Shown here: positions 1-64,000 of the stretch, piece by piece
Layout of the letters: every line of letters begins with the position of its first letter
Position numbering within the stretch: position 1 is the first letter of the stretch
NCBI GenBank assembly: GCA_963716145.1
Contig: OY970292.1
Location: forward strand, 469,171-533,170
Origin: Candidatus Levyibacteriota bacterium
Lineage (GTDB): Bacteria; Patescibacteriota; Microgenomatia; Levybacterales; UBA12049
DNA length: 64,000 nt
Reading direction: 5' to 3'
Translations under genes and position numbers: made by a program
Notes under the pieces: model-generated
The model's input: the letters and a program-made list of their open reading frames with translations, nothing else
What the model was told of the DNA's origin: nothing
The model's database searches: none

Positions 1-686
1 TGGAAGCGGCAAAAGAACTATCCCTTTTTTCGCAAAAGCCTTTTTACGTTTACCCGATTCACCTATTGCTTCTTGAGAACCAACAACAATATATCCAAGC
101 TTCTCATCATTCGGAAAGAGCTCCCTCAACGGATCAAGTTTTGCCTCTATTACCTCTTGTCTTTGTGCGTAATTCAATGTGTACTTATTTTTTTTACCCT
201 TAGAATCTGCCGTAGGAGCGGATTTAACCTCCACCAGCGTGAGCAAACCTCCAGCACGAAAAAGATTGTCAAAATCAGTTACTGTTGCCACAGTTCCACC
301 AGGACCTACTTTTCTAATCACATCAACTGTTCCTGCGCCTTTAACTCTTTTAAACATGTATGTCTTTGTTTCGGACGGAAGTTTAATGGGATTTAGAACT
401 ATTTCAGGATCTGTTTTGGAGAATTCCTCCAATACATACGCAACATGAGCTTCTGCTAAAAAACCAACCAAATCTGCCAATTGTGGATCTGATTCTCTTT
501 CGGCCATTAATGCTTGAACTCGCTGCATTGCTTTTTCCGGATAAAAAGCCCTGTTTATAAATCTACTAGAAATTCTTTTCAATGCTTCATTGGTTGTGAA
601 TTGAGGCTCTGATATTGGTGAAGTAAGATTTTCGTCTCGTGGAATTTGCTCTTCAGACCTACCGCCTCTTACTTCTTCATTTCCCA
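1..686 (-). CDS. hypothetical protein, partial (runs off window start); start codon complement at 684-686
   Basis: Own translation of the minus strand gives an open frame MGNEEVRGGRSEEQIPRDENLTSPISEP...KKGIVLLPLP with no stop before position 1. It is absent from the ORF track because it is truncated by the window edge. No recognisable family. Confidence 0.4.
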
Positions 687-737
687 TAACAGTAAAATTA
701 TACAATAAACGATGGAAATCTTCAAACTACAGGATAG

Positions 738-1127
738 TTATTTTGTAGGATCTAGGGGGGGCTGATTCTCTCTTTTCCTCTTTGCATCAAAATATTGGAC
801 CAACTTACGGTCATTGAAGTCGCCAGTAGGTTTCATCAGCCCTTTCAAATCTTCTCCAGAAATACACTCAACAAGTCCCAATCGCAAAGCCTCTAAAGGA
901 TTATTTAGTCCTCCTCTTTTGTAGATCGCGCTAAGTACTCTTCTGTCTTCCTCAAGCCTCTGGACTATTTCAGGTTTATCATCAAGTTCTCCATCTACCT
1001 CTCTCATTGTCTGAACACGCACTCTGGGGCCCACTTCATTCCAAAGTTGTTGCCTGCTTTCATCAGAAAGCGCTTCCACCTGACTTACTCTATCTAATCC
1101 AGCTCCTTCTTCATTTCCTACGTCCAT
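738..1127 (-). CDS. hypothetical protein (129 aa)
   Basis: Intact ORF. The local region 700-1530 is visibly GC-richer than the rest of the window. No family recognised. Confidence 0.3.
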   Translation of the reverse strand: MDVGNEEGAGLDRVSQVEALSDESRQQLWNEVGPRVRVQTMREVDGELDDKPEIVQRLEEDRRVLSAIYKRGGLNNPLEALRLGLVECISGEDLKGLMKPTGDFNDRKLVQYFDAKRKRENQPPLDPTK

Positions 1128-1199
1128 ATCTATATTATAACATTACTTGCCAAATATTCTTAAGTGTTCTATAATTCCAATTTATAAACTTATAAACCT

Positions 1200-1523
1200 A
1201 TGAGCACGCCTGAACACGCACACAATAGACCGGACCGCACTGGAGCAGGAGCAATGGTACGGCAATACTACGATCATATTGACGAATTAGGATACGCTGG
1301 TGCTACTACCAGATTAGATGAAGACTTAAGATCCAATCCTCGACTTACTCCATTTGCTAGATATACTGTGATGAAAATGGTATTAACAGATGAGATGAAC
1401 AAGCTTGACAGGAGAGATCCAAACATTAAAATACTTCAAGGATGGTGGGTACGAAATGCAGACGAAAAGCTGAGATACGATCATGCTCGACGCCGAAATT
1501 CGCGGCATTGCAGGAAGCACTAA
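1200..1523 (+). CDS. hypothetical protein (107 aa), Arg-rich C-terminus
   Basis: Intact ORF in a GC-richer segment. No family recognised. Confidence 0.3.
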   Translation: MSTPEHAHNRPDRTGAGAMVRQYYDHIDELGYAGATTRLDEDLRSNPRLTPFARYTVMKMVLTDEMNKLDRRDPNIKILQGWWVRNADEKLRYDHARRRNSRHCRKH

Positions 1524-1574
1524 ATCACAAACGGGACATAGACTAGTTTTATGCCCCGCTATTTACGAATATTC

Positions 1575-2042
1575 CTAAACTTGATCCACTGTCGATTCAA
1601 CTTCTGTTTTGGTCACTGGCTTGGCCATGTGAATTAGCTGAACTATACCAAAAGCAACCAGCGCGTATACGGCTGCTGCTATTATAGTTGACCACTCAAA
1701 TACAGAACCTTGTTGGGTTACCGAAACATTAAACAATCCATTAAAAGGTCCGGCAAAAGGACCGCTCAGTGCATAAACCAAAGTCGCAAATCCACTGAAA
1801 GGATTTGCCCCAAGAGCTCTTAAAACCATCCTAAAAGCCAATAAAACCTCAATAACTGCCAATATATACCATATTATCTGGTATGCTCTGAATATCGTTT
1901 TCTTCTTTTGAAAAACCTTGTGCGGCGGCTCAGTTGTAACAGCAGGAGGAACAACTGTTTTGGTCGTTCTCACCACTTCCTGAGGCGGCAAAGTCTCCGA
2001 TGTCGTTACTATTTCTTCTGTTTGTGCGTTTGTTTCATCCAT
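1575..2042 (-). CDS. YggT family membrane protein (start moved to MDETNAQ to avoid overlap with gnd)
   Basis: The C-terminal half (RALGANPFSGFATLVYALSGPFAGPFNGLF ... IIAAAVYALVAFGIVQL) matches the YggT/Ycf19 repeat signature. The ORF-track version 1575..2135 would overlap the gnd 3' end by 85 nt. Confidence 0.5.
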   Translation of the reverse strand: MDETNAQTEEIVTTSETLPPQEVVRTTKTVVPPAVTTEPPHKVFQKKKTIFRAYQIIWYILAVIEVLLAFRMVLRALGANPFSGFATLVYALSGPFAGPFNGLFNVSVTQQGSVFEWSTIIAAAVYALVAFGIVQLIHMAKPVTKTEVESTVDQV

Positions 2043-2049
2043 AAATAAA

Positions 2050-2964
2050 TCACCCCATCTCTTTTTTAATTGCCTGTACAATTTTCGCAACGGTTGTATC
2101 CGCGATTGCTTTATCGTATTGGGATTTTTCGGCAAATTCCAGGGATTTTTCGGTCACAGGAGTTGGAACACTGGTCTCTTTTGCCCTCTCTTGTGCCCAT
2201 TTCGTAAGACTTGATGAATGAATCCTGCCGTCAAATTGGGAAAGATTGGGATCTTTTACCATTGCGTCAATTGCCATATCCAATAAAAAGCTTGAAACAA
2301 TCGCTCCCCCTTGCCAGGTGTTTGCCGCCTCCGCGGGATCCAGCTGATAATCTGATTTCCTAAGAATCCCTATGCCTTCGGCAATTGCCTGCATCATTCC
2401 GGCCTCAATTGCGCTGTGCACCATATTTACAAAATGCCCGCTTCCCCCGCTCCCAAAATATGTATGAATACCGTTGGGTTTTGCAAGACTCTCCAGAATA
2501 GGAACAATATATTGATATGCATCAGGATTCCCGCCAACCATCAAACAGCATCCATTCTCAAGCGCATTCACTCCTCCCTCGATACCAATCCCCAAAAATT
2601 TTACTCCCTTTTTTTCAAATTCATCAAAACGCCTTTGAGTATCTTTGAAATTGGAGTTACCCCCATCAATTACAATATCTCCTGCGTCAGTAAATTGATT
2701 TAACTGCAAAAGTAAACTTTCGGTTGGTTCTCCAGGTACCTGCATTGACCACATTACTTTGGGCTTTCTTAAAATATTTTGCATTTCTTCAATGGAGTGA
2801 ACTAGTATCAGCTTTTGATTAACTATAAACTCTGCCTTTTCAGTGCGGATTTCTTCAAGCGCGTCTTTTGAATTATTCCAGATGACCAATTCATGTCCAT
2901 CAGCCAATAATTTTTCGGCAATTAATTTGCCCGTTTTCGATAAACCTAGAATTGCAAGTTGCAT
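2050..2964 (-). CDS. gnd: 6-phosphogluconate dehydrogenase (decarboxylating), short NAD(P)-binding type
   Basis: N-terminal Rossmann start MQLAILGLSKTGKLIAEKL. Central GNPDAYQYIVPILESLA and GIGIEGGVNALENG motifs typical of the short (about 300 aa) 6PGDH. Sits in a cluster with zwf and pgl. Confidence 0.75.
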   Translation of the reverse strand: MQLAILGLSKTGKLIAEKLLADGHELVIWNNSKDALEEIRTEKAEFIVNQKLILVHSIEEMQNILRKPKVMWSMQVPGEPTESLLLQLNQFTDAGDIVIDGGNSNFKDTQRRFDEFEKKGVKFLGIGIEGGVNALENGCCLMVGGNPDAYQYIVPILESLAKPNGIHTYFGSGGSGHFVNMVHSAIEAGMMQAIAEGIGILRKSDYQLDPAEAANTWQGGAIVSSFLLDMAIDAMVKDPNLSQFDGRIHSSSLTKWAQERAKETSVPTPVTEKSLEFAEKSQYDKAIADTTVAKIVQAIKKEMG

Positions 2965-3069
2965 AGAGGTATCTTTATCTAACCATATAATGCTGCCTCT
3001 TTCAAGTAGAAAGATTTTACTTATTGAAATCGCTGTGTAAATAAGTATATACTTGTTAGATTAAACACT

Positions 3070-4353
3070 ATGGATGATTCAAGCATTTATCAAAAATCAA
3101 AAGAGGAAATACTGAATATCGGGAAAAAATATAAAATTCCGCAAGACAAACTGGAAGAGTTTTTGGCTCCTGACCGCGTAGTCCGTGTAAAAATTCCACT
3201 GACTCTTGACTCCGAAATTGTGGTATTTAAAGGTTACCGAAGCCAGCATAATAATAAGCTTGGTCCATACAAAGGCGGCCTGAGATTTCATCCCAAGGTA
3301 AGTAAAGATGAAGTAATGGCGCTTTCTTTATGGATGAGTTTAAAAACCGCGATTGTCGGTGTCCCTTTGGGGGGAGGAAAAGGTGGAATAGCAATTGATC
3401 CAAAAGAACTGACAGAAACCCAAATTGAGGAAATTTCGAGAACCTACGTAAGGCAAATGTTTGACATTTTAGGCTTTGACAAAGATGTTCCTGCACCGGA
3501 TGTCAACACCAATCCAAAAATTATGGATTGGATGGTGGATGAGTACATCAAAATTGCTAAGAAGAAAAAACTTAATCTACCCGTAAACAATCTCTATGCA
3601 ACATTCACCGGCAAAGCCAAACAAGGTGTAGCCGGTAGAACTGAAGCAACGGGATTTGGCGGAGTAGTTACATTGAAAGAGCTGGCCAAAAAGCTAAAAC
3701 TTAACCCCAAAAAAACAACAATCGCCATAATGGGTTTTGGAAATGTCGGTTACTATTTTGCCTATTTTGCACAACTTGCGGGTTTTCAGGTAGTTGCTGT
3801 TTCTGACTCCAAAGGAGGAATCAGCAAAAAAGGCCCGGATGGAAAATTAATTCCTTTAGACATTCCCCTTGTAATGGAATGTAAGCAAAAATCAGGCAGC
3901 CTTGCCGGGTGTTACTGCGCAGGAGGAGTTTGCGATACTGATGGAGGACAATTTATTTCCAATGAGGAGCTCTTAAAACTCCCTGTTGATATTTTGGTAC
4001 CAGCAGCGCTTGAAGATGTCATAAACGAAAACAATCTGACAAATATAAAAGCCAAGATAATTGTTGAGATGGCCAATGGCCCTGTTTCGCCCAAAGCATA
4101 CGACCATTTAACCAATAAAAAAGTAATTATCGTGCCTGATATTTTGGCAAATTCCGGAGGAGTTGCCTGCTCATATTTTGAATGGGAACAAAATTTAAAC
4201 AACAAAAAATACAAAAAAGAAGATGTGCTGGCTCGGTTGGAAAAATTGATGGCAATAGCCTTTGAAAAAGTATGGAGTGAATCTGTAAAAAATAAATGCA
4301 GTCTCAAAGAGGCTTCTTACCTGGTGGCCCTCAATAAAATTTTTAGTAAGTAA
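3070..4353 (+). CDS. gdhA: Glu/Leu/Phe/Val family dehydrogenase (glutamate dehydrogenase)
   Basis: Classic GDH active-site block KGGLRFHPKVSKDEVMALSLWMSLKTAIVGVPLGGGKGGI. C-terminal NAD-binding GFGNVGYY. Confidence 0.9.
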   Translation: MDDSSIYQKSKEEILNIGKKYKIPQDKLEEFLAPDRVVRVKIPLTLDSEIVVFKGYRSQHNNKLGPYKGGLRFHPKVSKDEVMALSLWMSLKTAIVGVPLGGGKGGIAIDPKELTETQIEEISRTYVRQMFDILGFDKDVPAPDVNTNPKIMDWMVDEYIKIAKKKKLNLPVNNLYATFTGKAKQGVAGRTEATGFGGVVTLKELAKKLKLNPKKTTIAIMGFGNVGYYFAYFAQLAGFQVVAVSDSKGGISKKGPDGKLIPLDIPLVMECKQKSGSLAGCYCAGGVCDTDGGQFISNEELLKLPVDILVPAALEDVINENNLTNIKAKIIVEMANGPVSPKAYDHLTNKKVIIVPDILANSGGVACSYFEWEQNLNNKKYKKEDVLARLEKLMAIAFEKVWSESVKNKCSLKEASYLVALNKIFSK

Positions 4354-4391
4354 CCAAAATTGTCATAGCCACTTTCTTCCGTCTTTTTCAA

Positions 4392-5831
4392 TTAATTCCC
4401 TAGCCTGATCCGGTCCCAGCTTCCCCGAGGATAGACAGTAATCGGGGATTTGTCTTTTTCAAATCCCTTCAAAATGTTTGAAATAAGTTTCCATGAACTT
4501 TCCAATTCGTCAGATCTATTAAAAAGCATTTGGTCTCCCTGAAAAATATCAAGTATTAATTTTTCATAAGCACCTCTTACTCTCCCTCCAAACTCCTCCG
4601 AATAATTAAATTTCATATCAACTGTCCCAAGACTTACATCTTGACCGGGCTTTTTTACAATCACACTCATGCCAATCCCCTCATTGGGTTGAATACGAAT
4701 TGTCAGGACATTTCCCACTTCCGGGCATCCATATTCCTTAAATAATAAATGACAAGTCTGACGAAAAACTATCCGGATATCCATACGCTCTTCTTTTAAT
4801 TTTTTTCCAAATCTGAGATAAAAAGGAACATCCTGAAATCTCGGCGTATCAACAAATAATTTCATCGCCACATATGTCTCCGTGTTGGAGTCTGCTGCCA
4901 CATCGTCTTTATCTTTATACTTTTCATATTGTCCCCGCACTGCAGACTGAGCTACGTCTTTTGGACCAATAGCACGGATTGCTTTTATCGCGTTTGCCCG
5001 GGCATCCCTCACTCCCTCTTTTGAAAAGCTTTTGGGCTGCTCCATTGCAACTGTGGCCAAAATCTGAAGCAGATGATTCTGTCCGACATCACGAAGCATT
5101 CCCACTCCGTCAAAAAATCTCCCTCTTTTTCCGATACCCTTTTCTTCAGCCAAGGTTATTTGCACATGATCTATATGCTCCTTATTCCAGACAGGCTCAA
5201 AAATACTGTTAGCAAAGCGGAACGCGATCATATTTTGGACCGTTTCTTTTCCCAGATAATGATCAACTCTATAAATCTGATGCTCTTCAAAAATTTCGGC
5301 CAATTTTTTATCAAGTTTTCTTGCTGTCGCCAAATCGCGCCCAAAAGGTTTTTCAATTGCAAGTCTTACAAAATTTCCAACGTTGATCTGCTTACCAGCC
5401 GTAGCCTTGGTGAAGGCCGGACCACATCCTTCTGAAAGCTTACTGCTTTTTAGATTTTTAAGAATAGAGAGATAATTGTCCGGTGGCGTTGCTAGATAAA
5501 ACAAACGTGTAATACAGGCGCCAATTTTCTCGTCAAACATGTTTAACTTTTTTATAAGCGCCTCATAACCCTTTTTTTCATCAAAAAGACCTTTTTGATA
5601 AAATATATTTTTGGAAAAATCCGCCCACTTGGGATCTTTATGCGTCTCTAGTTCATCCCCGAGCATATGCGCGTACTGTTCGTCTGTAAAATCACGTCTT
5701 GCAAATCCAACAATAAAAAATTCTGATCCCAACTGTCCCTGTTTGTAAAGAGAAAACAATGCTGGAATTAATTTATGCTGGGCCAGGTCCCCGGTGGCAC
5801 CAAAAATGACTAAAATGAATGGAGAGTTCAT
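4392..5831 (-). CDS. zwf: glucose-6-phosphate 1-dehydrogenase
   Basis: N-terminal ILVIFGATGDLAQHKLIPALFSLY (NADP-binding). G6PD signature RVDHYLGKE. 479 aa. Confidence 0.9.
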   Translation of the reverse strand: MNSPFILVIFGATGDLAQHKLIPALFSLYKQGQLGSEFFIVGFARRDFTDEQYAHMLGDELETHKDPKWADFSKNIFYQKGLFDEKKGYEALIKKLNMFDEKIGACITRLFYLATPPDNYLSILKNLKSSKLSEGCGPAFTKATAGKQINVGNFVRLAIEKPFGRDLATARKLDKKLAEIFEEHQIYRVDHYLGKETVQNMIAFRFANSIFEPVWNKEHIDHVQITLAEEKGIGKRGRFFDGVGMLRDVGQNHLLQILATVAMEQPKSFSKEGVRDARANAIKAIRAIGPKDVAQSAVRGQYEKYKDKDDVAADSNTETYVAMKLFVDTPRFQDVPFYLRFGKKLKEERMDIRIVFRQTCHLLFKEYGCPEVGNVLTIRIQPNEGIGMSVIVKKPGQDVSLGTVDMKFNYSEEFGGRVRGAYEKLILDIFQGDQMLFNRSDELESSWKLISNILKGFEKDKSPITVYPRGSWDRIRLGN

Positions 5832-5844
5832 GCAGTTATCTATT

Positions 5845-6606
5845 CTATACTTTTTGGTCAGTAATTAAAAGTGTCTTCTGAGCAATTTCAGGCCTTTTAT
5901 AAAATCTAGCCGGAATCTCCTGCTCCGACCCATCTCCAAACATCAAATCAAGCGCTTCTTTTTTATCCGCTCCAAAAACCAATAAGATCAACAAATCCAC
6001 CATCTCCAAACCCAAAAAGGTCATTGTGACCCGTTCTTTAAACATGCCTGTTGGATCATCAAATTCCGAAAATAATAAATTTTTCCTTGATTCATCAAAA
6101 ACAGGATTTGCAAAATCCTTTCTATTGGGCGCAATCCCGGATGTATGTCCGTCTCCTCCTATCCCCATAATCGCAATGCTTCTCTGGAAAACAGAATTTA
6201 ACTCCCGCATTTTTTCATCCGAGTCAGAAGCTGTTTCTTCTCTGGACTTTCCTTGAAGAATCTGATGAAATGGGATATTGCGGATTTCAAGATAGCGTGT
6301 AAGACCAGTTCCTTTTATCATCAGTTGATTGCTGGTTGGATGAAGAGGTTCACCATAGCGCTCATCAACCTGTCCAATAGTCCCTGGCATTAGCACTTCT
6401 TCCTCAGCAAGCTTTGCGTAGAGAGTTTTTGGAGTACTTCCACCTGAAAGATAAAGAACGGTTCTTCTATCAACAATTTTGTAAAGTATGTCTTTTGTCA
6501 GCTCAATGCCGGCATTTGAATCTGCCACACTTGCAAACGTAATTCCCTGATTTTTGTGGGACAAAATATTTTTCTTTTTAAATATTTCTTCAACTTGGTC
6601 AAACAT
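5845..6606 (-). CDS. pgl: 6-phosphogluconolactonase
   Basis: LYLSGGSTP ... VDERY ... GIGGDGHTSGIAP motifs of the Pgl/NagB family. Lies between zwf and rseP, completing zwf-pgl-gnd. Confidence 0.8.
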   Translation of the reverse strand: MFDQVEEIFKKKNILSHKNQGITFASVADSNAGIELTKDILYKIVDRRTVLYLSGGSTPKTLYAKLAEEEVLMPGTIGQVDERYGEPLHPTSNQLMIKGTGLTRYLEIRNIPFHQILQGKSREETASDSDEKMRELNSVFQRSIAIMGIGGDGHTSGIAPNRKDFANPVFDESRKNLLFSEFDDPTGMFKERVTMTFLGLEMVDLLILLVFGADKKEALDLMFGDGSEQEIPARFYKRPEIAQKTLLITDQKV

Positions 6607-6611
6607 AAACT

Positions 6612-7808
6612 TTACTTAAATGTCTGAAAAATATCTTTGAAGGTTACCAGGATTATCAATCCGATTAATACCGCCATACCGATTGCATTTGCATACGCTT
6701 CAAATTTGGGGTTTAATTTACGTCTTGTTATAGCCTCTATTTCGATAAAAAATAATCTTCCGCCATCAAGACCGGGAATTGGGAGAATATTGAAAAATGC
6801 CAGAGAAAGAGAAAGTGTACCGGCTATATTGAGTATCTGCAGAAATGCCTCTTTCATGTCCGGAATTTTTATGACATCTCCGACTATTTTAAATATCATC
6901 ACAGGCCCTCCTACATTTTTACTAAGCGGTTCCGCGGTTTTTTCTTTGACAGACTGCTTGAATATTGTTTTTATTCCGTCCACGTTATAAAGAAATGTGT
7001 TGTATGTGTGAGAAAATCCTGAAAACATCATCTGCGAGGGCTTTTGGTAGCTGAGAATTGCCAGATTATATGGATTAAAATCAAAAGCTATACCAACTGA
7101 TCCTTCATTTTTGGGAGGTGAAACTCTAGGTGTAATTTTGGCTGAAAATTCCTTGTTCTTCCTTATATCAAACCATTCAATTGTTGTTTCTTTTCCCTTG
7201 TTTTTATTTATAATTGCTATTAGATCATTGTTGCTGGTAATTTTTTTATTGTTTATTGATGTAAGCACTGACGGAGGTTTAACTCCAGCCTTGTCAGCAG
7301 GAGAATTTGGAGCGACTCTGCCAATTGATGCGCCCTTGGGTATTATTTTCTGATTTACACCCATAAAATGCGGAGCATTCTCTCCCAATAAAGGGATTAC
7401 TGTCTGAAAATTGGAAATCCCCAAAAAAGCATAAAAAATAACAACAGCCAAAAGCAAGTTCATCACAACTCCGGCGATAATTACCGAGGCTCTCTGCCAA
7501 ATTGAACGGCTGAAAAAAGCCCGGTGCTCCGCAACTTTGAACTTTGAACTTTGAACTTTGAACTTGACGCGGCCGGCGCCAGCGTCGTCTTCTCCATACA
7601 ATTTAACAAACCCTCCAATAAGAGCCGGATAGAAAGAATAAAGAGTCTCTCCCCTTTTTACGGAAAATAACGCTTTTGTTAAGGGAAGACCAAATCCAAA
7701 TTCTTCAACCTTAATTCCAAACTTCTTGGCGACAAAAAAATGACCTGCTTCATGAATGAGAACCAATACTGAGAGAAGGAGAAGAAAAACAAGAGCGGTA
7801 ATAAACAT
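6612..7808 (-). CDS. rseP: RIP metalloprotease RseP (site-2 protease, M50 family with PDZ domain)
   Basis: HEAGHFFVAKKFGIKVEEFGFGLP (HExxH in TM1). Central PDZ-like region. C-terminal LDGG motif (NILPIPGLDGGRLFF). Confidence 0.85.
   Translation of the reverse strand: MFITALVFLLLLSVLVLIHEAGHFFVAKKFGIKVEEFGFGLPLTKALFSVKRGETLYSFYPALIGGFVKLYGEDDAGAGRVKFKVQSSKFKVAEHRAFFSRSIWQRASVIIAGVVMNLLLAVVIFYAFLGISNFQTVIPLLGENAPHFMGVNQKIIPKGASIGRVAPNSPADKAGVKPPSVLTSINNKKITSNNDLIAIINKNKGKETTIEWFDIRKNKEFSAKITPRVSPPKNEGSVGIAFDFNPYNLAILSYQKPSQMMFSGFSHTYNTFLYNVDGIKTIFKQSVKEKTAEPLSKNVGGPVMIFKIVGDVIKIPDMKEAFLQILNIAGTLSLSLAFFNILPIPGLDGGRLFFIEIEAITRRKLNPKFEAYANAIGMAVLIGLIILVTFKDIFQTFK
7533..7565. repeat. 33-nt tandem heptamer block (AACTTTG)x4+AACTT inserted in frame in rseP (codes FKVQSSKFKVQ)
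   Basis: Read directly from the sequence. An identical block occurs in topA at 45591-45623. Confidence 0.9.
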
Positions 7809-7843
7809 CTAGCTATTATAGCATATAGCCAATGGCATATGGC

Positions 7844-8227
7844 TTATAGAAGAGTTCGTTTAAACGCTTGAATTTTCTTTACTAAGATTTCAGCTTGTTC
7901 ATAGAATTCAAGTCTTTCTTTTTCAGTAATATATCCTTGCTCTTTGGCGAGATAAAGAAGAGAAACTGTTTCAAAAGCTGATTTGATAGCAATGTCTAAA
8001 AAGTGAGAAAAATCTTTTTTAGAACTGCTACCTGATCCTTCTGCTATATTTGTAGAAATAGAACTTACAGCTCTTCTTAACTGATTTGTTAACGCAAATA
8101 ATTCATCCTTGGGGAAATTTTTTGTTAATATATAGATCTTTTTTGCGTAATTTACCGCATCTTTCCAAATGTTTAAATGTTCAAACCGAAATGCCATACC
8201 TTGGTAATAGCTTATTGCATCTAACAA
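7844..8227 (-). CDS. four-helix-bundle protein (TIGR02436 / 23S rRNA intervening-sequence protein family)
   Basis: FEHLNIWKDAVNYAKKIYILTKNFPKDELFALTNQLRRAVSSISTNIAEGSG...DFSHFLDIAIKSAFETVSLLYLAKEQGYI matches the family signature. Flanked on both sides by GCYATWWGC heptamer repeats. Confidence 0.8.
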   Translation of the reverse strand: MLDAISYYQGMAFRFEHLNIWKDAVNYAKKIYILTKNFPKDELFALTNQLRRAVSSISTNIAEGSGSSSKKDFSHFLDIAIKSAFETVSLLYLAKEQGYITEKERLEFYEQAEILVKKIQAFKRTLL

Positions 8228-8315
8228 ATGGTTTCAAGTAGCCAAAAATGGTCAACTGCCATAAGCTATAAGCTATTTGCAATAAGCCGGCACTTGCTTG
8301 CAATAATGGCAAAAA

Positions 8316-9347
8316 TTGGCTAGTGTAATTAGTATGGGAGCAGACAACGGAGCAGATATTGATAGAGGAAAAGTTCAGCATACTAAACGCGATGAAGAGA
8401 TGATGCAGGTCAAAAAACCCGATGATCTGCCGACAATCTTATCCAAAGAAATTAAAGTTTCACCAGACCAACGAGTCTTAGAATATGATCTTGAAGCAGC
8501 AGCCGACAATGCAGAAAGGGATAGAGCATTTTTTGTGCGGCGAGCTGAGGATGAACTTAGTGGTAAAGCTCTTGCTGGTACTCACGATAATGAAGTAGTA
8601 ACCGCAGCAGAAAAAATTATAAAAGATGCAGCCAAAAAGGGAAAAGAGTCTCAATCAGAGACAAAAGCTTCTGTTGAAGGTGGGGTCGATAAGTATGCGC
8701 CACCACCAGAGCTAACTCCATATGAGCTTGCAAAGAAAATATTAAAAAGGCCTGTTTTGCATGAAGCTGATTATAAGAAGAGAAACAACGCAATGGCTGA
8801 GGTGATTGAGCGAGTAGGAGCCGACTTTGAGTCAGCCGGATTTGAGGATTTAGCCGCGATATTCAATGCTGAAGAAGAAGACCTTGAGGCCAAAAAAGTA
8901 GAATTAGAAGAGAAAGGAATAGAACCATTTCAAGCACAATGGCTTAGAATAGAACTGGACGAGATCCGTATACACCAGGAAACCCTTGGTATTATGATGA
9001 GTGGGCCGGATAAAATGAAGGATGATGATTACCGTGCCGTTGCGCTTAATATGTTTGTCCGCAAAAGATATGACCAAATGGAAAAAGCTGAGATAAACTC
9101 AGAAGCTGCCATGAAACAACTAGATAAAAAACTGGATAAAACAAGAGATGCTCTAATGGAACTTGGGACGGATCAAGATCCACAAGCCATTTTAGACAAA
9201 ATAGATAAATTGGAAAAAAAGAAAAGGGAATTTACTGATGCTCTTAAAGTAATCAGCGAGGCTCTTCCTCTCTTTATAGTTTTTGATGATATAACTGGTG
9301 AATATGGAGGCGACAACTTTAGAGCGGAGGATTACGGAGAGGAATAA
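8316..9347 (+). CDS. hypothetical acidic coiled-coil protein (343 aa; true start may be an internal Met)
   Basis: Long ORF, highly charged (K/E/D-rich), no TM segment. No family recognised. Confidence 0.45.
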   Translation: MASVISMGADNGADIDRGKVQHTKRDEEMMQVKKPDDLPTILSKEIKVSPDQRVLEYDLEAAADNAERDRAFFVRRAEDELSGKALAGTHDNEVVTAAEKIIKDAAKKGKESQSETKASVEGGVDKYAPPPELTPYELAKKILKRPVLHEADYKKRNNAMAEVIERVGADFESAGFEDLAAIFNAEEEDLEAKKVELEEKGIEPFQAQWLRIELDEIRIHQETLGIMMSGPDKMKDDDYRAVALNMFVRKRYDQMEKAEINSEAAMKQLDKKLDKTRDALMELGTDQDPQAILDKIDKLEKKKREFTDALKVISEALPLFIVFDDITGEYGGDNFRAEDYGEE

Positions 9348-9348
9348 T

Positions 9349-9900
9349 CTAGATTTGCATTAATTCCGTCTCTTTTTGCTTGCCCCAATTCTCAATCGTC
9401 TCGACAGTATCATCGATCAATCTCTGCACGTCTTTTTCAAGCCTTTTGATGTCGTCTTCGCGGCCTTCATAATCTTTTTTGATATCAATCATCGCTTCGT
9501 GTCTTACTTGCCTCACCATGATTTTGCCATTTTCCAGCTTCTGACGCATTGCCTTAATCAATTCTTCACGCCTTTCCTGAGAAAGCGGAGGAATACTGAT
9601 GCGGATCAAGTTGCCGTCGATATTGGGAGTAAATCCGGCATTTGCGGCCTCAATTCCTTTTTGGATTTCACCAATTATTGAGGGGTCAAAAGGTGTGACC
9701 ACAAGAGTTGAAACATCCAGAGCGCCAATAGTTGCCAGCTCCATTACTTTTAACTTAGCGGTTCCGCCATAAGCCGCGATAACAATATTTTCAACAAGAG
9801 AAGGAGCAGCGCGTCCTGTACGGATAGTATCCATGTCTCCTTTGAGGATATCCAAAACCTTATCGATCTTCTTTTTGGTACTTTCTGTTAACGGATCCAT
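9349..9900 (-). CDS. frr: ribosome recycling factor
   Basis: 183 aa. Full-length similarity to the Frr pattern (DKVLDILKGDMDTIRTGRAAPSLVENI ... GNLIRISIPPLSQERREELIKAMRQ). Confidence 0.9.
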   Translation of the reverse strand: MDPLTESTKKKIDKVLDILKGDMDTIRTGRAAPSLVENIVIAAYGGTAKLKVMELATIGALDVSTLVVTPFDPSIIGEIQKGIEAANAGFTPNIDGNLIRISIPPLSQERREELIKAMRQKLENGKIMVRQVRHEAMIDIKKDYEGREDDIKRLEKDVQRLIDDTVETIENWGKQKETELMQI

Positions 9901-9904
9901 ATTT

Positions 9905-10005
9905 CGGAAAACTCAGAAAACTCAGTAGTACAGTTGTTTCAGATCATCTGAAAAATCTGATAGTCAGAATCTCTGGCTTTCCGAGTATTCTGAGTGTTCT
10001 GAGAA
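9905..10005. mobile_element. about 100-nt palindromic dispersed element (copy A, intergenic tsf-frr), same family as the two in-frame copies in topA
   Basis: atttcggaaaactcagaaaactcag ... tcagatcatctga ... ccgagtattctgagtgttctgagaa. The ends are inverted repeats of each other, with an internal palindrome. Shares terminal words with the elements at 44499-44590 and 45224-45309. Confidence 0.55.
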
Positions 10006-10009
10006 TAAT

Positions 10010-10465
10010 CTATATTTGAAATCTTTTAAACTCTTTAACTGTGATGTTCTCTCCCAATTTGCCAATTGCTGATTTTACAAGCTGTTCAATTTTTATGCTC
10101 GAATCCCGGATAGAATCTTGCTTCAGCAATGCTTCCACACTTGCAGGATTCATAGCAGATACCTGCATTGCAAGCTCATGAGCCAGGTGTTTGAACTCAT
10201 CTGTTTTGGCGACAAAATCTGTCTCACAAAGAAGAGTCAGCAGAACCCCAATCTTTCCACCTTGATGGATATATGCTTCAACCAATCCCTGACCCGTTTC
10301 CCGTCCCGATTTTTTCTCGGCTTTTTCTATACCTCTTTTTTTAAGCCACTCAAGCGCTTTTTTGTAGTCCCCTTTTGACTCGTCAAGTGCCTGGCGGCAA
10401 TCGGCAATTGATGCGCTGGTTTCATCCCGGAGCTTTTTGAGTAATTTTAGATCGATGTTTGCCAT
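10010..10465 (-). CDS. tsf: elongation factor Ts (short form); start at MANIDLK
   Basis: MANIDLKLLKKLRDETSASIADCRQALDESKGDYKKALEWLKKRG is the EF-Ts UBA-like N-terminus. The ORF-track N-terminal extension (10466-10618) is the low-complexity tail region of rpsB in another frame. Confidence 0.85.
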   Translation of the reverse strand: MANIDLKLLKKLRDETSASIADCRQALDESKGDYKKALEWLKKRGIEKAEKKSGRETGQGLVEAYIHQGGKIGVLLTLLCETDFVAKTDEFKHLAHELAMQVSAMNPASVEALLKQDSIRDSSIKIEQLVKSAIGKLGENITVKEFKRFQI

Positions 10466-10496
10466 AAATTTTGAATTATGAATTAGGAATAATGAA

Positions 10497-11450
10497 TTAT
10501 GATTTTTTTGCTTTTGGTTTTTTATCCTTTGCGGGTTTAACTTTTGGTTTTGTAGATTTACTAGGCTCCTTTTTCCCTGATTCTTGATTCTTAATTCCTG
10601 ATTCTTTTTCAACCGCACTTGTCGCCATTTCCTTTGCCCAGGTTGTGTCGGTTTTTTTAGCTTTGGCCTCTTCTTTTGCCTTCTCGGCCGCGATCTTTGC
10701 GTCCTCTTTCTCTTTCTCTACTGCCTCCTTTGCATCAATAATCTGCTTTGCGGATTTGCCTTCAATCCATGAATCAAAAATATAACTTATGATCAGCTTC
10801 AAACTCCCCACGGCGTCATCATTTGCGGGAATAGGGTAATCAATAATCATCGGATCGGAATTGGTATCTGTGATCCCAATTGAGGGTGTTCCCATTTTTA
10901 AAGCTTCTTCGGCTGCTGCGTGCTCTTCATGAGTATCTATAATAAAAACAGCGTCAGGAGTTCTGGTCATATCGGCAATTCCGCCGTAAAAATTTTCAAG
11001 TTTTTGACGATTTTTCTCCCATTCGCTTATTTCTTTTTTGGTATAACTCGCCTTTTCATTCTCATCCTGTAAACGGTAACTGATATCTGTTAATTTTTTG
11101 AAGTTTTTGGCAACTTCTGAAAAATTGGTGAGTGTTCCTCCGATCCAACGCTTTGTAACGAAATATAGACCTTGGGAACTTGTCTGATCAAGTCTTGTGA
11201 GTTCTTCGCGCAGAATTGTCTCAGCCTGTCTCTTGGTACCAAGAACAAGAAGTGTTCCTCCTTTTTTGGCTAAATCACGGACAAATTTACCTGCTTCTTC
11301 AAGTCCCTCTTTGGTCTTTTCCAAATCAATAATGTGGATATTGTCGCGGGTCTCAAAGATGAATTCACGCATCTTTGGATTTTGGCGGGAGACTTGGTGT
11401 CCGAAATGACAACCAGCCTCAAGTAATTCTTCAAGTGTAACGTTTCTCAT
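10497..11450 (-). CDS. rpsB: 30S ribosomal protein S2 with Lys-rich C-terminal extension; start at MRNVTLEEL
   Basis: LLEAGCHFGHQVSRQNPKM ... IIDTHEEHAAAEEALKMGTPSIGITDTNSDP matches S2. The C-terminal tail AKAKKTDTT...KPKAKKS is low complexity and contains the IKNQE repeat block. Confidence 0.9.
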   Translation of the reverse strand: MRNVTLEELLEAGCHFGHQVSRQNPKMREFIFETRDNIHIIDLEKTKEGLEEAGKFVRDLAKKGGTLLVLGTKRQAETILREELTRLDQTSSQGLYFVTKRWIGGTLTNFSEVAKNFKKLTDISYRLQDENEKASYTKKEISEWEKNRQKLENFYGGIADMTRTPDAVFIIDTHEEHAAAEEALKMGTPSIGITDTNSDPMIIDYPIPANDDAVGSLKLIISYIFDSWIEGKSAKQIIDAKEAVEKEKEDAKIAAEKAKEEAKAKKTDTTWAKEMATSAVEKESGIKNQESGKKEPSKSTKPKVKPAKDKKPKAKKS

Positions 11451-11662
11451 ATATTTCCCTTCTTCGACTCGCCGTAGCATTTATGCGGAGGCGGTAGACA
11501 TCCATCTGTTTTTACGATCATCTGACCGCAGGGTAATTTACAGATGTGTAAAGATAGATGTATTATACAAAAATAAACTTCGTACTGCAATGGCTAAATT
11601 GCACAGAGTGAATTTTGATTGCTGGACTTGCAAAATTTTGAAAAATTGGGCATCATTAAGTT

Positions 11663-12547
11663 ATGAGAAAAAATCTCCAAGCGGGTGGGAGCTCGGGAAT
11701 GATTTACGTAGTCGTAATTTTGGCAACTCTTATCGCTTTTTCTTTTCATATGGTAGGCGGTAAGCTTCCGCAGCAATCCATCCCAACAACTACATCAGAC
11801 CAAGCTAATAAGCAGGAGATTGTCTTTGAACAAGTAAAAGATCCAGGCAAGAAAAATCTCCAGCTCCAAACGTTTACTGTAAAAAACACTTGCGAAAATA
11901 AAATGGCGGTTGATTTCCTGATTGATGTTTCAGGTTCTATGAGGGAAAATAATAAAATAGGCAAAGAAAAAGATGCTCTAAAAGCTTTTTCTGCTCGCAT
12001 GAATGATACCTCTGTTATTGGAATTCAAACTTTTAGTTCAAGCGTTCAGGAAAAAATTCCCCTTAGTTACTATAAAGACGTTAAAGGCCAGGTGCAAAAT
12101 ACAATCAATTCCCTGCCCGCCAATGGCTGGACAAGCACACGTTCGGCTTTTGAACTTGCTCATCAAAAATTGTCAGGCGTTATCAGCCAAAACAAATTTC
12201 CCGGCTATAAGTACGCGCTTATTCTTCTCTCAGACGGCGTTCCTGAGACGGCAGATGGTGCCTCAAATCCGAAAAACTGTTTGCTGATTTCCAATGGCAG
12301 ATGTTTCGCGCTTGCCCAAGACCCCAGGGTACCCACGAATCTGAGTACAGACGTAAAAAATCTCGGCGTAAGTATTTATTCTATTGCTATTACCAGCTCA
12401 GGAGATAAAACTATGGAAAAAGAGCTTATACAACTGCTGCAGGATCTATCCTCTGATCCGGATTCAAAATTCTTTTATAATAGTATTGATGGCAATAATC
12501 TAACTACTGTTCTTGATAATGTTTTTAATGATATTTGCAAGCAATAG
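11663..12547 (+). CDS. secreted/membrane-anchored von Willebrand factor A (vWA) domain protein
   Basis: N-terminal TM/signal segment. MIDAS motif FLIDVSGSM, then LLSDGVPE and a downstream T residue. Shares an N-terminal module (DPGKKNLQLQTF) with the next gene. Confidence 0.65.
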   Translation: MRKNLQAGGSSGMIYVVVILATLIAFSFHMVGGKLPQQSIPTTTSDQANKQEIVFEQVKDPGKKNLQLQTFTVKNTCENKMAVDFLIDVSGSMRENNKIGKEKDALKAFSARMNDTSVIGIQTFSSSVQEKIPLSYYKDVKGQVQNTINSLPANGWTSTRSAFELAHQKLSGVISQNKFPGYKYALILLSDGVPETADGASNPKNCLLISNGRCFALAQDPRVPTNLSTDVKNLGVSIYSIAITSSGDKTMEKELIQLLQDLSSDPDSKFFYNSIDGNNLTTVLDNVFNDICKQ

Positions 12548-12557
12548 TTTTTTAAAA

Positions 12558-13595
12558 ATGAAGAAAAATAAATTATTACCAAAATTTTCAACAGGCTCCA
12601 TTTCCGGAGGCGCAATATATATTGTTTTTATTGTATTGGCGATAGGATTAATGGGCGTAACGCTTACCAACGGACCCTTCCCAGCCCAAAACCCAATTAA
12701 TACAAATAGTCCGGTAACTCCCGTAGTTCCCATCCTTGATGCGGGTAAAAAAAATCTCCAGCTTTATACTTTTGGCTATACGACACCAGCACCAACTGTT
12801 CCGCCTCAACCCACCGTACCACCAACATCAACTTGCCGGACCATGATAAAGCCACCTACTTGCCAGGCTTGTGATCACGGCGCCTCAATGCTATGCAAAG
12901 AAAGTCCATGCAACTCCCCAGCTTTCCCTTTTCCCGTATATGATCCCGATTACACCTGTGCATATATGGAAACCACTAATAAAACTCTGTATGATCAGAA
13001 AAAAACTGATCCTAACTGCATTGAGGCCTGCATTGCCAAACCTGTAATTTATCTTTATCCAACTACTCCAACTCTTGTTGATGTCTCTGTCAAGGTTCCG
13101 GGAAATATATTCATCAGCGATCCGCTTTACCCTGATGGTGGTTGGAAAAATGTCCTAGCGCATCCTAATGGATCACTTTTGTATGAAAACAAAAAATATA
13201 GCGAACTTTTCTTTGAATCCGATGTTGATAAAGTAAATCCACCGGACAACGGAATTGTTATTGCCAAAAGAGATCTTAAGAAAACACTTACAGATACTGT
13301 AACCAAGTTGGGCTTAATTGGAGCAGAAAAGGAGGAGTTTCTTGATTTCTGGATTCCAGTTTTAAACGACCTTGATTCTCCTTATATACTCTTCTCAATA
13401 CTTGATGATGTCGAAAAAGAAAGAGTTGATCATGTGGAAATATCCCCCAGACCTGACACTTTTATTGCATTTATTGCTTATTTTAAACCTCTTACGGCCC
13501 CACCTACCGACATTAAACCGTTAAATCTTCCCGAGAGTCCTCCAGAGAGAATTGGATTTACTGCGGTTGAATGGGGGGGAACGATTGATTACTGA
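12558..13595 (+). CDS. hypothetical secreted Cys-rich protein (start moved to MKKNKLLPKF)
   Basis: Signal/TM segment, Pro/Thr linker, several Cys pairs (CRTMIKPPTCQACDHG). The N-terminal module DAGKKNLQLYTF is paralogous to the vWA protein upstream. Confidence 0.5.
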   Translation: MKKNKLLPKFSTGSISGGAIYIVFIVLAIGLMGVTLTNGPFPAQNPINTNSPVTPVVPILDAGKKNLQLYTFGYTTPAPTVPPQPTVPPTSTCRTMIKPPTCQACDHGASMLCKESPCNSPAFPFPVYDPDYTCAYMETTNKTLYDQKKTDPNCIEACIAKPVIYLYPTTPTLVDVSVKVPGNIFISDPLYPDGGWKNVLAHPNGSLLYENKKYSELFFESDVDKVNPPDNGIVIAKRDLKKTLTDTVTKLGLIGAEKEEFLDFWIPVLNDLDSPYILFSILDDVEKERVDHVEISPRPDTFIAFIAYFKPLTAPPTDIKPLNLPESPPERIGFTAVEWGGTIDY

Positions 13596-14269
13596 ACGAA
13601 TTTAAAAGAGGAAATAATCTTCCCGAATGTATTTTCAAGTTGCAAATCAATATCTGAGTTAGTATAGGAATAGTCTATAAAATATCCCTTGTCCCCTCTT
13701 TCAAAAAATATGTATGTTGACTGAAGAGTCGTCACTGGCGCACTTCCCGACTTAGGCTTGGGGGGAAGTGAACCTGTAAGCTTTGTCGTCGATACCCCGT
13801 CAATCAACATAGAGCTACTTTTAAAACCGAGGTTTATATAATCTTGTTGTTTTTGCCTGGTTGCCTGGACCGAAGATACGCTTTCAAGCGTAATATCGAA
13901 ATTCACATTGGTTAAATTTGCTACCGGCTTTATGCTTTGCCCTGTACTACCATTGCTAAAGCTTAATTCCCGAACTTGCCACTCGGGCGGATAACTTATG
14001 CTGTACTGCGCGTTTTGATAAATTTGCCAAGATTCCAATTTATTAGGCTGCGTTGATGGCAAAGACTGTACGGGATTGGCTGAACTTTTTGATGGAGAAT
14101 TGTTATCTATCTGTTGGGTTTGAGAAGAATTTTCTTTTCTTGCCGAAGCACCGCTAATAATTGCCGTGACTACAAACACGATTATTATCGCAACGACTGC
14201 TATAAAAACTATTAAAACTTTTTTATTAGGTACGGGCTTACCCAAATCAGGAACAGTCGGTGTATCCAT
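13589..14269 (-). CDS. hypothetical membrane-anchored extracytoplasmic protein
   Basis: N-terminal TM helix (VLIVFIAVVAIIIVFVVTAIISG). The extracellular domain has a YxISYPPEW motif shared with the 22311 and 42652 proteins. Confidence 0.5.
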   Translation of the reverse strand: MDTPTVPDLGKPVPNKKVLIVFIAVVAIIIVFVVTAIISGASARKENSSQTQQIDNNSPSKSSANPVQSLPSTQPNKLESWQIYQNAQYSISYPPEWQVRELSFSNGSTGQSIKPVANLTNVNFDITLESVSSVQATRQKQQDYINLGFKSSSMLIDGVSTTKLTGSLPPKPKSGSAPVTTLQSTYIFFERGDKGYFIDYSYTNSDIDLQLENTFGKIISSFKFVQ

Positions 14270-14308
14270 AATATAAAGTATCGCACCGCAGATGTTTGGT
14301 TGTCAAAT

Positions 14309-15605
14309 TTACTTATCGCTTGGGAGGGGAAAATCGCGGGTGAATTCTCGTACCTGTGCATGGAGCTTGGATAAATGCTTATCATTGTCGTGATGCGCAA
14401 TTGCGTCTTCAATCCATACCGCAATTTGCTTCATCTCGCGCTCTTTCATCCCGCGCGTAGTTAATGCCGGTGTTCCCAAACGGAGTCCTGATGGACTAAA
14501 TGGCGGGCGCGGATCAAATGGTACTGTATTCTTGTTAGCGGTAATACCCGCTTTTCCAAGAGCAGATTCTGCGTCTGCTCCTATTATATTTTTATTAGTT
14601 AGATCAATTAGCAAAAGATGATTATCTGTTCCCCCGGTAACAAGATCAAAGCCCTTTGACATAAGACTGTTGGCAAGCGTCTTGGCATTTTTAACAATTT
14701 GTATACCATAAGCCTTAAAGGCTGGCGTTGACGCTTCTTTAAGAGCAACTGCAATTGCAGCTGTCTGATGGTTATGCGGACCGCCTTGAAGCCCTGGGAT
14801 AATCGCGCGGTCAATAAGAGTCGGAAGATTTTCAGGTTTTCTTTCAACTGCCTTTAAAGGATTTGAGGGATTGCCATTGCATAAAATTATTGCTCCCCGC
14901 GGACCACGCAGTGTCTTATGCGTTGTTGTTGTAACCACATCTGCAATGCCAACCGGTGAGGGATGCGCTCCCGCAACAACCAAACCGGCGATGTGCGAGA
15001 TGTCAGCTACCAGCCAAGCTTTACTTAAGTCAGCAATCTCGCGGAGTTTGGCCCAATCATAAATCCGAGGATACGCAGTCGCGCCAACCATCAAAAGCTT
15101 GGGTTTTTCCGCCTTGACCATTTTTCTCATCTCGTCATAATCAAGATACCCATCTTTGCCGGTATGATATTGTACGGAATTATAAATAGTTCCCGAGAAA
15201 TTGACTTTAAGCCCGTGAGTCATATGTCCGCCGAAATAAAGATGCAGACCCATAACTGTATCTCCCGGATTAACAAGTGCATAATAGACTGCCATGTTTG
15301 CAGGAGATCCCGAATAAGGTTGTACATTTGCGTGCGTTACTCCAAAAAGTTTTTTGGCACTGGTCCCGGGCAAGATTCTCAACCTTATCAACTACCTCAC
15401 AACCGCCATAATAACGTTTTCCGGGATAGCCTTCGGAATACTTGTCGGTAAGACGTGAACCAAGCGCCGCCAAAACTGCGCTTGATGTATGATTTTCACT
15501 CGGAATCATCTCAAGCCCTTCTGTCTGGCGCTTTATCTCATGCTTTATTAAATCAAATATCTGCGGGTCTGTTTTTTTGAGGTTAATCACACAACCAATA
15601 TACAA
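14309..15605 (-). CDS. glyA: serine hydroxymethyltransferase, interrupted by a 1-nt frameshift near 15367
   Basis: ORF 15270-15605 gives the SHMT N-terminus ([46 protein letters not shown]). ORF 14309-15391 gives the rest (AKKLFG...[11 protein letters not shown]...[14 protein letters not shown]). Removing one T in cgggaccagTgccaaaaaa restores ...ENLARDQAKKLFG.... Confidence 0.85.
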
Positions 15606-15650
15606 ATTTATCTTTCCTTTTGCAAGAGGTAGTTTTGCAGATTTAACAAT

Positions 15651-16148
15651 CTAATCCCTCTCAAGAGTTAAAAAAGTATACTTATATCCATCCGCTTCTT
15701 TTTTTTCTTCAGACACCACTTTTGTAAATTCCGGATATTCAGGGAAGAATACATCTGCTCCGTAATCACCTTCTACAATTGTCAGATATAATCGATCGAC
15801 TAAGCCTTTCTCAACCGCCTGCTTGAAAATCTCTCCCCCGCCAAAGACAAAAACTTCCTCTCCTCCTGCGCTTTTTTTTCCTATTTCGATACCATCTTCC
15901 AGAGATGTTACGACTGCTTCAGGGTGATAGGAAAGCTTTTCAATCCTTTGTGAATCTCTAGTGATAACTATATGAGTCCTATTTGGCAGAAGTCTGCCCA
16001 AAGATTCAAAAGTCCGGCGCCCCATCACAAGCGGATGGCCTGTGGTGATTTCCCTTAATCTTTTCGTGTCCTCAGGTATTTTGAACAGAAGATCATTGTT
16101 CTTCCCCAAACCATTTTTCTCATCAATCGCGGCAATTATACTAATCAT
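15651..16148 (-). CDS. folA: dihydrofolate reductase
   Basis: MISIIAAIDEKNGLGKNNDLLFKIPEDTKRLREITTGHPLVMGRRTFESLGRLLPNRTHIVITR is the DHFR signature. 4-nt overlap with thyA. Confidence 0.85.
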   Translation of the reverse strand: MISIIAAIDEKNGLGKNNDLLFKIPEDTKRLREITTGHPLVMGRRTFESLGRLLPNRTHIVITRDSQRIEKLSYHPEAVVTSLEDGIEIGKKSAGGEEVFVFGGGEIFKQAVEKGLVDRLYLTIVEGDYGADVFFPEYPEFTKVVSEEKKEADGYKYTFLTLERD

Positions 16149-17125
16149 GCTTTATTTGCCTTCTTTCCCTGAGCTTCGTAGAATCCTCCCGCAACTGTTA
16201 GCTCTGCCTTAATGGGTGGGTGCGGATCATAATTTAGAAGTTCAACCAGTTCAGGACGGAAACTATCAAGATCTTTGAATTTGCCAAGTTTGATCGTCGG
16301 GAATGGTTTTGGTTTTCTTTTCAATTGCTCCTTTACCTGGTCAATGTGATTTTCATAAATATGCACATCACCAAAAGTATGTACAAATTCCCCCGGTTTG
16401 TAACCCAAAATTTTGGCCAGAATAATTGTCAGAAGAGCATAGCTTGCTATATTAAATGGTACTCCTAGAAAAACATCAGCGCTTCTTTGGTATAGTTGCA
16501 AATTTAATCTATTATTCTTGATATTCACCTGATACATATTGTGGCAAATCGGAAAGTAAGACGTATCTTCCTTAGTTGCCATTGTGTATAGGTATTCAGG
16601 ATTCCAGGAATTTACAATCGTGTTGTGAGCAAAAGGATCATCCGTAAGTTCCTGAATAACCCATTTTAGCTGGTCAATGGTGCGCCCTGAGCGGGTGGGC
16701 CAGCAGCGCCACAATTCTCCATAAATTCTTGGCAAATTCCCCCACTCTTTGGCAAATTTATTGTCTTCTGCGATTTTCTGAATAAACTCCTCCTTTGTTA
16801 AAACTTGATTCTTACTTCTTAATTCTTGCTTCTTCGCAAAAATCTTGTACGGGTAATCATCCCAGATATGGACATTGTTATCGACCAGATATTTTATATT
16901 GGAGTTGCCAGACATGAACCAATAAAGCTCGTGAAGTACTCCCTTCCAGTAGACTTTTTTCGTAGTTAAAAGAGGAAAACCTTCTGATAGATCAAACCTA
17001 ATTTGACGACCAAAAACGCCGTAAGAACTTACTCCTGTCCCACGATCATAATTCTTGTCCCCGTTTTTGAGGATGTCCTTAAGAAGATCCAAATATTGGT
17101 GTTCGGGATGAATTGACTTCGTCAT
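16145..17125 (-). CDS. thyA: thymidylate synthase (ThyA), start at MTKSIHPEHQYLDL; carries a low-complexity insertion (AKKQELRSKNQV)
   Basis: FGRQIRFDLSEGFPLLTTKKV..GVLHELYWFMSGNSN..YL...VHIWD, catalytic ICHNMYQ, ...SADVFLGVPFNIASYALLT are all ThyA motifs. Confidence 0.9.
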   Translation of the reverse strand: MTKSIHPEHQYLDLLKDILKNGDKNYDRGTGVSSYGVFGRQIRFDLSEGFPLLTTKKVYWKGVLHELYWFMSGNSNIKYLVDNNVHIWDDYPYKIFAKKQELRSKNQVLTKEEFIQKIAEDNKFAKEWGNLPRIYGELWRCWPTRSGRTIDQLKWVIQELTDDPFAHNTIVNSWNPEYLYTMATKEDTSYFPICHNMYQVNIKNNRLNLQLYQRSADVFLGVPFNIASYALLTIILAKILGYKPGEFVHTFGDVHIYENHIDQVKEQLKRKPKPFPTIKLGKFKDLDSFRPELVELLNYDPHPPIKAELTVAGGFYEAQGKKANKA

Positions 17126-17225
17126 AATACGTACCAATACTACCAATAATACAGTGAGCAATCAAGAGTTATCTAATTTGACTTCTATTTATATAGATTA
17201 TATTATTACTATCAAAACATAATCT

Positions 17226-18137
17226 ATGTCTTCGGCAATTACTTTTAAAAACACAGGTTATAAAATCGGCAATAAAACTATTCTTGAAAATGTAAACTTA
17301 AATATCCCAAAAGGCAGCATAACCGGAATCCTTGGACCAAATGGCGCCGGCAAGACAACTCTTCTTTCACTCATCAACGGCCTTCGCAATCACACAACAG
17401 GCGAAGTAACAGTTCTCGGTGAAAAACTACCTCTTAGTTCCAGTCTCAGAAAACGGATTGGAGTAGTTCTTCAGGAAACAGCGCTTTATGAAGAATTAAC
17501 AACTTTTGAAAATCTGGAATTTTCAGCCAGTCTGTATGATGTCAAAAACGCGAAAGAAAGAATCAATAAGATTCTGGCTCTTCTTAAATTATCTGACCGC
17601 AAAGATCAAATTGTCAGCACTCTTTCGGGAGGACTTAAGCGCCGAGTTGCAATTGCCAGATCGCTGATTCATGATCCTGAGCTTTTGATAGTTGATGAGC
17701 CCACACTTGGAGTTGACGTCGAGGCGAGACATGCTATCTGGTCCCACCTGAGAGTTCTTAAATCAAAAGGCAGGACAATAGTTGTCGCGACAAATTATCT
17801 GGACGAAGCGCAGGCACTATGCGATACTGTCGCGGTGCTTAAAAAAGGCAAACTTGTAATAGTTGAAACGCCTGAAAAGCTAGTTTCTAAAACAGGAACC
17901 TGCATCGACATCCAATGCTCAATCCAAACGGGCAAAGAAGTATCAAGTGCCCTTAAAAAAACAAAAAGTATTGTCAGGATTGACCCGACTCCGAGCGGAT
18001 TATCAATATTTCTCAAAGGCTCAACAGTTCCGAAAGAGATTATGAAAACCCTTTTGTCCCAACCAAAAATTGAAGGGATTCTGACCCGCGCGCCGGACCT
18101 GGCCGAAGTGTTTAAAGCCCTAAAGGAAAAAGCATGA
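17226..18137 (+). CDS. ABC transporter ATP-binding protein
   Basis: Walker A GPNGAGKTTLLS, ABC signature LSGGLKRRVAIARSL, Walker B LLIVDEPTLGVD. Confidence 0.85.
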   Translation: MSSAITFKNTGYKIGNKTILENVNLNIPKGSITGILGPNGAGKTTLLSLINGLRNHTTGEVTVLGEKLPLSSSLRKRIGVVLQETALYEELTTFENLEFSASLYDVKNAKERINKILALLKLSDRKDQIVSTLSGGLKRRVAIARSLIHDPELLIVDEPTLGVDVEARHAIWSHLRVLKSKGRTIVVATNYLDEAQALCDTVAVLKKGKLVIVETPEKLVSKTGTCIDIQCSIQTGKEVSSALKKTKSIVRIDPTPSGLSIFLKGSTVPKEIMKTLLSQPKIEGILTRAPDLAEVFKALKEKA

Positions 18138-19237
18138 AAAGAGCAATAAATGTGATACTGAGCTCCGCTCGGGTAGAATTTATCAGACTCAAACGCTCCC
18201 CTCTTCTAGTATTTTTGACCATAACGCAGGCAATCACTTTCATGCTATTGGTCAATTTTTTCGGCATGACCGGAGCTTTTGCACCAACGGCTGTAGTTGA
18301 TTATGACAAGAGTGATTTTTCTAAAAGCTTTATTGAGACACTCAAAAACGCCCACCACTCATTTGCTATTCAGATGATGGAAAAAGATAGCGCGGTTGCA
18401 GAATTTAACAAAGGAAAAATTGTCGCGATTATCCAAATCCCCAAAGGTTTCTCGGCTGTTATCAAGTCCGGCCACAGCGTTGATATCAAAGTCGCTGTTA
18501 ACAATATTGATACCGATATGACAGCTGATATTGAGAGAGCTCTTCCGGCAGCTATTACCCAATTTGGCAACAAACATAAGTTTTCACTTATTCACGTCAG
18601 AGCGGTCGAACATGATCTGATTCCTCATGACACCGGATTTATTGAATATATGGTAATTAGCGCCTTTATTTTGAACGCCTTTATTATCAGCGGTATCCTT
18701 GCAGCTACTTCAGTTGCCCGTGAGTTTGAGGAGAGCACAATTAATCATCTTTTAATGGCACCTGTTAATACTATTTTTTCACTTCTCGGGCGTGTTCTGG
18801 TAACCGGCGGATTTAGCGCGATCTTAATTCTTCTGACTATGCCGGTTGTTTTGCGTCTTTACGGGATTACCCCGCTTGACCCGCTAACAATTGGGCTCGT
18901 AATTATCCTCGGGGTTATTACTTTTTCCATTCTCGCTGTTGCTCTTGGCGCGGCTGTTAAGAAAAGTTTTCCTGTTGTTTCTCTCATTTTTGGATTGTCT
19001 CTTCCTATTTTCATCAATAGCGGCTCGTATGAGCCGGAGCGGCTGGATGGAAATCTGATCTGGGCAACAGCTCATCTGAATCCTGTTTATTACTTGGTGG
19101 GAATAATGCAAAACGCTGTCTGGGGATTTAAAGTAACTCCTGAGCCGATTTGGATTTTATATGTAGCAACTTTTGGTTGGATGGTTCTTGGACTTTTTCT
19201 CAGCCGGTTTTTCCTTAAAAGGAGGCTTTCTGTATGA
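18134..19237 (+). CDS. ABC-2 type transporter permease
   Basis: 4-nt overlap with the ATPase gene. N-terminal TM, large periplasmic loop, then 5 C-terminal TM helices typical of ABC-2. Confidence 0.7.
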   Translation: MKRAINVILSSARVEFIRLKRSPLLVFLTITQAITFMLLVNFFGMTGAFAPTAVVDYDKSDFSKSFIETLKNAHHSFAIQMMEKDSAVAEFNKGKIVAIIQIPKGFSAVIKSGHSVDIKVAVNNIDTDMTADIERALPAAITQFGNKHKFSLIHVRAVEHDLIPHDTGFIEYMVISAFILNAFIISGILAATSVAREFEESTINHLLMAPVNTIFSLLGRVLVTGGFSAILILLTMPVVLRLYGITPLDPLTIGLVIILGVITFSILAVALGAAVKKSFPVVSLIFGLSLPIFINSGSYEPERLDGNLIWATAHLNPVYYLVGIMQNAVWGFKVTPEPIWILYVATFGWMVLGLFLSRFFLKRRLSV

Positions 19238-20484
19238 TTAGAGCGCTTTTTGCAATTGTGAAGCTAGATCTTTCGCTTTGGAGAAGAATGCCTTTTGCAA
19301 TTTTTGCAGCGCTTGTGCCGCCAATTGGCATGACCCTGGTTATCGTCATTCTCTCTCTAGCGGTTCTGCAGCAGCCAGTTGCTCTTGTTATTGAAGGAAA
19401 AGGACCGAATACCGAAAAAATGCAGAAACTGATCGAAGCAGACACAGACGCCTATATCCTGACGACCACTGATCAAAAAACAGCTCAAAAAATGCTTGAT
19501 AGTCTGCAAGTCGCTGCTGTCATCACAATTCCCAAAGACTTTGAAAAAAAAGCAGCAGAAGTCCCTATGGCATTAGCGCATATAAGCTTTGAGGGAAAAG
19601 TAAAAAGTGTCCCGGCAGAAATAGACTATACGCTTTTTAACGCAAACATTGATTTCTCTGACGATGTCAGACGCAGCGTTGACAGATCAGCTGCCAAATT
19701 TGACGCCCCTCATCTTGGTGGCGAAGACGAAGAGGGAGAAATAGAGGCTGAATCTGCTGTATTAGGACAACCGGCAGAAGTTGAAGATAAAGAGGAAATT
19801 GCGGAAGAGTTGCGGGCTATGAAAAGAAAAAATCCCTATAGAATAAATATAGAAAAATACAATCTGCGAGAAACAGATGTTGACTGGTTTAATTACCAAG
19901 TCATTCCTGTCCTCATCCTTCTTATCATCAACGTTTCGCTTATGGGAACCGCGCTCATTTGCGCAACCGACATCGAGCGCAAAACAGCGCGTTTCCTTGT
20001 TCTTTCCCCTCAGAGGTCATGGATTTTGGTCGCTGGCAGACTTCTGTCCGGAACAATCGCCTCAATTATAGTTCTTATACCATCCATTGCTATAGCCGTT
20101 TTGGCTGGCGTTATCAAGCCCCCACCCGGTCACTGGCCAGCGCTCGCTGCTATTTTCCTGGCAACAGCGGTCTGTGCGTCAGGAATTGGCGCTTTTCTGG
20201 GATCTGTTATGAAAGGCTCACGCTCAATTGCCATGAGCGCGTCAACCATAAGTTCCTATATGTTTTTCCTGGGAGGCGGATTTACAACAATTCCTTTCCT
20301 TCCCCACTGGCTTCAGGATATCAGTGCTTTCATTCCCTTCCGTTACGCGATTGATGGGATGCGCGAAGCACTTTTCTACGCAACACTTGATGAAATCCCC
20401 AAAAACCTGACAATTCTTTGCCTAACGGCGATACTTACAGTCCTCCTCGGCTCGTACTCAGTCCGAAAGGCGTGGAGTGATTAG
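19234..20484 (+). CDS. ABC-2 type transporter permease (second subunit)
   Basis: Translationally coupled (4-nt overlap). Same topology as the previous gene, with an acidic insert in the loop. Confidence 0.65.
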   Translation: MIRALFAIVKLDLSLWRRMPFAIFAALVPPIGMTLVIVILSLAVLQQPVALVIEGKGPNTEKMQKLIEADTDAYILTTTDQKTAQKMLDSLQVAAVITIPKDFEKKAAEVPMALAHISFEGKVKSVPAEIDYTLFNANIDFSDDVRRSVDRSAAKFDAPHLGGEDEEGEIEAESAVLGQPAEVEDKEEIAEELRAMKRKNPYRINIEKYNLRETDVDWFNYQVIPVLILLIINVSLMGTALICATDIERKTARFLVLSPQRSWILVAGRLLSGTIASIIVLIPSIAIAVLAGVIKPPPGHWPALAAIFLATAVCASGIGAFLGSVMKGSRSIAMSASTISSYMFFLGGGFTTIPFLPHWLQDISAFIPFRYAIDGMREALFYATLDEIPKNLTILCLTAILTVLLGSYSVRKAWSD

Positions 20485-20534
20485 AGCATAAATAACATTG
20501 ACATTCCAATTAGTAATTGAAATACTGAATTTAC

Positions 20535-21035
20535 ATGAACAAAGAGGAGTCTCCGCCTACGATAAATGAGACTCTTACCCCTTTACCTCAGGAGGCTAAG
20601 CTACAAAATAAATCGAAAAAATTTCCAAACAATCTTATTCTTATAATTATTGCTTTTGCTCTAAGCTACATAACAGTTTACATATTAGGAAGTGTGGCAC
20701 CTACCCAACCTTCTGGAATTGGACTAGGACTTGTTTATATTTTGGGGCCATCTTTATTTGGAATAATATCAATTACACTTTTTTACATAAAATACAGGCA
20801 CAATATGCCAACTGTTACAAATAAAGTAAAATGTCCAATAATTATTGAGGTTATTGGAATGGCAGCTGGGTATATTTTTGCATTTTTTACTCTGCCGGCA
20901 GTGCTTGATATATTGTTTTGGGATATTTTTAAAGAAATCGCTGGCGTCATTTTTGGTGTATTTGTACATTTCGTACTCTTAACTTATATTGGGTTTCTGC
21001 TAGCACGTCAAGTATATAAGTACATAAATTATTAG
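20535..21035 (+). CDS. hypothetical polytopic membrane protein (166 aa)
   Basis: Four predicted hydrophobic helices. No family recognised. Confidence 0.45.
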   Translation: MNKEESPPTINETLTPLPQEAKLQNKSKKFPNNLILIIIAFALSYITVYILGSVAPTQPSGIGLGLVYILGPSLFGIISITLFYIKYRHNMPTVTNKVKCPIIIEVIGMAAGYIFAFFTLPAVLDILFWDIFKEIAGVIFGVFVHFVLLTYIGFLLARQVYKYINY

Positions 21036-21050
21036 AATAATTCAGAGGCA

Positions 21051-21659
21051 CTAAACCTGCTTCTCTTTCTTCGTGGTAGTAACTCTTCCCCCTTGCCATT
21101 GGCCGCGGTACATATTACCTCCGCCTGAGACTTCTGAGAACTGTATGTGAACAATCCGCGCGCCGAGTTCGATAGTAACTGGAACCGGTCCTTCGTTTTT
21201 GAGACCAAAGTTCAATCCCCCACTATAGCCCGGCGGGACATTGCCTGTGCGGATGAATAAACCACTTCGATAAGTGGTAGAGCGAGGTGTAATACTTGCA
21301 GTTAGATTGTCGGGCATGTTAACTGATTCTATCGTCTTTATCAAAAAAAACTCTCCCGGCTTAATTACAATTTTTTGTTCTTTGTTCTTAGTTCTTGGAA
21401 AACCGTTCTCCGAAGAACTAAGATCTAAGACCTTTGAACCATTCTTAGCTCTTTGCTCTTTGTATTTCGCGATTAGCGAAACTTCGGCCGTGTGCCTTTC
21501 TGTGACTCCCAAGAAAGCTTTTCCTGAAATCTTGTAGACTTCCCCAAGCCGCAAGTCAAACCCCGCGCCTTCCGGATTGGTCAGTTCCCGCTCTGACAAA
21601 TTCTCAACAAGCTTTTTTGTTTTAACTAGCTTTAATAATTGCTTAGGTCCTAAAACCAT
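21051..21659 (-). CDS. dUTPase/dCTP deaminase superfamily protein (divergent Dcd-like, putative dUTP diphosphatase)
   Basis: PEGAGFDLRLGEVYKI and IKPGEFFLIKTIESVNMPDNLTASITPRSTTYRSGLFI match the Dcd/Dut trimeric beta-fold motifs. Much more divergent than the canonical dcd at 23749. Confidence 0.6.
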   Translation of the reverse strand: MVLGPKQLLKLVKTKKLVENLSERELTNPEGAGFDLRLGEVYKISGKAFLGVTERHTAEVSLIAKYKEQRAKNGSKVLDLSSSENGFPRTKNKEQKIVIKPGEFFLIKTIESVNMPDNLTASITPRSTTYRSGLFIRTGNVPPGYSGGLNFGLKNEGPVPVTIELGARIVHIQFSEVSGGGNMYRGQWQGGRVTTTKKEKQV

Positions 21660-21760
21660 AAATTAATAATCCAATACTACCAATAACCCACTAAGCAAAT
21701 CAATAGTGAATTTAAGACTTAATTAAAGACTTAATTTCAAATGTAAATAATCAGAAATGT

Positions 21761-21790
21761 TGACAATGGTTATTTGCTGTGATGTAATAT
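21761..21790 (+). promoter_or_regulatory. putative sigma70 promoter of the pilin gene (TTGACA -35, 18-nt spacer, TAATAT -10)
   Basis: TTGACA at 21761-21766; TAATAT at 21785-21790. Immediately followed by the (TA)n tract. Confidence 0.4.
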
Positions 21791-21808
21791 ATATATATAT
21801 ATATATAT
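21786..21808. repeat. (TA)11 dinucleotide simple-sequence repeat in the pilin promoter/5' UTR
   Basis: taatatatatatatatatatatatt, read directly from the sequence. Confidence 0.9.
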
Positions 21809-21841
21809 TTGGAATTTATGGAGAAATTTTTAAGGAGAAAA

Positions 21842-22264
21842 ATGCAGCATTTTACCCAAAAAGGCTTCACTCTTGTTGAGCTTCTGATTGTTATAGCAGT
21901 TCTTGGAGTACTTGCAGTTGGCCTAATCTTGGCAATTAATCCAGGAGATAAAATAAAAGCTGCAAATGATTCAAATGTATTAACCGATATTAGCACACTT
22001 GCAAAAGCATCTAGCTCATATGCAATATCCCATAACGGAAACTACCCTACAACGCTTGCGGCACTAACAACTTCTGGCGAACTAAAAGCTTTACCCACTG
22101 CTCCTTCGGGTTATACAGCCTACGCTTTGACAGTCAGTGGTGCCAATATCTACCTAACCGGTGAACTTAAATCCAAAAAATATTCTGCGGCTCCAAGAGC
22201 ACTATATAATACATCAAACGGGAAACTATGCCAGACAACAGCAACGACAACTGTCTGTCCATAG
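21842..22264 (+). CDS. type IV pilin / prepilin-type N-terminal cleavage-methylation domain protein (start at MQHFTQKGF)
   Basis: Class III signal peptide: QKGFTLVELLIVIAVLGVLAVGLILAI (G|FTLVELL cleavage motif). GGAG RBS 8 nt upstream of the ATG at 21842. Confidence 0.8.
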   Translation: MQHFTQKGFTLVELLIVIAVLGVLAVGLILAINPGDKIKAANDSNVLTDISTLAKASSSYAISHNGNYPTTLAALTTSGELKALPTAPSGYTAYALTVSGANIYLTGELKSKKYSAAPRALYNTSNGKLCQTTATTTVCP

Positions 22265-22310
22265 ATTTATCTATCATCTTGACGGCTTTGATTTTTAATG
22301 GAATAATAAA

Positions 22311-22973
22311 ATGGTGAAAGTAAAAAAACAAACAACCTACAATTCTTTAATAATTTTAATAATTTTTTTGCTTATTGTTGTAGCAATATTAAGTTTTACC
22401 ATAGTCAATATCTCAAGGCAGATTGATGTACCCGATAGCAAAACAGATACTCAATCTTTTACCAAAACTCCGCCAGCCAGTAGCTTATCCACTAAGGCAA
22501 GCAATTTAGTCGAGTTTACTCATCCTATTGTTAAATATAGCCTAGATTTCCCTTCTGTCTGGAAGCCATTAATTTACAAGTCTATCGCCGGACAAGCAGT
22601 TGTTCCTTATGATGATCTTGTTATCTTCAGCCCTGATTACCAGCAGGAAACAATCCCGGATACGACAACACAGATCCATACTGGCGCCTCAATCCTCGTT
22701 CGCGTCACAGAAACCCATTATGATAATATTGAGAAAAAGTTTGCTGAAAACGCAATAGCCCAAAAAATTGCCAGAAACGTAACTAAAATAAATATTAATG
22801 GAACAACTGCAATCCAATACGATTACTCTACAAATGGCGAAAATGCAACCAACGTTACTTTTACCAAAAATGGATTATGGTATCTGGTAAAATTCCAATA
22901 CAAAGATGAAGAAACAAAAAGACAATATTTAAGTGTGTTTCAAGATTTACTAAACTCTCTCAAGCTTAAATAA
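22311..22973 (+). CDS. hypothetical membrane-anchored extracytoplasmic protein
   Basis: N-terminal TM (LIILIIFLLIVVAILSF). Extracellular domain with SLDFPSVW and a C-terminal WYLVKFQY motif. Paralogous architecture to 13589 and 42652. Confidence 0.5.
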   Translation: MVKVKKQTTYNSLIILIIFLLIVVAILSFTIVNISRQIDVPDSKTDTQSFTKTPPASSLSTKASNLVEFTHPIVKYSLDFPSVWKPLIYKSIAGQAVVPYDDLVIFSPDYQQETIPDTTTQIHTGASILVRVTETHYDNIEKKFAENAIAQKIARNVTKININGTTAIQYDYSTNGENATNVTFTKNGLWYLVKFQYKDEETKRQYLSVFQDLLNSLKLK

Positions 22974-23654
22974 TTAGACACCGGATAGTTTTGAAATTAT
23001 ATCTCCGGTTACTTCTTCAACAGGACGTGCTCCGTTTATTATTTTAAACTCCTCAGGAAATTCTTTGAGAAGCCAATCATATCCCTCTTTTGCTTTCAGG
23101 ATTTTTTGCTTCTCTTCATAAATCTCCTTCTCGTGCGGTTTTTTAGACAGTCTGTCCATGGCCCTCAAGACAGGAATATCAAGGTAAATTGTGATATCAG
23201 GCGCAATAAATTGGTGATACATAGATAGTATGCTTTGTGAGACCAGAATATATTTAGCAGTATTGTCGTCAAAATCCTGCTCCAGATCCAAAACTCCATA
23301 AGGAACGGCCGACCAGAAGCAACGGTCTGAAATCACAATCTTTCCGGCTTTAAGCGATGGTTCAATCAATTCCGCGTGATGCATTCCGCGGTCTGCTGAA
23401 AATAAATATTGTATCGCGACAGAGGGCACTTTCGTCTTGCCGTTGAGAATTTTTTGAATCAGCTCTCCGATCAAACCTTCATCTTTTCGGGGTTCACGCG
23501 TGCGGACAACTTCCTTCCCCTGCTTTTTGAAATACTCATAAAGCTTTTCAATCTGCGTGGTCTTACCTGATCCGTCAATTCCCTCAAGTACAATATACTG
23601 TCCCGGGTAGGGATTGCGTCTGAAATCAATGTCTAGCTCTAGGTGATACTTCAT
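22974..23654 (-). CDS. tmk: thymidylate kinase
   Basis: P-loop YIVLEGIDGSGKTTQIEKL, DRCFWSAVPYG (DRY-like), LID region. Confidence 0.85.
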   Translation of the reverse strand: MKYHLELDIDFRRNPYPGQYIVLEGIDGSGKTTQIEKLYEYFKKQGKEVVRTREPRKDEGLIGELIQKILNGKTKVPSVAIQYLFSADRGMHHAELIEPSLKAGKIVISDRCFWSAVPYGVLDLEQDFDDNTAKYILVSQSILSMYHQFIAPDITIYLDIPVLRAMDRLSKKPHEKEIYEEKQKILKAKEGYDWLLKEFPEEFKIINGARPVEEVTGDIISKLSGV

Positions 23655-23748
23655 GTTTTAAATTTCAAATAACTACCAATTTCAAATATCCAATTTCCAA
23701 TAATTTACATTTAGCATTTGAAATTTGACATTGGAAATTTGAAATTCA

Positions 23749-24318
23749 TTATTTCTCCTCATGTATCCTGCTCTCTTCCGGTCCTTTTTGAAATTTATAT
23801 TTTGCATCTTTTTTGCTGGTGTATGGAGTTATTGAGGGACTTGAGAGTTCTTCAAATGTCATCGCGCAGATTCTCATCCCAACAGTTAACTTTATTGCCA
23901 TCCGCCCGAGATTGCCAAGTTCAAGAACAGGATTTCCATCCCAACCTGGATCAAAAATAGATGCTGTTGAGTGCACAACTAAACCCAGGCGGCCAAGTGA
24001 AGAACGTCCTTCAAGACGCCCCATCAAATCCGCCGGAATCTTAACCGACTCCAAAGTAACCGCCAAAACAAATTCCCCTGGTTGCATAACAAAACTACCG
24101 TCTTTTCCAGCCTTTATGACTTTGGTAATTTCATTGCTGTAATCTTTTTTGGAAGGATCGATATACGCGTGCTGGCTATGATCAAATACCCGGAAATTAT
24201 TTCCAAGTCTCAAATCAATTGAACAGGATCCGAGTTGAGTGGATAAATCCGGAGTTGGCTTAATAACAATACGCTTGCTCTGTAGAGCTTTTTTAATATC
24301 CTGATCCGATAAAACCAT
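23749..24318 (-). CDS. dcd: dCTP deaminase
   Basis: LSDQDIKKAL...IKPTPDLSTQLGSCSIDLRLG ... GEFVLAVTLESVKIPADLMGRLEGRSSLGRLGLVVHSTA is collinear with canonical Dcd. Confidence 0.85.
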   Translation of the reverse strand: MVLSDQDIKKALQSKRIVIKPTPDLSTQLGSCSIDLRLGNNFRVFDHSQHAYIDPSKKDYSNEITKVIKAGKDGSFVMQPGEFVLAVTLESVKIPADLMGRLEGRSSLGRLGLVVHSTASIFDPGWDGNPVLELGNLGRMAIKLTVGMRICAMTFEELSSPSITPYTSKKDAKYKFQKGPEESRIHEEK

Positions 24319-24381
24319 AACGAAAGTTTAGCATGTCGGATCCCTTGACACAACTAGGTTTCTTATCTACGATTAATGTAA

Positions 24382-25607
24382 ATGAAAAATGGTAAGAAAC
24401 ATCTTTTTCTGGGATTTTTTTTGGCACTTCTTTTAGTTAGTGCCCTGGCCATTGCAAATATTAAACAGCCCCAGGAGACCCGCACGCACGCAGCCGCCGG
24501 AACAACTACCTTAAAGCTCACTCCGGCATCAGCATCCAAACAAGTCGGTGACACAATTTCACTCGATATTATGGTTGACCCCGGTGAGAATCTCGTATCG
24601 TTTGTAAAATTCCAAGTTACATTTGATCCAACCAAATTAGCACTGGTAACAGCAGATCCTTTTACTTTAAATACCACAGATTTCCCTGTAAAAGTTGAGG
24701 GTCCGGTAACGAATGCCGAAAGCATTGGTGAATCCGTTTCCATAGGCGCTGACCCTACAAAAGTGATTCAGCAAGTTACCAAAGTAGGAACTCTCCATTT
24801 CAAAGCAGTTGGCGGGACAAATAACACCCCCACGATGATTGCATTTAGCAATATTAGCCAAGCGCTTTCCGCGGGAACCAATGATGCGGCAAGAATTAAT
24901 GTACTCTCCGGCACAACGCCAGCGGCTATTACAATTGGAGGAACTTCCAATCTTTCCCCGACCGTAGTTGTTGATCCCTGCCCTGCTTTTTGCCCTTCCA
25001 TAACCCCGGGCCAACAGGTACAGGGTCGACAGCCACTTTTACAATTTTACTGCATGGGGTAGGTGCTGCGGGAGATAACCCAAATCCAAGCGGCAACAGT
25101 CTGAGTAATAAAGCGCCCCTGCATCCGCAAAGAAATCTTACTGTTTGGTTTTTCAATACACGCAATCAACTTGTTGCAAGCATCTCAGGAGCTATAAATT
25201 TTGACGCGTCCAGCGGCGCATTTAAGGGCAGTATTGATTTGGGACCCGATTTAAGAGATGGGAACTATAGTGTAAAGGTAAAAACAGATCGGTATCTGCG
25301 AAAGTTAGTTCCGGGCGCTCAAAAAATAGCATTGCTTAAAGACAATTCTATTACCCAAGTAGCGCTTGTTGCCGGAGACACCAATGGTGATAATTTGGTT
25401 AACATACTTGACTACAATGCATTTATCGACTGCGGCTATGGCGCTTTAAATCCGCTACCGCTTGATGATGCAAATTCTATTTTTAATAAGCGAGTCTGCC
25501 AAGTTCATACCCCTGCTATAAATATTGATGTTAATGACAATGGGATTATTGACAGCACCGACTATAATCTTTTTCTCCGTGAACTCTCGGTCCAAAGCGG
25601 GGATTAA
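24382..25607 (+). pseudogene. cohesin-like / dockerin surface protein paralog 1, split by a 1-nt frameshift near 25010
   Basis: ORF 24382-25062 holds the signal peptide plus cohesin-like domain (GDTISLDIMVDPGENLVSFVKFQVTFDPTKLALV). ORF 24990-25607 holds the conserved C-terminal module with dockerin (GDTNGDNLVNILDYN...DVNDNGIIDSTDYNLFLRE). Adding one C in ccgggcc(c)aacagg restores ...ITPGPTGTGSTATFTILLHGVG.., as in paralog 3. Confidence 0.6.
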
Positions 25608-25616
25608 ACTTAACCC

Positions 25617-28217
25617 TTGACAGGGCTCTCCTTTATTCACTATGCTAAATATGGATTTATGTCTTTTTTCAAAAAGAATCCTCTTCTTAAGTTGGGGCTT
25701 TTAGCCCTTGTTTTGGTTGGTTTGCCTGCCGCAGTGTTCTTGTCCCAAAAACAAGCCGAGAACAGATCCCGTGCCAGCGCATCAACCACGCTCTACTTTA
25801 CCCCCAGCACAACTACTTCAAGTCCTTTGCAGAAAAATGTCGGCGAGACTGTTGCTTTTGATGTAATGATAAACCCTGGAAACAATCTTGCCGCCTTGGT
25901 AAAGCTTGAAATTGATTGGGACGGCGCAAAGCTTCAACCAGTAGGAAACGCTTTTGTTCAAAACGTTACTAGCATGCCCATAATCGTAGAGGGACCGATA
26001 CTGACCAACGGAAAACTTCTTATTACACTATCAAATGGTTCAGATCCGACCAAGGCACTGGGCCAAATTTCCAGAATCGGAACAATTACCTTTACCGCCG
26101 CCGCCCCAACAGGTTCAACGCCAACAGTTCTATCTTTTGGCTCAAGAGCGCAGGTATTATCAGTATCCTCAACTAACACGTATAACGAAAATGTTTTATC
26201 AACTACAACACCTGCAAGCATTATTATTCCAGGAAGTAACGTCACGCCAACAATCTCTCCTACCCCGCCTACTTCATGCGCCAGTAGCCCGAGTGAAACC
26301 ATGCTCATTATTGATAAGTCCGGAAGCATGAGTGTTGCGGCAGATGTTAATAAAATTACTCAAGCAAAAGCGGCTGCAAAAAGTTTTGTAGATATAATTG
26401 CCCGGGATACTCAAAACACCATTGGTTTGGTTTCGTATGAGAATACAGCAACAGTTAATAGTCCTTTAACCACTGACTATTCGTCTGTTAAAAGTCAAAT
26501 TGATACATTAACCGCAATCGGAAGCACATGTACGGAATGCGGGATAATCAAGGCAAATCAGGAAATCGCGAGAAGCACTTCTTCAAAGAAAAAAGTGGTT
26601 GTTCTTTTGACGGATGGCATAGCCAATTTCGTTGAAGGAAACACCAACCAGGTTGCTCCATCTATTGCAGAGCAAAGAGCGATTGCGGCTGCTGTAGCAG
26701 GACATAATGCCGACGGAACTGTATTTTACACCATTGGCCTTGGAAGTCAGATAAACGCGGCCTTCCTTCAGCAGATTGCCGAATCAACAGGGGGGAAATA
26801 TTACGCAAGTCCGACCGGTGATCAACTAAATACAATCTATAATCAGATTTCAGAAATCTCGGGCAAAGGCTCAGTCAGTGGATCTGTTTTTAATGATGCT
26901 AATAATAACGCAGCTTTTGATTCAAACGAAGCAAAGCTCTCAGGTTGGACTTTACAGCTCCTGGCAGCAGGATCTACAACTCCTCAAACATTCACAAGCG
27001 ATGCAAATGGATTTAACATCACAGGACTTTGTAATGGCACCTATACCTTAAAAGAAATTGTTCAGAACGGCTGGAGACAGACCTTACCGGCTGATCCAAA
27101 TGGATACCAAATTATAATTAACAATGGCGGCGCTATAACAAATAAGAATTTTGGCAATAAGCAGGGAAACACCTGTGCTGATGGAATAGACAACAACGGC
27201 AATAACTTTATAGATATAGCAGATCCTATTTGCCACACTGATGGAAATAAAAATAATCCCGACTCTTATGATCCGAATCTGCCTGAGCGTAACGGTAACA
27301 CCTGCGCCGATGGGATAGACAACAACGGCAATAACCTAATTGATGGCCTGGATCCAATCTGTCACACAGATGGTAACCCTAACAATCCCAATTCATATGA
27401 CCCCAACCGGCCTGAGACAGGAAACACCTGTGCTGATGGAATTGATAATAATGGGAACAACTTCATAGACATTGCAGACCCCATATGTCATACCGATGGT
27501 AACCGCAATAACCCTAACTCCTATGATCCAAATCTTCCAGAGCGCAATGGGAATACATGCTCAGACGGAATAGATAACAATAATAATAATCTAATAGATG
27601 GCTTGGATCCTATCTGTCACACAGGCGGGATTATCACCAATCCATATAATCCTGATCTTCCGGAAAATGGCGGAACCGGAACAAATTTGAATTTGACAGT
27701 ACTTCTTCACGGCATAGGCTCAGCCGGTGACAACGCTACAACTCTCAACAGCGAGAGCAACAAAAACCCACTTCATGCAACAAGAAGTGCACAAGTATCG
27801 ATCTACAATACCGCAAATCAATTGATATCAAGCGCGTCAGGGGTAATAAGATATGCAAGCGCGTCAGGAGACTTCAGGGGAACAGTTGTGACGAGAACTC
27901 CCTTAGCTGCCGGTAATTACAATATCCGCGTGCGGAGCAGTCAGCATCTTACACGTCTCATACCGGGAATACAAACGATTGTGAGTGCGGGAACCAACCA
28001 ACTTCCGCCTGCTAGCCTTGTGGCTGGGGATGTGAACGATGACAACAAGTTAAATATTCTTGATTACAATCTTCTAATTGGCTGCAACAGTATTGAGCCT
28101 GATCCATTATGCACAGGCATTCTCCGAATCCAGACCGACCTTGATGATAACGGGATAATTGATATTGAAGATTACAACTTATTCCTCAGAGAGCTTTCCA
28201 GTCAGCCGGGAGAGTAA
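25617..28217 (+). CDS. large surface adhesin-like protein: signal peptide, cohesin-like domain, vWA domain, SdrD-B/prealbumin-like domain, 4x Cys-bracketed Asp/Asn-rich repeats, C-terminal dockerin
   Basis: Cohesin-like NVGETVAFDVMINPGNNLAALVKLEIDWDGAKLQPV. vWA MIDAS LIIDKSGSMS..LLTDGIANF..TIGLG. Four near-identical 43-aa repeats GNTCADGIDNNGNNFIDIADPICHTDGNKNNPDSYDPNLPERN. Dockerin GDVNDDNKLNILDYNLLIG...DLDDNGIIDIEDYNLFLRE. Confidence 0.7.
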   Translation: MTGLSFIHYAKYGFMSFFKKNPLLKLGLLALVLVGLPAAVFLSQKQAENRSRASASTTLYFTPSTTTSSPLQKNVGETVAFDVMINPGNNLAALVKLEIDWDGAKLQPVGNAFVQNVTSMPIIVEGPILTNGKLLITLSNGSDPTKALGQISRIGTITFTAAAPTGSTPTVLSFGSRAQVLSVSSTNTYNENVLSTTTPASIIIPGSNVTPTISPTPPTSCASSPSETMLIIDKSGSMSVAADVNKITQAKAAAKSFVDIIARDTQNTIGLVSYENTATVNSPLTTDYSSVKSQIDTLTAIGSTCTECGIIKANQEIARSTSSKKKVVVLLTDGIANFVEGNTNQVAPSIAEQRAIAAAVAGHNADGTVFYTIGLGSQINAAFLQQIAESTGGKYYASPTGDQLNTIYNQISEISGKGSVSGSVFNDANNNAAFDSNEAKLSGWTLQLLAAGSTTPQTFTSDANGFNITGLCNGTYTLKEIVQNGWRQTLPADPNGYQIIINNGGAITNKNFGNKQGNTCADGIDNNGNNFIDIADPICHTDGNKNNPDSYDPNLPERNGNTCADGIDNNGNNLIDGLDPICHTDGNPNNPNSYDPNRPETGNTCADGIDNNGNNFIDIADPICHTDGNRNNPNSYDPNLPERNGNTCSDGIDNNNNNLIDGLDPICHTGGIITNPYNPDLPENGGTGTNLNLTVLLHGIGSAGDNATTLNSESNKNPLHATRSAQVSIYNTANQLISSASGVIRYASASGDFRGTVVTRTPLAAGNYNIRVRSSQHLTRLIPGIQTIVSAGTNQLPPASLVAGDVNDDNKLNILDYNLLIGCNSIEPDPLCTGILRIQTDLDDNGIIDIEDYNLFLRELSSQPGE

Positions 28218-28278
28218 TTTTGTAAAATTCCAACTTGACAAAAGATTGCATTTCCATAGATACTTATAAAGTATAACG

Positions 28279-30243
28279 ATGAGCAATACAAGAAATAGAT
28301 TATTACTACTGGGCGGCATGCTTGTTCTTTTGGTGATTGGAATTCCAGCTATAATTTTTCTCACTCAGCAAAGACAAGAAACGCGCTCCCGTGCTTCTGC
28401 ATCAACTACACTCTACCTTACTCCATCATCTTCTGCATCAGCTCCCATAAACAAAACTATTGGCCAGACAGTTGCTTTTGATGTTATGCTAAACCCCGGC
28501 AACAATTTGCCGGCATTTGTTAAATTGGATCTGCTCTACGATAGCACCAAATACGAGCCCGTTCAACCAGCCTCTTTTGTAGTAAATACCGACGCGTTTC
28601 CTCAAACATTTGAAGGCCCAATAATCAATAATGGTGAGTATCTCATCTCTCTTTCTGTAGGCGCAGATCCTACCAAAGCAATACGCGCCGTTACCAGAGT
28701 TGGAACCCTAACCTTTACAACCAAGACTCCAACCTCAACTCCCACGCAAATCTCCTTTGGACCGAGATCTCAAGTCCTATCAGTTGCGTCAACCAATCAA
28801 GCAAGCGAAAACGTTTTATCCACTACCACACCGGGCTTTCTGACAATTTCGGGAATCGCCACCCCTACCCCCATACGTAAAGGCGGAGATGGTGGTAACG
28901 CGGGCAAAGGCGGAGGCGCTTGTGGTAGTCTGGGCAATAATGGTAGCATTGGCAGCGCTTCAACCGGAGGAACCGGGGGCACAGGTGGAACTGGATGTAG
29001 CGGAGGAACCTTAACTGGCAACACTGGTGGCATTGGAGGAGTTGGAGGTCTTGGAAGTAGCAGCGGTCCTGGAAATCCTGGCCAGAATGGCAGACCAGGA
29101 CAGGGAACTGGCGCGGGCGGTGGTGGCGGCGCGGGCGGTGGTGGGGCACCCGGTCAGCCCGGCGGACGCGGCGGCGATGGAGGAACTGGATGCAATGGCG
29201 TTCCCGGACAACCTGGATTGCCGGGAGAAGCTGCGCCAAATGCAAGCACAGGCGGAAAAGGCGGCCGTGGTGGTGAAGGAGGCACAGCTTGTGTTACCAC
29301 ACCAACACCTACGCCAACTTCAGGACCAGTAAACACCACTCTTACTTGTTCTTCAACCTCTGTTGTTCTAAGCGATCTTATGCGGTCTATTGATGTCACA
29401 TTGAAAAATACTTCAGGAGTAGGAATAGCTGGCAAAACAGTAAACTGGACGTCAAGTTCTGCTGTATCATTCTCCCCTCCCACCTCGCAAACTAACTCCG
29501 CCGGTGTAGGCATAACCAGTGCGGGAGTTACTAATTTAAGTACTCCCTCGTTTACTGGAATCATAACTGCGCGCTTTCCCGGTGACGCTACATTAGCCGC
29601 TTCGTCTTGCACGATACCTGTTAGCTATACAGCGCCGACTGCCACCCCTACTCCAACCAGAATTCCAACCCCAACCCCTACTTCCGCGCCTAACTCGACC
29701 AGGCTATCTCTCACAGTATTTATGCACGGAATTGGTAACAGCGGAGATAATGCAAATCCAACCAGCTTTAGCTTAAGCAATAAAACTCCACTGCATACAA
29801 CACGGGCGGTAACTGTCCAGATTTTCAATACGCTCAATCAGCTTACTTTATCAAAAACCAGCAATATTGTTTATGCCAGCAGCAGCGGTAGCTTTAGAGG
29901 AACAGTGGACCTGGCAAATCTACTCGCACTAAGCGGTTCTTATACCGTAAAGATTCAGTCCCCAACTCATTTAAGACGTCTTGTTCCTGGAATACAAACC
30001 CTAACAGTTGGTCAAACTCATAATCTAGAAGCAGTATCCCTAATAGCAGGAGATGTAAACTCAGATAACGCACTTAATATCCTTGATTATAACTTGATTA
30101 CTGGCTGCTACAGCGATATCGCGCCTGCTGTATCGTGCACTGCGGACAACAAGTTACTTACCGACCTAAATGACGATGGAGCTGTAAACCAATTTGATTA
30201 CAATCTTTTCCTGCGCGAAATAACAGTCCAGAATGGACAGTAA
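28279..30243 (+). CDS. surface protein paralog 3: signal peptide, cohesin-like domain, Gly-rich/collagen-like region, bacterial Ig-like domain, C-terminal dockerin
   Basis: Same N- and C-terminal modules as 25617 (TTLYLTPSSSASAPINKTIGQTVAFDVMLNPGNNLPAFVKLDLLYD ... GDVNSDNALNILDYNLITG..DLNDDGAVNQFDYNLFLRE). Central about 140-aa GGxGG / G-x-P tract. Confidence 0.7.
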   Translation: MSNTRNRLLLLGGMLVLLVIGIPAIIFLTQQRQETRSRASASTTLYLTPSSSASAPINKTIGQTVAFDVMLNPGNNLPAFVKLDLLYDSTKYEPVQPASFVVNTDAFPQTFEGPIINNGEYLISLSVGADPTKAIRAVTRVGTLTFTTKTPTSTPTQISFGPRSQVLSVASTNQASENVLSTTTPGFLTISGIATPTPIRKGGDGGNAGKGGGACGSLGNNGSIGSASTGGTGGTGGTGCSGGTLTGNTGGIGGVGGLGSSSGPGNPGQNGRPGQGTGAGGGGGAGGGGAPGQPGGRGGDGGTGCNGVPGQPGLPGEAAPNASTGGKGGRGGEGGTACVTTPTPTPTSGPVNTTLTCSSTSVVLSDLMRSIDVTLKNTSGVGIAGKTVNWTSSSAVSFSPPTSQTNSAGVGITSAGVTNLSTPSFTGIITARFPGDATLAASSCTIPVSYTAPTATPTPTRIPTPTPTSAPNSTRLSLTVFMHGIGNSGDNANPTSFSLSNKTPLHTTRAVTVQIFNTLNQLTLSKTSNIVYASSSGSFRGTVDLANLLALSGSYTVKIQSPTHLRRLVPGIQTLTVGQTHNLEAVSLIAGDVNSDNALNILDYNLITGCYSDIAPAVSCTADNKLLTDLNDDGAVNQFDYNLFLREITVQNGQ

Positions 30244-30272
30244 AACCTGCCCGAATTTGCTACAATAGTTGC

Positions 30273-30875
30273 ATGTCAAAAAAGCTGATTGCTATTCTGT
30301 TTATTTTTATCGCCGCAACATCTGCTCTCATATTTCTCAAGTTTATCTACCTGAAAGCCTCCCCTCTTCAATCAATACATGATATAGGATTGCAACCTAC
30401 ACCTATTCCTGAAGCCTCAATTTCCCTCTTTCCAGGCCTTTTGGTTGCAACCGCCAGCCAAAGCGCTCAAATAAATGTGGCAGTAAATTCCAATCTTGCT
30501 GATAACAGCTCTAAGCTAATTCAATTTGAGCTAAGCTACGAACCTACTGCCTTATATTATGTAAAGGTAGTCCCGGGAGATTACTTAATAAATCCGGAAG
30601 TCGTTTTGAATAATATTGATATCAGAACCGGCCGGATATCCTATGCAATTAAAGGAGACTCTTCAAATCCAAATTCAAATATAGTAGCTGTAGTTAATTT
30701 TAATATTGCAAACTACGGCATTCATAAGGAAACGGAGATTTCTTTTCTTCCCAAAACATTGATCAGGCAAGGTGAGGAAAAAATTAACTTAAAAGCAGCA
30801 AGTGGAGCAAAAATTATTCTAAAACCTTTGTTTTTCATTCCACCGGCAAGTCCCTCAGCAGCTGTAGTTAGATGA
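30273..30875 (+). CDS. small membrane-anchored cohesin-like domain protein
   Basis: N-terminal TM. The domain AQINVAVNSNLADNSSKLIQFELSYEPTALYYV...ISYAIKG resembles the cohesin-like fold of the upstream paralogs (..V.V.....L....F.L.YDP..L..V). Confidence 0.4.
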   Translation: MSKKLIAILFIFIAATSALIFLKFIYLKASPLQSIHDIGLQPTPIPEASISLFPGLLVATASQSAQINVAVNSNLADNSSKLIQFELSYEPTALYYVKVVPGDYLINPEVVLNNIDIRTGRISYAIKGDSSNPNSNIVAVVNFNIANYGIHKETEISFLPKTLIRQGEEKINLKAASGAKIILKPLFFIPPASPSAAVVR

Positions 30876-30877
30876 AA

Positions 30878-31276
30878 CTAAATTTCCTCCACCTTCCAAC
30901 TATCCTGAGAATGTGTTACGAAGACCCCAACAACCGGTACATACGGTCCAACCATATCCTGGATAAGAGCGGCTGCCTTTCTGACATCTTCTATATGTTT
31001 GGCATCATCAACCGGATGTCCGGCGCATTCCTGGTGTCCGCTTACCAAAATACCTTTGGACTTATGATTTTTAATAGATACGTCAATTTTACCCCTCAGA
31101 TCATAGCGCAGCTCATCTGTCAGAATGTTTGCCAGAATCCCCACTTCCCCAGCCTCAGTGATGGTATCCGCATAAAGTGCACCGAATTTTTTCTTGCCAA
31201 AATCAGAAAGCGGCTGCTGCACTCGTCCATCCATACAACCGATAATTGTGAAAAATGTTTCGTCTATATTGGCCAT
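30878..31276 (-). CDS. hypothetical protein with beta-carbonic-anhydrase-like Zn-ligand motifs (CxDxR ... HxxC)
   Basis: IIGCMDGRVQ at the N-terminus and SGHQECAGH about 68 aa later. 132 aa is short for a beta-CA, so the call is tentative. Confidence 0.3.
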   Translation of the reverse strand: MANIDETFFTIIGCMDGRVQQPLSDFGKKKFGALYADTITEAGEVGILANILTDELRYDLRGKIDVSIKNHKSKGILVSGHQECAGHPVDDAKHIEDVRKAAALIQDMVGPYVPVVGVFVTHSQDSWKVEEI

Positions 31277-31297
31277 TGTTTAATAATAACATATCTA

Positions 31298-31645
31298 TCA
31301 AACCACTTCTCCCTCAATTACCTGTCTTTTTGCATGCTGCTTGAGGATATCGAGGTTTTTGAGGTTGGCATGATGGAAAAAATCGACAAAATCTCCAATA
31401 ACCGGTACCAAACCTATGAAAAAGTTAGTCATTATGTTTGAAAGCATTTTGGAGATAGCAGAAGCAGGCAAGCGCATTTGAAGACCAATCCAGACAAGGT
31501 ATAGTGACAAAAATGACACTAAGAAATCCCCCACAACCGGAATGAGACCAAATATCCCGTTCATCCCAAACCTGAATTTAAGAAATTTGAATTTCCCATC
31601 AAGAAAATTTGCCATAACTTCAGCGGTTTTCAAATGATTATCCAT
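31298..31645 (-). CDS. DUF4112 family membrane protein
   Basis: Duplicated GLIPVVGDFLVSF / GLVPVIGDFVDFFHHANLKNL motif typical of DUF4112. Confidence 0.55.
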   Translation of the reverse strand: MDNHLKTAEVMANFLDGKFKFLKFRFGMNGIFGLIPVVGDFLVSFLSLYLVWIGLQMRLPASAISKMLSNIMTNFFIGLVPVIGDFVDFFHHANLKNLDILKQHAKRQVIEGEVV

Positions 31646-31697
31646 AAAAGAAGTATAACTTGAGAATTTGAGAATTGTGTAATAAAATTCGGGGAAT

Positions 31698-32189
31698 TTA
31701 TACTTTAATTTCCTGCTTAATGCCGGCTCTTTCTTTTACATCAGCCATTTTTGCTCTTAATTCTTCCAAAGTTACTTCTCTGTGTTGAGCTGAGGACTCC
31801 TTATAACGCCCGCTTAATATAGTCCTACCCTCATCGATTTTAATTGAATCTGCGCCGGGGAACCATTGGCTTACCGCAGGCGAATCAAGAAGTCTTCTGG
31901 CGCGCCCATTTGTATCGTCCCTATGAAGATCTACATTCTCCGAGTCGGCTTCCTTCGCTTGCGCTTCAATTAATGCATCAAACATTCCGACAGCATCGCC
32001 AACTTCAAGACTTTCGTATTTAGGCTTAGGATCGGGACCAGTTTCTCCTCTCAGCCCTCTCCATATCCTTCCCAACAAACTTCCTCCTCTTGGGGACTCA
32101 CCTGTGGACGCAGGAACCATATCTTCAACCATTGCGGGGGATTCTGATCTTCTCGGTTCTTGTATTTCTATATCACTTCCTTCGGCCAT
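31698..32189 (-). CDS. hypothetical protein (163 aa, acidic, no TM)
   Basis: Intact ORF, moderately GC-richer than the genome. No family recognised. Confidence 0.4.
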   Translation of the reverse strand: MAEGSDIEIQEPRRSESPAMVEDMVPASTGESPRGGSLLGRIWRGLRGETGPDPKPKYESLEVGDAVGMFDALIEAQAKEADSENVDLHRDDTNGRARRLLDSPAVSQWFPGADSIKIDEGRTILSGRYKESSAQHREVTLEELRAKMADVKERAGIKQEIKV

Positions 32190-32231
32190 ATTTTTATTGT
32201 ATCGTATTGGAAGCTTTTGTCAACAACAATG

Positions 32232-32304
32232 TGGGTGCTAATAGAATCGAACTATTGACCTCTTTCTTATCAGGAAAGCGTTCTAGCCACTGAACTAAGC
32301 ACCC
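32232..32304 (-). tRNA. tRNA-Ile (anticodon GAU)
   Basis: Reverse complement folds as GGGTGCT-TA-GTTC-AGTGGCTA-GAAC-G-CTTTC-CTGATAA-GAAAG-AGGTC-AATAG-TTCGATT-CTATT-AGCACCC-A. 7-bp acceptor stem, TTCGATT T-loop, anticodon loop CU-GAU-AA. Confidence 0.85.
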
Positions 32305-32446
32305 GTTTTAGCTAATAGCACATGGCTAATAGCTTATAGATTATACCGTATAACTTCGTTTCTGACCATACGCTATATGCCATAAGCTATAGGCAAATGA
32401 CGAAGTCATTCTACAAGGTCCGGCCTCCTGGGGTAGAGTTGATCAC

Positions 32447-32611
32447 TTTCTAAGTTTTTTCTTATCAGTTGAATTTTTTTTGAAAATTAGGTTACCGGAA
32501 ACATTCTTCCACTGGCCAGGCTGCATATCCACAGCCTTATCCAGCTCCTTCTCACTATGACCCGTAAAGTCAGCATCAATTTCGTGTTCGTTTATTATTT
32601 CTTTATCCATA
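32447..32611 (-). CDS. possible small protein (about 54 aa: MDKEIINEHEIDADFTGHSEKELDKAVDMQPGQWKNVSGNLIFKK...)
   Basis: Own translation. Below the ORF-track size cutoff. Sits in the tRNA-flanked small-gene island. Confidence 0.2.
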
Positions 32612-32617
32612 TTTAAT

Positions 32618-32842
32618 TTAATGATGCGCAGTACTCTTTTCCGCCTTTCGTCCTCTACCTGATTTTACAATTCCCCTACCCAATAGAAAAAGAGCGCCAC
32701 CAATTGCAACTGGCCATAATACACTTGCTGCTATTATCTCAGCAACTCCGTACACCATCAAACCCAGTCCCCCAACTTCTGCCGTTACACCCACAGCATC
32801 TCTTGGTCTGAAATTATTTTTTCCTCCGCGTTCTGCTGACAT
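32618..32842 (-). CDS. small hydrophobic protein (74 aa, two predicted TM helices)
   Basis: GVTAEVGGLGLMVYGVAEIIAASVLWPVAIGGALFLLGRGI. 12 nt downstream of the 98-aa gene. Confidence 0.4.
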   Translation of the reverse strand: MSAERGGKNNFRPRDAVGVTAEVGGLGLMVYGVAEIIAASVLWPVAIGGALFLLGRGIVKSGRGRKAEKSTAHH

Positions 32843-32854
32843 AATTTCCTCTTT

Positions 32855-33151
32855 CTAGGCAGCTTTTGCTAAATGCACAGGTCTTCCAGGTTTCATATCT
32901 CCTTTTAACTTTCTCCTCGCCCACTTGGATCCTTCAATTTGAATTTTATCAGAACCAGCCCAAGCACCGGTTGCAACAAGTGCCAAACCTGCCAAGGGAA
33001 TTCCTGCAAGTAACGCAACTCCTGAAACAATAGCGGCAGGCTTACTAATACGGTAAGATGCTCTATTGTACGTATCAATAGGGCCAAGTACGCCCTCCTC
33101 CCCCGGTTTGGGTCTGGAGCTTTTCCAAAATGATTCAATTCTTCCTGCCAT
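32855..33151 (-). CDS. small membrane protein (98 aa, one TM helix)
   Basis: AAIVSGVALLAGIPLAGLALVATGAWAGS. Located between tRNA-Cys and tRNA-Ile. Confidence 0.4.
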   Translation of the reverse strand: MAGRIESFWKSSRPKPGEEGVLGPIDTYNRASYRISKPAAIVSGVALLAGIPLAGLALVATGAWAGSDKIQIEGSKWARRKLKGDMKPGRPVHLAKAA

Positions 33152-33269
33152 ATTTTCCTTTCTTTGCCTAATCTTATAGATTAAACTATTTGGTTTAAAA
33201 CTTTATTAAAGATTTGTAATAATTTAATATTATTTCTGCCGTTTTAGTCAAAATCCTACGGATTTTGAG

Positions 33270-33342
33270 AGGCGCGAAAGGGAGTCGAACCCTTGCATGG
33301 AAGTTTTGCAAACTCCTGCGTTAACCACTTCGCCACCGCGCC
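33270..33342 (-). tRNA. tRNA-Cys (anticodon GCA)
   Basis: Reverse complement is GGCGCGG-TG-GCGA-AGTGGTTA-ACGC-A-GGAGT-TTGCAAA-ACTTC-CATGC-AAGGG-TTCGACT-CCCTT-TCGCGCC-T. U73 discriminator typical of tRNA-Cys. Confidence 0.85.
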
Positions 33343-33472
33343 ACGTAAAAATTTGCTTTGCAAATTAACGTGGCTGGAACGTTTAAATTTATGGAATAAA
33401 TTTATTACGTTCTGCCATTCATCACAAAGCTTGTTAATTTTAGCACAGCCTCGCTAAAGAGGCAATCAGGAC

Positions 33473-33502
33473 ACAAAAAATCCCGCATAGTTGCGGGACG
33501 AG
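33473..33502 (-). terminator. intrinsic terminator (conserved hairpin family, copy 3)
   Basis: Minus strand reads ctcgtCCCGCAactaTGCGGGattttttgtg: a GC stem plus U-tract, directly after the stop of the 33528-34106 gene. Confidence 0.6.
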
Positions 33503-33527
33503 TTTGTTCTTACTTCTTATAATTGTC

Positions 33528-34106
33528 TCACAAGCCTCTTATGTTTTGTCCTACTCGCTCTCGCAGTCTTGATTGAAAATCGGTTACCCTCGCATCAAGC
33601 TCAGGTCCTGGTGTATTACCAGCTAAAAACCTTCTATGCCGAGTCAGAGACCGTTGCCATAAAACAGAATCGGCTTGCTCACGATTTTGAGCAGCAGTTG
33701 CAGAGGCAGCACTGTGTAAAAATTCAGCCAGATCAAAAGGTTTGTGCCGACTCAAAATTGGATAAGCTCGATGACCCCTTACCATTGTAGATGCCAAAAC
33801 AATTACCTCTTGATCGCCCTTATCTCCTTTCATTGCTTCGACTAAATCTCTGGTTAACTCATTTACATTTAAAATTCCTGTCCCAAAGCCTTTAGATATA
33901 TCGTCACATCTATCTGTTACCGTTTGAACAGACTTATTAATTCCTTCTCTGACCGCACTGTCATCACTTGAGAACTCATCAGCAAAGCTCATTAAATCCC
34001 CTTCTAAATCTGGATCTATTCCTTCTAACTCTCTATACGCCGTCATGAATGCAATTATACTACAGATTTGAGTCTTGTCAATCGTTTTGCCTGCCGTTAT
34101 AGTCAA
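33528..34106 (-). CDS. hypothetical protein (192 aa) between 16S rRNA and tRNA-Cys
   Basis: Intact ORF bounded by two copies of the conserved terminator hairpin. No family recognised. Confidence 0.45.
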   Translation of the reverse strand: MTITAGKTIDKTQICSIIAFMTAYRELEGIDPDLEGDLMSFADEFSSDDSAVREGINKSVQTVTDRCDDISKGFGTGILNVNELTRDLVEAMKGDKGDQEVIVLASTMVRGHRAYPILSRHKPFDLAEFLHSAASATAAQNREQADSVLWQRSLTRHRRFLAGNTPGPELDARVTDFQSRLRERVGQNIRGL

Positions 34107-34109
34107 AAC

Positions 34110-34138
34110 GCAAAAAATCCCGCAGTTGGTGCGGGATT
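34110..34138 (-). terminator. intrinsic terminator (conserved hairpin family, copy 2) about 270 nt downstream of the 16S 3' end
   Basis: Minus strand reads caaacaATCCCGCaccaacTGCGGGATtttttgcgtttt. Confidence 0.55.
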
Positions 34139-34404
34139 GTTTGTTAATTTAAATACACTTTAAACTTTTAATTCTGCTTTGCAGAAAACCAAGATGTGGT
34201 AGGAGAGCGAGAGTAGAAATTGTTTTATCCTAAGTGACCTAACTAAGTGTTAGGTTGCTCCGATAAATCGGAGTTTGCGGATAAAACCAGACGCTACTCA
34301 CTTCATCTGTTGCCACATTTTTCCGTGCAGCCATTAGCCAATAGCTATTAGCTATTTGCCATATGCTACTACGTTATATGTCTTCCCCTTTCCTTAAAAA
34401 AAAG

Positions 34405-35875
<1,471 letters not shown>

Positions 35876-36179
35876 AAAAAAAATTATAGAAGTTTTAAGG
35901 CTTCTAAAATCCTGTGTCAGGTTATTCTTTTTTATCCAAACTTGCGTCGGGATAGAGGAAAAAACCTGATAAAAATTCCTACCACATCTTGATTACCAAA
36001 CACCTTTTTCCCTTACAAAGATAGGTTGCTTGGTTCCTCCCTAGATTAAGGAGGTTTTAAAGTGTACTTAAATTATTAAAGTGCTCTTCGGTTCGCTTTG
36101 CTCTCTCAGAGTAAACTGCTCAGTCTAATGAAGTATGTAAAATAAAGACTTGTGCTGAGCTTGCCGAAGTACAAAAAAT

Positions 36180-36208
36180 CCCGCCAAATGCGGGATCGGT
36201 GTCCAAAA
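36180..36208 (-). terminator. hairpin + U-tract (conserved hairpin family, copy 1) in the 16S leader; possible attenuator
   Basis: Minus strand reads ccgATCCCGCatttgGCGGGATtttttgtac, about 40 nt downstream of the consensus promoter. Confidence 0.5.
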
Positions 36209-36247
36209 CATTTAAGCTAGGTCTTTACATACCTTTAGTATTATACT

Positions 36248-36275
36248 TGATTTTGAAAATCTGTCAACCCAGGAG
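36248..36275 (-). promoter_or_regulatory. near-consensus sigma70 promoter upstream of the 16S rRNA (TTGACA, 16-17 nt spacer, TATAAT)
   Basis: Minus strand reads gggTTGACAgattttcaaaatcaagTATAATactaaagg. Confidence 0.55.
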
Positions 36276-36424
36276 TTCGAGGACTAGGTATATGAAGAAG
36301 GTGGAAGGCTAATTTTCAATTTTTAATTTTCAGTTTTCAATCAAATTACAATGACACGATTTTGAAAATTTAAACATTGAAGCATTCAATGAAAATTGTA
36401 AATTGAGAATTGAGAATTCGGAGC

Positions 36425-37297
36425 TTATTTACTCTTCCGTCTGAGGAACATTCCCCCAATTGCACTAGGTATCAGTCCAAACAAAGCTAAGCTTTCTGGT
36501 CCTGTATCAGGTGTTTTTGTTGCTTTGGTTGGTGGATAGACAGGCAATCCTCCTTTAGTTGTTGGTGGGTTAACTGTAGCGGGATTGGTTGGGAATCCAC
36601 CTTTAGTTGTAGTTGGATTACCAGGATTTGTTGGATTGCTTGGATTACCAGGCTGTGTTGGGTTGCTAGGGTTGCTAGGATTGCTTGGCTGATCCGGATT
36701 GTTAGGGTTACCAGGGTTTGTAGGAGTAGGTGTTGGAACACCTTTCTCAATACAAACTGATGCATTATCTTGTCCTGTTTTGTTGTCTACTGTAATAATA
36801 GATTGGTTAACAACACAGACTATGTTCTGGTCACTTGGGAGCTTATCATTTCCTCTTACTTTAACTTTAACGAAAAAGTCGCGTGATTCATCCTTTGCCA
36901 GGGAGTCAATCTTGATTGTTAAGGTTTTTGAATTCTGATCAAATGTTCCACCCATACCTTCAACAAAGTCTACAAAATCAGGCAGGATATCTTTAACTAC
37001 AACATTTTTAAGGGTATCACCTGTTGTATTTCTGACAGTGATCTTAAAGATAACTGTTTCACCACTTCTGTACTTTGCGTCAGATACTCCAAGGTTATCA
37101 ACAAAAGCACCGCTTTGAGGATTCTTTACAGTTTTATTGATCTCAAACTGAGGAGTCTTAACACATGATTCTCCACCACCATAGATAGGCTGGCATTGAT
37201 TTGTACCATAGTTAGTAGAAGCTGCAAAAGAGACTCCTGCTGAAAGAGCAAGAAGAGTAAGAGCTGTTACTGAGACTTTAAGTATTGATTTATTCAT
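36425..37297 (-). CDS. secreted DUF11 (conserved repeat domain) protein with Pro/Asn-rich linker and LPXTG-like C-terminal sorting signal
   Basis: Signal peptide. A DUF11-like beta domain (VKDILPDFVDFVEGMGGTFDQNSKTLTIKIDSLAKDESRDFFVKVKV). NPGNPNNPDQPSNPSNP repeats. C-terminal KTPDTGPESLALFGLIPSAIGGMFLRRKSK (motif, TM helix, basic tail). Confidence 0.6.
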   Translation of the reverse strand: MNKSILKVSVTALTLLALSAGVSFAASTNYGTNQCQPIYGGGESCVKTPQFEINKTVKNPQSGAFVDNLGVSDAKYRSGETVIFKITVRNTTGDTLKNVVVKDILPDFVDFVEGMGGTFDQNSKTLTIKIDSLAKDESRDFFVKVKVRGNDKLPSDQNIVCVVNQSIITVDNKTGQDNASVCIEKGVPTPTPTNPGNPNNPDQPSNPSNPSNPTQPGNPSNPTNPGNPTTTKGGFPTNPATVNPPTTKGGLPVYPPTKATKTPDTGPESLALFGLIPSAIGGMFLRRKSK

Positions 37298-37304
37298 AGG
37301 TTGG

Positions 37305-37415
37305 TTAAACTTATAACTGATTACTTATAACTGATAACATTTCGTTATTGTTATTTGTTATGAGTTATCAGTCGTCATAACTTGTTATCTGTTATTAGTT
37401 ATCAGTTGGAGAACT
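37305..37415. repeat. AT-rich palindromic word-repeat element (TTATAACTGATAAC family)
   Basis: cttataactgattacttataactgataac ... gttatcagtcgtcataacttgttatctgttattagttatcag. A second copy is at 54905-54985. Confidence 0.6.
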
Positions 37416-37485
37416 ATAGCATACATTATAGGACCTTGTCAAGAGGCAAATCGTATCCAGGCCTATCATCTATAAGACACGAGGC

Positions 37486-38031
37486 TCAAATTAAGATTTT
37501 TAGCTTCTCAAAATCCTCCTTTATTAATTCCTTTAGCGGTGGGAAGCGGAGGGCCGCTGCGGGGTGAAGAGTTACCAAATACGTTCTCCCCTCCTGCTCA
37601 ATGATTTTTCCATGCTCGGACTTAACCGGAATTTTATAACCCAGAACTCCCTGCACGGCTACATTTCCTAACAACACAATTATTTTAGGCTGGATAATGT
37701 CCAACTGAGCCATTAGATGGGTTCTACCATGAGCTATGTCTGATGGAAGCGGAGTTCCGCGATCCGGTAAATATTTTACAGGACTAGTAATAAATACGTC
37801 TTCTTCCCTGAGCCCCACTTCGCGGATCAAACCACGAAGTAACTGACCCGATCTTCCGATAAATGGCCTTCCGCTTGCCGCCTCCTTCTTCCCCGGCGCT
37901 TCCCCGATAAAAACAATGTCCGCATCAGGCCTCCCTTCCCCGGGAACGGGTAAGCCGCTTTTGCCGACTTTACAAAGTTTGCATTTCTCAATTTCTTTGG
38001 CAATTTTATCCAAGGATTTTTGTTTATTCAT
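37486..38031 (-). CDS. uracil-DNA glycosylase, family 4
   Basis: CKLCKVGKSGLPVPGEGRPDADIVFIGEAPGKKEAASGRPFIGRSGQLL matches the family 4 UDG motifs (GEAPG, GRPF.G..G). Cys residues consistent with a 4Fe-4S cluster. Confidence 0.85.
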   Translation of the reverse strand: MNKQKSLDKIAKEIEKCKLCKVGKSGLPVPGEGRPDADIVFIGEAPGKKEAASGRPFIGRSGQLLRGLIREVGLREEDVFITSPVKYLPDRGTPLPSDIAHGRTHLMAQLDIIQPKIIVLLGNVAVQGVLGYKIPVKSEHGKIIEQEGRTYLVTLHPAAALRFPPLKELIKEDFEKLKILI

Positions 38032-38267
38032 AATACTATTATAGTAAGTATTCTATCAAAGAATAAAGTAAAATAAATAGCCGCTTCAGATGCAAATTTT
38101 GATATAAAATTGCCATATTGCATTTCCCCAAAACTTCATATATTATTACATCTTAATAAGGATAAATTGTATAAATTATTATGCCTAAAAAGATGATTTT
38201 TCTCCAAATTAGACAATTTTTTTATACTACCTGATCTGCTCTTTTCGAAAGACTGTTGATATAACTT

Positions 38268-39881
38268 ATGTCATATATTACCAAAACTCTACCAATTCCA
38301 AGCTTAAAATCAGGCTACTATACTCCTTTGCTGTTAAGTGAAAATCCAAGAGGTAAAAGCATTGAGGAGACAGCTAGCGATATTCATACACTTCTCACAA
38401 AAGTTTTTGATCGAAGACCAATACTGCGTCATGTCGTAGAGAAATACGGTTCAATGACCACCTATGAGATTTCTAGAGCTTATGCAAAAAACCCTCATAT
38501 TTCAACAAACAAAACACGGCAAAATGAGTTTATAAAAGTATTTGAAGAAGAATGCGCGGCAATTCTAGGCTCAGTTGTCGCTCATAGCGCGGCAAAGCAG
38601 CTTACCAAGTGCTATTCCCTCTCTACCACTGAACACCACGCCCCGATAACCCATCCTAACTATCTAAACAGCAGTATGCAGGAATCAATCTACCAGGCAG
38701 ATGAAGCAAACTTTGACTTAGAAAATATTATTGTGCTTGCGTGTTCTAATATCTCGTTTGATAATTATGCTATCCCAAGAGGATTGCTGTTCAATAGCTT
38801 TATAAATGGAAAAGCAAGCCTGAACCAGCTGGTCTTTTTCCCAAGAAACGTAAGACCATACCCAGTATATAATCACCCCGCTTACAACGATAAGTCTATT
38901 CAGGATGCAAAAATCCGCATCGATTCGTGGCTAAGAGAAAAAACTATAAAACCAAAAGACGCGGAAAAGCTATATTATCTGCTTGATGAAATCTATGGAC
39001 AAAAAGATGTCTTAGCTCTTCCCTCCTTCTCTGACCAAATAACCAAAACCAACGCTCTTTTATGGCAAAAGCTTTTCGTAGACAGACGCGCTCCAAATAT
39101 GGTTTATCTGGAACAGGAACGGATCATCAATAAGTTGATAATTAAGCATCATCTTTATGAATCAACTATAGTCAATAAAATTTTACTTGATCCTGCGCAC
39201 CAGGAACTTCTTGAGAAGCATTTTGACGGAATTATGGGTGCTTTTTCTCTTGAAAAAAAATTGGGGACATATCTTTTCTGGGGAATGCCTGCGGGCCAAC
39301 ACTACCGCAAAAAGTTGTGGAAAGCTGGAAACAAACTGGTTGCGGATGACGGATCATATGAAGTTGAACTTACGCCTGAGGCAATTAAAAAAGCAATAGA
39401 GAACAAAGAATTAATTCCAAGCACTATGCTTTCATATATTATACTCAGTTTTTATTATGGCCTGCAGTTAAGAGGCGGCTACAATCAAACCACATATCTA
39501 ACGCTTATGAAAAATGCTTTTGTTAATTTATGCCGCGATCTTAATGACGTTGAAAATTATAAGGCATGTGCTGGAGTTCCCACAAAGAGACTCTCAATGT
39601 ACCGCCCGCTGCTTGCTTTTATTGAATCCGCAACTGGGGATCGCACAACTGCGACAAGCATAGATATTTTTCTCTATGGAGACAAAGATTCACTGGATAT
39701 TATGAAACAAAATGCCAAGAATATTCCATTTAGACATGCATTCTACCGCGCTCTTCCAAGCATTTACCGGCTTGCTTATGGGGAACACGAACAGGATGAA
39801 AAGCTTCTTTCAGTAACTGAGAAAGAAATTAATGCCTTTACGGGCTTTGACAAAAAACTACTTACAATTGCCGCTATTTAG
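38268..39881 (+). CDS. hypothetical protein (537 aa), orphan
   Basis: Long intact ORF preceded by an AT-rich 235-nt intergenic region. No TM segment and no motif I recognise. Confidence 0.5.
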   Translation: MSYITKTLPIPSLKSGYYTPLLLSENPRGKSIEETASDIHTLLTKVFDRRPILRHVVEKYGSMTTYEISRAYAKNPHISTNKTRQNEFIKVFEEECAAILGSVVAHSAAKQLTKCYSLSTTEHHAPITHPNYLNSSMQESIYQADEANFDLENIIVLACSNISFDNYAIPRGLLFNSFINGKASLNQLVFFPRNVRPYPVYNHPAYNDKSIQDAKIRIDSWLREKTIKPKDAEKLYYLLDEIYGQKDVLALPSFSDQITKTNALLWQKLFVDRRAPNMVYLEQERIINKLIIKHHLYESTIVNKILLDPAHQELLEKHFDGIMGAFSLEKKLGTYLFWGMPAGQHYRKKLWKAGNKLVADDGSYEVELTPEAIKKAIENKELIPSTMLSYIILSFYYGLQLRGGYNQTTYLTLMKNAFVNLCRDLNDVENYKACAGVPTKRLSMYRPLLAFIESATGDRTTATSIDIFLYGDKDSLDIMKQNAKNIPFRHAFYRALPSIYRLAYGEHEQDEKLLSVTEKEINAFTGFDKKLLTIAAI

Positions 39882-40419
39882 AAGGATTATTAAGATGCCT
39901 CACCGCTTCGTACAATACAATTCCTAACGAAACCATAACATTCAGACTTATATTTACCCCATACATCGGCAACTCGACAATCTGATCACTCATTTTGAGC
40001 ACTTCTTCGGATACTCCGTCTGTCTCATGCCCGACAACTATCGCGACCGGGAATTTATATTCAACTTTATCATACGGCACAGCCCGCTTATCCAATTCCA
40101 CAGAAATCACCTGCAAATCTTTAATCTTTAATCTTAAATCCTTAATCGCCTCTTTGGCAGTCGGAGAATAGCTCCAATTCACCCACTCTGTCGTATTGAT
40201 TGAAGCTTTCTGGATTCTATGATTTGGTGGGGTTTCGGATCCTTCGCATAAAATCACCTTAGTTGCGGCAATTGCGTCAGCCAAGCGAAAAATAGCACCG
40301 ATATTGTAAGTATCCAGGACATTGTCCAAAACTATATAAATCGGATTTTTCTTGAGCTTTTTTTTCTCCTCTTCGTTAATTGGTGAGTGCCTCAAATCCT
40401 TCGCTGCGAGCTTGATCAT
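39874..40419 (-). CDS. SpoU/TrmH family RNA 2'-O-methyltransferase
   Basis: IYIVLDNVLDTYNIGAIFRLADA ... VVGHETDGVSEEVL ... NISLNVMVSLGIVLYE are the SPOUT class motifs. Contains an in-frame ttaatctttaatcttaaatcc low-complexity block (LRLKIKDLQ). Confidence 0.75.
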   Translation of the reverse strand: MIKLAAKDLRHSPINEEEKKKLKKNPIYIVLDNVLDTYNIGAIFRLADAIAATKVILCEGSETPPNHRIQKASINTTEWVNWSYSPTAKEAIKDLRLKIKDLQVISVELDKRAVPYDKVEYKFPVAIVVGHETDGVSEEVLKMSDQIVELPMYGVNISLNVMVSLGIVLYEAVRHLNNPSK

Positions 40420-40438
40420 GAACGTATTATACTATAAT

Positions 40439-41296
40439 TTATTCTACAACGAGCTCCGGCTCAGTCTTTCTGGCAAAATAAGAAACTGTCAATATTATCA
40501 CTCCCCCAATAAGCATGTTCCATGTTATGCTCTCATTAAGAATCAATACCCCTAAAATAATTGCACCTATAACCTCAACATAGGAAAGAAGAGCAGCGGT
40601 TGATGCTTTTATTTTTTTGAGGGCAGAAAACCATAAAAGAAAAGCGCATATACCAATAATTACCGAATAAACGGATGATATAAATATTTGGCTTATTGTG
40701 GGTAGTGGTGTATTGATAAAAATAAAAGGTAAGAAAATAAATACGCCTAAAAAATTTTGATAAAAAATCATCTCTAATTTAGAGTAACGAATAAGCTGCT
40801 TTTTAAATAAAATAGTGCTAAAAGCTGATAACATAGCTGAGACAAGCATTGCGCTCATGCCGATAAAATCTTTATTTGTAAAAGAAAACTCTTTATCTGC
40901 AAAGACAATAATTATTCCTACAAAAGCTACTAGCAAAAGCAATAATTTTTGCTTAGTAATCCTTTCCTTTAATAGCAAGGCACTGAATACCACTGTAAAT
41001 ATGGGCCAAGTATAAAGAATGATAATCCCGTTACCGATAGAGGTGTGCATAAAACCAAATAACCAAAGAAATATCCGAGCTGAGGTTATTAACGAGAGAA
41101 AAATCGCCATTTTATTGGCAGTACTAAATAAGTTTTTACCTCTGTATATAAAATAAATCAACAAAACTAATGTGGGCACTGTTACTCTGAAAAATGACAT
41201 TGTAGTTGCCGGAAGATTTATAAGTTTTACAAAAATACCGGCGCTTCCCCAAATCAAGGATGCAATTATTACTTCAAAATAAGGATTAATAAGCAC
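40439..41296 (-). CDS. EamA/DMT family transporter
   Basis: About 10 TM helices; duplicated EamA-like halves. Confidence 0.65.
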   Translation of the reverse strand: MLINPYFEVIIASLIWGSAGIFVKLINLPATTMSFFRVTVPTLVLLIYFIYRGKNLFSTANKMAIFLSLITSARIFLWLFGFMHTSIGNGIIILYTWPIFTVVFSALLLKERITKQKLLLLLVAFVGIIIVFADKEFSFTNKDFIGMSAMLVSAMLSAFSTILFKKQLIRYSKLEMIFYQNFLGVFIFLPFIFINTPLPTISQIFISSVYSVIIGICAFLLWFSALKKIKASTAALLSYVEVIGAIILGVLILNESITWNMLIGGVIILTVSYFARKTEPELVVE

Positions 41297-41324
41297 AACT
41301 AATTATAGCATGCAATTTTTTTCT

Positions 41325-41885
41325 TTAATCCTTTTTCATCTTCCACAATGACCTTGGTACCAAAGTAAATGTCGGCAGATCAAAATCCATAATCCTTTTT
41401 AATAATCTGAATCTGCGTAAATCCCATTCATACAGAACATGTGAGAAACATAATCTGGGAAAACAAACAAGGAAATTGCTTGTTACCAAATAGTCTCCCA
41501 ACTCCTGTAATTTGCCCAAGGCCTGCTCTCTATCCTTTATATAACAAAGAATTTCTGAGCATACAATAACATCAAAACGTCTATGTGGATCAAAATCTTC
41601 AAGGCTGGATGTATAGAATTTTGCCCCTTTCACATTCTTTCTGGCTTGCTCAACTGCAGCACTGCTCACATCTATCGCGGTGACATCATCAGATATCTGG
41701 GTCAGCATTTCTGTAAAATGCCCTTGCGCACAGCCAACTTCTAGAATTGACTGATGTGGCGCAAGCTGAATAAGAGAAAGCAATTGCTTGAAGGTCTTCT
41801 TACGGTATGGAAGATAACTTTTCCATGGATCTTCCTTCTTGTTTATTTTTTCTAAGTCGTAATAAACCTTTTCCTGTTCATTCAT
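41325..41885 (-). CDS. class I SAM-dependent methyltransferase
   Basis: Motif I ILEVGCAQGHFTEML; motif II/post-I DVTAIDVSSAAVEQAR. Confidence 0.7.
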   Translation of the reverse strand: MNEQEKVYYDLEKINKKEDPWKSYLPYRKKTFKQLLSLIQLAPHQSILEVGCAQGHFTEMLTQISDDVTAIDVSSAAVEQARKNVKGAKFYTSSLEDFDPHRRFDVIVCSEILCYIKDREQALGKLQELGDYLVTSNFLVCFPRLCFSHVLYEWDLRRFRLLKRIMDFDLPTFTLVPRSLWKMKKD

Positions 41886-41941
41886 GATTAGATTCTAGCA
41901 TAAAGTTTGACATAAATTTAATCTAATGAAATACTAAGGAC

Positions 41942-42610
41942 ATGCCCCTTCCCAAAGCATTTACCACTGTAACTCCTCTTTCTAAAGCTCTGGCTATGAT
42001 TTTATTTATTGCGTTTCCATTCATTGGATTCTACATAGGAATGCAATATCAAAAGATGCTTACCTCGTCGCATTCTTTATCTTCAATCTCCCCTACCCAA
42101 GAAGTACCCTATCAAACAAAAGAGCTGTGTGAATCACAAACCGGCAAAGTTTGTGAATTTAGCATGTGTGACTATGCGCCGGGAGGAGTAAGTCTTGAGG
42201 AGGCATGTGGTGGAAAAATAAAAAAAGGATGGTATCCTATTTCCGAGACCATTAGTTCTCAGCCTACAATTCCCCAGGAATCATTTTGTGGTGGCATAGC
42301 AGGCAAGAAGTGTCCCACAGGCTATACTTGTCAGATTACCGACCGCTACCCTGATGCAGGAGGAAAGTGTGTAACTGCGCCTCCATTGCCAAATTGCACT
42401 CACCATGTTCCAATTGGTCAGACTGGAAGTATTCCTCCAAGCTATATCTACCCGACTCTCCCGCCTGGCGGAAGCTATTGTCCGGATACCAAGCCAGATC
42501 CACCAAATGATGGTGTAGCTTGCACCCAAGAAGCCAAGACCTGTTCTGATGGATCATACGTGAGTCGCACAGGTCCAAACTGCGAATTCGCTACGTGCCC
42601 GGGTAATTAA
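41942..42610 (+). CDS. secreted Cys-rich hypothetical protein
   Basis: Signal/TM segment. About 16 Cys in paired CxxxxC arrangement. No family recognised. Confidence 0.45.
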   Translation: MPLPKAFTTVTPLSKALAMILFIAFPFIGFYIGMQYQKMLTSSHSLSSISPTQEVPYQTKELCESQTGKVCEFSMCDYAPGGVSLEEACGGKIKKGWYPISETISSQPTIPQESFCGGIAGKKCPTGYTCQITDRYPDAGGKCVTAPPLPNCTHHVPIGQTGSIPPSYIYPTLPPGGSYCPDTKPDPPNDGVACTQEAKTCSDGSYVSRTGPNCEFATCPGN

Positions 42611-42651
42611 TTTCCTTGACAACCATTCCCGCTGCGTGAAATACTGATTAG

Positions 42652-43686
42652 ATGGATACTCAAACACCGACCACACCTAAATCTCAATCCCCTGCTCCAG
42701 CAACTTCCGAGCAGCCAAAGAAACCCTACGGCAGGAATTGGAGTAAGTTAATTTTAATTTATTTAGCTATTGGAGCAGTACTTTATGCTGGAGTTTACTA
42801 TTTTGTATTGGCCAAACAAAGCTTAAACCCCTATTCGCAGCCAGTTAACAAAGCACATATTTCACCTAGCGCGGTATCAGATCCAGCTGCAAATTGGAAA
42901 ACATATAAAGATTCTGATTTTACTTTTAACTATCCCCTGAACTGGACTTTGCAAAAGGAAACGTTAACATCTGTGTCTGACCCCAACCCAAATAGTAGCG
43001 ATACCGCAGTTGTAAATTTTGATATCTCCAAAAGCTATAAAACAAATAATGACTATATAAATAGTGACTATATAAAATCTTTTAATCCCAAATATAAAAA
43101 TGTCACGATAAATGGTTTGCCTGCAATTGCAGCAATACGAAGTGGTGGAGGCCAATCACTTTCATCTATTGCTTATTTTGTTGTTCACAACGGTCAGGGA
43201 TATGAAATACGTTATGTTTTAAACTTAAATCTGAGTAAGCAAATAGATGCTAAGACAATTACTGACATAACTCAGCTGCCCCCGATTACTCCAGACATCC
43301 TCCAAACCTTCAAATTCACAGAAGCAAAACAAAATTTGCCAATACCAACTGTCAGCATCTCATCACCATATAAAACTATTCCAACGGGCAATACTTCTCC
43401 GTCTGGATCATTTGTAGTTGCCGAAGATAATACAAGAGGAAGTAATTTATTAACAGTTAAAAACGCGCAGGGAGCTGAGATTACAAATGATTTGTACCTT
43501 GATAACAAGGATGCGATTGGATATGGTGTGAAATTTGGCTGTCAATGCGGATTACACTTTAGAGGTTGGTTAAGCAATAAACAATTTGTTATATATATTA
43601 ATAATGGTATCGGGGAAGAATATGAATATTTAGTTGACGCTCAAACAGGAAAGGTCAATGAATCAACATTTAGGAGAGTGAAATAA
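42652..43686 (+). CDS. hypothetical membrane-anchored extracytoplasmic protein
   Basis: Pro/Thr-rich N-terminus and a TM helix. Extracellular domain with FNYPLNW ... YEIRY motifs paralogous to 13589 and 22311. Confidence 0.45.
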   Translation: MDTQTPTTPKSQSPAPATSEQPKKPYGRNWSKLILIYLAIGAVLYAGVYYFVLAKQSLNPYSQPVNKAHISPSAVSDPAANWKTYKDSDFTFNYPLNWTLQKETLTSVSDPNPNSSDTAVVNFDISKSYKTNNDYINSDYIKSFNPKYKNVTINGLPAIAAIRSGGGQSLSSIAYFVVHNGQGYEIRYVLNLNLSKQIDAKTITDITQLPPITPDILQTFKFTEAKQNLPIPTVSISSPYKTIPTGNTSPSGSFVVAEDNTRGSNLLTVKNAQGAEITNDLYLDNKDAIGYGVKFGCQCGLHFRGWLSNKQFVIYINNGIGEEYEYLVDAQTGKVNESTFRRVK

Positions 43687-43687
43687 A

Positions 43688-45919
43688 TTAACTGCTTTGG
43701 AGTTTTACATTTTTGCTTTCTTTCGCTTCCGAGCTCTTGTTAATTTCTTCAAGTTTCCATGCCGCGAAGTCGCACTTCGGATAGTTCGCACAGCCATAGA
43801 ATTTGCGGCCTTTTCTGGTTTTGCGAATAATTACTTTCCCTCCGTCTTTTGGACACAAAACATTGGTCTCCTCAACAAAAGTTTTGGTGTATTTACATTC
43901 AGGAAATCTGCTGCATGAGAAAAATTTGCCAAATTTTCCGTGTCTTATCACAACCGGTGCACCGCACTCAGGACATTTTTCATCTGTTGCTTCTGTGGCT
44001 ATCGCTACCCGCACCGATCCTTCTGCCTCCTCAACCGCTTTCTCAAAAGGCGTGTAAAAATCCTTCATCATCTTGACCCATTGTACTTTTCCGCTTGCAA
44101 CATCATCCAGCTGTTCCTCCATCGAAGCGGTGAAGGGAATATCATCAATTGTTGAAAAATTGGCGACCAGAAAATCATTCACCGACATCCCAATTGGCGT
44201 GGGGACAAACTTTTTTTCAATCCGTTCAACATAAGCACGATCCACGAGGGTTGAAATAATGGAGGCATAAGTTGAAGGCCTGCCAATCCCCTTTTCCTCA
44301 AGAGTTCCGATAATTGACGCCTCATTGTATCTTGGAGGGGGAAGCGTTTCATGCTGCTCAAAACGCGCTTTAATTAGATCGAGTAACTCTTTTGCTAAAA
44401 ATTTTGGCAATTGATTATCTTTAAGCGCCTGGGGATTTAACTTCAAAAATCCGTCAAAGACCAAAACCGAACCAGCTGCTTTAAGTCGATATTTCGGAAC
44501 ACTCGGAAAACTCGGTGTATCAGTGTTTCTGACTTTCTGATCATCAGATTGTCTGACAGACTGGATTTCTGAGTGTTCGGAGTTTTCTGAAATTGCATCA
44601 ACTAAAACTGAAGTGGATTCGACAATAGCATCCGCCATCTGCGAGGACACTGCCCTCCTCCAAATCAAATCGTATAGCTTTGCATAATCTTTCCCGAGTT
44701 CATTCTGAACTATGAATTCTGAATTCTGAACCTTGGTGGGCCTGATTCCCTCATGGGCCTCCTGCGCGTTTTTCTGTTTGCCAGAAAAAATACGGGGTGC
44801 TTCGGGTAAGTATTTTTTCCCATATTCTTTTTCAACAAACGCTCTGAACTGGGAGATCGCGGCTTTTGAAATCGCTATTGAATCTGTTCTGTGATAAGTG
44901 ATGAAGCCTTCTTCATAAAGTTTTTGGGCAAGACTCATCGTCCGTTTTCCGGGAAATCCAAAGCGCCTGGATGCCTCTTGCTGAAGAGTTGAAGTTGTAA
45001 AAACAGGTCCCGGACTTCTCTTTGCTTGTTTTTGCACAACATCTGAAACTGTGAAATTGTTCTTTTCAAGATCGCGGGTAATCTCCTGAGCCCTTTTTTC
45101 ACTATCAATAGTTGTTCTTGTGACATTATATTCACCATCATAAAGTTCAAATTTTTCTTTTGCTTCGATCTTGCTGCCATTAATCTCAACCAGCTCAAAA
45201 TCTGTTCCTTCTTTGCCCAGAACACTCGGAAAACTCGGTCCGCCGGATTGTCTGATTGTCGGAGTATCAGAATCGCCGGATTTCTGAGTATTCTGAGTTT
45301 TCTGAGAAGAAACCAAGGTAGCATGAACTGTAAAATATGATTTCTTTGCAAATTTCTCAATCTCCCGCTCCCGCTCAACAATCATCCGTAGTGCAACGCT
45401 TTGTACACGCCCTGCTGACAAACCCCGGCGTACCTTTTTCCAGAGTAATGGCGACAATTCATAACCAACTAAACGATCCAAAACCCGCCTTGCAGTCTGC
45501 GCCTCAACCAAATTCATGTCAACTTCCCGTGGATTATCCAGGGCTTCTTTAATTGCCGATTCCGTAATTTCATGAAAAGCTATCCGCCTAAACTTTGAAC
45601 TTTGAACTTTGAACTTTGAACTTGAGAGGAGCACATCTCTGATGTGCGACGCGATAGCCTCCCCTTCGCGGTCCGGATCTGTTGCCAAAATTATCTTATC
45701 AGCCGATTTAGCAAGGGATTTTAGTTCAGCAATTAGTTTTTTCTTATCTGCAATTACTTCATAAAGCGGTGTAAAGTTGTGCTCAATATCGATTCCCATC
45801 TTGCTTTTGGGCAAATCCATGACATGACCCATTGAGAATTTGATCTCATAATCCTTCCCGAGGAATTTGCTAATTGTTCGGGCTTTAGTGGGTGATTCGA
45901 CAATTACTAAACTTTTCAT
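43688..45919 (-). CDS. topA: DNA topoisomerase I with three in-frame repeat-element insertions
   Basis: TOPRIM start MKSLVIVESPTKARTISKFLGKDYEIKFSMGHVMDLP. Catalytic region ...GFITYHRTDS. C-terminal Zn ribbons CPECGAPVVIRHGKFGKFFSCSRFPEC / CPKDGG...YGCANYPKC. Insertions are at aa 100-110 (SKFKVQSSKF), 203-233 and 440-476. Confidence 0.9.
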   Translation of the reverse strand: MKSLVIVESPTKARTISKFLGKDYEIKFSMGHVMDLPKSKMGIDIEHNFTPLYEVIADKKKLIAELKSLAKSADKIILATDPDREGEAIASHIRDVLLSSSKFKVQSSKFRRIAFHEITESAIKEALDNPREVDMNLVEAQTARRVLDRLVGYELSPLLWKKVRRGLSAGRVQSVALRMIVEREREIEKFAKKSYFTVHATLVSSQKTQNTQKSGDSDTPTIRQSGGPSFPSVLGKEGTDFELVEINGSKIEAKEKFELYDGEYNVTRTTIDSEKRAQEITRDLEKNNFTVSDVVQKQAKRSPGPVFTTSTLQQEASRRFGFPGKRTMSLAQKLYEEGFITYHRTDSIAISKAAISQFRAFVEKEYGKKYLPEAPRIFSGKQKNAQEAHEGIRPTKVQNSEFIVQNELGKDYAKLYDLIWRRAVSSQMADAIVESTSVLVDAISENSEHSEIQSVRQSDDQKVRNTDTPSFPSVPKYRLKAAGSVLVFDGFLKLNPQALKDNQLPKFLAKELLDLIKARFEQHETLPPPRYNEASIIGTLEEKGIGRPSTYASIISTLVDRAYVERIEKKFVPTPIGMSVNDFLVANFSTIDDIPFTASMEEQLDDVASGKVQWVKMMKDFYTPFEKAVEEAEGSVRVAIATEATDEKCPECGAPVVIRHGKFGKFFSCSRFPECKYTKTFVEETNVLCPKDGGKVIIRKTRKGRKFYGCANYPKCDFAAWKLEEINKSSEAKESKNVKLQSS
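44499..44590. mobile_element. palindromic dispersed element, copy C, in frame inside topA (adds ...SENSEHSEIQSVRQSDDQKVRNTDTPSFPSV...)
   Basis: cactcggaaaactcgg ... ctgatcatcag ... atttctgagtgttcggagttttctga. Same terminal words as copies A and B. Confidence 0.6.
45224..45309. mobile_element. palindromic dispersed element, copy B, in frame inside topA (adds VSSQKTQNTQKSGDSDTPTIRQSGGPSFPSV)
   Basis: cactcggaaaactcggtccgccggattgtctgattgtcggagtatcagaatcgccggatttctgagtattctgagttttctgag. Confidence 0.6.
45591..45623. repeat. 33-nt tandem heptamer block (AACTTTG)x4+AACTT in frame in topA; identical to 7533-7565
   Basis: Read directly from the sequence. Confidence 0.9.
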
Positions 45920-45937
45920 AATGCTTTCAAGTGTAGC

Positions 45938-48181
45938 TTAGATTATACAGGAGCTGTCAAGTTCTTGTGTGAAATTGGCTATTGCTAAATGATTAACGAG
46001 TGGTACTACTGCTTCCTCCTGATGATCCTCCTGAGCTCCCCCCGCTTGATCCACCGCTAGAACCTCCACTACTACCTCCGGATGAACCACCCGATGAGCC
46101 ACCAGAACTACCACCGGAGGATCCACCGCTAGAACCACCTGAACTTCCACCACTGGAGCCTCCACTGCTTCCGCCTGAGCTGCCTCCACTAGAACCACCG
46201 GAAGACCCGCCTGAGATCCCCCGGAACTCCCTCCTGATCCTCCACCGGGGAGGTTAATGTTTTGAAAACCACCAGGTAAGCTCGAGGGAACAAGATTCTG
46301 GATGTTTGAAGGTATTGCCACGTTGGGTTGTTGAATGTTTGGCTGATTAGGTGTACCTGTTGGCAAACCTGTCTGGTTTGAGCCCGGACAGGGAATAGCA
46401 GGTGGAGTTCCCCGGCCAATTAACTGGAACAACTTACCGATAAAGTCCATAATCAACTGCCAGAATCCTCCCAAGAGCCCCCCACCAGTATTACCGGTAC
46501 ATGGAGGTGTATTCGTTGGGTTTGGATTGGCCGAAGGACTTGCGCTGGGCGCTATATCAGTAACTGATGGGTTAGGCTGGCCTGTCACAGTCGGATTCGG
46601 GCTGGCACCTTGAGTTAAGGTTGGATTGCAGATGCTATCAGGGGAACCTGCACAAACAAAAGTAGGAGCCGGACCAGTCGGACTTGGGGATGCTGTAGGA
46701 GAATCTGTAATAGTTGGGGTAGTTGTAGGAGTAATAGTCGGAGTGATAGTTGCGCTTTGTGAGGCAACTGCTGCTCCCGCATTTACGCGCCCTTTCTGCC
46801 AGTAAGTTCCTGTTCCCGTTATTTGATCGGCGGTCGCGTATAACCTGTCGACAACTACCTGATTTGACGTGTTATAAGGAGGCGTTGACCAGATAAGAGC
46901 AACAATTCCTGCCACCATTGGCGCTGCCATAGATGTTCCGGACAAGTAACCGTAGTTTGTTACGCCGATTTGATTTTGATGTGTGGGCAGAGTTGAAGCT
47001 ATATCTTTGCCGGGCGCCGCTACGGTTACCCATGATCCATGTTCTGAAAATGCTGTTTTCTGATCTTTATTATCAGTTGCTGCTACAGAAACAACATGCG
47101 GATATCCTGCAGGGTATTCAACTGGATTCTGCGTACTACAATTATTATCCAAATAGTTGGAGCCTCCGCAATTACCTGCTGCCGCAACAAGGACAACTCC
47201 TTTGCCCCACGCATAGGCAACAGCATCCGCTAATACCTGAGAATTAAAATCCGGCCTTGCAAGACTCATGCTGATAACCTTTGAGTTATTATCCGCTGCC
47301 CAGTTAATCCCTTGAGATACTAGTGAAACCGAAGATCCCCCTCTGTCATCAGCAACCTTTCCAATCATCAACTGACATTCAGGACACACCCCTGCAATGC
47401 CCTGACCGTTATTGCTATTGGCCGCGATAACCCCCGCCACATGCGTTCCATGTCCATAAGCATCGTCTATTGACGAAGTAACAAATACCCGCTGTGCTGC
47501 TACTCTGCCTGCAAATTCAGGGTGATTTAGATCAAGCCCGGTATCAAGAACTGCTACCTTTATTCCCGTTCCCTTTGTGACCTCCCATGCGGCTTCTGCA
47601 TGAACATCGGCATTTGTAGTGCCTACCTGACTTTGAATCATCTGCCCCATATTCTTTAATCCATATTGCAAATTATAATTAGTGTCATTTGGAGAAACCA
47701 AAACATGGATAACTACATCCAACTCCGCGTATTTAACCAGTCCATCCTTTATCAGCTGCGCACGCACAGCTTCCTCCTGCCCAGCCGGTACTTCAACAAC
47801 TTTTACATTTATTCCTGAAATTGTTGATTTAATTCTCGCATCATATTTACTTAAACTATTGTTTATTTCTGCATCAGTTAGTCCGTCTTTAAACTTAACG
47901 TTAATTTGCCCTTGAACAAAGTCTTTCCCTGGGACAAGAGGTGGAGTGAGAGTTGGCAAATTTTGCGCCGTATTACTTTCCTGTTGCTGTTGAACACGTA
48001 GCTGCAATGTTACAAGAATTAAGAATATAAAAAAGGTTGAAAAAATAGCAGCTATAAATATAGGACTGCGGGGGTTAATCCTGCTTAATAGGGATTTAAT
48101 TTTATCAATCATTGTTTTTGGTTTTTTGTGTCTATGTTTGATAGCTATAAATAGCGTATTAGAAATCTTGAGGGTTGTCAA
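45938..48181 (-). CDS. S8 family serine peptidase (subtilisin-like) with N-terminal TM anchor, Pro/Thr-rich linker and C-terminal (GGSS)n repeat; 3' end frame uncertain
   Basis: Catalytic triad contexts VAVLDTGLDLNHPEF (Asp), HGTHVAGVIAA (His), GTSMAAPMVAG (Ser). After about aa 650 the ORF enters a perfect 12-nt repeat. The annotated frame leaves the repeat in a different frame from the (GGSS)n frame, which ends STTR-stop at 45973. Confidence 0.8.
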   Translation of the reverse strand: MTTLKISNTLFIAIKHRHKKPKTMIDKIKSLLSRINPRSPIFIAAIFSTFFIFLILVTLQLRVQQQQESNTAQNLPTLTPPLVPGKDFVQGQINVKFKDGLTDAEINNSLSKYDARIKSTISGINVKVVEVPAGQEEAVRAQLIKDGLVKYAELDVVIHVLVSPNDTNYNLQYGLKNMGQMIQSQVGTTNADVHAEAAWEVTKGTGIKVAVLDTGLDLNHPEFAGRVAAQRVFVTSSIDDAYGHGTHVAGVIAANSNNGQGIAGVCPECQLMIGKVADDRGGSSVSLVSQGINWAADNNSKVISMSLARPDFNSQVLADAVAYAWGKGVVLVAAAGNCGGSNYLDNNCSTQNPVEYPAGYPHVVSVAATDNKDQKTAFSEHGSWVTVAAPGKDIASTLPTHQNQIGVTNYGYLSGTSMAAPMVAGIVALIWSTPPYNTSNQVVVDRLYATADQITGTGTYWQKGRVNAGAAVASQSATITPTITPTTTPTITDSPTASPSPTGPAPTFVCAGSPDSICNPTLTQGASPNPTVTGQPNPSVTDIAPSASPSANPNPTNTPPCTGNTGGGLLGGFWQLIMDFIGKLFQLIGRGTPPAIPCPGSNQTGLPTGTPNQPNIQQPNVAIPSNIQNLVPSSLPGGFQNINLPGGGSGGSSGGSQAGLPVVLVEAAQAEAVEAPVVEVQVVLAVDPPVVVLVAHRVVHPEVVVEVLAVDQAGGAQEDHQEEAVVPLVNHLAIANFTQELDSSCII
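46005..46235. repeat. about 230-nt near-perfect 12-nt tandem repeat encoding (GGSS)n on the minus strand
   Basis: Minus strand reads ggtggttctagcggtggatcctccggtggtagttctggtggctca...; read directly from the sequence. The + strand ORF 46000-46257 (PPELPPLDPP...) is the antisense reading of the same repeat. Confidence 0.85.
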
Positions 48182-48199
48182 GAAAATACATGCTTTCTA

Positions 48200-48652
48200 T
48201 TACTTGACTGGTGTAACCGGTTGAGGCTGAACGGGATTGGGTGCAGTACTTGAAACTTTAACTACATAAGTTGTTGCAATTTTGTCATGAAGTCCCTGTT
48301 TTTGCTTATCCCACAAAATCATAAGGTAACCAATCCCAAAGATTAAACTTGATATTGCCTTACCGATTAACTCACGCAGGAAAAAAGTAAAATAGCTCGG
48401 TTTATTACCATTTACATCTACAACCTTTATTCCCATTACTTTTTTACCCAATGTCTGGCCGGTTCTTCCTTGAAAATATACAAAATAACCAAGATTTATG
48501 AGAAGAGATAATCCCTGTATCAACGAACTGTTTGAGTTTTTACCTTGAAGGGCAAAAGGTATTACAATTAGTACACTAACTACACCCAATAATAATCCGT
48601 CAATTAGGGAAGCCAGGAAACGAGCACCAGCGCCTGCATATTGTTGATTCAT
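48200..48652 (-). CDS. RDD family membrane protein
   Basis: RFLASLIDGLLLG ... GQTLGKKVMGIKVVD ... QGLHDKIATTYVV matches RDD (R-D-D residues in conserved positions). Confidence 0.75.
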   Translation of the reverse strand: MNQQYAGAGARFLASLIDGLLLGVVSVLIVIPFALQGKNSNSSLIQGLSLLINLGYFVYFQGRTGQTLGKKVMGIKVVDVNGNKPSYFTFFLRELIGKAISSLIFGIGYLMILWDKQKQGLHDKIATTYVVKVSSTAPNPVQPQPVTPVK

Positions 48653-48700
48653 TTAATTGCCTTTCCCTTCTGTTGACATTTCATCTATGATTAGCATACT

Positions 48701-49711
48701 ATGAGTAAAGTGGAAAAAGCAATAGAACAAAATAAGCCTGACTGGTCAATTGGCGAGCTGTATAAAAACGCCTGGGAGATTGTCAAAAATAATAAAATTC
48801 TCTGGATTTTTGGGATGGCTACGGCAGCCGGAGGCTTCTCGGGAAACTCTTCCAGATCACTTGACCAGAAAGATTTCGAGGGTCTGCAAAAGATTTTTAA
48901 CAGTACTCCCAAAGACTCATCATCCAAAGTGCTTGGAACAGCAACAAATTCTTTAACCGATACCATAAGCCTCCTTTTCTCAAACATCCCCACATCCTAC
49001 TATATAGCTATTGGGATTGAATTAATTATTTTTCTTATAATCGCGTTGATTATTTCTGTTGTTTATAAGAGCTGGGCACAGGCAGCGCTTTTGGAAGGGA
49101 TACAGTCCTCGATCAACAAAAATACCCTCTCTATCAAGGAATTATCAGAAAAAGCATTCGGCAGTGTCAAGTCAATTATATTGATTCAGCTTGTTCCACT
49201 TATACTTCTTTTGCTTACCTCAATAAGCTTAATTTTGATAATAATTTATGGAAGTTTTAATATTCCCAATAGTGCCAAAAGCTCATTACTTCTTTTCGTA
49301 CCTATTTTTTTAATAGTATTCATAACTGCAATTATTTATATCAATCTTACGATTATCTGGGCAATCAGGATAGCTGTTATAGACAAAAAACCGGCAAGAG
49401 CTGCATTGAACATAGGCTACAAGATTGCCAAAAAGAAATTCTGGGCGAGCGTCTTGCTGGGGCTTGTTAATGTGATTTCCGAAGGAATAGTCTACGCAAT
49501 AATTCTACTGCCCAGTATCGCACTAGTTGTTGGCGGTATATATGGAATCAGCAAAAACACTTACTGGAGTATTGGTATTATTACGACCGGATTTATCCTT
49601 TTTATGGTTTTCATTTTTGCGCTAAGTATATTATCAGGCGTGATAACCGCATTTAAAACAACTGTCTGGTCTCTCGCATATAATGCTATTAAAGGAAAAT
49701 ATGAAAAATAA
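48701..49711 (+). CDS. hypothetical polytopic membrane protein (336 aa)
   Basis: 6-7 predicted TM helices. No family recognised with confidence. Followed by a second RDD protein with a 29-nt overlap. Confidence 0.45.
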   Translation: MSKVEKAIEQNKPDWSIGELYKNAWEIVKNNKILWIFGMATAAGGFSGNSSRSLDQKDFEGLQKIFNSTPKDSSSKVLGTATNSLTDTISLLFSNIPTSYYIAIGIELIIFLIIALIISVVYKSWAQAALLEGIQSSINKNTLSIKELSEKAFGSVKSIILIQLVPLILLLLTSISLILIIIYGSFNIPNSAKSSLLLFVPIFLIVFITAIIYINLTIIWAIRIAVIDKKPARAALNIGYKIAKKKFWASVLLGLVNVISEGIVYAIILLPSIALVVGGIYGISKNTYWSIGIITTGFILFMVFIFALSILSGVITAFKTTVWSLAYNAIKGKYEK

Positions 49712-50333
49712 TATTCCCGCCAATTTCAAACTGCGTTTTCTTGCCAGTCTGACAGACGACTGTATTAGCATACTAATTTTTAGCCTATGTCTCTATTTCA
49801 TTTCGACTCAACCCACACTCTCTCTTGCGCTCTCCTCATTTTTGCTTTTCACCATACTGATTTTTCTTAATCCGATTGTGCTCTTTAATTCAATTCCTTT
49901 TACCCATTATTTGGGCGGTACACCCGGGAAATTACTTACTGGACTTAAAGTTACTGATGAATCGGGAAAACGGTTGACATTCAAGCGGATAATGTTCCGT
50001 CAAACCATCGGCTACAGCTTCTCAAGTCTTATTTTTGGACTCGGATTTTTCTCTATTGCAAAAGATCCAAAAAAACAAGGGTGGCATGATAAAGCAATTG
50101 GATCAACTGTATCAATAACACAAAACCTCTGGCCGCTTGCTCTCCTAACCTGCATAGTCACGTTTTCTTTTAGCGCTTACTTTGCAGGCTTAAGCTATCA
50201 TTCAGCCACAACCGGCCCATTAGCTAAGGAATCACAAACATTATGGAAACAGATAGAAGCCAGCACAAAGCAAAAAGCCAAAACAGACAAAAGCAAGCTT
50301 ATTCCCACTCCTTCGGTGAGTTACCCGAAATAA
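49683..50333 (+). CDS. RDD family membrane protein (second copy)
   Basis: RFLASLTDDCISILIF ... GGTPGKLLTGLKVTDESGKRL ... QGWHDKAIGSTV. Confidence 0.7.
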   Translation: MLLKENMKNNIPANFKLRFLASLTDDCISILIFSLCLYFISTQPTLSLALSSFLLFTILIFLNPIVLFNSIPFTHYLGGTPGKLLTGLKVTDESGKRLTFKRIMFRQTIGYSFSSLIFGLGFFSIAKDPKKQGWHDKAIGSTVSITQNLWPLALLTCIVTFSFSAYFAGLSYHSATTGPLAKESQTLWKQIEASTKQKAKTDKSKLIPTPSVSYPK

Positions 50334-50338
50334 AATTC

Positions 50339-51457
50339 TTATGTGGCGAGGCAAAAATCCGAAGCGCCTAGACTTCTGATTAAGCCTTTCATCTCCATAA
50401 GCGATAATATGCTTCCCAATTTTGAGGAATCAATTTTTGTCAGCTTTACAATTTGATCGAAATGCATATTTTCATTTTGTAAGATATCGATAATCTTCTG
50501 TTCGTCTTTCGTTGAACCTTTGATACTTTTGATACTTCCAAACCCTGATTCCTGATTCGCTTGCCCTGAGCCTGCCGAATGGGTAATTCTTAATTCCGCA
50601 AGGATCTCCTCCGCCCCGCTAATCAATTTAGCTCCTTTTGCAATTAGAGAATGCGGACCTTTGGAAAGACTGCTAGTGATCGGACCTGGAACCGCGAAAA
50701 CAGGGCGATTATTTTCAAACGCATCCGTCGCCGTATACAAAGCGCCGCTATCTGCTGCACCTTCTGTAACTATTACACCTTGTGAAAGTCCTGAAATAAT
50801 CCTATTTCTTGAAGGAAATGAGCCTTTTGAGGGTGGTTCACCTAACGGATACTCTGAAACAATTGCGCCGCCTGACTCCAGAATATTAGTGTAAATTCGC
50901 TGATTCTCACGTGGATAACAGCAATCCACTCCGCATCCCAAAACCGCAATTGTTCGGCCTTTATTTGCAATTGTTGCCTTGTGCGCCGTGGCATCAACTC
51001 CGAGTGCGAGTCCTGAAACAGTCACAAATCCATTGTTAACCAAATCAGTTGTCAGACTTTCTGTCACCTGTTTTCCGTACTCTGTAATTCTGCGTGTCCC
51101 TACAACAGCAATGGTCTTGAGGTTTTCTGCTGAATTAAAACTAAACTCCCCCTTAACATAAAGTATAAACGGCGGCTTTTTTATCTGACTCAAAAGCTTG
51201 GGGTAATCTTTATCAGTCAGAATCAAAAACGAAACTCCTACCTTTTTAAGCCTCTTTTCGTAATCGGAAATCGAAAACTTATCCCGGAAATCTATAAATT
51301 GAGGCGTTAATGCCTTACCCAGCACTTTTTCCAAAGAAGAAAGATCTGCTTTCCAGGCCTTCTCGGCAGTTCCAAACTCGTTAAGAAGTTTGACAAACTT
51401 CCCCGGCCCAATTCCTGAAAATGAGGAAAACCCCAGCCAGTAAGATTTTTCTTGCAT
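50339..51457 (-). CDS. dprA: DNA-processing protein DprA (Smf)
   Basis: VGTRRITEYGKQVTESL ... SGLALGVDATAHKATIANKGRTIAVLGCGVDCCYP..N ... GAIVSEYPLGEPPSKGSFPSRNRIISGLS is the Rossmann-like DprA core. C-terminal wHTH-like domain. Confidence 0.85.
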   Translation of the reverse strand: MQEKSYWLGFSSFSGIGPGKFVKLLNEFGTAEKAWKADLSSLEKVLGKALTPQFIDFRDKFSISDYEKRLKKVGVSFLILTDKDYPKLLSQIKKPPFILYVKGEFSFNSAENLKTIAVVGTRRITEYGKQVTESLTTDLVNNGFVTVSGLALGVDATAHKATIANKGRTIAVLGCGVDCCYPRENQRIYTNILESGGAIVSEYPLGEPPSKGSFPSRNRIISGLSQGVIVTEGAADSGALYTATDAFENNRPVFAVPGPITSSLSKGPHSLIAKGAKLISGAEEILAELRITHSAGSGQANQESGFGSIKSIKGSTKDEQKIIDILQNENMHFDQIVKLTKIDSSKLGSILSLMEMKGLIRSLGASDFCLAT

Positions 51458-51562
51458 ATTAAACCCAGCACATATTCAGAATATATTCCAATAAATACAT
51501 TTCCGAAATTAAAAATCAAACTCATTTCGACACTTTTATTAAGCGATCGCTTTTAAAAGCTG

Positions 51563-52114
51563 TCATACTTTTTCTATTCCTGAAATTTCTTTCGCCACAA
51601 CATAATTAACAAAAGGTGCTATTCCAAGCGCGTGACGAAGGAAATCAATCTCATTCTTGCACTCATGCCGGGAAACAAAAACACTTTTTTGCAGCTGCTC
51701 AAATTCAAGATCCTTTAGCTTTCTTCGAAAAATTTCGCGGGCTTGTTTTTTCGCTTCAGGAATATCAAAAATAATAATTCTCCATAACTTGTCCCATTTT
51801 TTAGCTTTTTTTATTTGAAGATTGTCGATTGAAAATTGCAGATTTTTCTTCTTACCATTTTCAGTTAAAAAAAGCCGTACTTCTCCCCCCACTTCTTTCC
51901 AAGCGACAACAGACTGTTTTTCTAGCCGTTTTATGGTTGATCCCAATACGCCCCTTCTTCGCGCCTCTTCCCATTTCTGTTTTTTGAATTCTTTATAAAT
52001 TATTCCCGCAGCGGGAAATACAAGAGCCGTGCCTATCGCTGCCCCACCTGCAAGAAGAGCTAATAGCCCTTTTGTCAAACCTCTAGACGTCACCGTCTCT
52101 CTTTTTTCTACCAT
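51563..52114 (-). CDS. membrane-anchored PaaX-like protein (wHTH wing + PaaX_C-like / Cas2-like C-terminal motif)
   Basis: N-terminal TM (GLLALLAGGAAIGTALVFPAAGII). VVAWKEVGGEVRLFLTENGKKK resembles a winged-helix wing. WDKLWRIIIFDIPEAKKQAREIFRRKLKDLEFEQLQKSVFVS follows the PaaX_C pattern W..W.L..YDIPE..R...R..L...GF..LQ.SV.VS. Confidence 0.4.
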   Translation of the reverse strand: MVEKRETVTSRGLTKGLLALLAGGAAIGTALVFPAAGIIYKEFKKQKWEEARRRGVLGSTIKRLEKQSVVAWKEVGGEVRLFLTENGKKKNLQFSIDNLQIKKAKKWDKLWRIIIFDIPEAKKQAREIFRRKLKDLEFEQLQKSVFVSRHECKNEIDFLRHALGIAPFVNYVVAKEISGIEKV

Positions 52115-52182
52115 ACATCTAATTATGGCGATCGCACATAAAAGTTGTCAATAGATGCTTTATTTTATAAGAATACCAGGAT

Positions 52183-52560
52183 GTGTCCGTAGACAACCTT
52201 GACCACAAATTGTGCTATAATTTCAAAATTATGGGTGAATTAATAAAACCAAACCCAAACAAGACAGCGTGGTCTGGATCAGAACCCACTGCGACAGCTA
52301 TGGCAGGAATGCTAAATGAGGTTGGGGCAGGCCCTACAGGAAAAAAAGTTGGAACAAATATGACTTGCTACACAGATGCTTTGGGACATACCACAGTTAT
52401 AAATCCCACTGTTGTCTTAGATGTATTTTCATTATCTCCTGAAGGGAAAGCATTGCGATTCGAATTGGGCGAACGCGCAACTCTGGCTTTAGCTATGGAG
52501 GAAAATCGTCAATTAATGAGAGACTCATTAAGGAGATGGCGCGCTAAGAACAATAGATAA
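52183..52560 (+). CDS. hypothetical protein (125 aa)
   Basis: Intact ORF with no recognised family. Could be spurious. Confidence 0.3.
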   Translation: MSVDNLDHKLCYNFKIMGELIKPNPNKTAWSGSEPTATAMAGMLNEVGAGPTGKKVGTNMTCYTDALGHTTVINPTVVLDVFSLSPEGKALRFELGERATLALAMEENRQLMRDSLRRWRAKNNR

Positions 52561-52579
52561 GATACATCTCGAGTAAAAC

Positions 52580-54412
52580 TTACCTTTTCGTGAAATACGC
52601 CTCCAGGATCTTCTTCGCAATTGGTGCTGCCTCATTTGACCCTTCACCGCTCTCCTCATTGAGGACTGTTACAACAATTTCAGGATTATATGCCGGTGCA
52701 AAAAGCGTGATCCATGCATGAGGCAATGTTTTCTCTCCACCATGCTGGGCAGTTCCCGTCTTGCATGCAATCTTAACTTCCCGGAGATCTTTTGCAGCAG
52801 CAGATCCGCTCGCTTGTTTTACTTCCAAAATATTTTTTCCGTCAATTCTTAATTCTGAATTCTTAATTCTGAAGTTAAAAAGCGGCCAGGCTACCCCGCC
52901 AGTTGAGCAACTCTCAATCATCCCCTGCCGGATCAAGCTAATCGTTTTTTCGTCCAGTAATTTTTGATTTCTGATTTTTGATTTCTGATTTTTGAGCAAA
53001 TGTGGTTCGTATAAAGAACCACCATTTGCGACTACCTCTGTCCATTCATTCACTTGAAGAGGTGTTGTCAGGAGAAATCCCTGTCCAATTCCATAATGAT
53101 AAGTATCTCCCAAATACCAATTCTCCCCAATTATATCTTTTTTCCATTTTTCCGTTGGGACCAGTCCTTTCGCTTCCCCACCCAAATCAATGCCTGTTTT
53201 TGCTCCCAATCCAAATTTTTCTGCCATTTCGGATAGCTTGTCAGCGCTTACTTTCTCTGCTAATTTGTAGAAAAAAATGTCGTTGGATCTAGCCAATGCC
53301 CTTACAACATTTAACTCTCCTGGTTCTGTCCTGCCGTATCCTGTATAATACCAATTGGCAAAAGAGAACTCCCCAACTTTTATAATCCCGGTATCCCTTA
53401 TCCGATAATTCTCATCAATAATTTTGTCTGCGAGTCCAGTCGATGCCGTTACTATTTTAAAGGTCGATCCTGGCGGATAAGTTCCCCCAATTGCTCGGTT
53501 AAGAAGCGGCTGGTTTTGCGAATCAGATAAAATTTCGCTTACGTTTTTGTGAGCACTATCCGAAGCCGCCCTGTAAGTCTTGTCTAGCGTAAAAAGATTG
53601 GGATCAAAAGATGGTCTTGAAATCAAAGACAAAATTTCGCCATTCGGAGTTGATACAATTACAGCCCCTTTTTTAACATTTTTTGTGGCATCAAAAGCTG
53701 CTTGCTGAAGTTTTGAGTCGATAGTTAAGGTGAGATCTTGCCCTGCAATAGAATCTGTTGTCCCCAGTGGGCGGACTTTTTTGCCCATGGCGTCGACTTC
53801 GACAAGCTGTTTGCCGTCAACTCCTTTAAGAATATGTTCATACTGCCTTTCAATTCCATTTTTACCAATCCAGTCCGTGCCGCGGTAATCGCCAAACTCA
53901 GTAGTATCAAGCTCAGATTTTGAAATCTGACCAATGTATCCCAATACGTGACTCAGACTGTCTTTGTAGACATAGTCTCTTAGCGAATCAACCTCCAGAT
54001 TCTTATCTCCTTTTGCAATCAACGGCAGGGCCTGCTCTTTCGAAAGCGGCACGGTAGTTTCTGGTTCACACTTTTGCGCTTTTTCGCTCTTGCACTCTTG
54101 CACTTTATTATTTATCTGCCTGAAACCGGGCTTATTTAGAACAAGGGGAACTCCACTGCGGTCAAATATAACCCCTCGGGGGGCATGGATGACTTGGGTT
54201 CTGATTCTATTGGAATCGGACAGAATACGATAATCAGCACCTTTAATAACCTGCAGATAAAATAACTTTGGCAGGAGAATAATTCCAACCCCCAGCAACA
54301 CAAGCGGCAGTAAAAACCCCCGCACAGCATATGCAGATGGACCATCTGAATAGCGCCTCTTTTTAATTTTCTCGGTTTTTATGTGCTCTCCAAAAGCGTA
54401 TCCGGTCTTCAT
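52580..54412 (-). CDS. mrdA: penicillin-binding protein 2 (elongasome transpeptidase)
   Basis: N-terminal TM. Dimerisation domain. Transpeptidase motifs STFKIVTASTGL (SxxK), SND-like, KTG (IACKTGTAQ). Adjacent to mreD/mreC/mreB. Carries two in-frame low-complexity blocks (NSELRIKNSE, KSKIRNQKLL). Confidence 0.85.
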   Translation of the reverse strand: MKTGYAFGEHIKTEKIKKRRYSDGPSAYAVRGFLLPLVLLGVGIILLPKLFYLQVIKGADYRILSDSNRIRTQVIHAPRGVIFDRSGVPLVLNKPGFRQINNKVQECKSEKAQKCEPETTVPLSKEQALPLIAKGDKNLEVDSLRDYVYKDSLSHVLGYIGQISKSELDTTEFGDYRGTDWIGKNGIERQYEHILKGVDGKQLVEVDAMGKKVRPLGTTDSIAGQDLTLTIDSKLQQAAFDATKNVKKGAVIVSTPNGEILSLISRPSFDPNLFTLDKTYRAASDSAHKNVSEILSDSQNQPLLNRAIGGTYPPGSTFKIVTASTGLADKIIDENYRIRDTGIIKVGEFSFANWYYTGYGRTEPGELNVVRALARSNDIFFYKLAEKVSADKLSEMAEKFGLGAKTGIDLGGEAKGLVPTEKWKKDIIGENWYLGDTYHYGIGQGFLLTTPLQVNEWTEVVANGGSLYEPHLLKNQKSKIRNQKLLDEKTISLIRQGMIESCSTGGVAWPLFNFRIKNSELRIDGKNILEVKQASGSAAAKDLREVKIACKTGTAQHGGEKTLPHAWITLFAPAYNPEIVVTVLNEESGEGSNEAAPIAKKILEAYFTKR

Positions 54413-54420
54413 AGATAATT

Positions 54421-54508
54421 TTCAGTTTTCAATTTAAAATTTGAAATGAATATCCAATGTTATAAATTTAAATTTTTAAAATTTAGGATTTAATGAAAAT
54501 TGAAAATT
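54421..54508. repeat. AT-rich palindromic word-repeat element (GAAAATTGAAAATT family) between PBP2 start and mreD stop
   Basis: aattttcagttttcaatttaaaatttgaaa ... gaaaattgaaaatttcaaattgaaaatttt forms an inverted repeat. Family members are at 23655-23748, 36291-36420, 57801-57928, 61017-61075 and 63241-63335. Confidence 0.6.
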
Positions 54509-54913
54509 TCAAATTGAAAATTTTGTGGTTTTCATAATAGCAAATAAAGATACTGCAATTATACAACTAACTCCTGCTTGCAAAAATACTCCTCCGTGCC
54601 CAAAAACCAGCAAATACACGTATGCTCCCGCAAATGAACTGACTATTATGAAGGGATACGAATGTATTTCATACTTGCGCTGATACAAAAGCACCATTAA
54701 AAAAAACAGCAATAAAAAAATGCTTGATGATCCTAAAATTCTGAGATTAAATATATCCAAAAATATACCTGCCGCAAAAGCAAGTGCAAAAATAATAGAC
54801 GTTCTTTTTGCAATACTAATACTCAGAAGAAGTACAAAACTCAGGGGGATTGAAATAACAGTTGCCTCAAAAAGAGCAGAAATAAAGAGTAAAACTAACA
54901 AAATTACGAACAT
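54509..54913 (-). CDS. mreD: rod shape-determining protein MreD (putative)
   Basis: 134-aa protein with 4-5 TM helices immediately downstream of mreC and upstream of PBP2, the canonical mreBCD-mrdA order. Confidence 0.5.
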   Translation of the reverse strand: MFVILLVLLFISALFEATVISIPLSFVLLLSISIAKRTSIIFALAFAAGIFLDIFNLRILGSSSIFLLLFFLMVLLYQRKYEIHSYPFIIVSSFAGAYVYLLVFGHGGVFLQAGVSCIIAVSLFAIMKTTKFSI

Positions 54914-54966
54914 AAACTTATAACTTATAACTTATAACTTATAACTGAGTTATCAGTTATCGGTCA

Positions 54967-55724
54967 TCAGTTATTAGTGGTGATCACAAACACAGTCTCC
55001 AATTTGTTAAAATCAACCAAACTTCTTATATCCGCGGATTGAAATAGATTGCTTGCTTTTTTATTTACTGACACTATTTTTCCGACTACCAGATCAGGCG
55101 GAAATCCTAGACCATTTTCGTCCGTATCTCCCTTTGTGCTGACCAAATCGTCTTTTTCCAATCCTTCTGCCAAAACTACATTATCAAGCACCAGTCCTCC
55201 CGCTTGTCCACGTATTATTCCGAGGAGCCTGTTTTAAGTGTTTTTGCGGTAAATGATATGTTGCTTGAAATAAGCCTTATAATTGAAAGATGTTGAGATG
55301 CTTTGTCTACCTTACCAACCAGATTGTCTTTTACAACAACCACCTGCCCCTTTTTTATGCCGTCTGCCTGTCCTTTGTCTATTATGATAGTCTCCCCCAT
55401 CCCACCTATTACCATTGCCGGTAAAAGCGTTCTTGGGGATGGATTTGCGGTTTCGAATTGATCCCTAAGGGCCTGGATTTCATGTACCTGTTCTGTCTGC
55501 TTTACTAGCTCTGATGCCAATTTTGCATTTTCCTCTCGCAACTTTACTGTCTCTCCTCTATCTGAATTTATTGTGCCAAAAACCGTCCGCTGCAAAGGAA
55601 GTGTTGCACCCTCAAAAAAACCGGTTAAACCGGCGAGATATCCGGCGCGGGATAAAACAAAAAGAAGTATTGCAAGAATAAAAAAAATCAAAAAAACAGG
55701 GAAAAAGCTCTTCCTCTTTTGCAT
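54967..55724 (-). CDS. mreC: rod shape-determining protein MreC, interrupted by a 1-nt frameshift near 55205
   Basis: ORF 55215-55724 has the TM plus coiled coil (ENAKLASELVKQTEQVHEIQALRDQ) and first beta domain. ORF 54967-55191 has the conserved C-terminal domain (GLVLDNVVLAEGLEKDDLVSTKGDTDENGLGFPPDLVVGKIV). Restoring one G in tcgg(g)aataata joins them. Confidence 0.75.
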
Positions 55725-55790
55725 AAGGCTATTATATGAGGTTTGCCAATTTATGGCAACCGGAGCAGAATTAAATAGTTGCTTTACGGA

Positions 55791-56090
55791 TTATCTTAAT
55801 TTCCAGAGAGTAACAACATCAGGATAATATCCGCCCAAATTCTCACGCCTAGAACTTACTACTCCACTTTCATTTAACCTAGAAAGAGCCCGCCTTAGTC
55901 TTACCGGATGTAAACCAAACGGTTTTTCTCCGCTTCGTTCTCTGTGATGATTTATCGTTCGCGCTATTTGAAACTGTCTAGGTTCTTCTACATCTTCATC
56001 CCGTAAACCACGCATGGCTCGAGGAATGTCAGTCAGTAATTCCTGCCGTTCTCTCCATTTCCTATCTCGTCTTTCTGCCAAAGCTCCCAT
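55791..56090 (-). CDS. hypothetical protein (99 aa, basic)
   Basis: ORF between mreC and mreB. Arg-rich. Shares a weak VR..RAL..L motif with the next ORF. Confidence 0.3.
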   Translation of the reverse strand: MGALAERRDRKWRERQELLTDIPRAMRGLRDEDVEEPRQFQIARTINHHRERSGEKPFGLHPVRLRRALSRLNESGVVSSRRENLGGYYPDVVTLWKLR

Positions 56091-56162
56091 AAATGTATCA
56101 TGTCAAAAACATTTATTGCTTGTCAACCTGCCTCAACTCCTATTAATAATGGCAACTTATCG

Positions 56163-56492
56163 TTAGACTTTTGCAGCTTCAGAAGGAACAAGAGGAGCCC
56201 AAACAAGTCTTGAATTTTTATCAACCTTGGATTTTGCTTTTTTTTCCCTTCTAAGTGCTTCGAGTGCTCTCTCAACCCTTCTAACTGATGGAACAGAAAA
56301 GAAACCCGCTTTTTTACCTCCTATAATCCTTTGCCTGCCTACTTGGTGGGCAATATCTAGAGAATCAAATGCTGGCCTAACCATTCTCTCTTTTCCGCGT
56401 TCATAAAGCGTAATAAGTGCACCATTTACCTCCCCGGGAAACTGCTCACGTCTTTGTCTTCTTTCAGCAAATACTTCTGCCGGACTTCTCAT
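56163..56492 (-). CDS. hypothetical protein (109 aa, basic)
   Basis: ORF between mreC and mreB. IIGGKKAGFFSVPSVRRVERALEALRREKK. No family recognised. Confidence 0.35.
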   Translation of the reverse strand: MRSPAEVFAERRQRREQFPGEVNGALITLYERGKERMVRPAFDSLDIAHQVGRQRIIGGKKAGFFSVPSVRRVERALEALRREKKAKSKVDKNSRLVWAPLVPSEAAKV

Positions 56493-56531
56493 ATTATATT
56501 GCAGTATATCAAAAGATTTTTAACTGTCAAC

Positions 56532-57655
56532 CTATCTCAATCCCCCAATTACCTTCACCCTCTCAAGTAACTGTTCGTTTTCCAGAACTTTTCCGGTACC
56601 ACGTACTACCGATGTCATTGGGTCGGATGAGACAAAAACAGGCATATGCACCCTCTCAACAATCAGCTGATCAAAACCTTCCAGGTTGGCACCTCCTCCT
56701 GTCAGGAGAATTCCTTGCTCCAGGATATCAGGCAAAAGCTCAGGCGGTGTCTCTTCTATCACATCGGCAATAGCCTGAATGATTTTATTTATAACTGGAG
56801 AAAGTGCTTCACGTATTTCTGCTTCTGTTATTTTCAAGCTTTTGGGGAGTCCTGTCTCAATATCCCTCCCCCTGACAATCATAACTTTGCTTGTTTTGTC
56901 CAATTCAGATTTATCGTCATCCTCTTCCTTTCCTTGTTCTAGGTTCTTAGTTCTAAGTTTTGAGCTTCGCTCAAAAGCGCTTCCTATCTTTATTTTTATA
57001 TTTTCAGCAGTTGATTCCCCAAGAAGCATTCCATGACGAAGGCGTACGTAATGCAGAATAGCTTGATCCATCTCATCCCCCGCCAACTTCATAGAGCGCC
57101 CTACAACAATTCCGCCAAGAGAGATAACCGCAATCTCTGTGGTTCCGCCTCCTATATCAACAACCATTACACCTTTTGATTGAAAAATGGAGATATTTTC
57201 ACCAAGCGCCGCTGCCATCGGTTCCTCGATAAGATATGCTTCCCGAGCACCTGCTGACAACGCTGCCTCCCAAACAGCACGTCTTTGTACTTCAGTCACT
57301 GCTGAGGGATCCCGATCACAACTTTTGGCCGCACAAACATCCCGGTCAATTTTCCGCCTAATTCATGAACTTGCTTTATGTAATGAGAGATTAGGGTAAC
57401 TGTAGCGTCAAAATCAGCAATTGTACCACCGGTTAAAGGTCTTACCGTTACAATTGAATCGGGAGTTTTCCCCAGCATTTTTTTGGCTTCCGAGCCTATC
57501 GCGATAATCTGTTTGGTCTTTTTATGTCTTGCCACAACTGCCGGTTCTCTTATAACAATCCCTTTGTCTTTGACAAAAACTAACGTATTGGCAGTACCGA
57601 GGTCAATTCCCATGTCCAAACTAAATAAGCCATAGAAGGAATTTAGTATATTCAT
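56532..57655 (-). CDS. mreB: rod shape-determining protein MreB, interrupted by a 1-nt frameshift near 57297
   Basis: N-terminal part DMGIDLGTANTLVFVKDKGIVIREPAVVA...RPKVVIGIP (ORF 57296-57781). C-terminal part TEVQRRAVWEAALSAGAREAYLIEEPMAAALG...VVDIGGGTTEIAVISLGG (ORF 56532-57299). Expected join is ...VVIGIPSAVTEVQRRAV... Confidence 0.85.
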
Positions 57656-57928
57656 ATCAAAACCAATTCTATCAGCTTGTCCCGTTAGAAATCCAGTATT
57701 AATACTTCTGATTAATATAACAAAATGCATCAATTTTATAAAAGTTAGCTTGAAAATTTTTCTAACGGGGCTTGCCCACATTTTTCCAATATGATAACAT
57801 CATAAAAGAATTTAAAATTTTCAATTTTTAATTTTCATTGAATTTTCAATTATTAAGTTTTTAATGTTTTAAACATTTTAAATTATGATTTCATTGAAAA
57901 TTTCAAATTTCGAATTGAAAATTAAACT

Positions 57929-60406
57929 ATGAAAATCATCAATTATCTCAACCGCATTATTGAATTCTCTTTCTACCTCCTTTTCCTGCTTGTACCTCTG
58001 GTTTTCAGCAGCTCTCCCTCTGAGCTGTTTGAATTCCCCAAAATGTGGCTTACTTTTGGATTAACGATAGTAATTGTCACCTTCTGGATTGTAAAAATGA
58101 TCCTCCAAAGGAGGATTCTTATTCAACGGACACCGCTAGATATTCCTCTCCTTCTTTTCCTTACTTCCCAAATAGTCTCAACTCTTTATTCACTCGATCC
58201 TCACGTCTCTCTCTGGGGATATTATTCACGATTTAATGGCGGACTACTTTCGACAATTTCTTATGTACTTTTGTATTATGCCTTTGTTAGCAATTTTTCA
58301 AACAACGTTGAAGTTAAAAAACCAAATGGACTTATTTATTCAATCTTCGCAATAGGAATTACTCTTCTCCTGAGCCTATCTACAATAGTCATGACAGGAC
58401 TTTCTTTTCTCTCCTTAAGTGTTTTTTTAACCAGCAGCATATTCTTTCTGAGCACTTGGTATCTACCGGGAAGTGTAGCAATGCGAACAATTTCAATAAG
58501 CTTAATATCTGGATCACTTGTCGCACTCTGGGGATTTCCATCACACTTTGGATATGATCCGACTTGTTTTATTTTCAGAGGGAGTTTTGACACATCATGT
58601 TGGACTGAAGCTTTTAAGCCCACAATCCGAATCTTCTCAACTCTTGGCCAGCCTGCATGGCTAGCAGCATATCTATCTATTCTAATACCGCTTGCGATTT
58701 CATATTTTTTGATATCTCGAGAAACGCAAGATACATCTTCAACAAAGAATCAAGAATCAAGAATCAAGAATTACGGAAACCCAAAAAAAAATTATCTTAC
58801 TTCTTACTTCTTACTTCTTACTTCTTTACTCTTTTATGCTTGCCTCACCTACACCGATACCAGAGGCGGATTCATCGGTTTCTGGATCGCCAATCTTATT
58901 TTCTGGGGCTTAGTTTATTTTAAAAAAATTTTATCCGGCAAAAATTTTCTTAAATATTTTCTTATATTTAATCTTTTATTTTTAATCTTTAATTTTCTAC
59001 AAGGTATTCCCATTTCACAAATTTCAAAATTCACTTATCCTGAGCTAAATAAAACACAATCAAGCCCAACTGTAGTACCAAAGCCAGCTGCCGGAGAACT
59101 CGGCGGAACTGATTCCGGCAAAATCCGCCTTTTAGTTTGGCAAGGAGCAATTGATATATGGCAGGACAATCCAATTATCGGCACCGGTGTTGAGACTTAT
59201 GCTTTTGCGTACTATAAATACAAGCCGGTAGCGCACAATCTCACATCCGAATGGGATTATCTCTACAACAAAGCCCACAATGAATACCTGAATTATCTGG
59301 CTACAACAGGGATATTTGGATTGGGAAGCTACTTAGCAATCATCGGGACGTTCCTTTTCCTCTGTCTTAAGCATCTCAAAATTCAAAATTCAAAATTCAA
59401 AACTACAACTCAAAATTCAAAAATTGAAAACTTGGAAAATTCATTGGAAATTGGAAATTGGAAATTGGAAATTGCCCTTATCGCAAGCTATATTTCAATC
59501 CTCGTTTCTAACTTCTTCGGCTTCTCGGTTGTGATCATCAATCTCTATTTCTTTTTAATCCCGGCATTTGTCTTTATACTGGGAAATTTTCTGAGTCCTG
59601 ACAAAGCTTTAGTGTTCCCAAACAATAAATTAAGAGCTGAGAATCAAGAATTAAGGAAAAAAGAAAATATTACAGCGCTACAATGGATTCTTATTGCACT
59701 CTTACTTCTTACTTCTTACTTCTTACTTCTTACTTTAGTACGCTACTGGAATGCTGACATAAATTACGCGATCGGGTCAAATCTTGATAAAGCCGGCAGT
59801 TACCAGGAAGCAACTAAACCGCTCCAAAACGCAGTGGAGGCAAAACCCAATGAACCGGTATACAAAGACGAACTGTCGATAAATTTAGGCACACTCGCCG
59901 CTGCTCTCTACCTACAGAAAGATGCTTCAAGCGGTGCACAGCTTGCCCGTGACGCGATTTCACTTAGCGATCAGGTAGTTGCAAATCACCCCAATGATGT
60001 TGTCTTTTGGAAAAACCGCGTACGGCTTTTCTACACACTTGCACAAGGCGACACAGCGCATGAAAAAAATTACCTTGACCAAGCTCTAAAAGCGATTAAA
60101 AAAACTCAAGAGCTGGCTCCAAATGATGCCAAAATTTCTTATAACTATGCTGTTTTAGCTGGACAGATTAAGACTCCTCAAAAAGGAATTGAGATTCTTG
60201 AAAATACTATTAAATTGAAACCAGACTACCGCGATGCATATTTTGCATTGGGATTGTATTTTCATCAGTTGGCAACAGATAAAGATGGAAATGTTGTGGA
60301 TTCTGCTTTGCAGAAAAAAGCAGTTGACGCTTATAACTACATTCTAAAAAATCTTGATCCAAATGATAAACAAATAAAAGATAGCTTGAAAAGTTGGGAG
60401 AAATAA
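57929..60406 (+). CDS. O-antigen ligase (Wzy_C) family membrane protein with C-terminal TPR repeats
   Basis: About 12 TM helices. Wzy_C core RLLVWQGAIDIWQDNPIIGTGVETYAFAY...HNLTSEWDYLYNKAHNEYLNYLATTGIFG. C-terminal 250 aa with TPR-like repeats (AYFALGLYFHQL...). Three in-frame low-complexity blocks. Confidence 0.7.
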   Translation: MKIINYLNRIIEFSFYLLFLLVPLVFSSSPSELFEFPKMWLTFGLTIVIVTFWIVKMILQRRILIQRTPLDIPLLLFLTSQIVSTLYSLDPHVSLWGYYSRFNGGLLSTISYVLLYYAFVSNFSNNVEVKKPNGLIYSIFAIGITLLLSLSTIVMTGLSFLSLSVFLTSSIFFLSTWYLPGSVAMRTISISLISGSLVALWGFPSHFGYDPTCFIFRGSFDTSCWTEAFKPTIRIFSTLGQPAWLAAYLSILIPLAISYFLISRETQDTSSTKNQESRIKNYGNPKKNYLTSYFLLLTSLLFYACLTYTDTRGGFIGFWIANLIFWGLVYFKKILSGKNFLKYFLIFNLLFLIFNFLQGIPISQISKFTYPELNKTQSSPTVVPKPAAGELGGTDSGKIRLLVWQGAIDIWQDNPIIGTGVETYAFAYYKYKPVAHNLTSEWDYLYNKAHNEYLNYLATTGIFGLGSYLAIIGTFLFLCLKHLKIQNSKFKTTTQNSKIENLENSLEIGNWKLEIALIASYISILVSNFFGFSVVIINLYFFLIPAFVFILGNFLSPDKALVFPNNKLRAENQELRKKENITALQWILIALLLLTSYFLLLTLVRYWNADINYAIGSNLDKAGSYQEATKPLQNAVEAKPNEPVYKDELSINLGTLAAALYLQKDASSGAQLARDAISLSDQVVANHPNDVVFWKNRVRLFYTLAQGDTAHEKNYLDQALKAIKKTQELAPNDAKISYNYAVLAGQIKTPQKGIEILENTIKLKPDYRDAYFALGLYFHQLATDKDGNVVDSALQKKAVDAYNYILKNLDPNDKQIKDSLKSWEK

Positions 60407-60425
60407 ACTAGAATTCACAATTAGT

Positions 60426-61016
60426 ATGAAGATTGTTCAGGCGCCAAATGAAGTTTTGGCAAATCCCTCCCAACCGGTTAGAAAGATTGATAAATCAATC
60501 CACGCTCTTCTTAAAGAGATGGAGAAATCACTTCTTACGGCAACAGATCCTGAAGGAGTTGGCCTCGCTGCACCGCAAATCGGCAAGGGCCTACAAATTT
60601 TCATAGTCAAAGAAAATCCTGAAGCAAAGTTAAAGGTATTTATAAATCCGGTTATTGAAAGTTTTGTAGAAAAACCAAAAGAAGAAAATTTAGTTGCCGT
60701 TCAAAGTAAAAAAACCTCAAAAGCCAAGAAAAAGGCAGGCATTAAAAAAGGCGTCCAGCTGGAAGGCTGCCTCTCACTTAAAGATATTTGGGGAGTTGTC
60801 AAGCGTCATGACGAAGTTGTTTTATCCTTCATGGATGAAAATGGTGTGCAGCACAAAAAGACATTTGATGGGTTTCTGAGCGTAATTATTCAGCATGAAT
60901 ACGACCATCTGCAGGGAATTCTCTTTCCCAAAAGAGTCCTTGAGCAGAAAGAAAAACTTTACAAATCGGTAAAAAATAAAAAAGGCGAGACGGAATTTGA
61001 GGAACTGGAAATTTAA
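60426..61016 (+). CDS. def: peptide deformylase
   Basis: Motif I GVGLAAPQIG, motif II EGCLS, motif III HEYDHLQG. K-rich insert between motifs I and II. Confidence 0.85.
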   Translation: MKIVQAPNEVLANPSQPVRKIDKSIHALLKEMEKSLLTATDPEGVGLAAPQIGKGLQIFIVKENPEAKLKVFINPVIESFVEKPKEENLVAVQSKKTSKAKKKAGIKKGVQLEGCLSLKDIWGVVKRHDEVVLSFMDENGVQHKKTFDGFLSVIIQHEYDHLQGILFPKRVLEQKEKLYKSVKNKKGETEFEELEI

Positions 61017-61037
61017 ATTTTAAACATTAAAAATTGA

Positions 61038-61904
61038 ATGAAAATTGAAAATTTTAAATTGAAAATTGTTTTTTTGGGTAATACCAAATTCTCGCTCATC
61101 GGTGCACAGATTATTCATCAAAAAATCGGATTGTCTCAAATAGTGACGCTCCCCGACCGGCCTGATAAAAAGGGTAACCCAGCTCCAAACCCTCTAAAAA
61201 CCTTTGCAATTGAAAATAAAATTCCTTATCTTTTGGTTGATAAAATAACCGATGAAATTGTAGCTCAAATTGAGGCATTAAACCCAGATTTTCTGGTAGT
61301 TGAAGACTATGGATTAATTTTGCCCCCCCAACTTCTAACAGTCCCCAAATACCTAAGTCTTAATATCCACCATTCTTTACTGCCAAAATACCGTGGCACT
61401 TCCCCGGCACCCTTTGCTATTTTGGCGGGCGACAAAATAACAGGAGTTACAGTGATTGCGATGAATGACAAAGTAGACGCCGGTGACATTTTGGCGCAAA
61501 AAAATTACGAGATGAAACCCGATGAAACAACAGAAAGTCTTCTGACAGAATTAAATAAATTGGGCGGAGAAATAATAATTCCTGTTATAGAGAATTACGC
61601 AAAAGGAAAAATAGACGCCAAAAAACAGGATGAGTCAAAAGCAACTTACACAATGCGCATGAGCAAATCTGATGGACAGATTGATCTAAATAAGCCGCCG
61701 GATAAAGCCAAACTCGACCGCATGATTAGAGCATATTATCCCTGGCCGACCGTATGGACCAAAGCAAGAATTAAGAATCAAGAATTAAGAATAAAGTTCT
61801 TGCCCAAGCAAAAACTTCAAGTGGATGGCGGCAAACCAATGAGTCTTAAAGATTTTTTCAACGGCTATCCGGAATTGAAAAACCAAATAGAAAAATTGGT
61901 TTAG
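61038..61904 (+). CDS. fmt: methionyl-tRNA formyltransferase
   Basis: NIHHSLLPKYRGTSPAPFAILAGDKITGVTV (formyltransferase core). C-terminal domain present. The gene begins inside a GAAAATTGAAAATT word repeat (MKIENFKLKIV). Confidence 0.85.
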   Translation: MKIENFKLKIVFLGNTKFSLIGAQIIHQKIGLSQIVTLPDRPDKKGNPAPNPLKTFAIENKIPYLLVDKITDEIVAQIEALNPDFLVVEDYGLILPPQLLTVPKYLSLNIHHSLLPKYRGTSPAPFAILAGDKITGVTVIAMNDKVDAGDILAQKNYEMKPDETTESLLTELNKLGGEIIIPVIENYAKGKIDAKKQDESKATYTMRMSKSDGQIDLNKPPDKAKLDRMIRAYYPWPTVWTKARIKNQELRIKFLPKQKLQVDGGKPMSLKDFFNGYPELKNQIEKLV

Positions 61905-61909
61905 TATAT

Positions 61910-62266
61910 TTACCTTCTCTGAGGGGGATCTTTTACGATAACAACAACTACTCGGCCTTTTCTATTATCATCAGGTTTCCAGCTATAAGAATATCCTTCC
62001 GGTGCTTTAAGTTCCCATTTATCTCCAGGACGTTTCCGCACCATAAATTCACGCAAGTTAATTTTACCCAAAGCTGCCCTAGTATCGGCCACTGGTCCAT
62101 CCAAACCCCCAGCTTCAGATGTAGAAAGAGGCTTACGATTACCATTCCCATTAAGAAATTCAACTTTGGCTAATATTTCTCGCCATACAACTTCATCTAC
62201 TCCCACGCTTCTGGGTATTGGCGATGATGCTTCTCTTCCGCTGCCTGTAGACGCTTCAGTGCTCAT
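61910..62266 (-). CDS. hypothetical protein (118 aa)
   Basis: Intact ORF, GC-richer than neighbours. No family recognised. Confidence 0.35.
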   Translation of the reverse strand: MSTEASTGSGREASSPIPRSVGVDEVVWREILAKVEFLNGNGNRKPLSTSEAGGLDGPVADTRAALGKINLREFMVRKRPGDKWELKAPEGYSYSWKPDDNRKGRVVVVIVKDPPQRR

Positions 62267-62406
62267 TATTTATCTTGGGGAATTATACCAAGAAAAAGTC
62301 GAAAATTGAAGTGGGAAAACCAATGATCTTAAAGATTTTGCAATCTGCTTATGAGCGGCTATCCTGATACAAAAAATGTAGCTAAAAGTTTGCCTAATTT
62401 TCAATT

Positions 62407-62940
62407 TTATAGTCGAGGCATACTATTTCTGGGTTTATTTTTTTGCCTATCTGGCTGTATCTGCTTTGGGCGGACATTCAATTCCATAGCAGCAATCACT
62501 TCTTCTCCACTCGATTTTTTTCCAAACTTTGGTTTCTCCCCCAATTTATAACTCTCCTTAATTACTTCGAGCCTGCAAGGGTGTTTTGGTCCACTATGCG
62601 AGGCTGTCAAAAATCCATCCACGCCCCAGTCCATCAGAGTCATGAGGACCCGCGATCTGGCCCTGACCATCTCAAGCGATAGATGCTCCCTTGATCTATC
62701 TGTAGATTCTGGATCAAAACCACTTCTTGAATTTGCAGTTGTTGTATCAATTGCCTTAAGCATAACCTGCATTGCTTCCCAGTCTTTCCGAGCTACAATT
62801 TTTTTCATAACTATTCCAGCCCGCCTTTCTTTTCTACTGATCTTTTCAGCAGAACTTGTACCTGCATACGGCCTTATCAGAGAATCATCTACTCTCGTTT
62901 TAAGTCCTTGCATAATCCCTCTTTCTATCATGAGGAGCAT
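62407..62940 (-). CDS. hypothetical protein (177 aa)
   Basis: Intact ORF. No family recognised. Confidence 0.35.
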   Translation of the reverse strand: MLLMIERGIMQGLKTRVDDSLIRPYAGTSSAEKISRKERRAGIVMKKIVARKDWEAMQVMLKAIDTTTANSRSGFDPESTDRSREHLSLEMVRARSRVLMTLMDWGVDGFLTASHSGPKHPCRLEVIKESYKLGEKPKFGKKSSGEEVIAAMELNVRPKQIQPDRQKNKPRNSMPRL

Positions 62941-62962
62941 TATACCACCATATTGATGAAAA

Positions 62963-63193
62963 TTAAATAGTAATTGAGGCTGTTTGAGGTATATTTGTTT
63001 CTTCTTTTTTAACTGTTGGTTTCTTAGAAGTCCTAAGACACTTTGTGCACAGCTTCATTTTCACACTCATTCCATTTACTCCCACTCTTGTAGCGTGGAG
63101 ATTTGGTTTGAATTTCCTGGCTGTTCGCCTTTTGGAGTGAGACACATTGTGCCCGTACATTATTCCTTTTTTACAACTGGTGCATTTCATTGC
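62963..63193 (-). CDS. rpmB: 50S ribosomal protein L28 (start at MAMKCTSC)
   Basis: MAMKCTSCKKGIMYGHNVSHSKRRTARKFKPNLHATRV fits the L28 pattern C..CGK....GN.VSHS...T.R.F.PNL. Confidence 0.7.
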   Translation of the reverse strand, partial: AMKCTSCKKGIMYGHNVSHSKRRTARKFKPNLHATRVGVNGMSVKMKLCTKCLRTSKKPTVKKEETNIPQTASITI

Positions 63194-63335
63194 CATAGGA
63201 AAATATGATAACATATTAGAAGAAAATTTTCAATTCGATCCGCCAGTTGGCGAATTCAATCATGTTTCAATTTTTAAACATTTTGTCATTGAAAATTCAA
63301 TAAAAATTGAAAACTGAAAATTAAAAATTATTACT

Positions 63336-64000
63336 ATGGATCTTTTAGGCGCTATCATAAGTTTATTCATTCTCGTTTACTCTTCAATCCTTCATGAAAT
63401 AGCCCATGGATATGTGGCGTACCGGCTGGGTGACCCTACAGCGAAATTGACAGGCAGACTCACTCTCAATCCGCGACCACACATTGACCCATTCATGACC
63501 ATAATTCTTCCTTTGCTAACCTATTTTGGCGGAGTGATCATTGGAGGAGCAAGCCCGTGCCTGTTGACACTTTTAATCTCCGTGACGGTATAAAAGACCT
63601 GGCGCTTGTATCGATTGCAGGGCCATTTTACCAACATCTTGCTTGCTGTCGTAGGGAGCATTCTTATTCATCTTGTTTTCCCGGGCAGCGGATTTTATGA
63701 AGTATTAAATAGTGGGTTTTTTGGCTTCATACTGGCAACAATAGTCAGAATCAACCTTATACTCGCCATTTTCAATCTGGTCCCCATTCCTCCGCTTGAC
63801 GGGTCCAAGATTTTTGCCCTCATTCTTCCCAGAAAAGAAGCTGCGGCATTTCTCGCGATTGGCCAGCGCTTCGGAATGTTTCTCTTGATTTTTCTTTTGT
63901 ACTTTCCTATCGGTGGATTTTCACTGATTGGCTTTGTCGGAGACCCTCATCACCTACTCCCTAAGGCTTTTGGGATTCTAATTTATATTGACAAATATTA
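63336..64000 (+). CDS. site-2 protease (M50) family metalloprotease, partial at window end, with two 1-nt frameshifts (about 63560 and about 63640)
   Basis: ILHEIAHGYVAYRLGDPTAKLTGRLTLNPRPHIDPFMTIILP (HExxH). Downstream in other frames: KPVPVDTFNLRDGIKDLALVSIAGPF, then TNILLAVVGS...NLVPIPPLDGSKIFALILP (LDG motif). Confidence 0.65.

Follow-up and report, generated by a model that had tools for sequence, protein, structure and literature searches.

Palindromic elements lying in frame in topA are probably miniatures of a PF05635 cassette found in rRNA genes

Three copies of one palindromic element lie in the 64-kb stretch of a 1.14-Mb genome that we analyzed (the window), and the copies of this source genome discussed here are those within it. 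We consider it very likely that they are dispersed miniatures, devoid of an ORF, of a PF05635-encoding cassette of the rRNA intervening-sequence type, and that copies lying in frame within genes are translated. Two sit in topA, which encodes a type IA DNA topoisomerase I of 743 aa (43688–45919, minus strand; PF01751, PF01131 and PF01396 are present in all homologues). The copy at site 1 (45217–45309, plus strand) is read on the minus strand as TopA residues ~204–234 (SSQKTQNTQKSGDSDTPTIRQSGGPSFPSVL), and that at site 2 (44494–44592, plus strand) as residues ~443–476 (ISENSEHSEIQSVRQSDDQKVRNTDTPSFPSVPK). The third (9903–10007, plus strand; nhmmer 9904–10005, 93.7 bits) wholly occupies the spacer between tsf, for EF-Ts (10010–10618, minus strand; PF00889, E = 1.8e-17), and frr, for ribosome recycling factor (9349–9900, minus strand; PF01765, E = 3.6e-46), running from the tsf stop codon (10010), 3 nt from the copy, to the frr ATG (9900), which abuts it. 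An earlier note on this DNA had placed all three copies within a few bases of these limits and had read both topA copies as keeping the reading frame, which they do, free of stop codons within the 743-aa ORF. Of the insert lengths it gave, about 30 residues agrees with the 31 measured at site 1, and about 36 compares with 34 at site 2; the peptide PSFPSV is, as it claimed, common to both inserts.

Each window copy is an imperfect palindrome of ~90–105 nt without an ORF, homologous to the other two. Each arm comprises three 9-nt units in tandem (TC-N-GAA-N-AC and its complement), the units having a TCNGA core; in the centre this core recurs in 8-nt units, and the short internal palindromes seen earlier belong to this run of cores. 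Core spacing is thus 9 nt in the arms and 8 nt in the centre, and the termini read ATTTCNGAA...TTCNGAAAT. A 16-nt arm motif (≤2 mismatches) occurs seven times in the window against 0.11 expected, and a degenerate 21-nt arm pattern, for which 0 matches are expected, hits the six arms and nothing else. The three copies can be aligned in either orientation (mean column identity 69%) and are therefore palindromic.

As RNA, the window copies are predicted to fold into long interrupted hairpins, at −37.8, −41.2 and −40.2 kcal/mol on the plus strand (z −5.2 to −5.8) and −32.7, −28.9 and −30.5 kcal/mol on the minus strand. The variable base N of the core pairs in the stem as A-T, G·T or A·C, with G-C nearly missing, and the variable spacer base of the arm units is mostly mismatched. 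We found no compensatory changes in the stem, and the hairpin itself bears no sign of selection. Rfam covariance models gave chance-level matches only (E above 0.1) and no family that fits the element, which leaves a self-splicing intron or other described RNA family without a match. A role of TCNGA as a restriction-modification or methylation site was also dropped, as the motif is neither over- nor under-represented outside the elements (observed/expected 1.02).

We searched for further copies with an nhmmer profile made from the three window copies alone. The earlier note had named beforehand two findings that would speak against its reading, namely that the element is unique to the three loci and that the TopA segments are ancestral. 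As to the first, dozens of Microgenomates/Patescibacteria genomes and metagenome contigs gave full-length matches to the profile, with E down to 1e-21. The family consists of imperfect palindromes of 77–137 nt in more than 85 unique copies; the copy counts given here are samples, covering at least 85 unique copies among the matches listed. Among these matches, ~60% of copies occupy intergenic spacers, in many cases the whole distance between stop and start codons, and ~40% lie within intact housekeeping genes, every one in frame and stop-free (32 of the 85 unique copies listed are in frame in long intact ORFs). Pfam domains of the host protein are found on both sides of the in-frame inserts. 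RadA carries the element at the same site in at least five genomes, five hosts are LeuRS, and the other hosts identified by Pfam are class II ribonucleotide reductase, MurD, 5'-3' exonuclease, DnaX, RecG, ATP-dependent DNA ligase, YchF, GMP synthase, and Wzy_C and PMT_2 membrane proteins. This census was drawn from DNA scans because a profile of the element peptide gave only five weak matches against 5.8 billion proteins.

Different, complete-looking genes stand on either side of the element in all ten intergenic neighbor pairs checked (both identified by Pfam in seven, one only in three), and none of the ten is a gene split by the element. The orientation of intergenic copies relative to neighboring genes shows no clear bias (about 11:7). 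The Rickettsia-like behavior proposed in the earlier note is borne out by the in-frame share; to our knowledge, in-frame selfish palindromes in protein genes at such frequency have been documented only in Rickettsia. A literature search for such elements, palindromic or in frame, in Patescibacteria, Microgenomates or the candidate phyla radiation yielded no description of the phenomenon, in line with what the note had supposed of this lineage.

[quoted passage not shown] Looking between paired copies of the element for a transposase, we found none and instead came upon PF05635 genes: inverted half-arms bracket such a gene in five loci, all retrieved by the arm pattern alone. The cassette measures ~0.5 kb, with the element's arms around a 121-residue PF05635 gene; the arms are 23 nt long, 87% complementary and 432 nt apart. 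The five proteins form one subfamily of at least 465 protein clusters, and when further members were looked up, the same arms flanked four of four, so that the cassette with these arms is found in at least nine loci (L085, L064, L117, L002, L032, L173, L179, L180 and L182). The subfamily's organism-named matches are Microgenomates or Patescibacteria except for two: one, the record of the query itself, carries the label 'Eisenbacteria', probably in error, and the other is a plain 'bacterium'. The L173 cassette lies inside an 825-nt insertion of the 23S rRNA gene, at model positions 2526/2527, and the L179 cassette, with homologous flanks, lies within an rRNA operon; the cassette is also found in intergenic spacers of Microgenomates (Patescibacteria). 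Since the same arms flank these genes, the window copies are best explained as ORF-less miniatures of this rRNA intervening-sequence family. Descent could run from cassette to miniature or, through capture of an ORF, from miniature to cassette.

Which base occupies N of TCNGA varies with reading frame, and wherever it sets the amino acid, Gln and Pro are preferred over Arg and Leu. Where N is the second codon base, left-arm units have A (Gln) 24 times and G (Arg) twice, and right-arm units in the same frame have C (Pro) 17 times and T (Leu) once; non-coding copies have A24:G31 and C20:T47, respectively. Fisher tests of coding against non-coding base choice give p = 2e-5 for the left arm and 6e-7 for the right, values that are approximate in that arm units are non-independent, with several per copy and some copies kin. 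In the frame where N is synonymous, base choice resembles that of non-coding copies, and the NGA frame, in which T at N creates a TGA stop, accounts for 1 of 86 arm units. Such frame-dependent choice argues for translated inserts, and from these sequence comparisons we infer that their peptides are under selection. It also explains why coding copies run 19:1 antisense to the seed orientation, and a polarity of insertion was accordingly discarded.

If instead the insert were removed or skipped, by RNase III excision, intron-like splicing or ribosomal bypassing, it would be absent from TopA; we think this improbable. Ribosomal bypassing of a hairpin is known from phage T4 gene 60 and the 'byp' elements of yeast mitochondria. 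All copies fold into a long hairpin, a cassette found in a 23S rRNA gene has the element's arms as its stem, and in other bacteria such intervening sequences are cut by RNase III (PMC4990558). That excision occurs without ligation, however, and would leave the mRNA in two (PMC4990558; PMC11270868), and no Rfam intron family matches. Removal would free copies from constraint on frame and stop codons, so the finding that intragenic copies are all in frame and stop-free, with no split gene among the ten intergenic cases, counts against it. The frame-dependent arm bases are those expected under selection on a peptide. Further, in 15 of the 19 coding copies the sense transcript forms a weaker fold than the antisense strand, by a mean of 7 kcal/mol.

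In TopA itself, both segments are insertions, as the earlier note had held, rather than ancestral linkers. The E. coli protein is continuous at site 2, where query residues 442 and 476 correspond to E. coli 419 and 421, and at both sites the loops are short in most close orthologues, those with 72–73% identity included. In a tree of 121 sequences, element-carrying TopA proteins are spread over three separate clades; the sister sequences P0002–P0004 carry other inserts in the same loops, and one or both loops reach at least 25 residues in 41 of the 121. Several TopA loop expansions are palindromic at the peptide level. Both inserts are hydrophilic, and in an AlphaFold model of moderate quality (mean pLDDT 68.9) pLDDT falls below 50 at residues 209–235, between strands E194–204 and E239–246, and at 448–472, between strands E431–444 and E477–487. 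The copies are thus predicted to lengthen two beta-hairpin tips with disordered residues; from the E. coli TopA alignment and the structure of that enzyme, we take both tips to belong to domain II. NTDTPSFPSVPK and QSGGPSFPSVLGK are candidate peptides spanning the TopA insert junctions.

That these inserts are selected modules, serving a role in the TopA loops or as RNA processing or stability sites in operons, instead of near-neutral selfish DNA, strikes us as no less improbable than their removal. Selection on the peptide is frame-specific, TopA, RadA, ribonucleotide reductase and Wzy_C proteins recurrently carry inserts at the same sites, and intergenic copies fit exactly from stop codon to start codon, all of which a useful module could explain. 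However, the selection is of a kind that keeps a loop harmless, avoiding Leu and Arg and favoring Pro and Gln, with no conserved motif; in the TopA orthologues closest to this one, the element is missing or unrelated elements take its place; and the host proteins share nothing beyond a housekeeping role.

Least probable, by a little, is that the inserts are local expansions of variable linkers, arising through slippage during replication or through template switching, and resemble one another by convergence: the window is rich in 7–9-nt tandem arrays, some encoding seemingly native segments (for example, (TCTTACT)n encoding a transmembrane stretch in the ORF at 57929–60406), sister lineages have expanded the same loops with other sequences and target-site duplication is not seen, but convergence is not expected to produce arms, central units and their order common over ~95 nt to unrelated genes, spacers and an rRNA insertion, nor a three-copy profile that recovers other copies with E down to 1e-21, nor the link of the arms, at nine loci, with a single PF05635 subfamily.

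As dispersed miniatures, the copies invite comparison with Rickettsia palindromic elements (RPEs), short palindromic dispersed repeats that lie, many of them in frame and at fold-compatible positions, in unrelated housekeeping genes without inactivating them and for which no transposase is known (review, PMC10969869). The element matches the ~100–150-bp palindromes of that class in length (77–137 nt) and in its large share of in-frame copies in intact ORFs (32 of 85 unique copies listed); it is RPE-like in behavior, and the likeness we claim is confined to that. It differs in its hosts (Patescibacteria/Microgenomates, not Rickettsia), in its arms of tandem 9-nt units and in having a full-length PF05635-encoding partner that lives in rRNA genes, and we know of no such partner for RPEs.

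The 23S intervening sequences of Coxiella burnetii and Leptospira are cassettes of ~0.45–0.5 kb in the 23S gene, with terminal inverted repeats forming a long stem and an ORF of ~120 aa encoding PF05635 (PMC4990558), and PF05635 ORFs in rRNA insertions are on record for candidate-phyla-radiation bacteria (PMC11270868). The window copies share the long-stem terminal inverted repeats (−38 to −41 kcal/mol, z about −5) and differ in location, being in topA and the tsf-frr mRNA spacer, and in lacking the PF05635 ORF that nine relatives possess. Because they are without an ORF while relatives with the same arms encode PF05635, we regard them as derivatives and not full members of the intervening-sequence class. 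The Microgenomates element differs, too, in its periodic arms and in position: helix 45 houses the Coxiella element (PMC4990558), and L173 interrupts the 23S gene at 2526/2527 as part of a larger insertion.

[quoted passage not shown] The in-frame intragenic share is far higher in the present element, and the longer relative with the same ends encodes the PF05635 protein only, with no transposase. Nor is a target-site duplication visible: direct repeats of ≥2 nt were absent at the approximate ends of each window copy and in ~40 displayed flanks. REP elements are 20–40-nt palindromes with a conserved 5' GTAG, linked to RAYT, a Y1 (IS200-like) transposase; an assignment to that class was rejected on length and termini, and none of the arm-bracketed genes encodes a Y1 transposase.

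Neither a presence/absence polymorphism nor a transposase for the element was found, and we infer movement from the distribution of copies. Under the miniature reading, the copies seen would be the survivors of many insertions, those in frame and stop-free in tolerant loops having persisted. Mobility would come from a trans-acting factor that recognizes the periodic arms, for which the PF05635 protein is the obvious candidate; we know of no part that PF05635 plays in DNA mobility, and of no function established for it since its discovery in rRNA intervening sequences. If the link holds, it joins two phenomena studied apart for decades, in-frame selfish palindromes and PF05635-bearing rRNA intervening sequences, and offers, in PF05635 binding to periodic arms, a candidate route of spreading. 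It would also help to account for lineage-specific inserts in candidate-phyla-radiation proteins and would show an essential enzyme to be tolerant of ~30-residue inserts arriving repeatedly at defined hairpin tips. For annotation and phylogenomics, such inserts inflate protein lengths and create spurious similarity between unrelated proteins.

The window also contains a related architecture of a different family (7809–8290, minus strand), in which a PF05635 (23S_rRNA_IVP) gene (7844–8227; E = 8.5e-35) has inverted heptamer arrays (TATAGCA / ATAAGCT) on either side. The periodic inverted arms of this gene and of the PF05635 gene at L103 are built of different units, and the layout of an intervening-sequence protein gene with periodic inverted arms is thus present in the source genome. 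More speculatively, PF05635 proteins could be the specificity factors of a superfamily of mobile periodic-arm palindromes, each subfamily recognizing its own array of 7–9-nt units, whose elements and miniatures invade rRNA genes, spacers and the loops of essential proteins; we hold this broader idea as tentative and, on balance, doubtful. Were it true, these elements would be a major source of lineage-specific inserts in candidate-phyla-radiation proteins, replacing one another at the same sites. PF05635 proteins are resembled in sequence and structure by Avd (PMC10053308), an essential accessory protein for retrohoming in diversity-generating retroelements; the surroundings of the element cassettes examined, in contrast, showed neither a reverse transcriptase nor a template/variable repeat pair. 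The PF05635 protein of the window itself gives a weak match to bAvd.

Three homologous, imperfect palindromes of about 95 nt are present in the window, as the earlier note had described. One (9903-10007) fills the whole tsf-frr spacer, from the tsf stop codon to the frr ATG, and the other two lie within topA (43688-45919, minus strand; a 743-aa ORF), encoding TopA residues ~443-476 (site 2; 44494-44592) and ~204-234 (site 1; 45217-45309). The three copies can be aligned with one another in both orientations. Three 9-nt units in tandem make up each arm, the left-arm unit being TC-N-GAA-N-AC and the right-arm unit its complement, and between the arms lies a run of 8-nt units that share the TCNGA core. 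Within the window, a 16-nt arm motif with up to 2 mismatches has 7 matches against 0.11 expected, and a degenerate 21-nt arm pattern (CYGAGTDTTCBGAGTKTTCYG; 0 expected) matches the six arms exclusively. RNA folding, which the note had proposed, predicts long interrupted hairpins on the plus strand of all three copies (-37.8, -41.2 and -40.2 kcal/mol, z ~ -5), and weaker folds on the minus strand (-32.7, -28.9 and -30.5 kcal/mol). The element stem displays no compensatory changes, its variable spacer base being usually mismatched, and a search of Rfam with the element returned no matching family.

The family extends beyond these loci. A scan of the arm pattern over one genome per species yielded at least 117 loci, and a profile made solely from the window's three copies recovered full-length copies in other Patescibacteria/Microgenomates assemblies. 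Among the matches listed, full-length palindromic copies occur only in such assemblies (Levyi-, Collier-, Woese-, Curtiss-, Davies- and Chisholmbacteria) and in a few bins apparently mislabelled; the other arm-pattern matches listed are simple, non-palindromic 9-nt tandem repeats. The bins labelled Gammaproteobacteria, Eisenbacteria or Xanthomonadales (L040, L069, L094, L110, L117 (CAZFNO01, CAYTZB01), L079, L085 (DASQJJ01) and protein P0003) look mislabelled or contaminated; they carry the element together with Microgenomates-type genes. A stricter whole-element pattern found 52 metagenome loci, 11 of them from the sample that yielded the TopA homologue P0023.

Counting unique copies at 40 bits or more, and calling a copy intragenic when it lies inside a long ORF with at least 50 residues on each side, we found 32 of 85 (38%) within long ORFs among the matches listed. 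Hosts identified with Pfam include RadA (the same site, just past the Walker A motif, in at least 5 genomes), leucyl-tRNA synthetase (five), class II ribonucleotide reductase (several copies, including two paralogues on one contig with an identical site), MurD, 5'-3' exonuclease, DnaX, RecG, ATP-dependent DNA ligase, YchF, GMP synthase, Wzy_C and PMT_2 membrane proteins, a group 1 glycosyltransferase and an integrase-like protein. A 1942-residue protein of locus L162 holds two in-frame copies (3254-3344 and 4169-4254) and an intein (Pfam Intein_splicing, residues 1116-1379); one copy lies just ahead of the intein, and the other adjoins the GGIVAHN motif at its C-terminal end. None of ten intergenic copies checked, with neighbouring ORFs on one strand, splits a gene: in all ten the neighbours are different, complete-looking genes, and Pfam names both in seven pairs and one in three.

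The topA copies preserve the reading frame, as had been claimed: both are stop-free within the ORF, and the PSFPSV common to the two inserts lies at the end of each peptide. Because query residues 442 and 476 align to E. coli TopA 419 and 421, site 2 is a clean insertion, and site 1 lies where the sequence is variable (E. coli TopA 230-255). Among 28 TopA orthologues, P0008-P0016 (72-73% identity) have short loops at both sites. The continuity of E. coli TopA at site 2 and these short-looped orthologues mark the segments as insertions rather than ancestral linkers. A neighbour-joining tree of 121 TopA sequences, restricted to columns with at least 90% occupancy, spreads the carriers of this family over three separate clades, namely the window sequence, P0023 with P0058, and L054, and a codon alignment places the element at an identical position after V-D-A in the window, P0023 and L054 proteins. 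Both loops contain different inserts in the nearest relatives, P0002-P0004 (75-80% identity); in P0002 these are another palindrome (site 1) and a (GTCAGCA)x4 array (site 2). One or both loops reach at least 25 residues in 41 of the 121 orthologues (medians 16 and 13), and several expanded loops are palindromic as peptides (e.g. VIAS...PRND, VILS...QND). In an AlphaFold model of TopA (mean pLDDT 68.9), the two inserts (residues 209-235 and 448-472) are low-confidence loops (pLDDT <50) between paired strands (E194-204/E239-246 and E431-444/E477-487). From the alignment to E. coli TopA and the structure of that protein, we take both insert-bearing hairpins to lie in domain II.

Base choice within coding copies follows the reading frame. 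With N of TCNGA in the second codon position, A (CAG, Gln) outnumbers G (CGG, Arg) by 24 to 2 in the left arm, and C (CCG, Pro) outnumbers T (CTG, Leu) by 17 to 1 in the right; the corresponding counts for non-coding copies are A24:G31 and C20:T47 (Fisher p = 2e-5 and 6e-7 versus the second-base frame, approximate values since arm units are non-independent). When N falls on a synonymous third position (TCN, Ser), the ratios (A7:G11 and T8:C8) resemble those of non-coding copies. The remaining frame, which puts N first in the codon so that T would give TGA, accounts for 1 of 86 arm units. TCNGA outside elements shows no skew. Avoidance of Leu, Arg and stops is the direction that selection on the loop peptide would predict, and the frame-dependent choice is sequence-level evidence that the inserts are translated. 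It also explains an apparent 19:1 orientation bias of coding copies: the frame-dependent transitions leave the mRNA with A.C mismatches and the antisense strand with G.U pairs, and for the same reason the sense strand folds more weakly in 15 of 19 coding copies. A further benefit may be that a stem sensitive to RNase III is weakened in the mRNA.

A search for a transposase between nearby paired copies found none; PF05635 (23S_rRNA_IVP) genes were there instead. At three loci from different genomes, inverted half-arms surround a PF05635 gene of ~121 aa (E 4e-16 to 6e-23), and a local profile search of all loci added two more arm-flanked genes (L002 and L032) and further PF05635 genes in the window and in L103. 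All five arm-linked proteins belong to a single subfamily (MIRDV.DL.VY...), and one of them, used as a database query, matched at least 465 protein clusters, nearly all ~121 aa, one annotated '23S rRNA gene intervening protein'; all organism-named matches are Microgenomates or Patescibacteria save a plain 'bacterium' and the query's own record, whose 'Eisenbacteria' label is probably wrong. Four further members, retrieved by exact-sequence look-up, all have the element's arms (upstream TCGGAaaacTCGGAa[at]acTC..., downstream ...TCTGAgtttTCTGAa). Further, the window-derived profile matches both cassette flanks (E down to 3.5e-10).

In Woesebacteria (L173) the cassette sits inside an 825-nt insertion in the 23S rRNA gene, at model positions 2526/2527; the same gene (1-3472) has a group I intron at 1263-1517, apart from that insertion. 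A Roizmanbacteria rRNA operon (L179) contains a cassette with homologous flanks, and a LAGLIDADG ORF as well; in L180-L183 the cassette is found in a spacer upstream of mreB. Because arms are shared with PF05635 cassettes, including one in a 23S rRNA gene, the window copies are ORF-less miniatures of an rRNA intervening-sequence family. The Coxiella intervening sequence, of the same architecture as the cassette, is 428-444 nt long, contains an S23p ORF and ends in a stem of 28 bp that RNase III cuts; its mobility has long been suspected (PMC4990558); PF05635 ORFs have also been reported in rRNA insertions of candidate-phyla-radiation bacteria (PMC11270868).

Rickettsia palindromic elements (RPEs) are the reference case for in-frame palindromes (PMC10969869). 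The earlier note's RPE-like reading stands, with in-frame copies in many intact genes of unrelated function, and a more exact name is available for the element, a miniature of a PF05635-type rRNA intervening sequence: it resembles RPEs in behaviour and would belong with intervening sequences by descent. We infer that copies arose by movement; the miniature would have descended from the cassette, not the cassette from the miniature, and the PF05635 protein may take part in movement. Inspection of the ends and flanks of family copies revealed no visible target duplication, and no recombinase or filled/empty allele pair. Literature searches turned up no account of in-frame palindromes in this lineage, and the combination of RPE-like behaviour with intervening-sequence descent is apparently undescribed.

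The layout of a PF05635 gene between inverted periodic arms extends beyond this family. In the window, a PF05635 gene (7844-8227, minus strand; E 8.5e-35) lies between inverted heptamer arrays, TATAGCA / ATAAGCT (7809-8290), and the PF05635 gene of L103 has inverted GTATCAARR arrays on its flanks. Arrays related to the window heptamers recur at 32365-32394 and 34337-34366. In addition, AT-rich palindromes fill many intergenic spacers, often completely (23655-23748, 36311-36418, 37308-37407, 54417-54522, 54915-54978, 57808-57923, 61009-61068 and 63271-63330); their arms are tandem 7-8-nt units of varied sequence, and the architecture is that of the studied element with different units. Candidate explanations are terminators, processing sites or further miniature families.

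Different element families occupy exactly the same sites in TopA (both sites), RadA and Wzy_C, as would be expected either if very few sites are tolerated or if a new element inserts into, or replaces, a palindrome already in place. For Wzy_C, L006 has the studied element, with its 9-nt units, exactly where the window orthologue has a heptamer-type element (59376-59474). The window gene (57929-60406) has further in-frame periodic segments at 58745-58846 and 59621-59744. The peptide encoded by its (TCTTACT)n arrays, LLLLTSYFLLLT, has the look of a native transmembrane stretch; periodic arrays may therefore arise inside native coding sequence too.

A perfect heptamer array, (AACTTTG)x4.7, occurs in frame at both 45591-45625 and 7533-7567, 100% identical over 35 nt. 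In topA, where it is a third repeat-derived segment, its product is SSSKFKVQSSKF, within a loop that exceeds the E. coli one by 6 residues (pLDDT <50); the copy in an M50 (RseP-like) protease gene (6612-7808) is translated as KFKVQSSKFKV. Other host proteins have similar K/F/Q-rich peptides. The 3' part (46015-46237) of a subtilase (S8) gene (ORF 45938-48181) is a run of 12/36-nt repeats with an unusually low-complexity C-terminal translation, and the opposite strand there has a long ORF rich in P-P-E/D-L. Strand skew is strong over the whole window (C 22.4% versus G 18.4% on the plus strand), and the plus strand therefore looks like the lagging strand throughout. Lastly, a 129-nt tandem repeat (3.6 copies, 68% matching) at 27165-27643, inside ORF 25617-28217, is probably a repeated protein domain.
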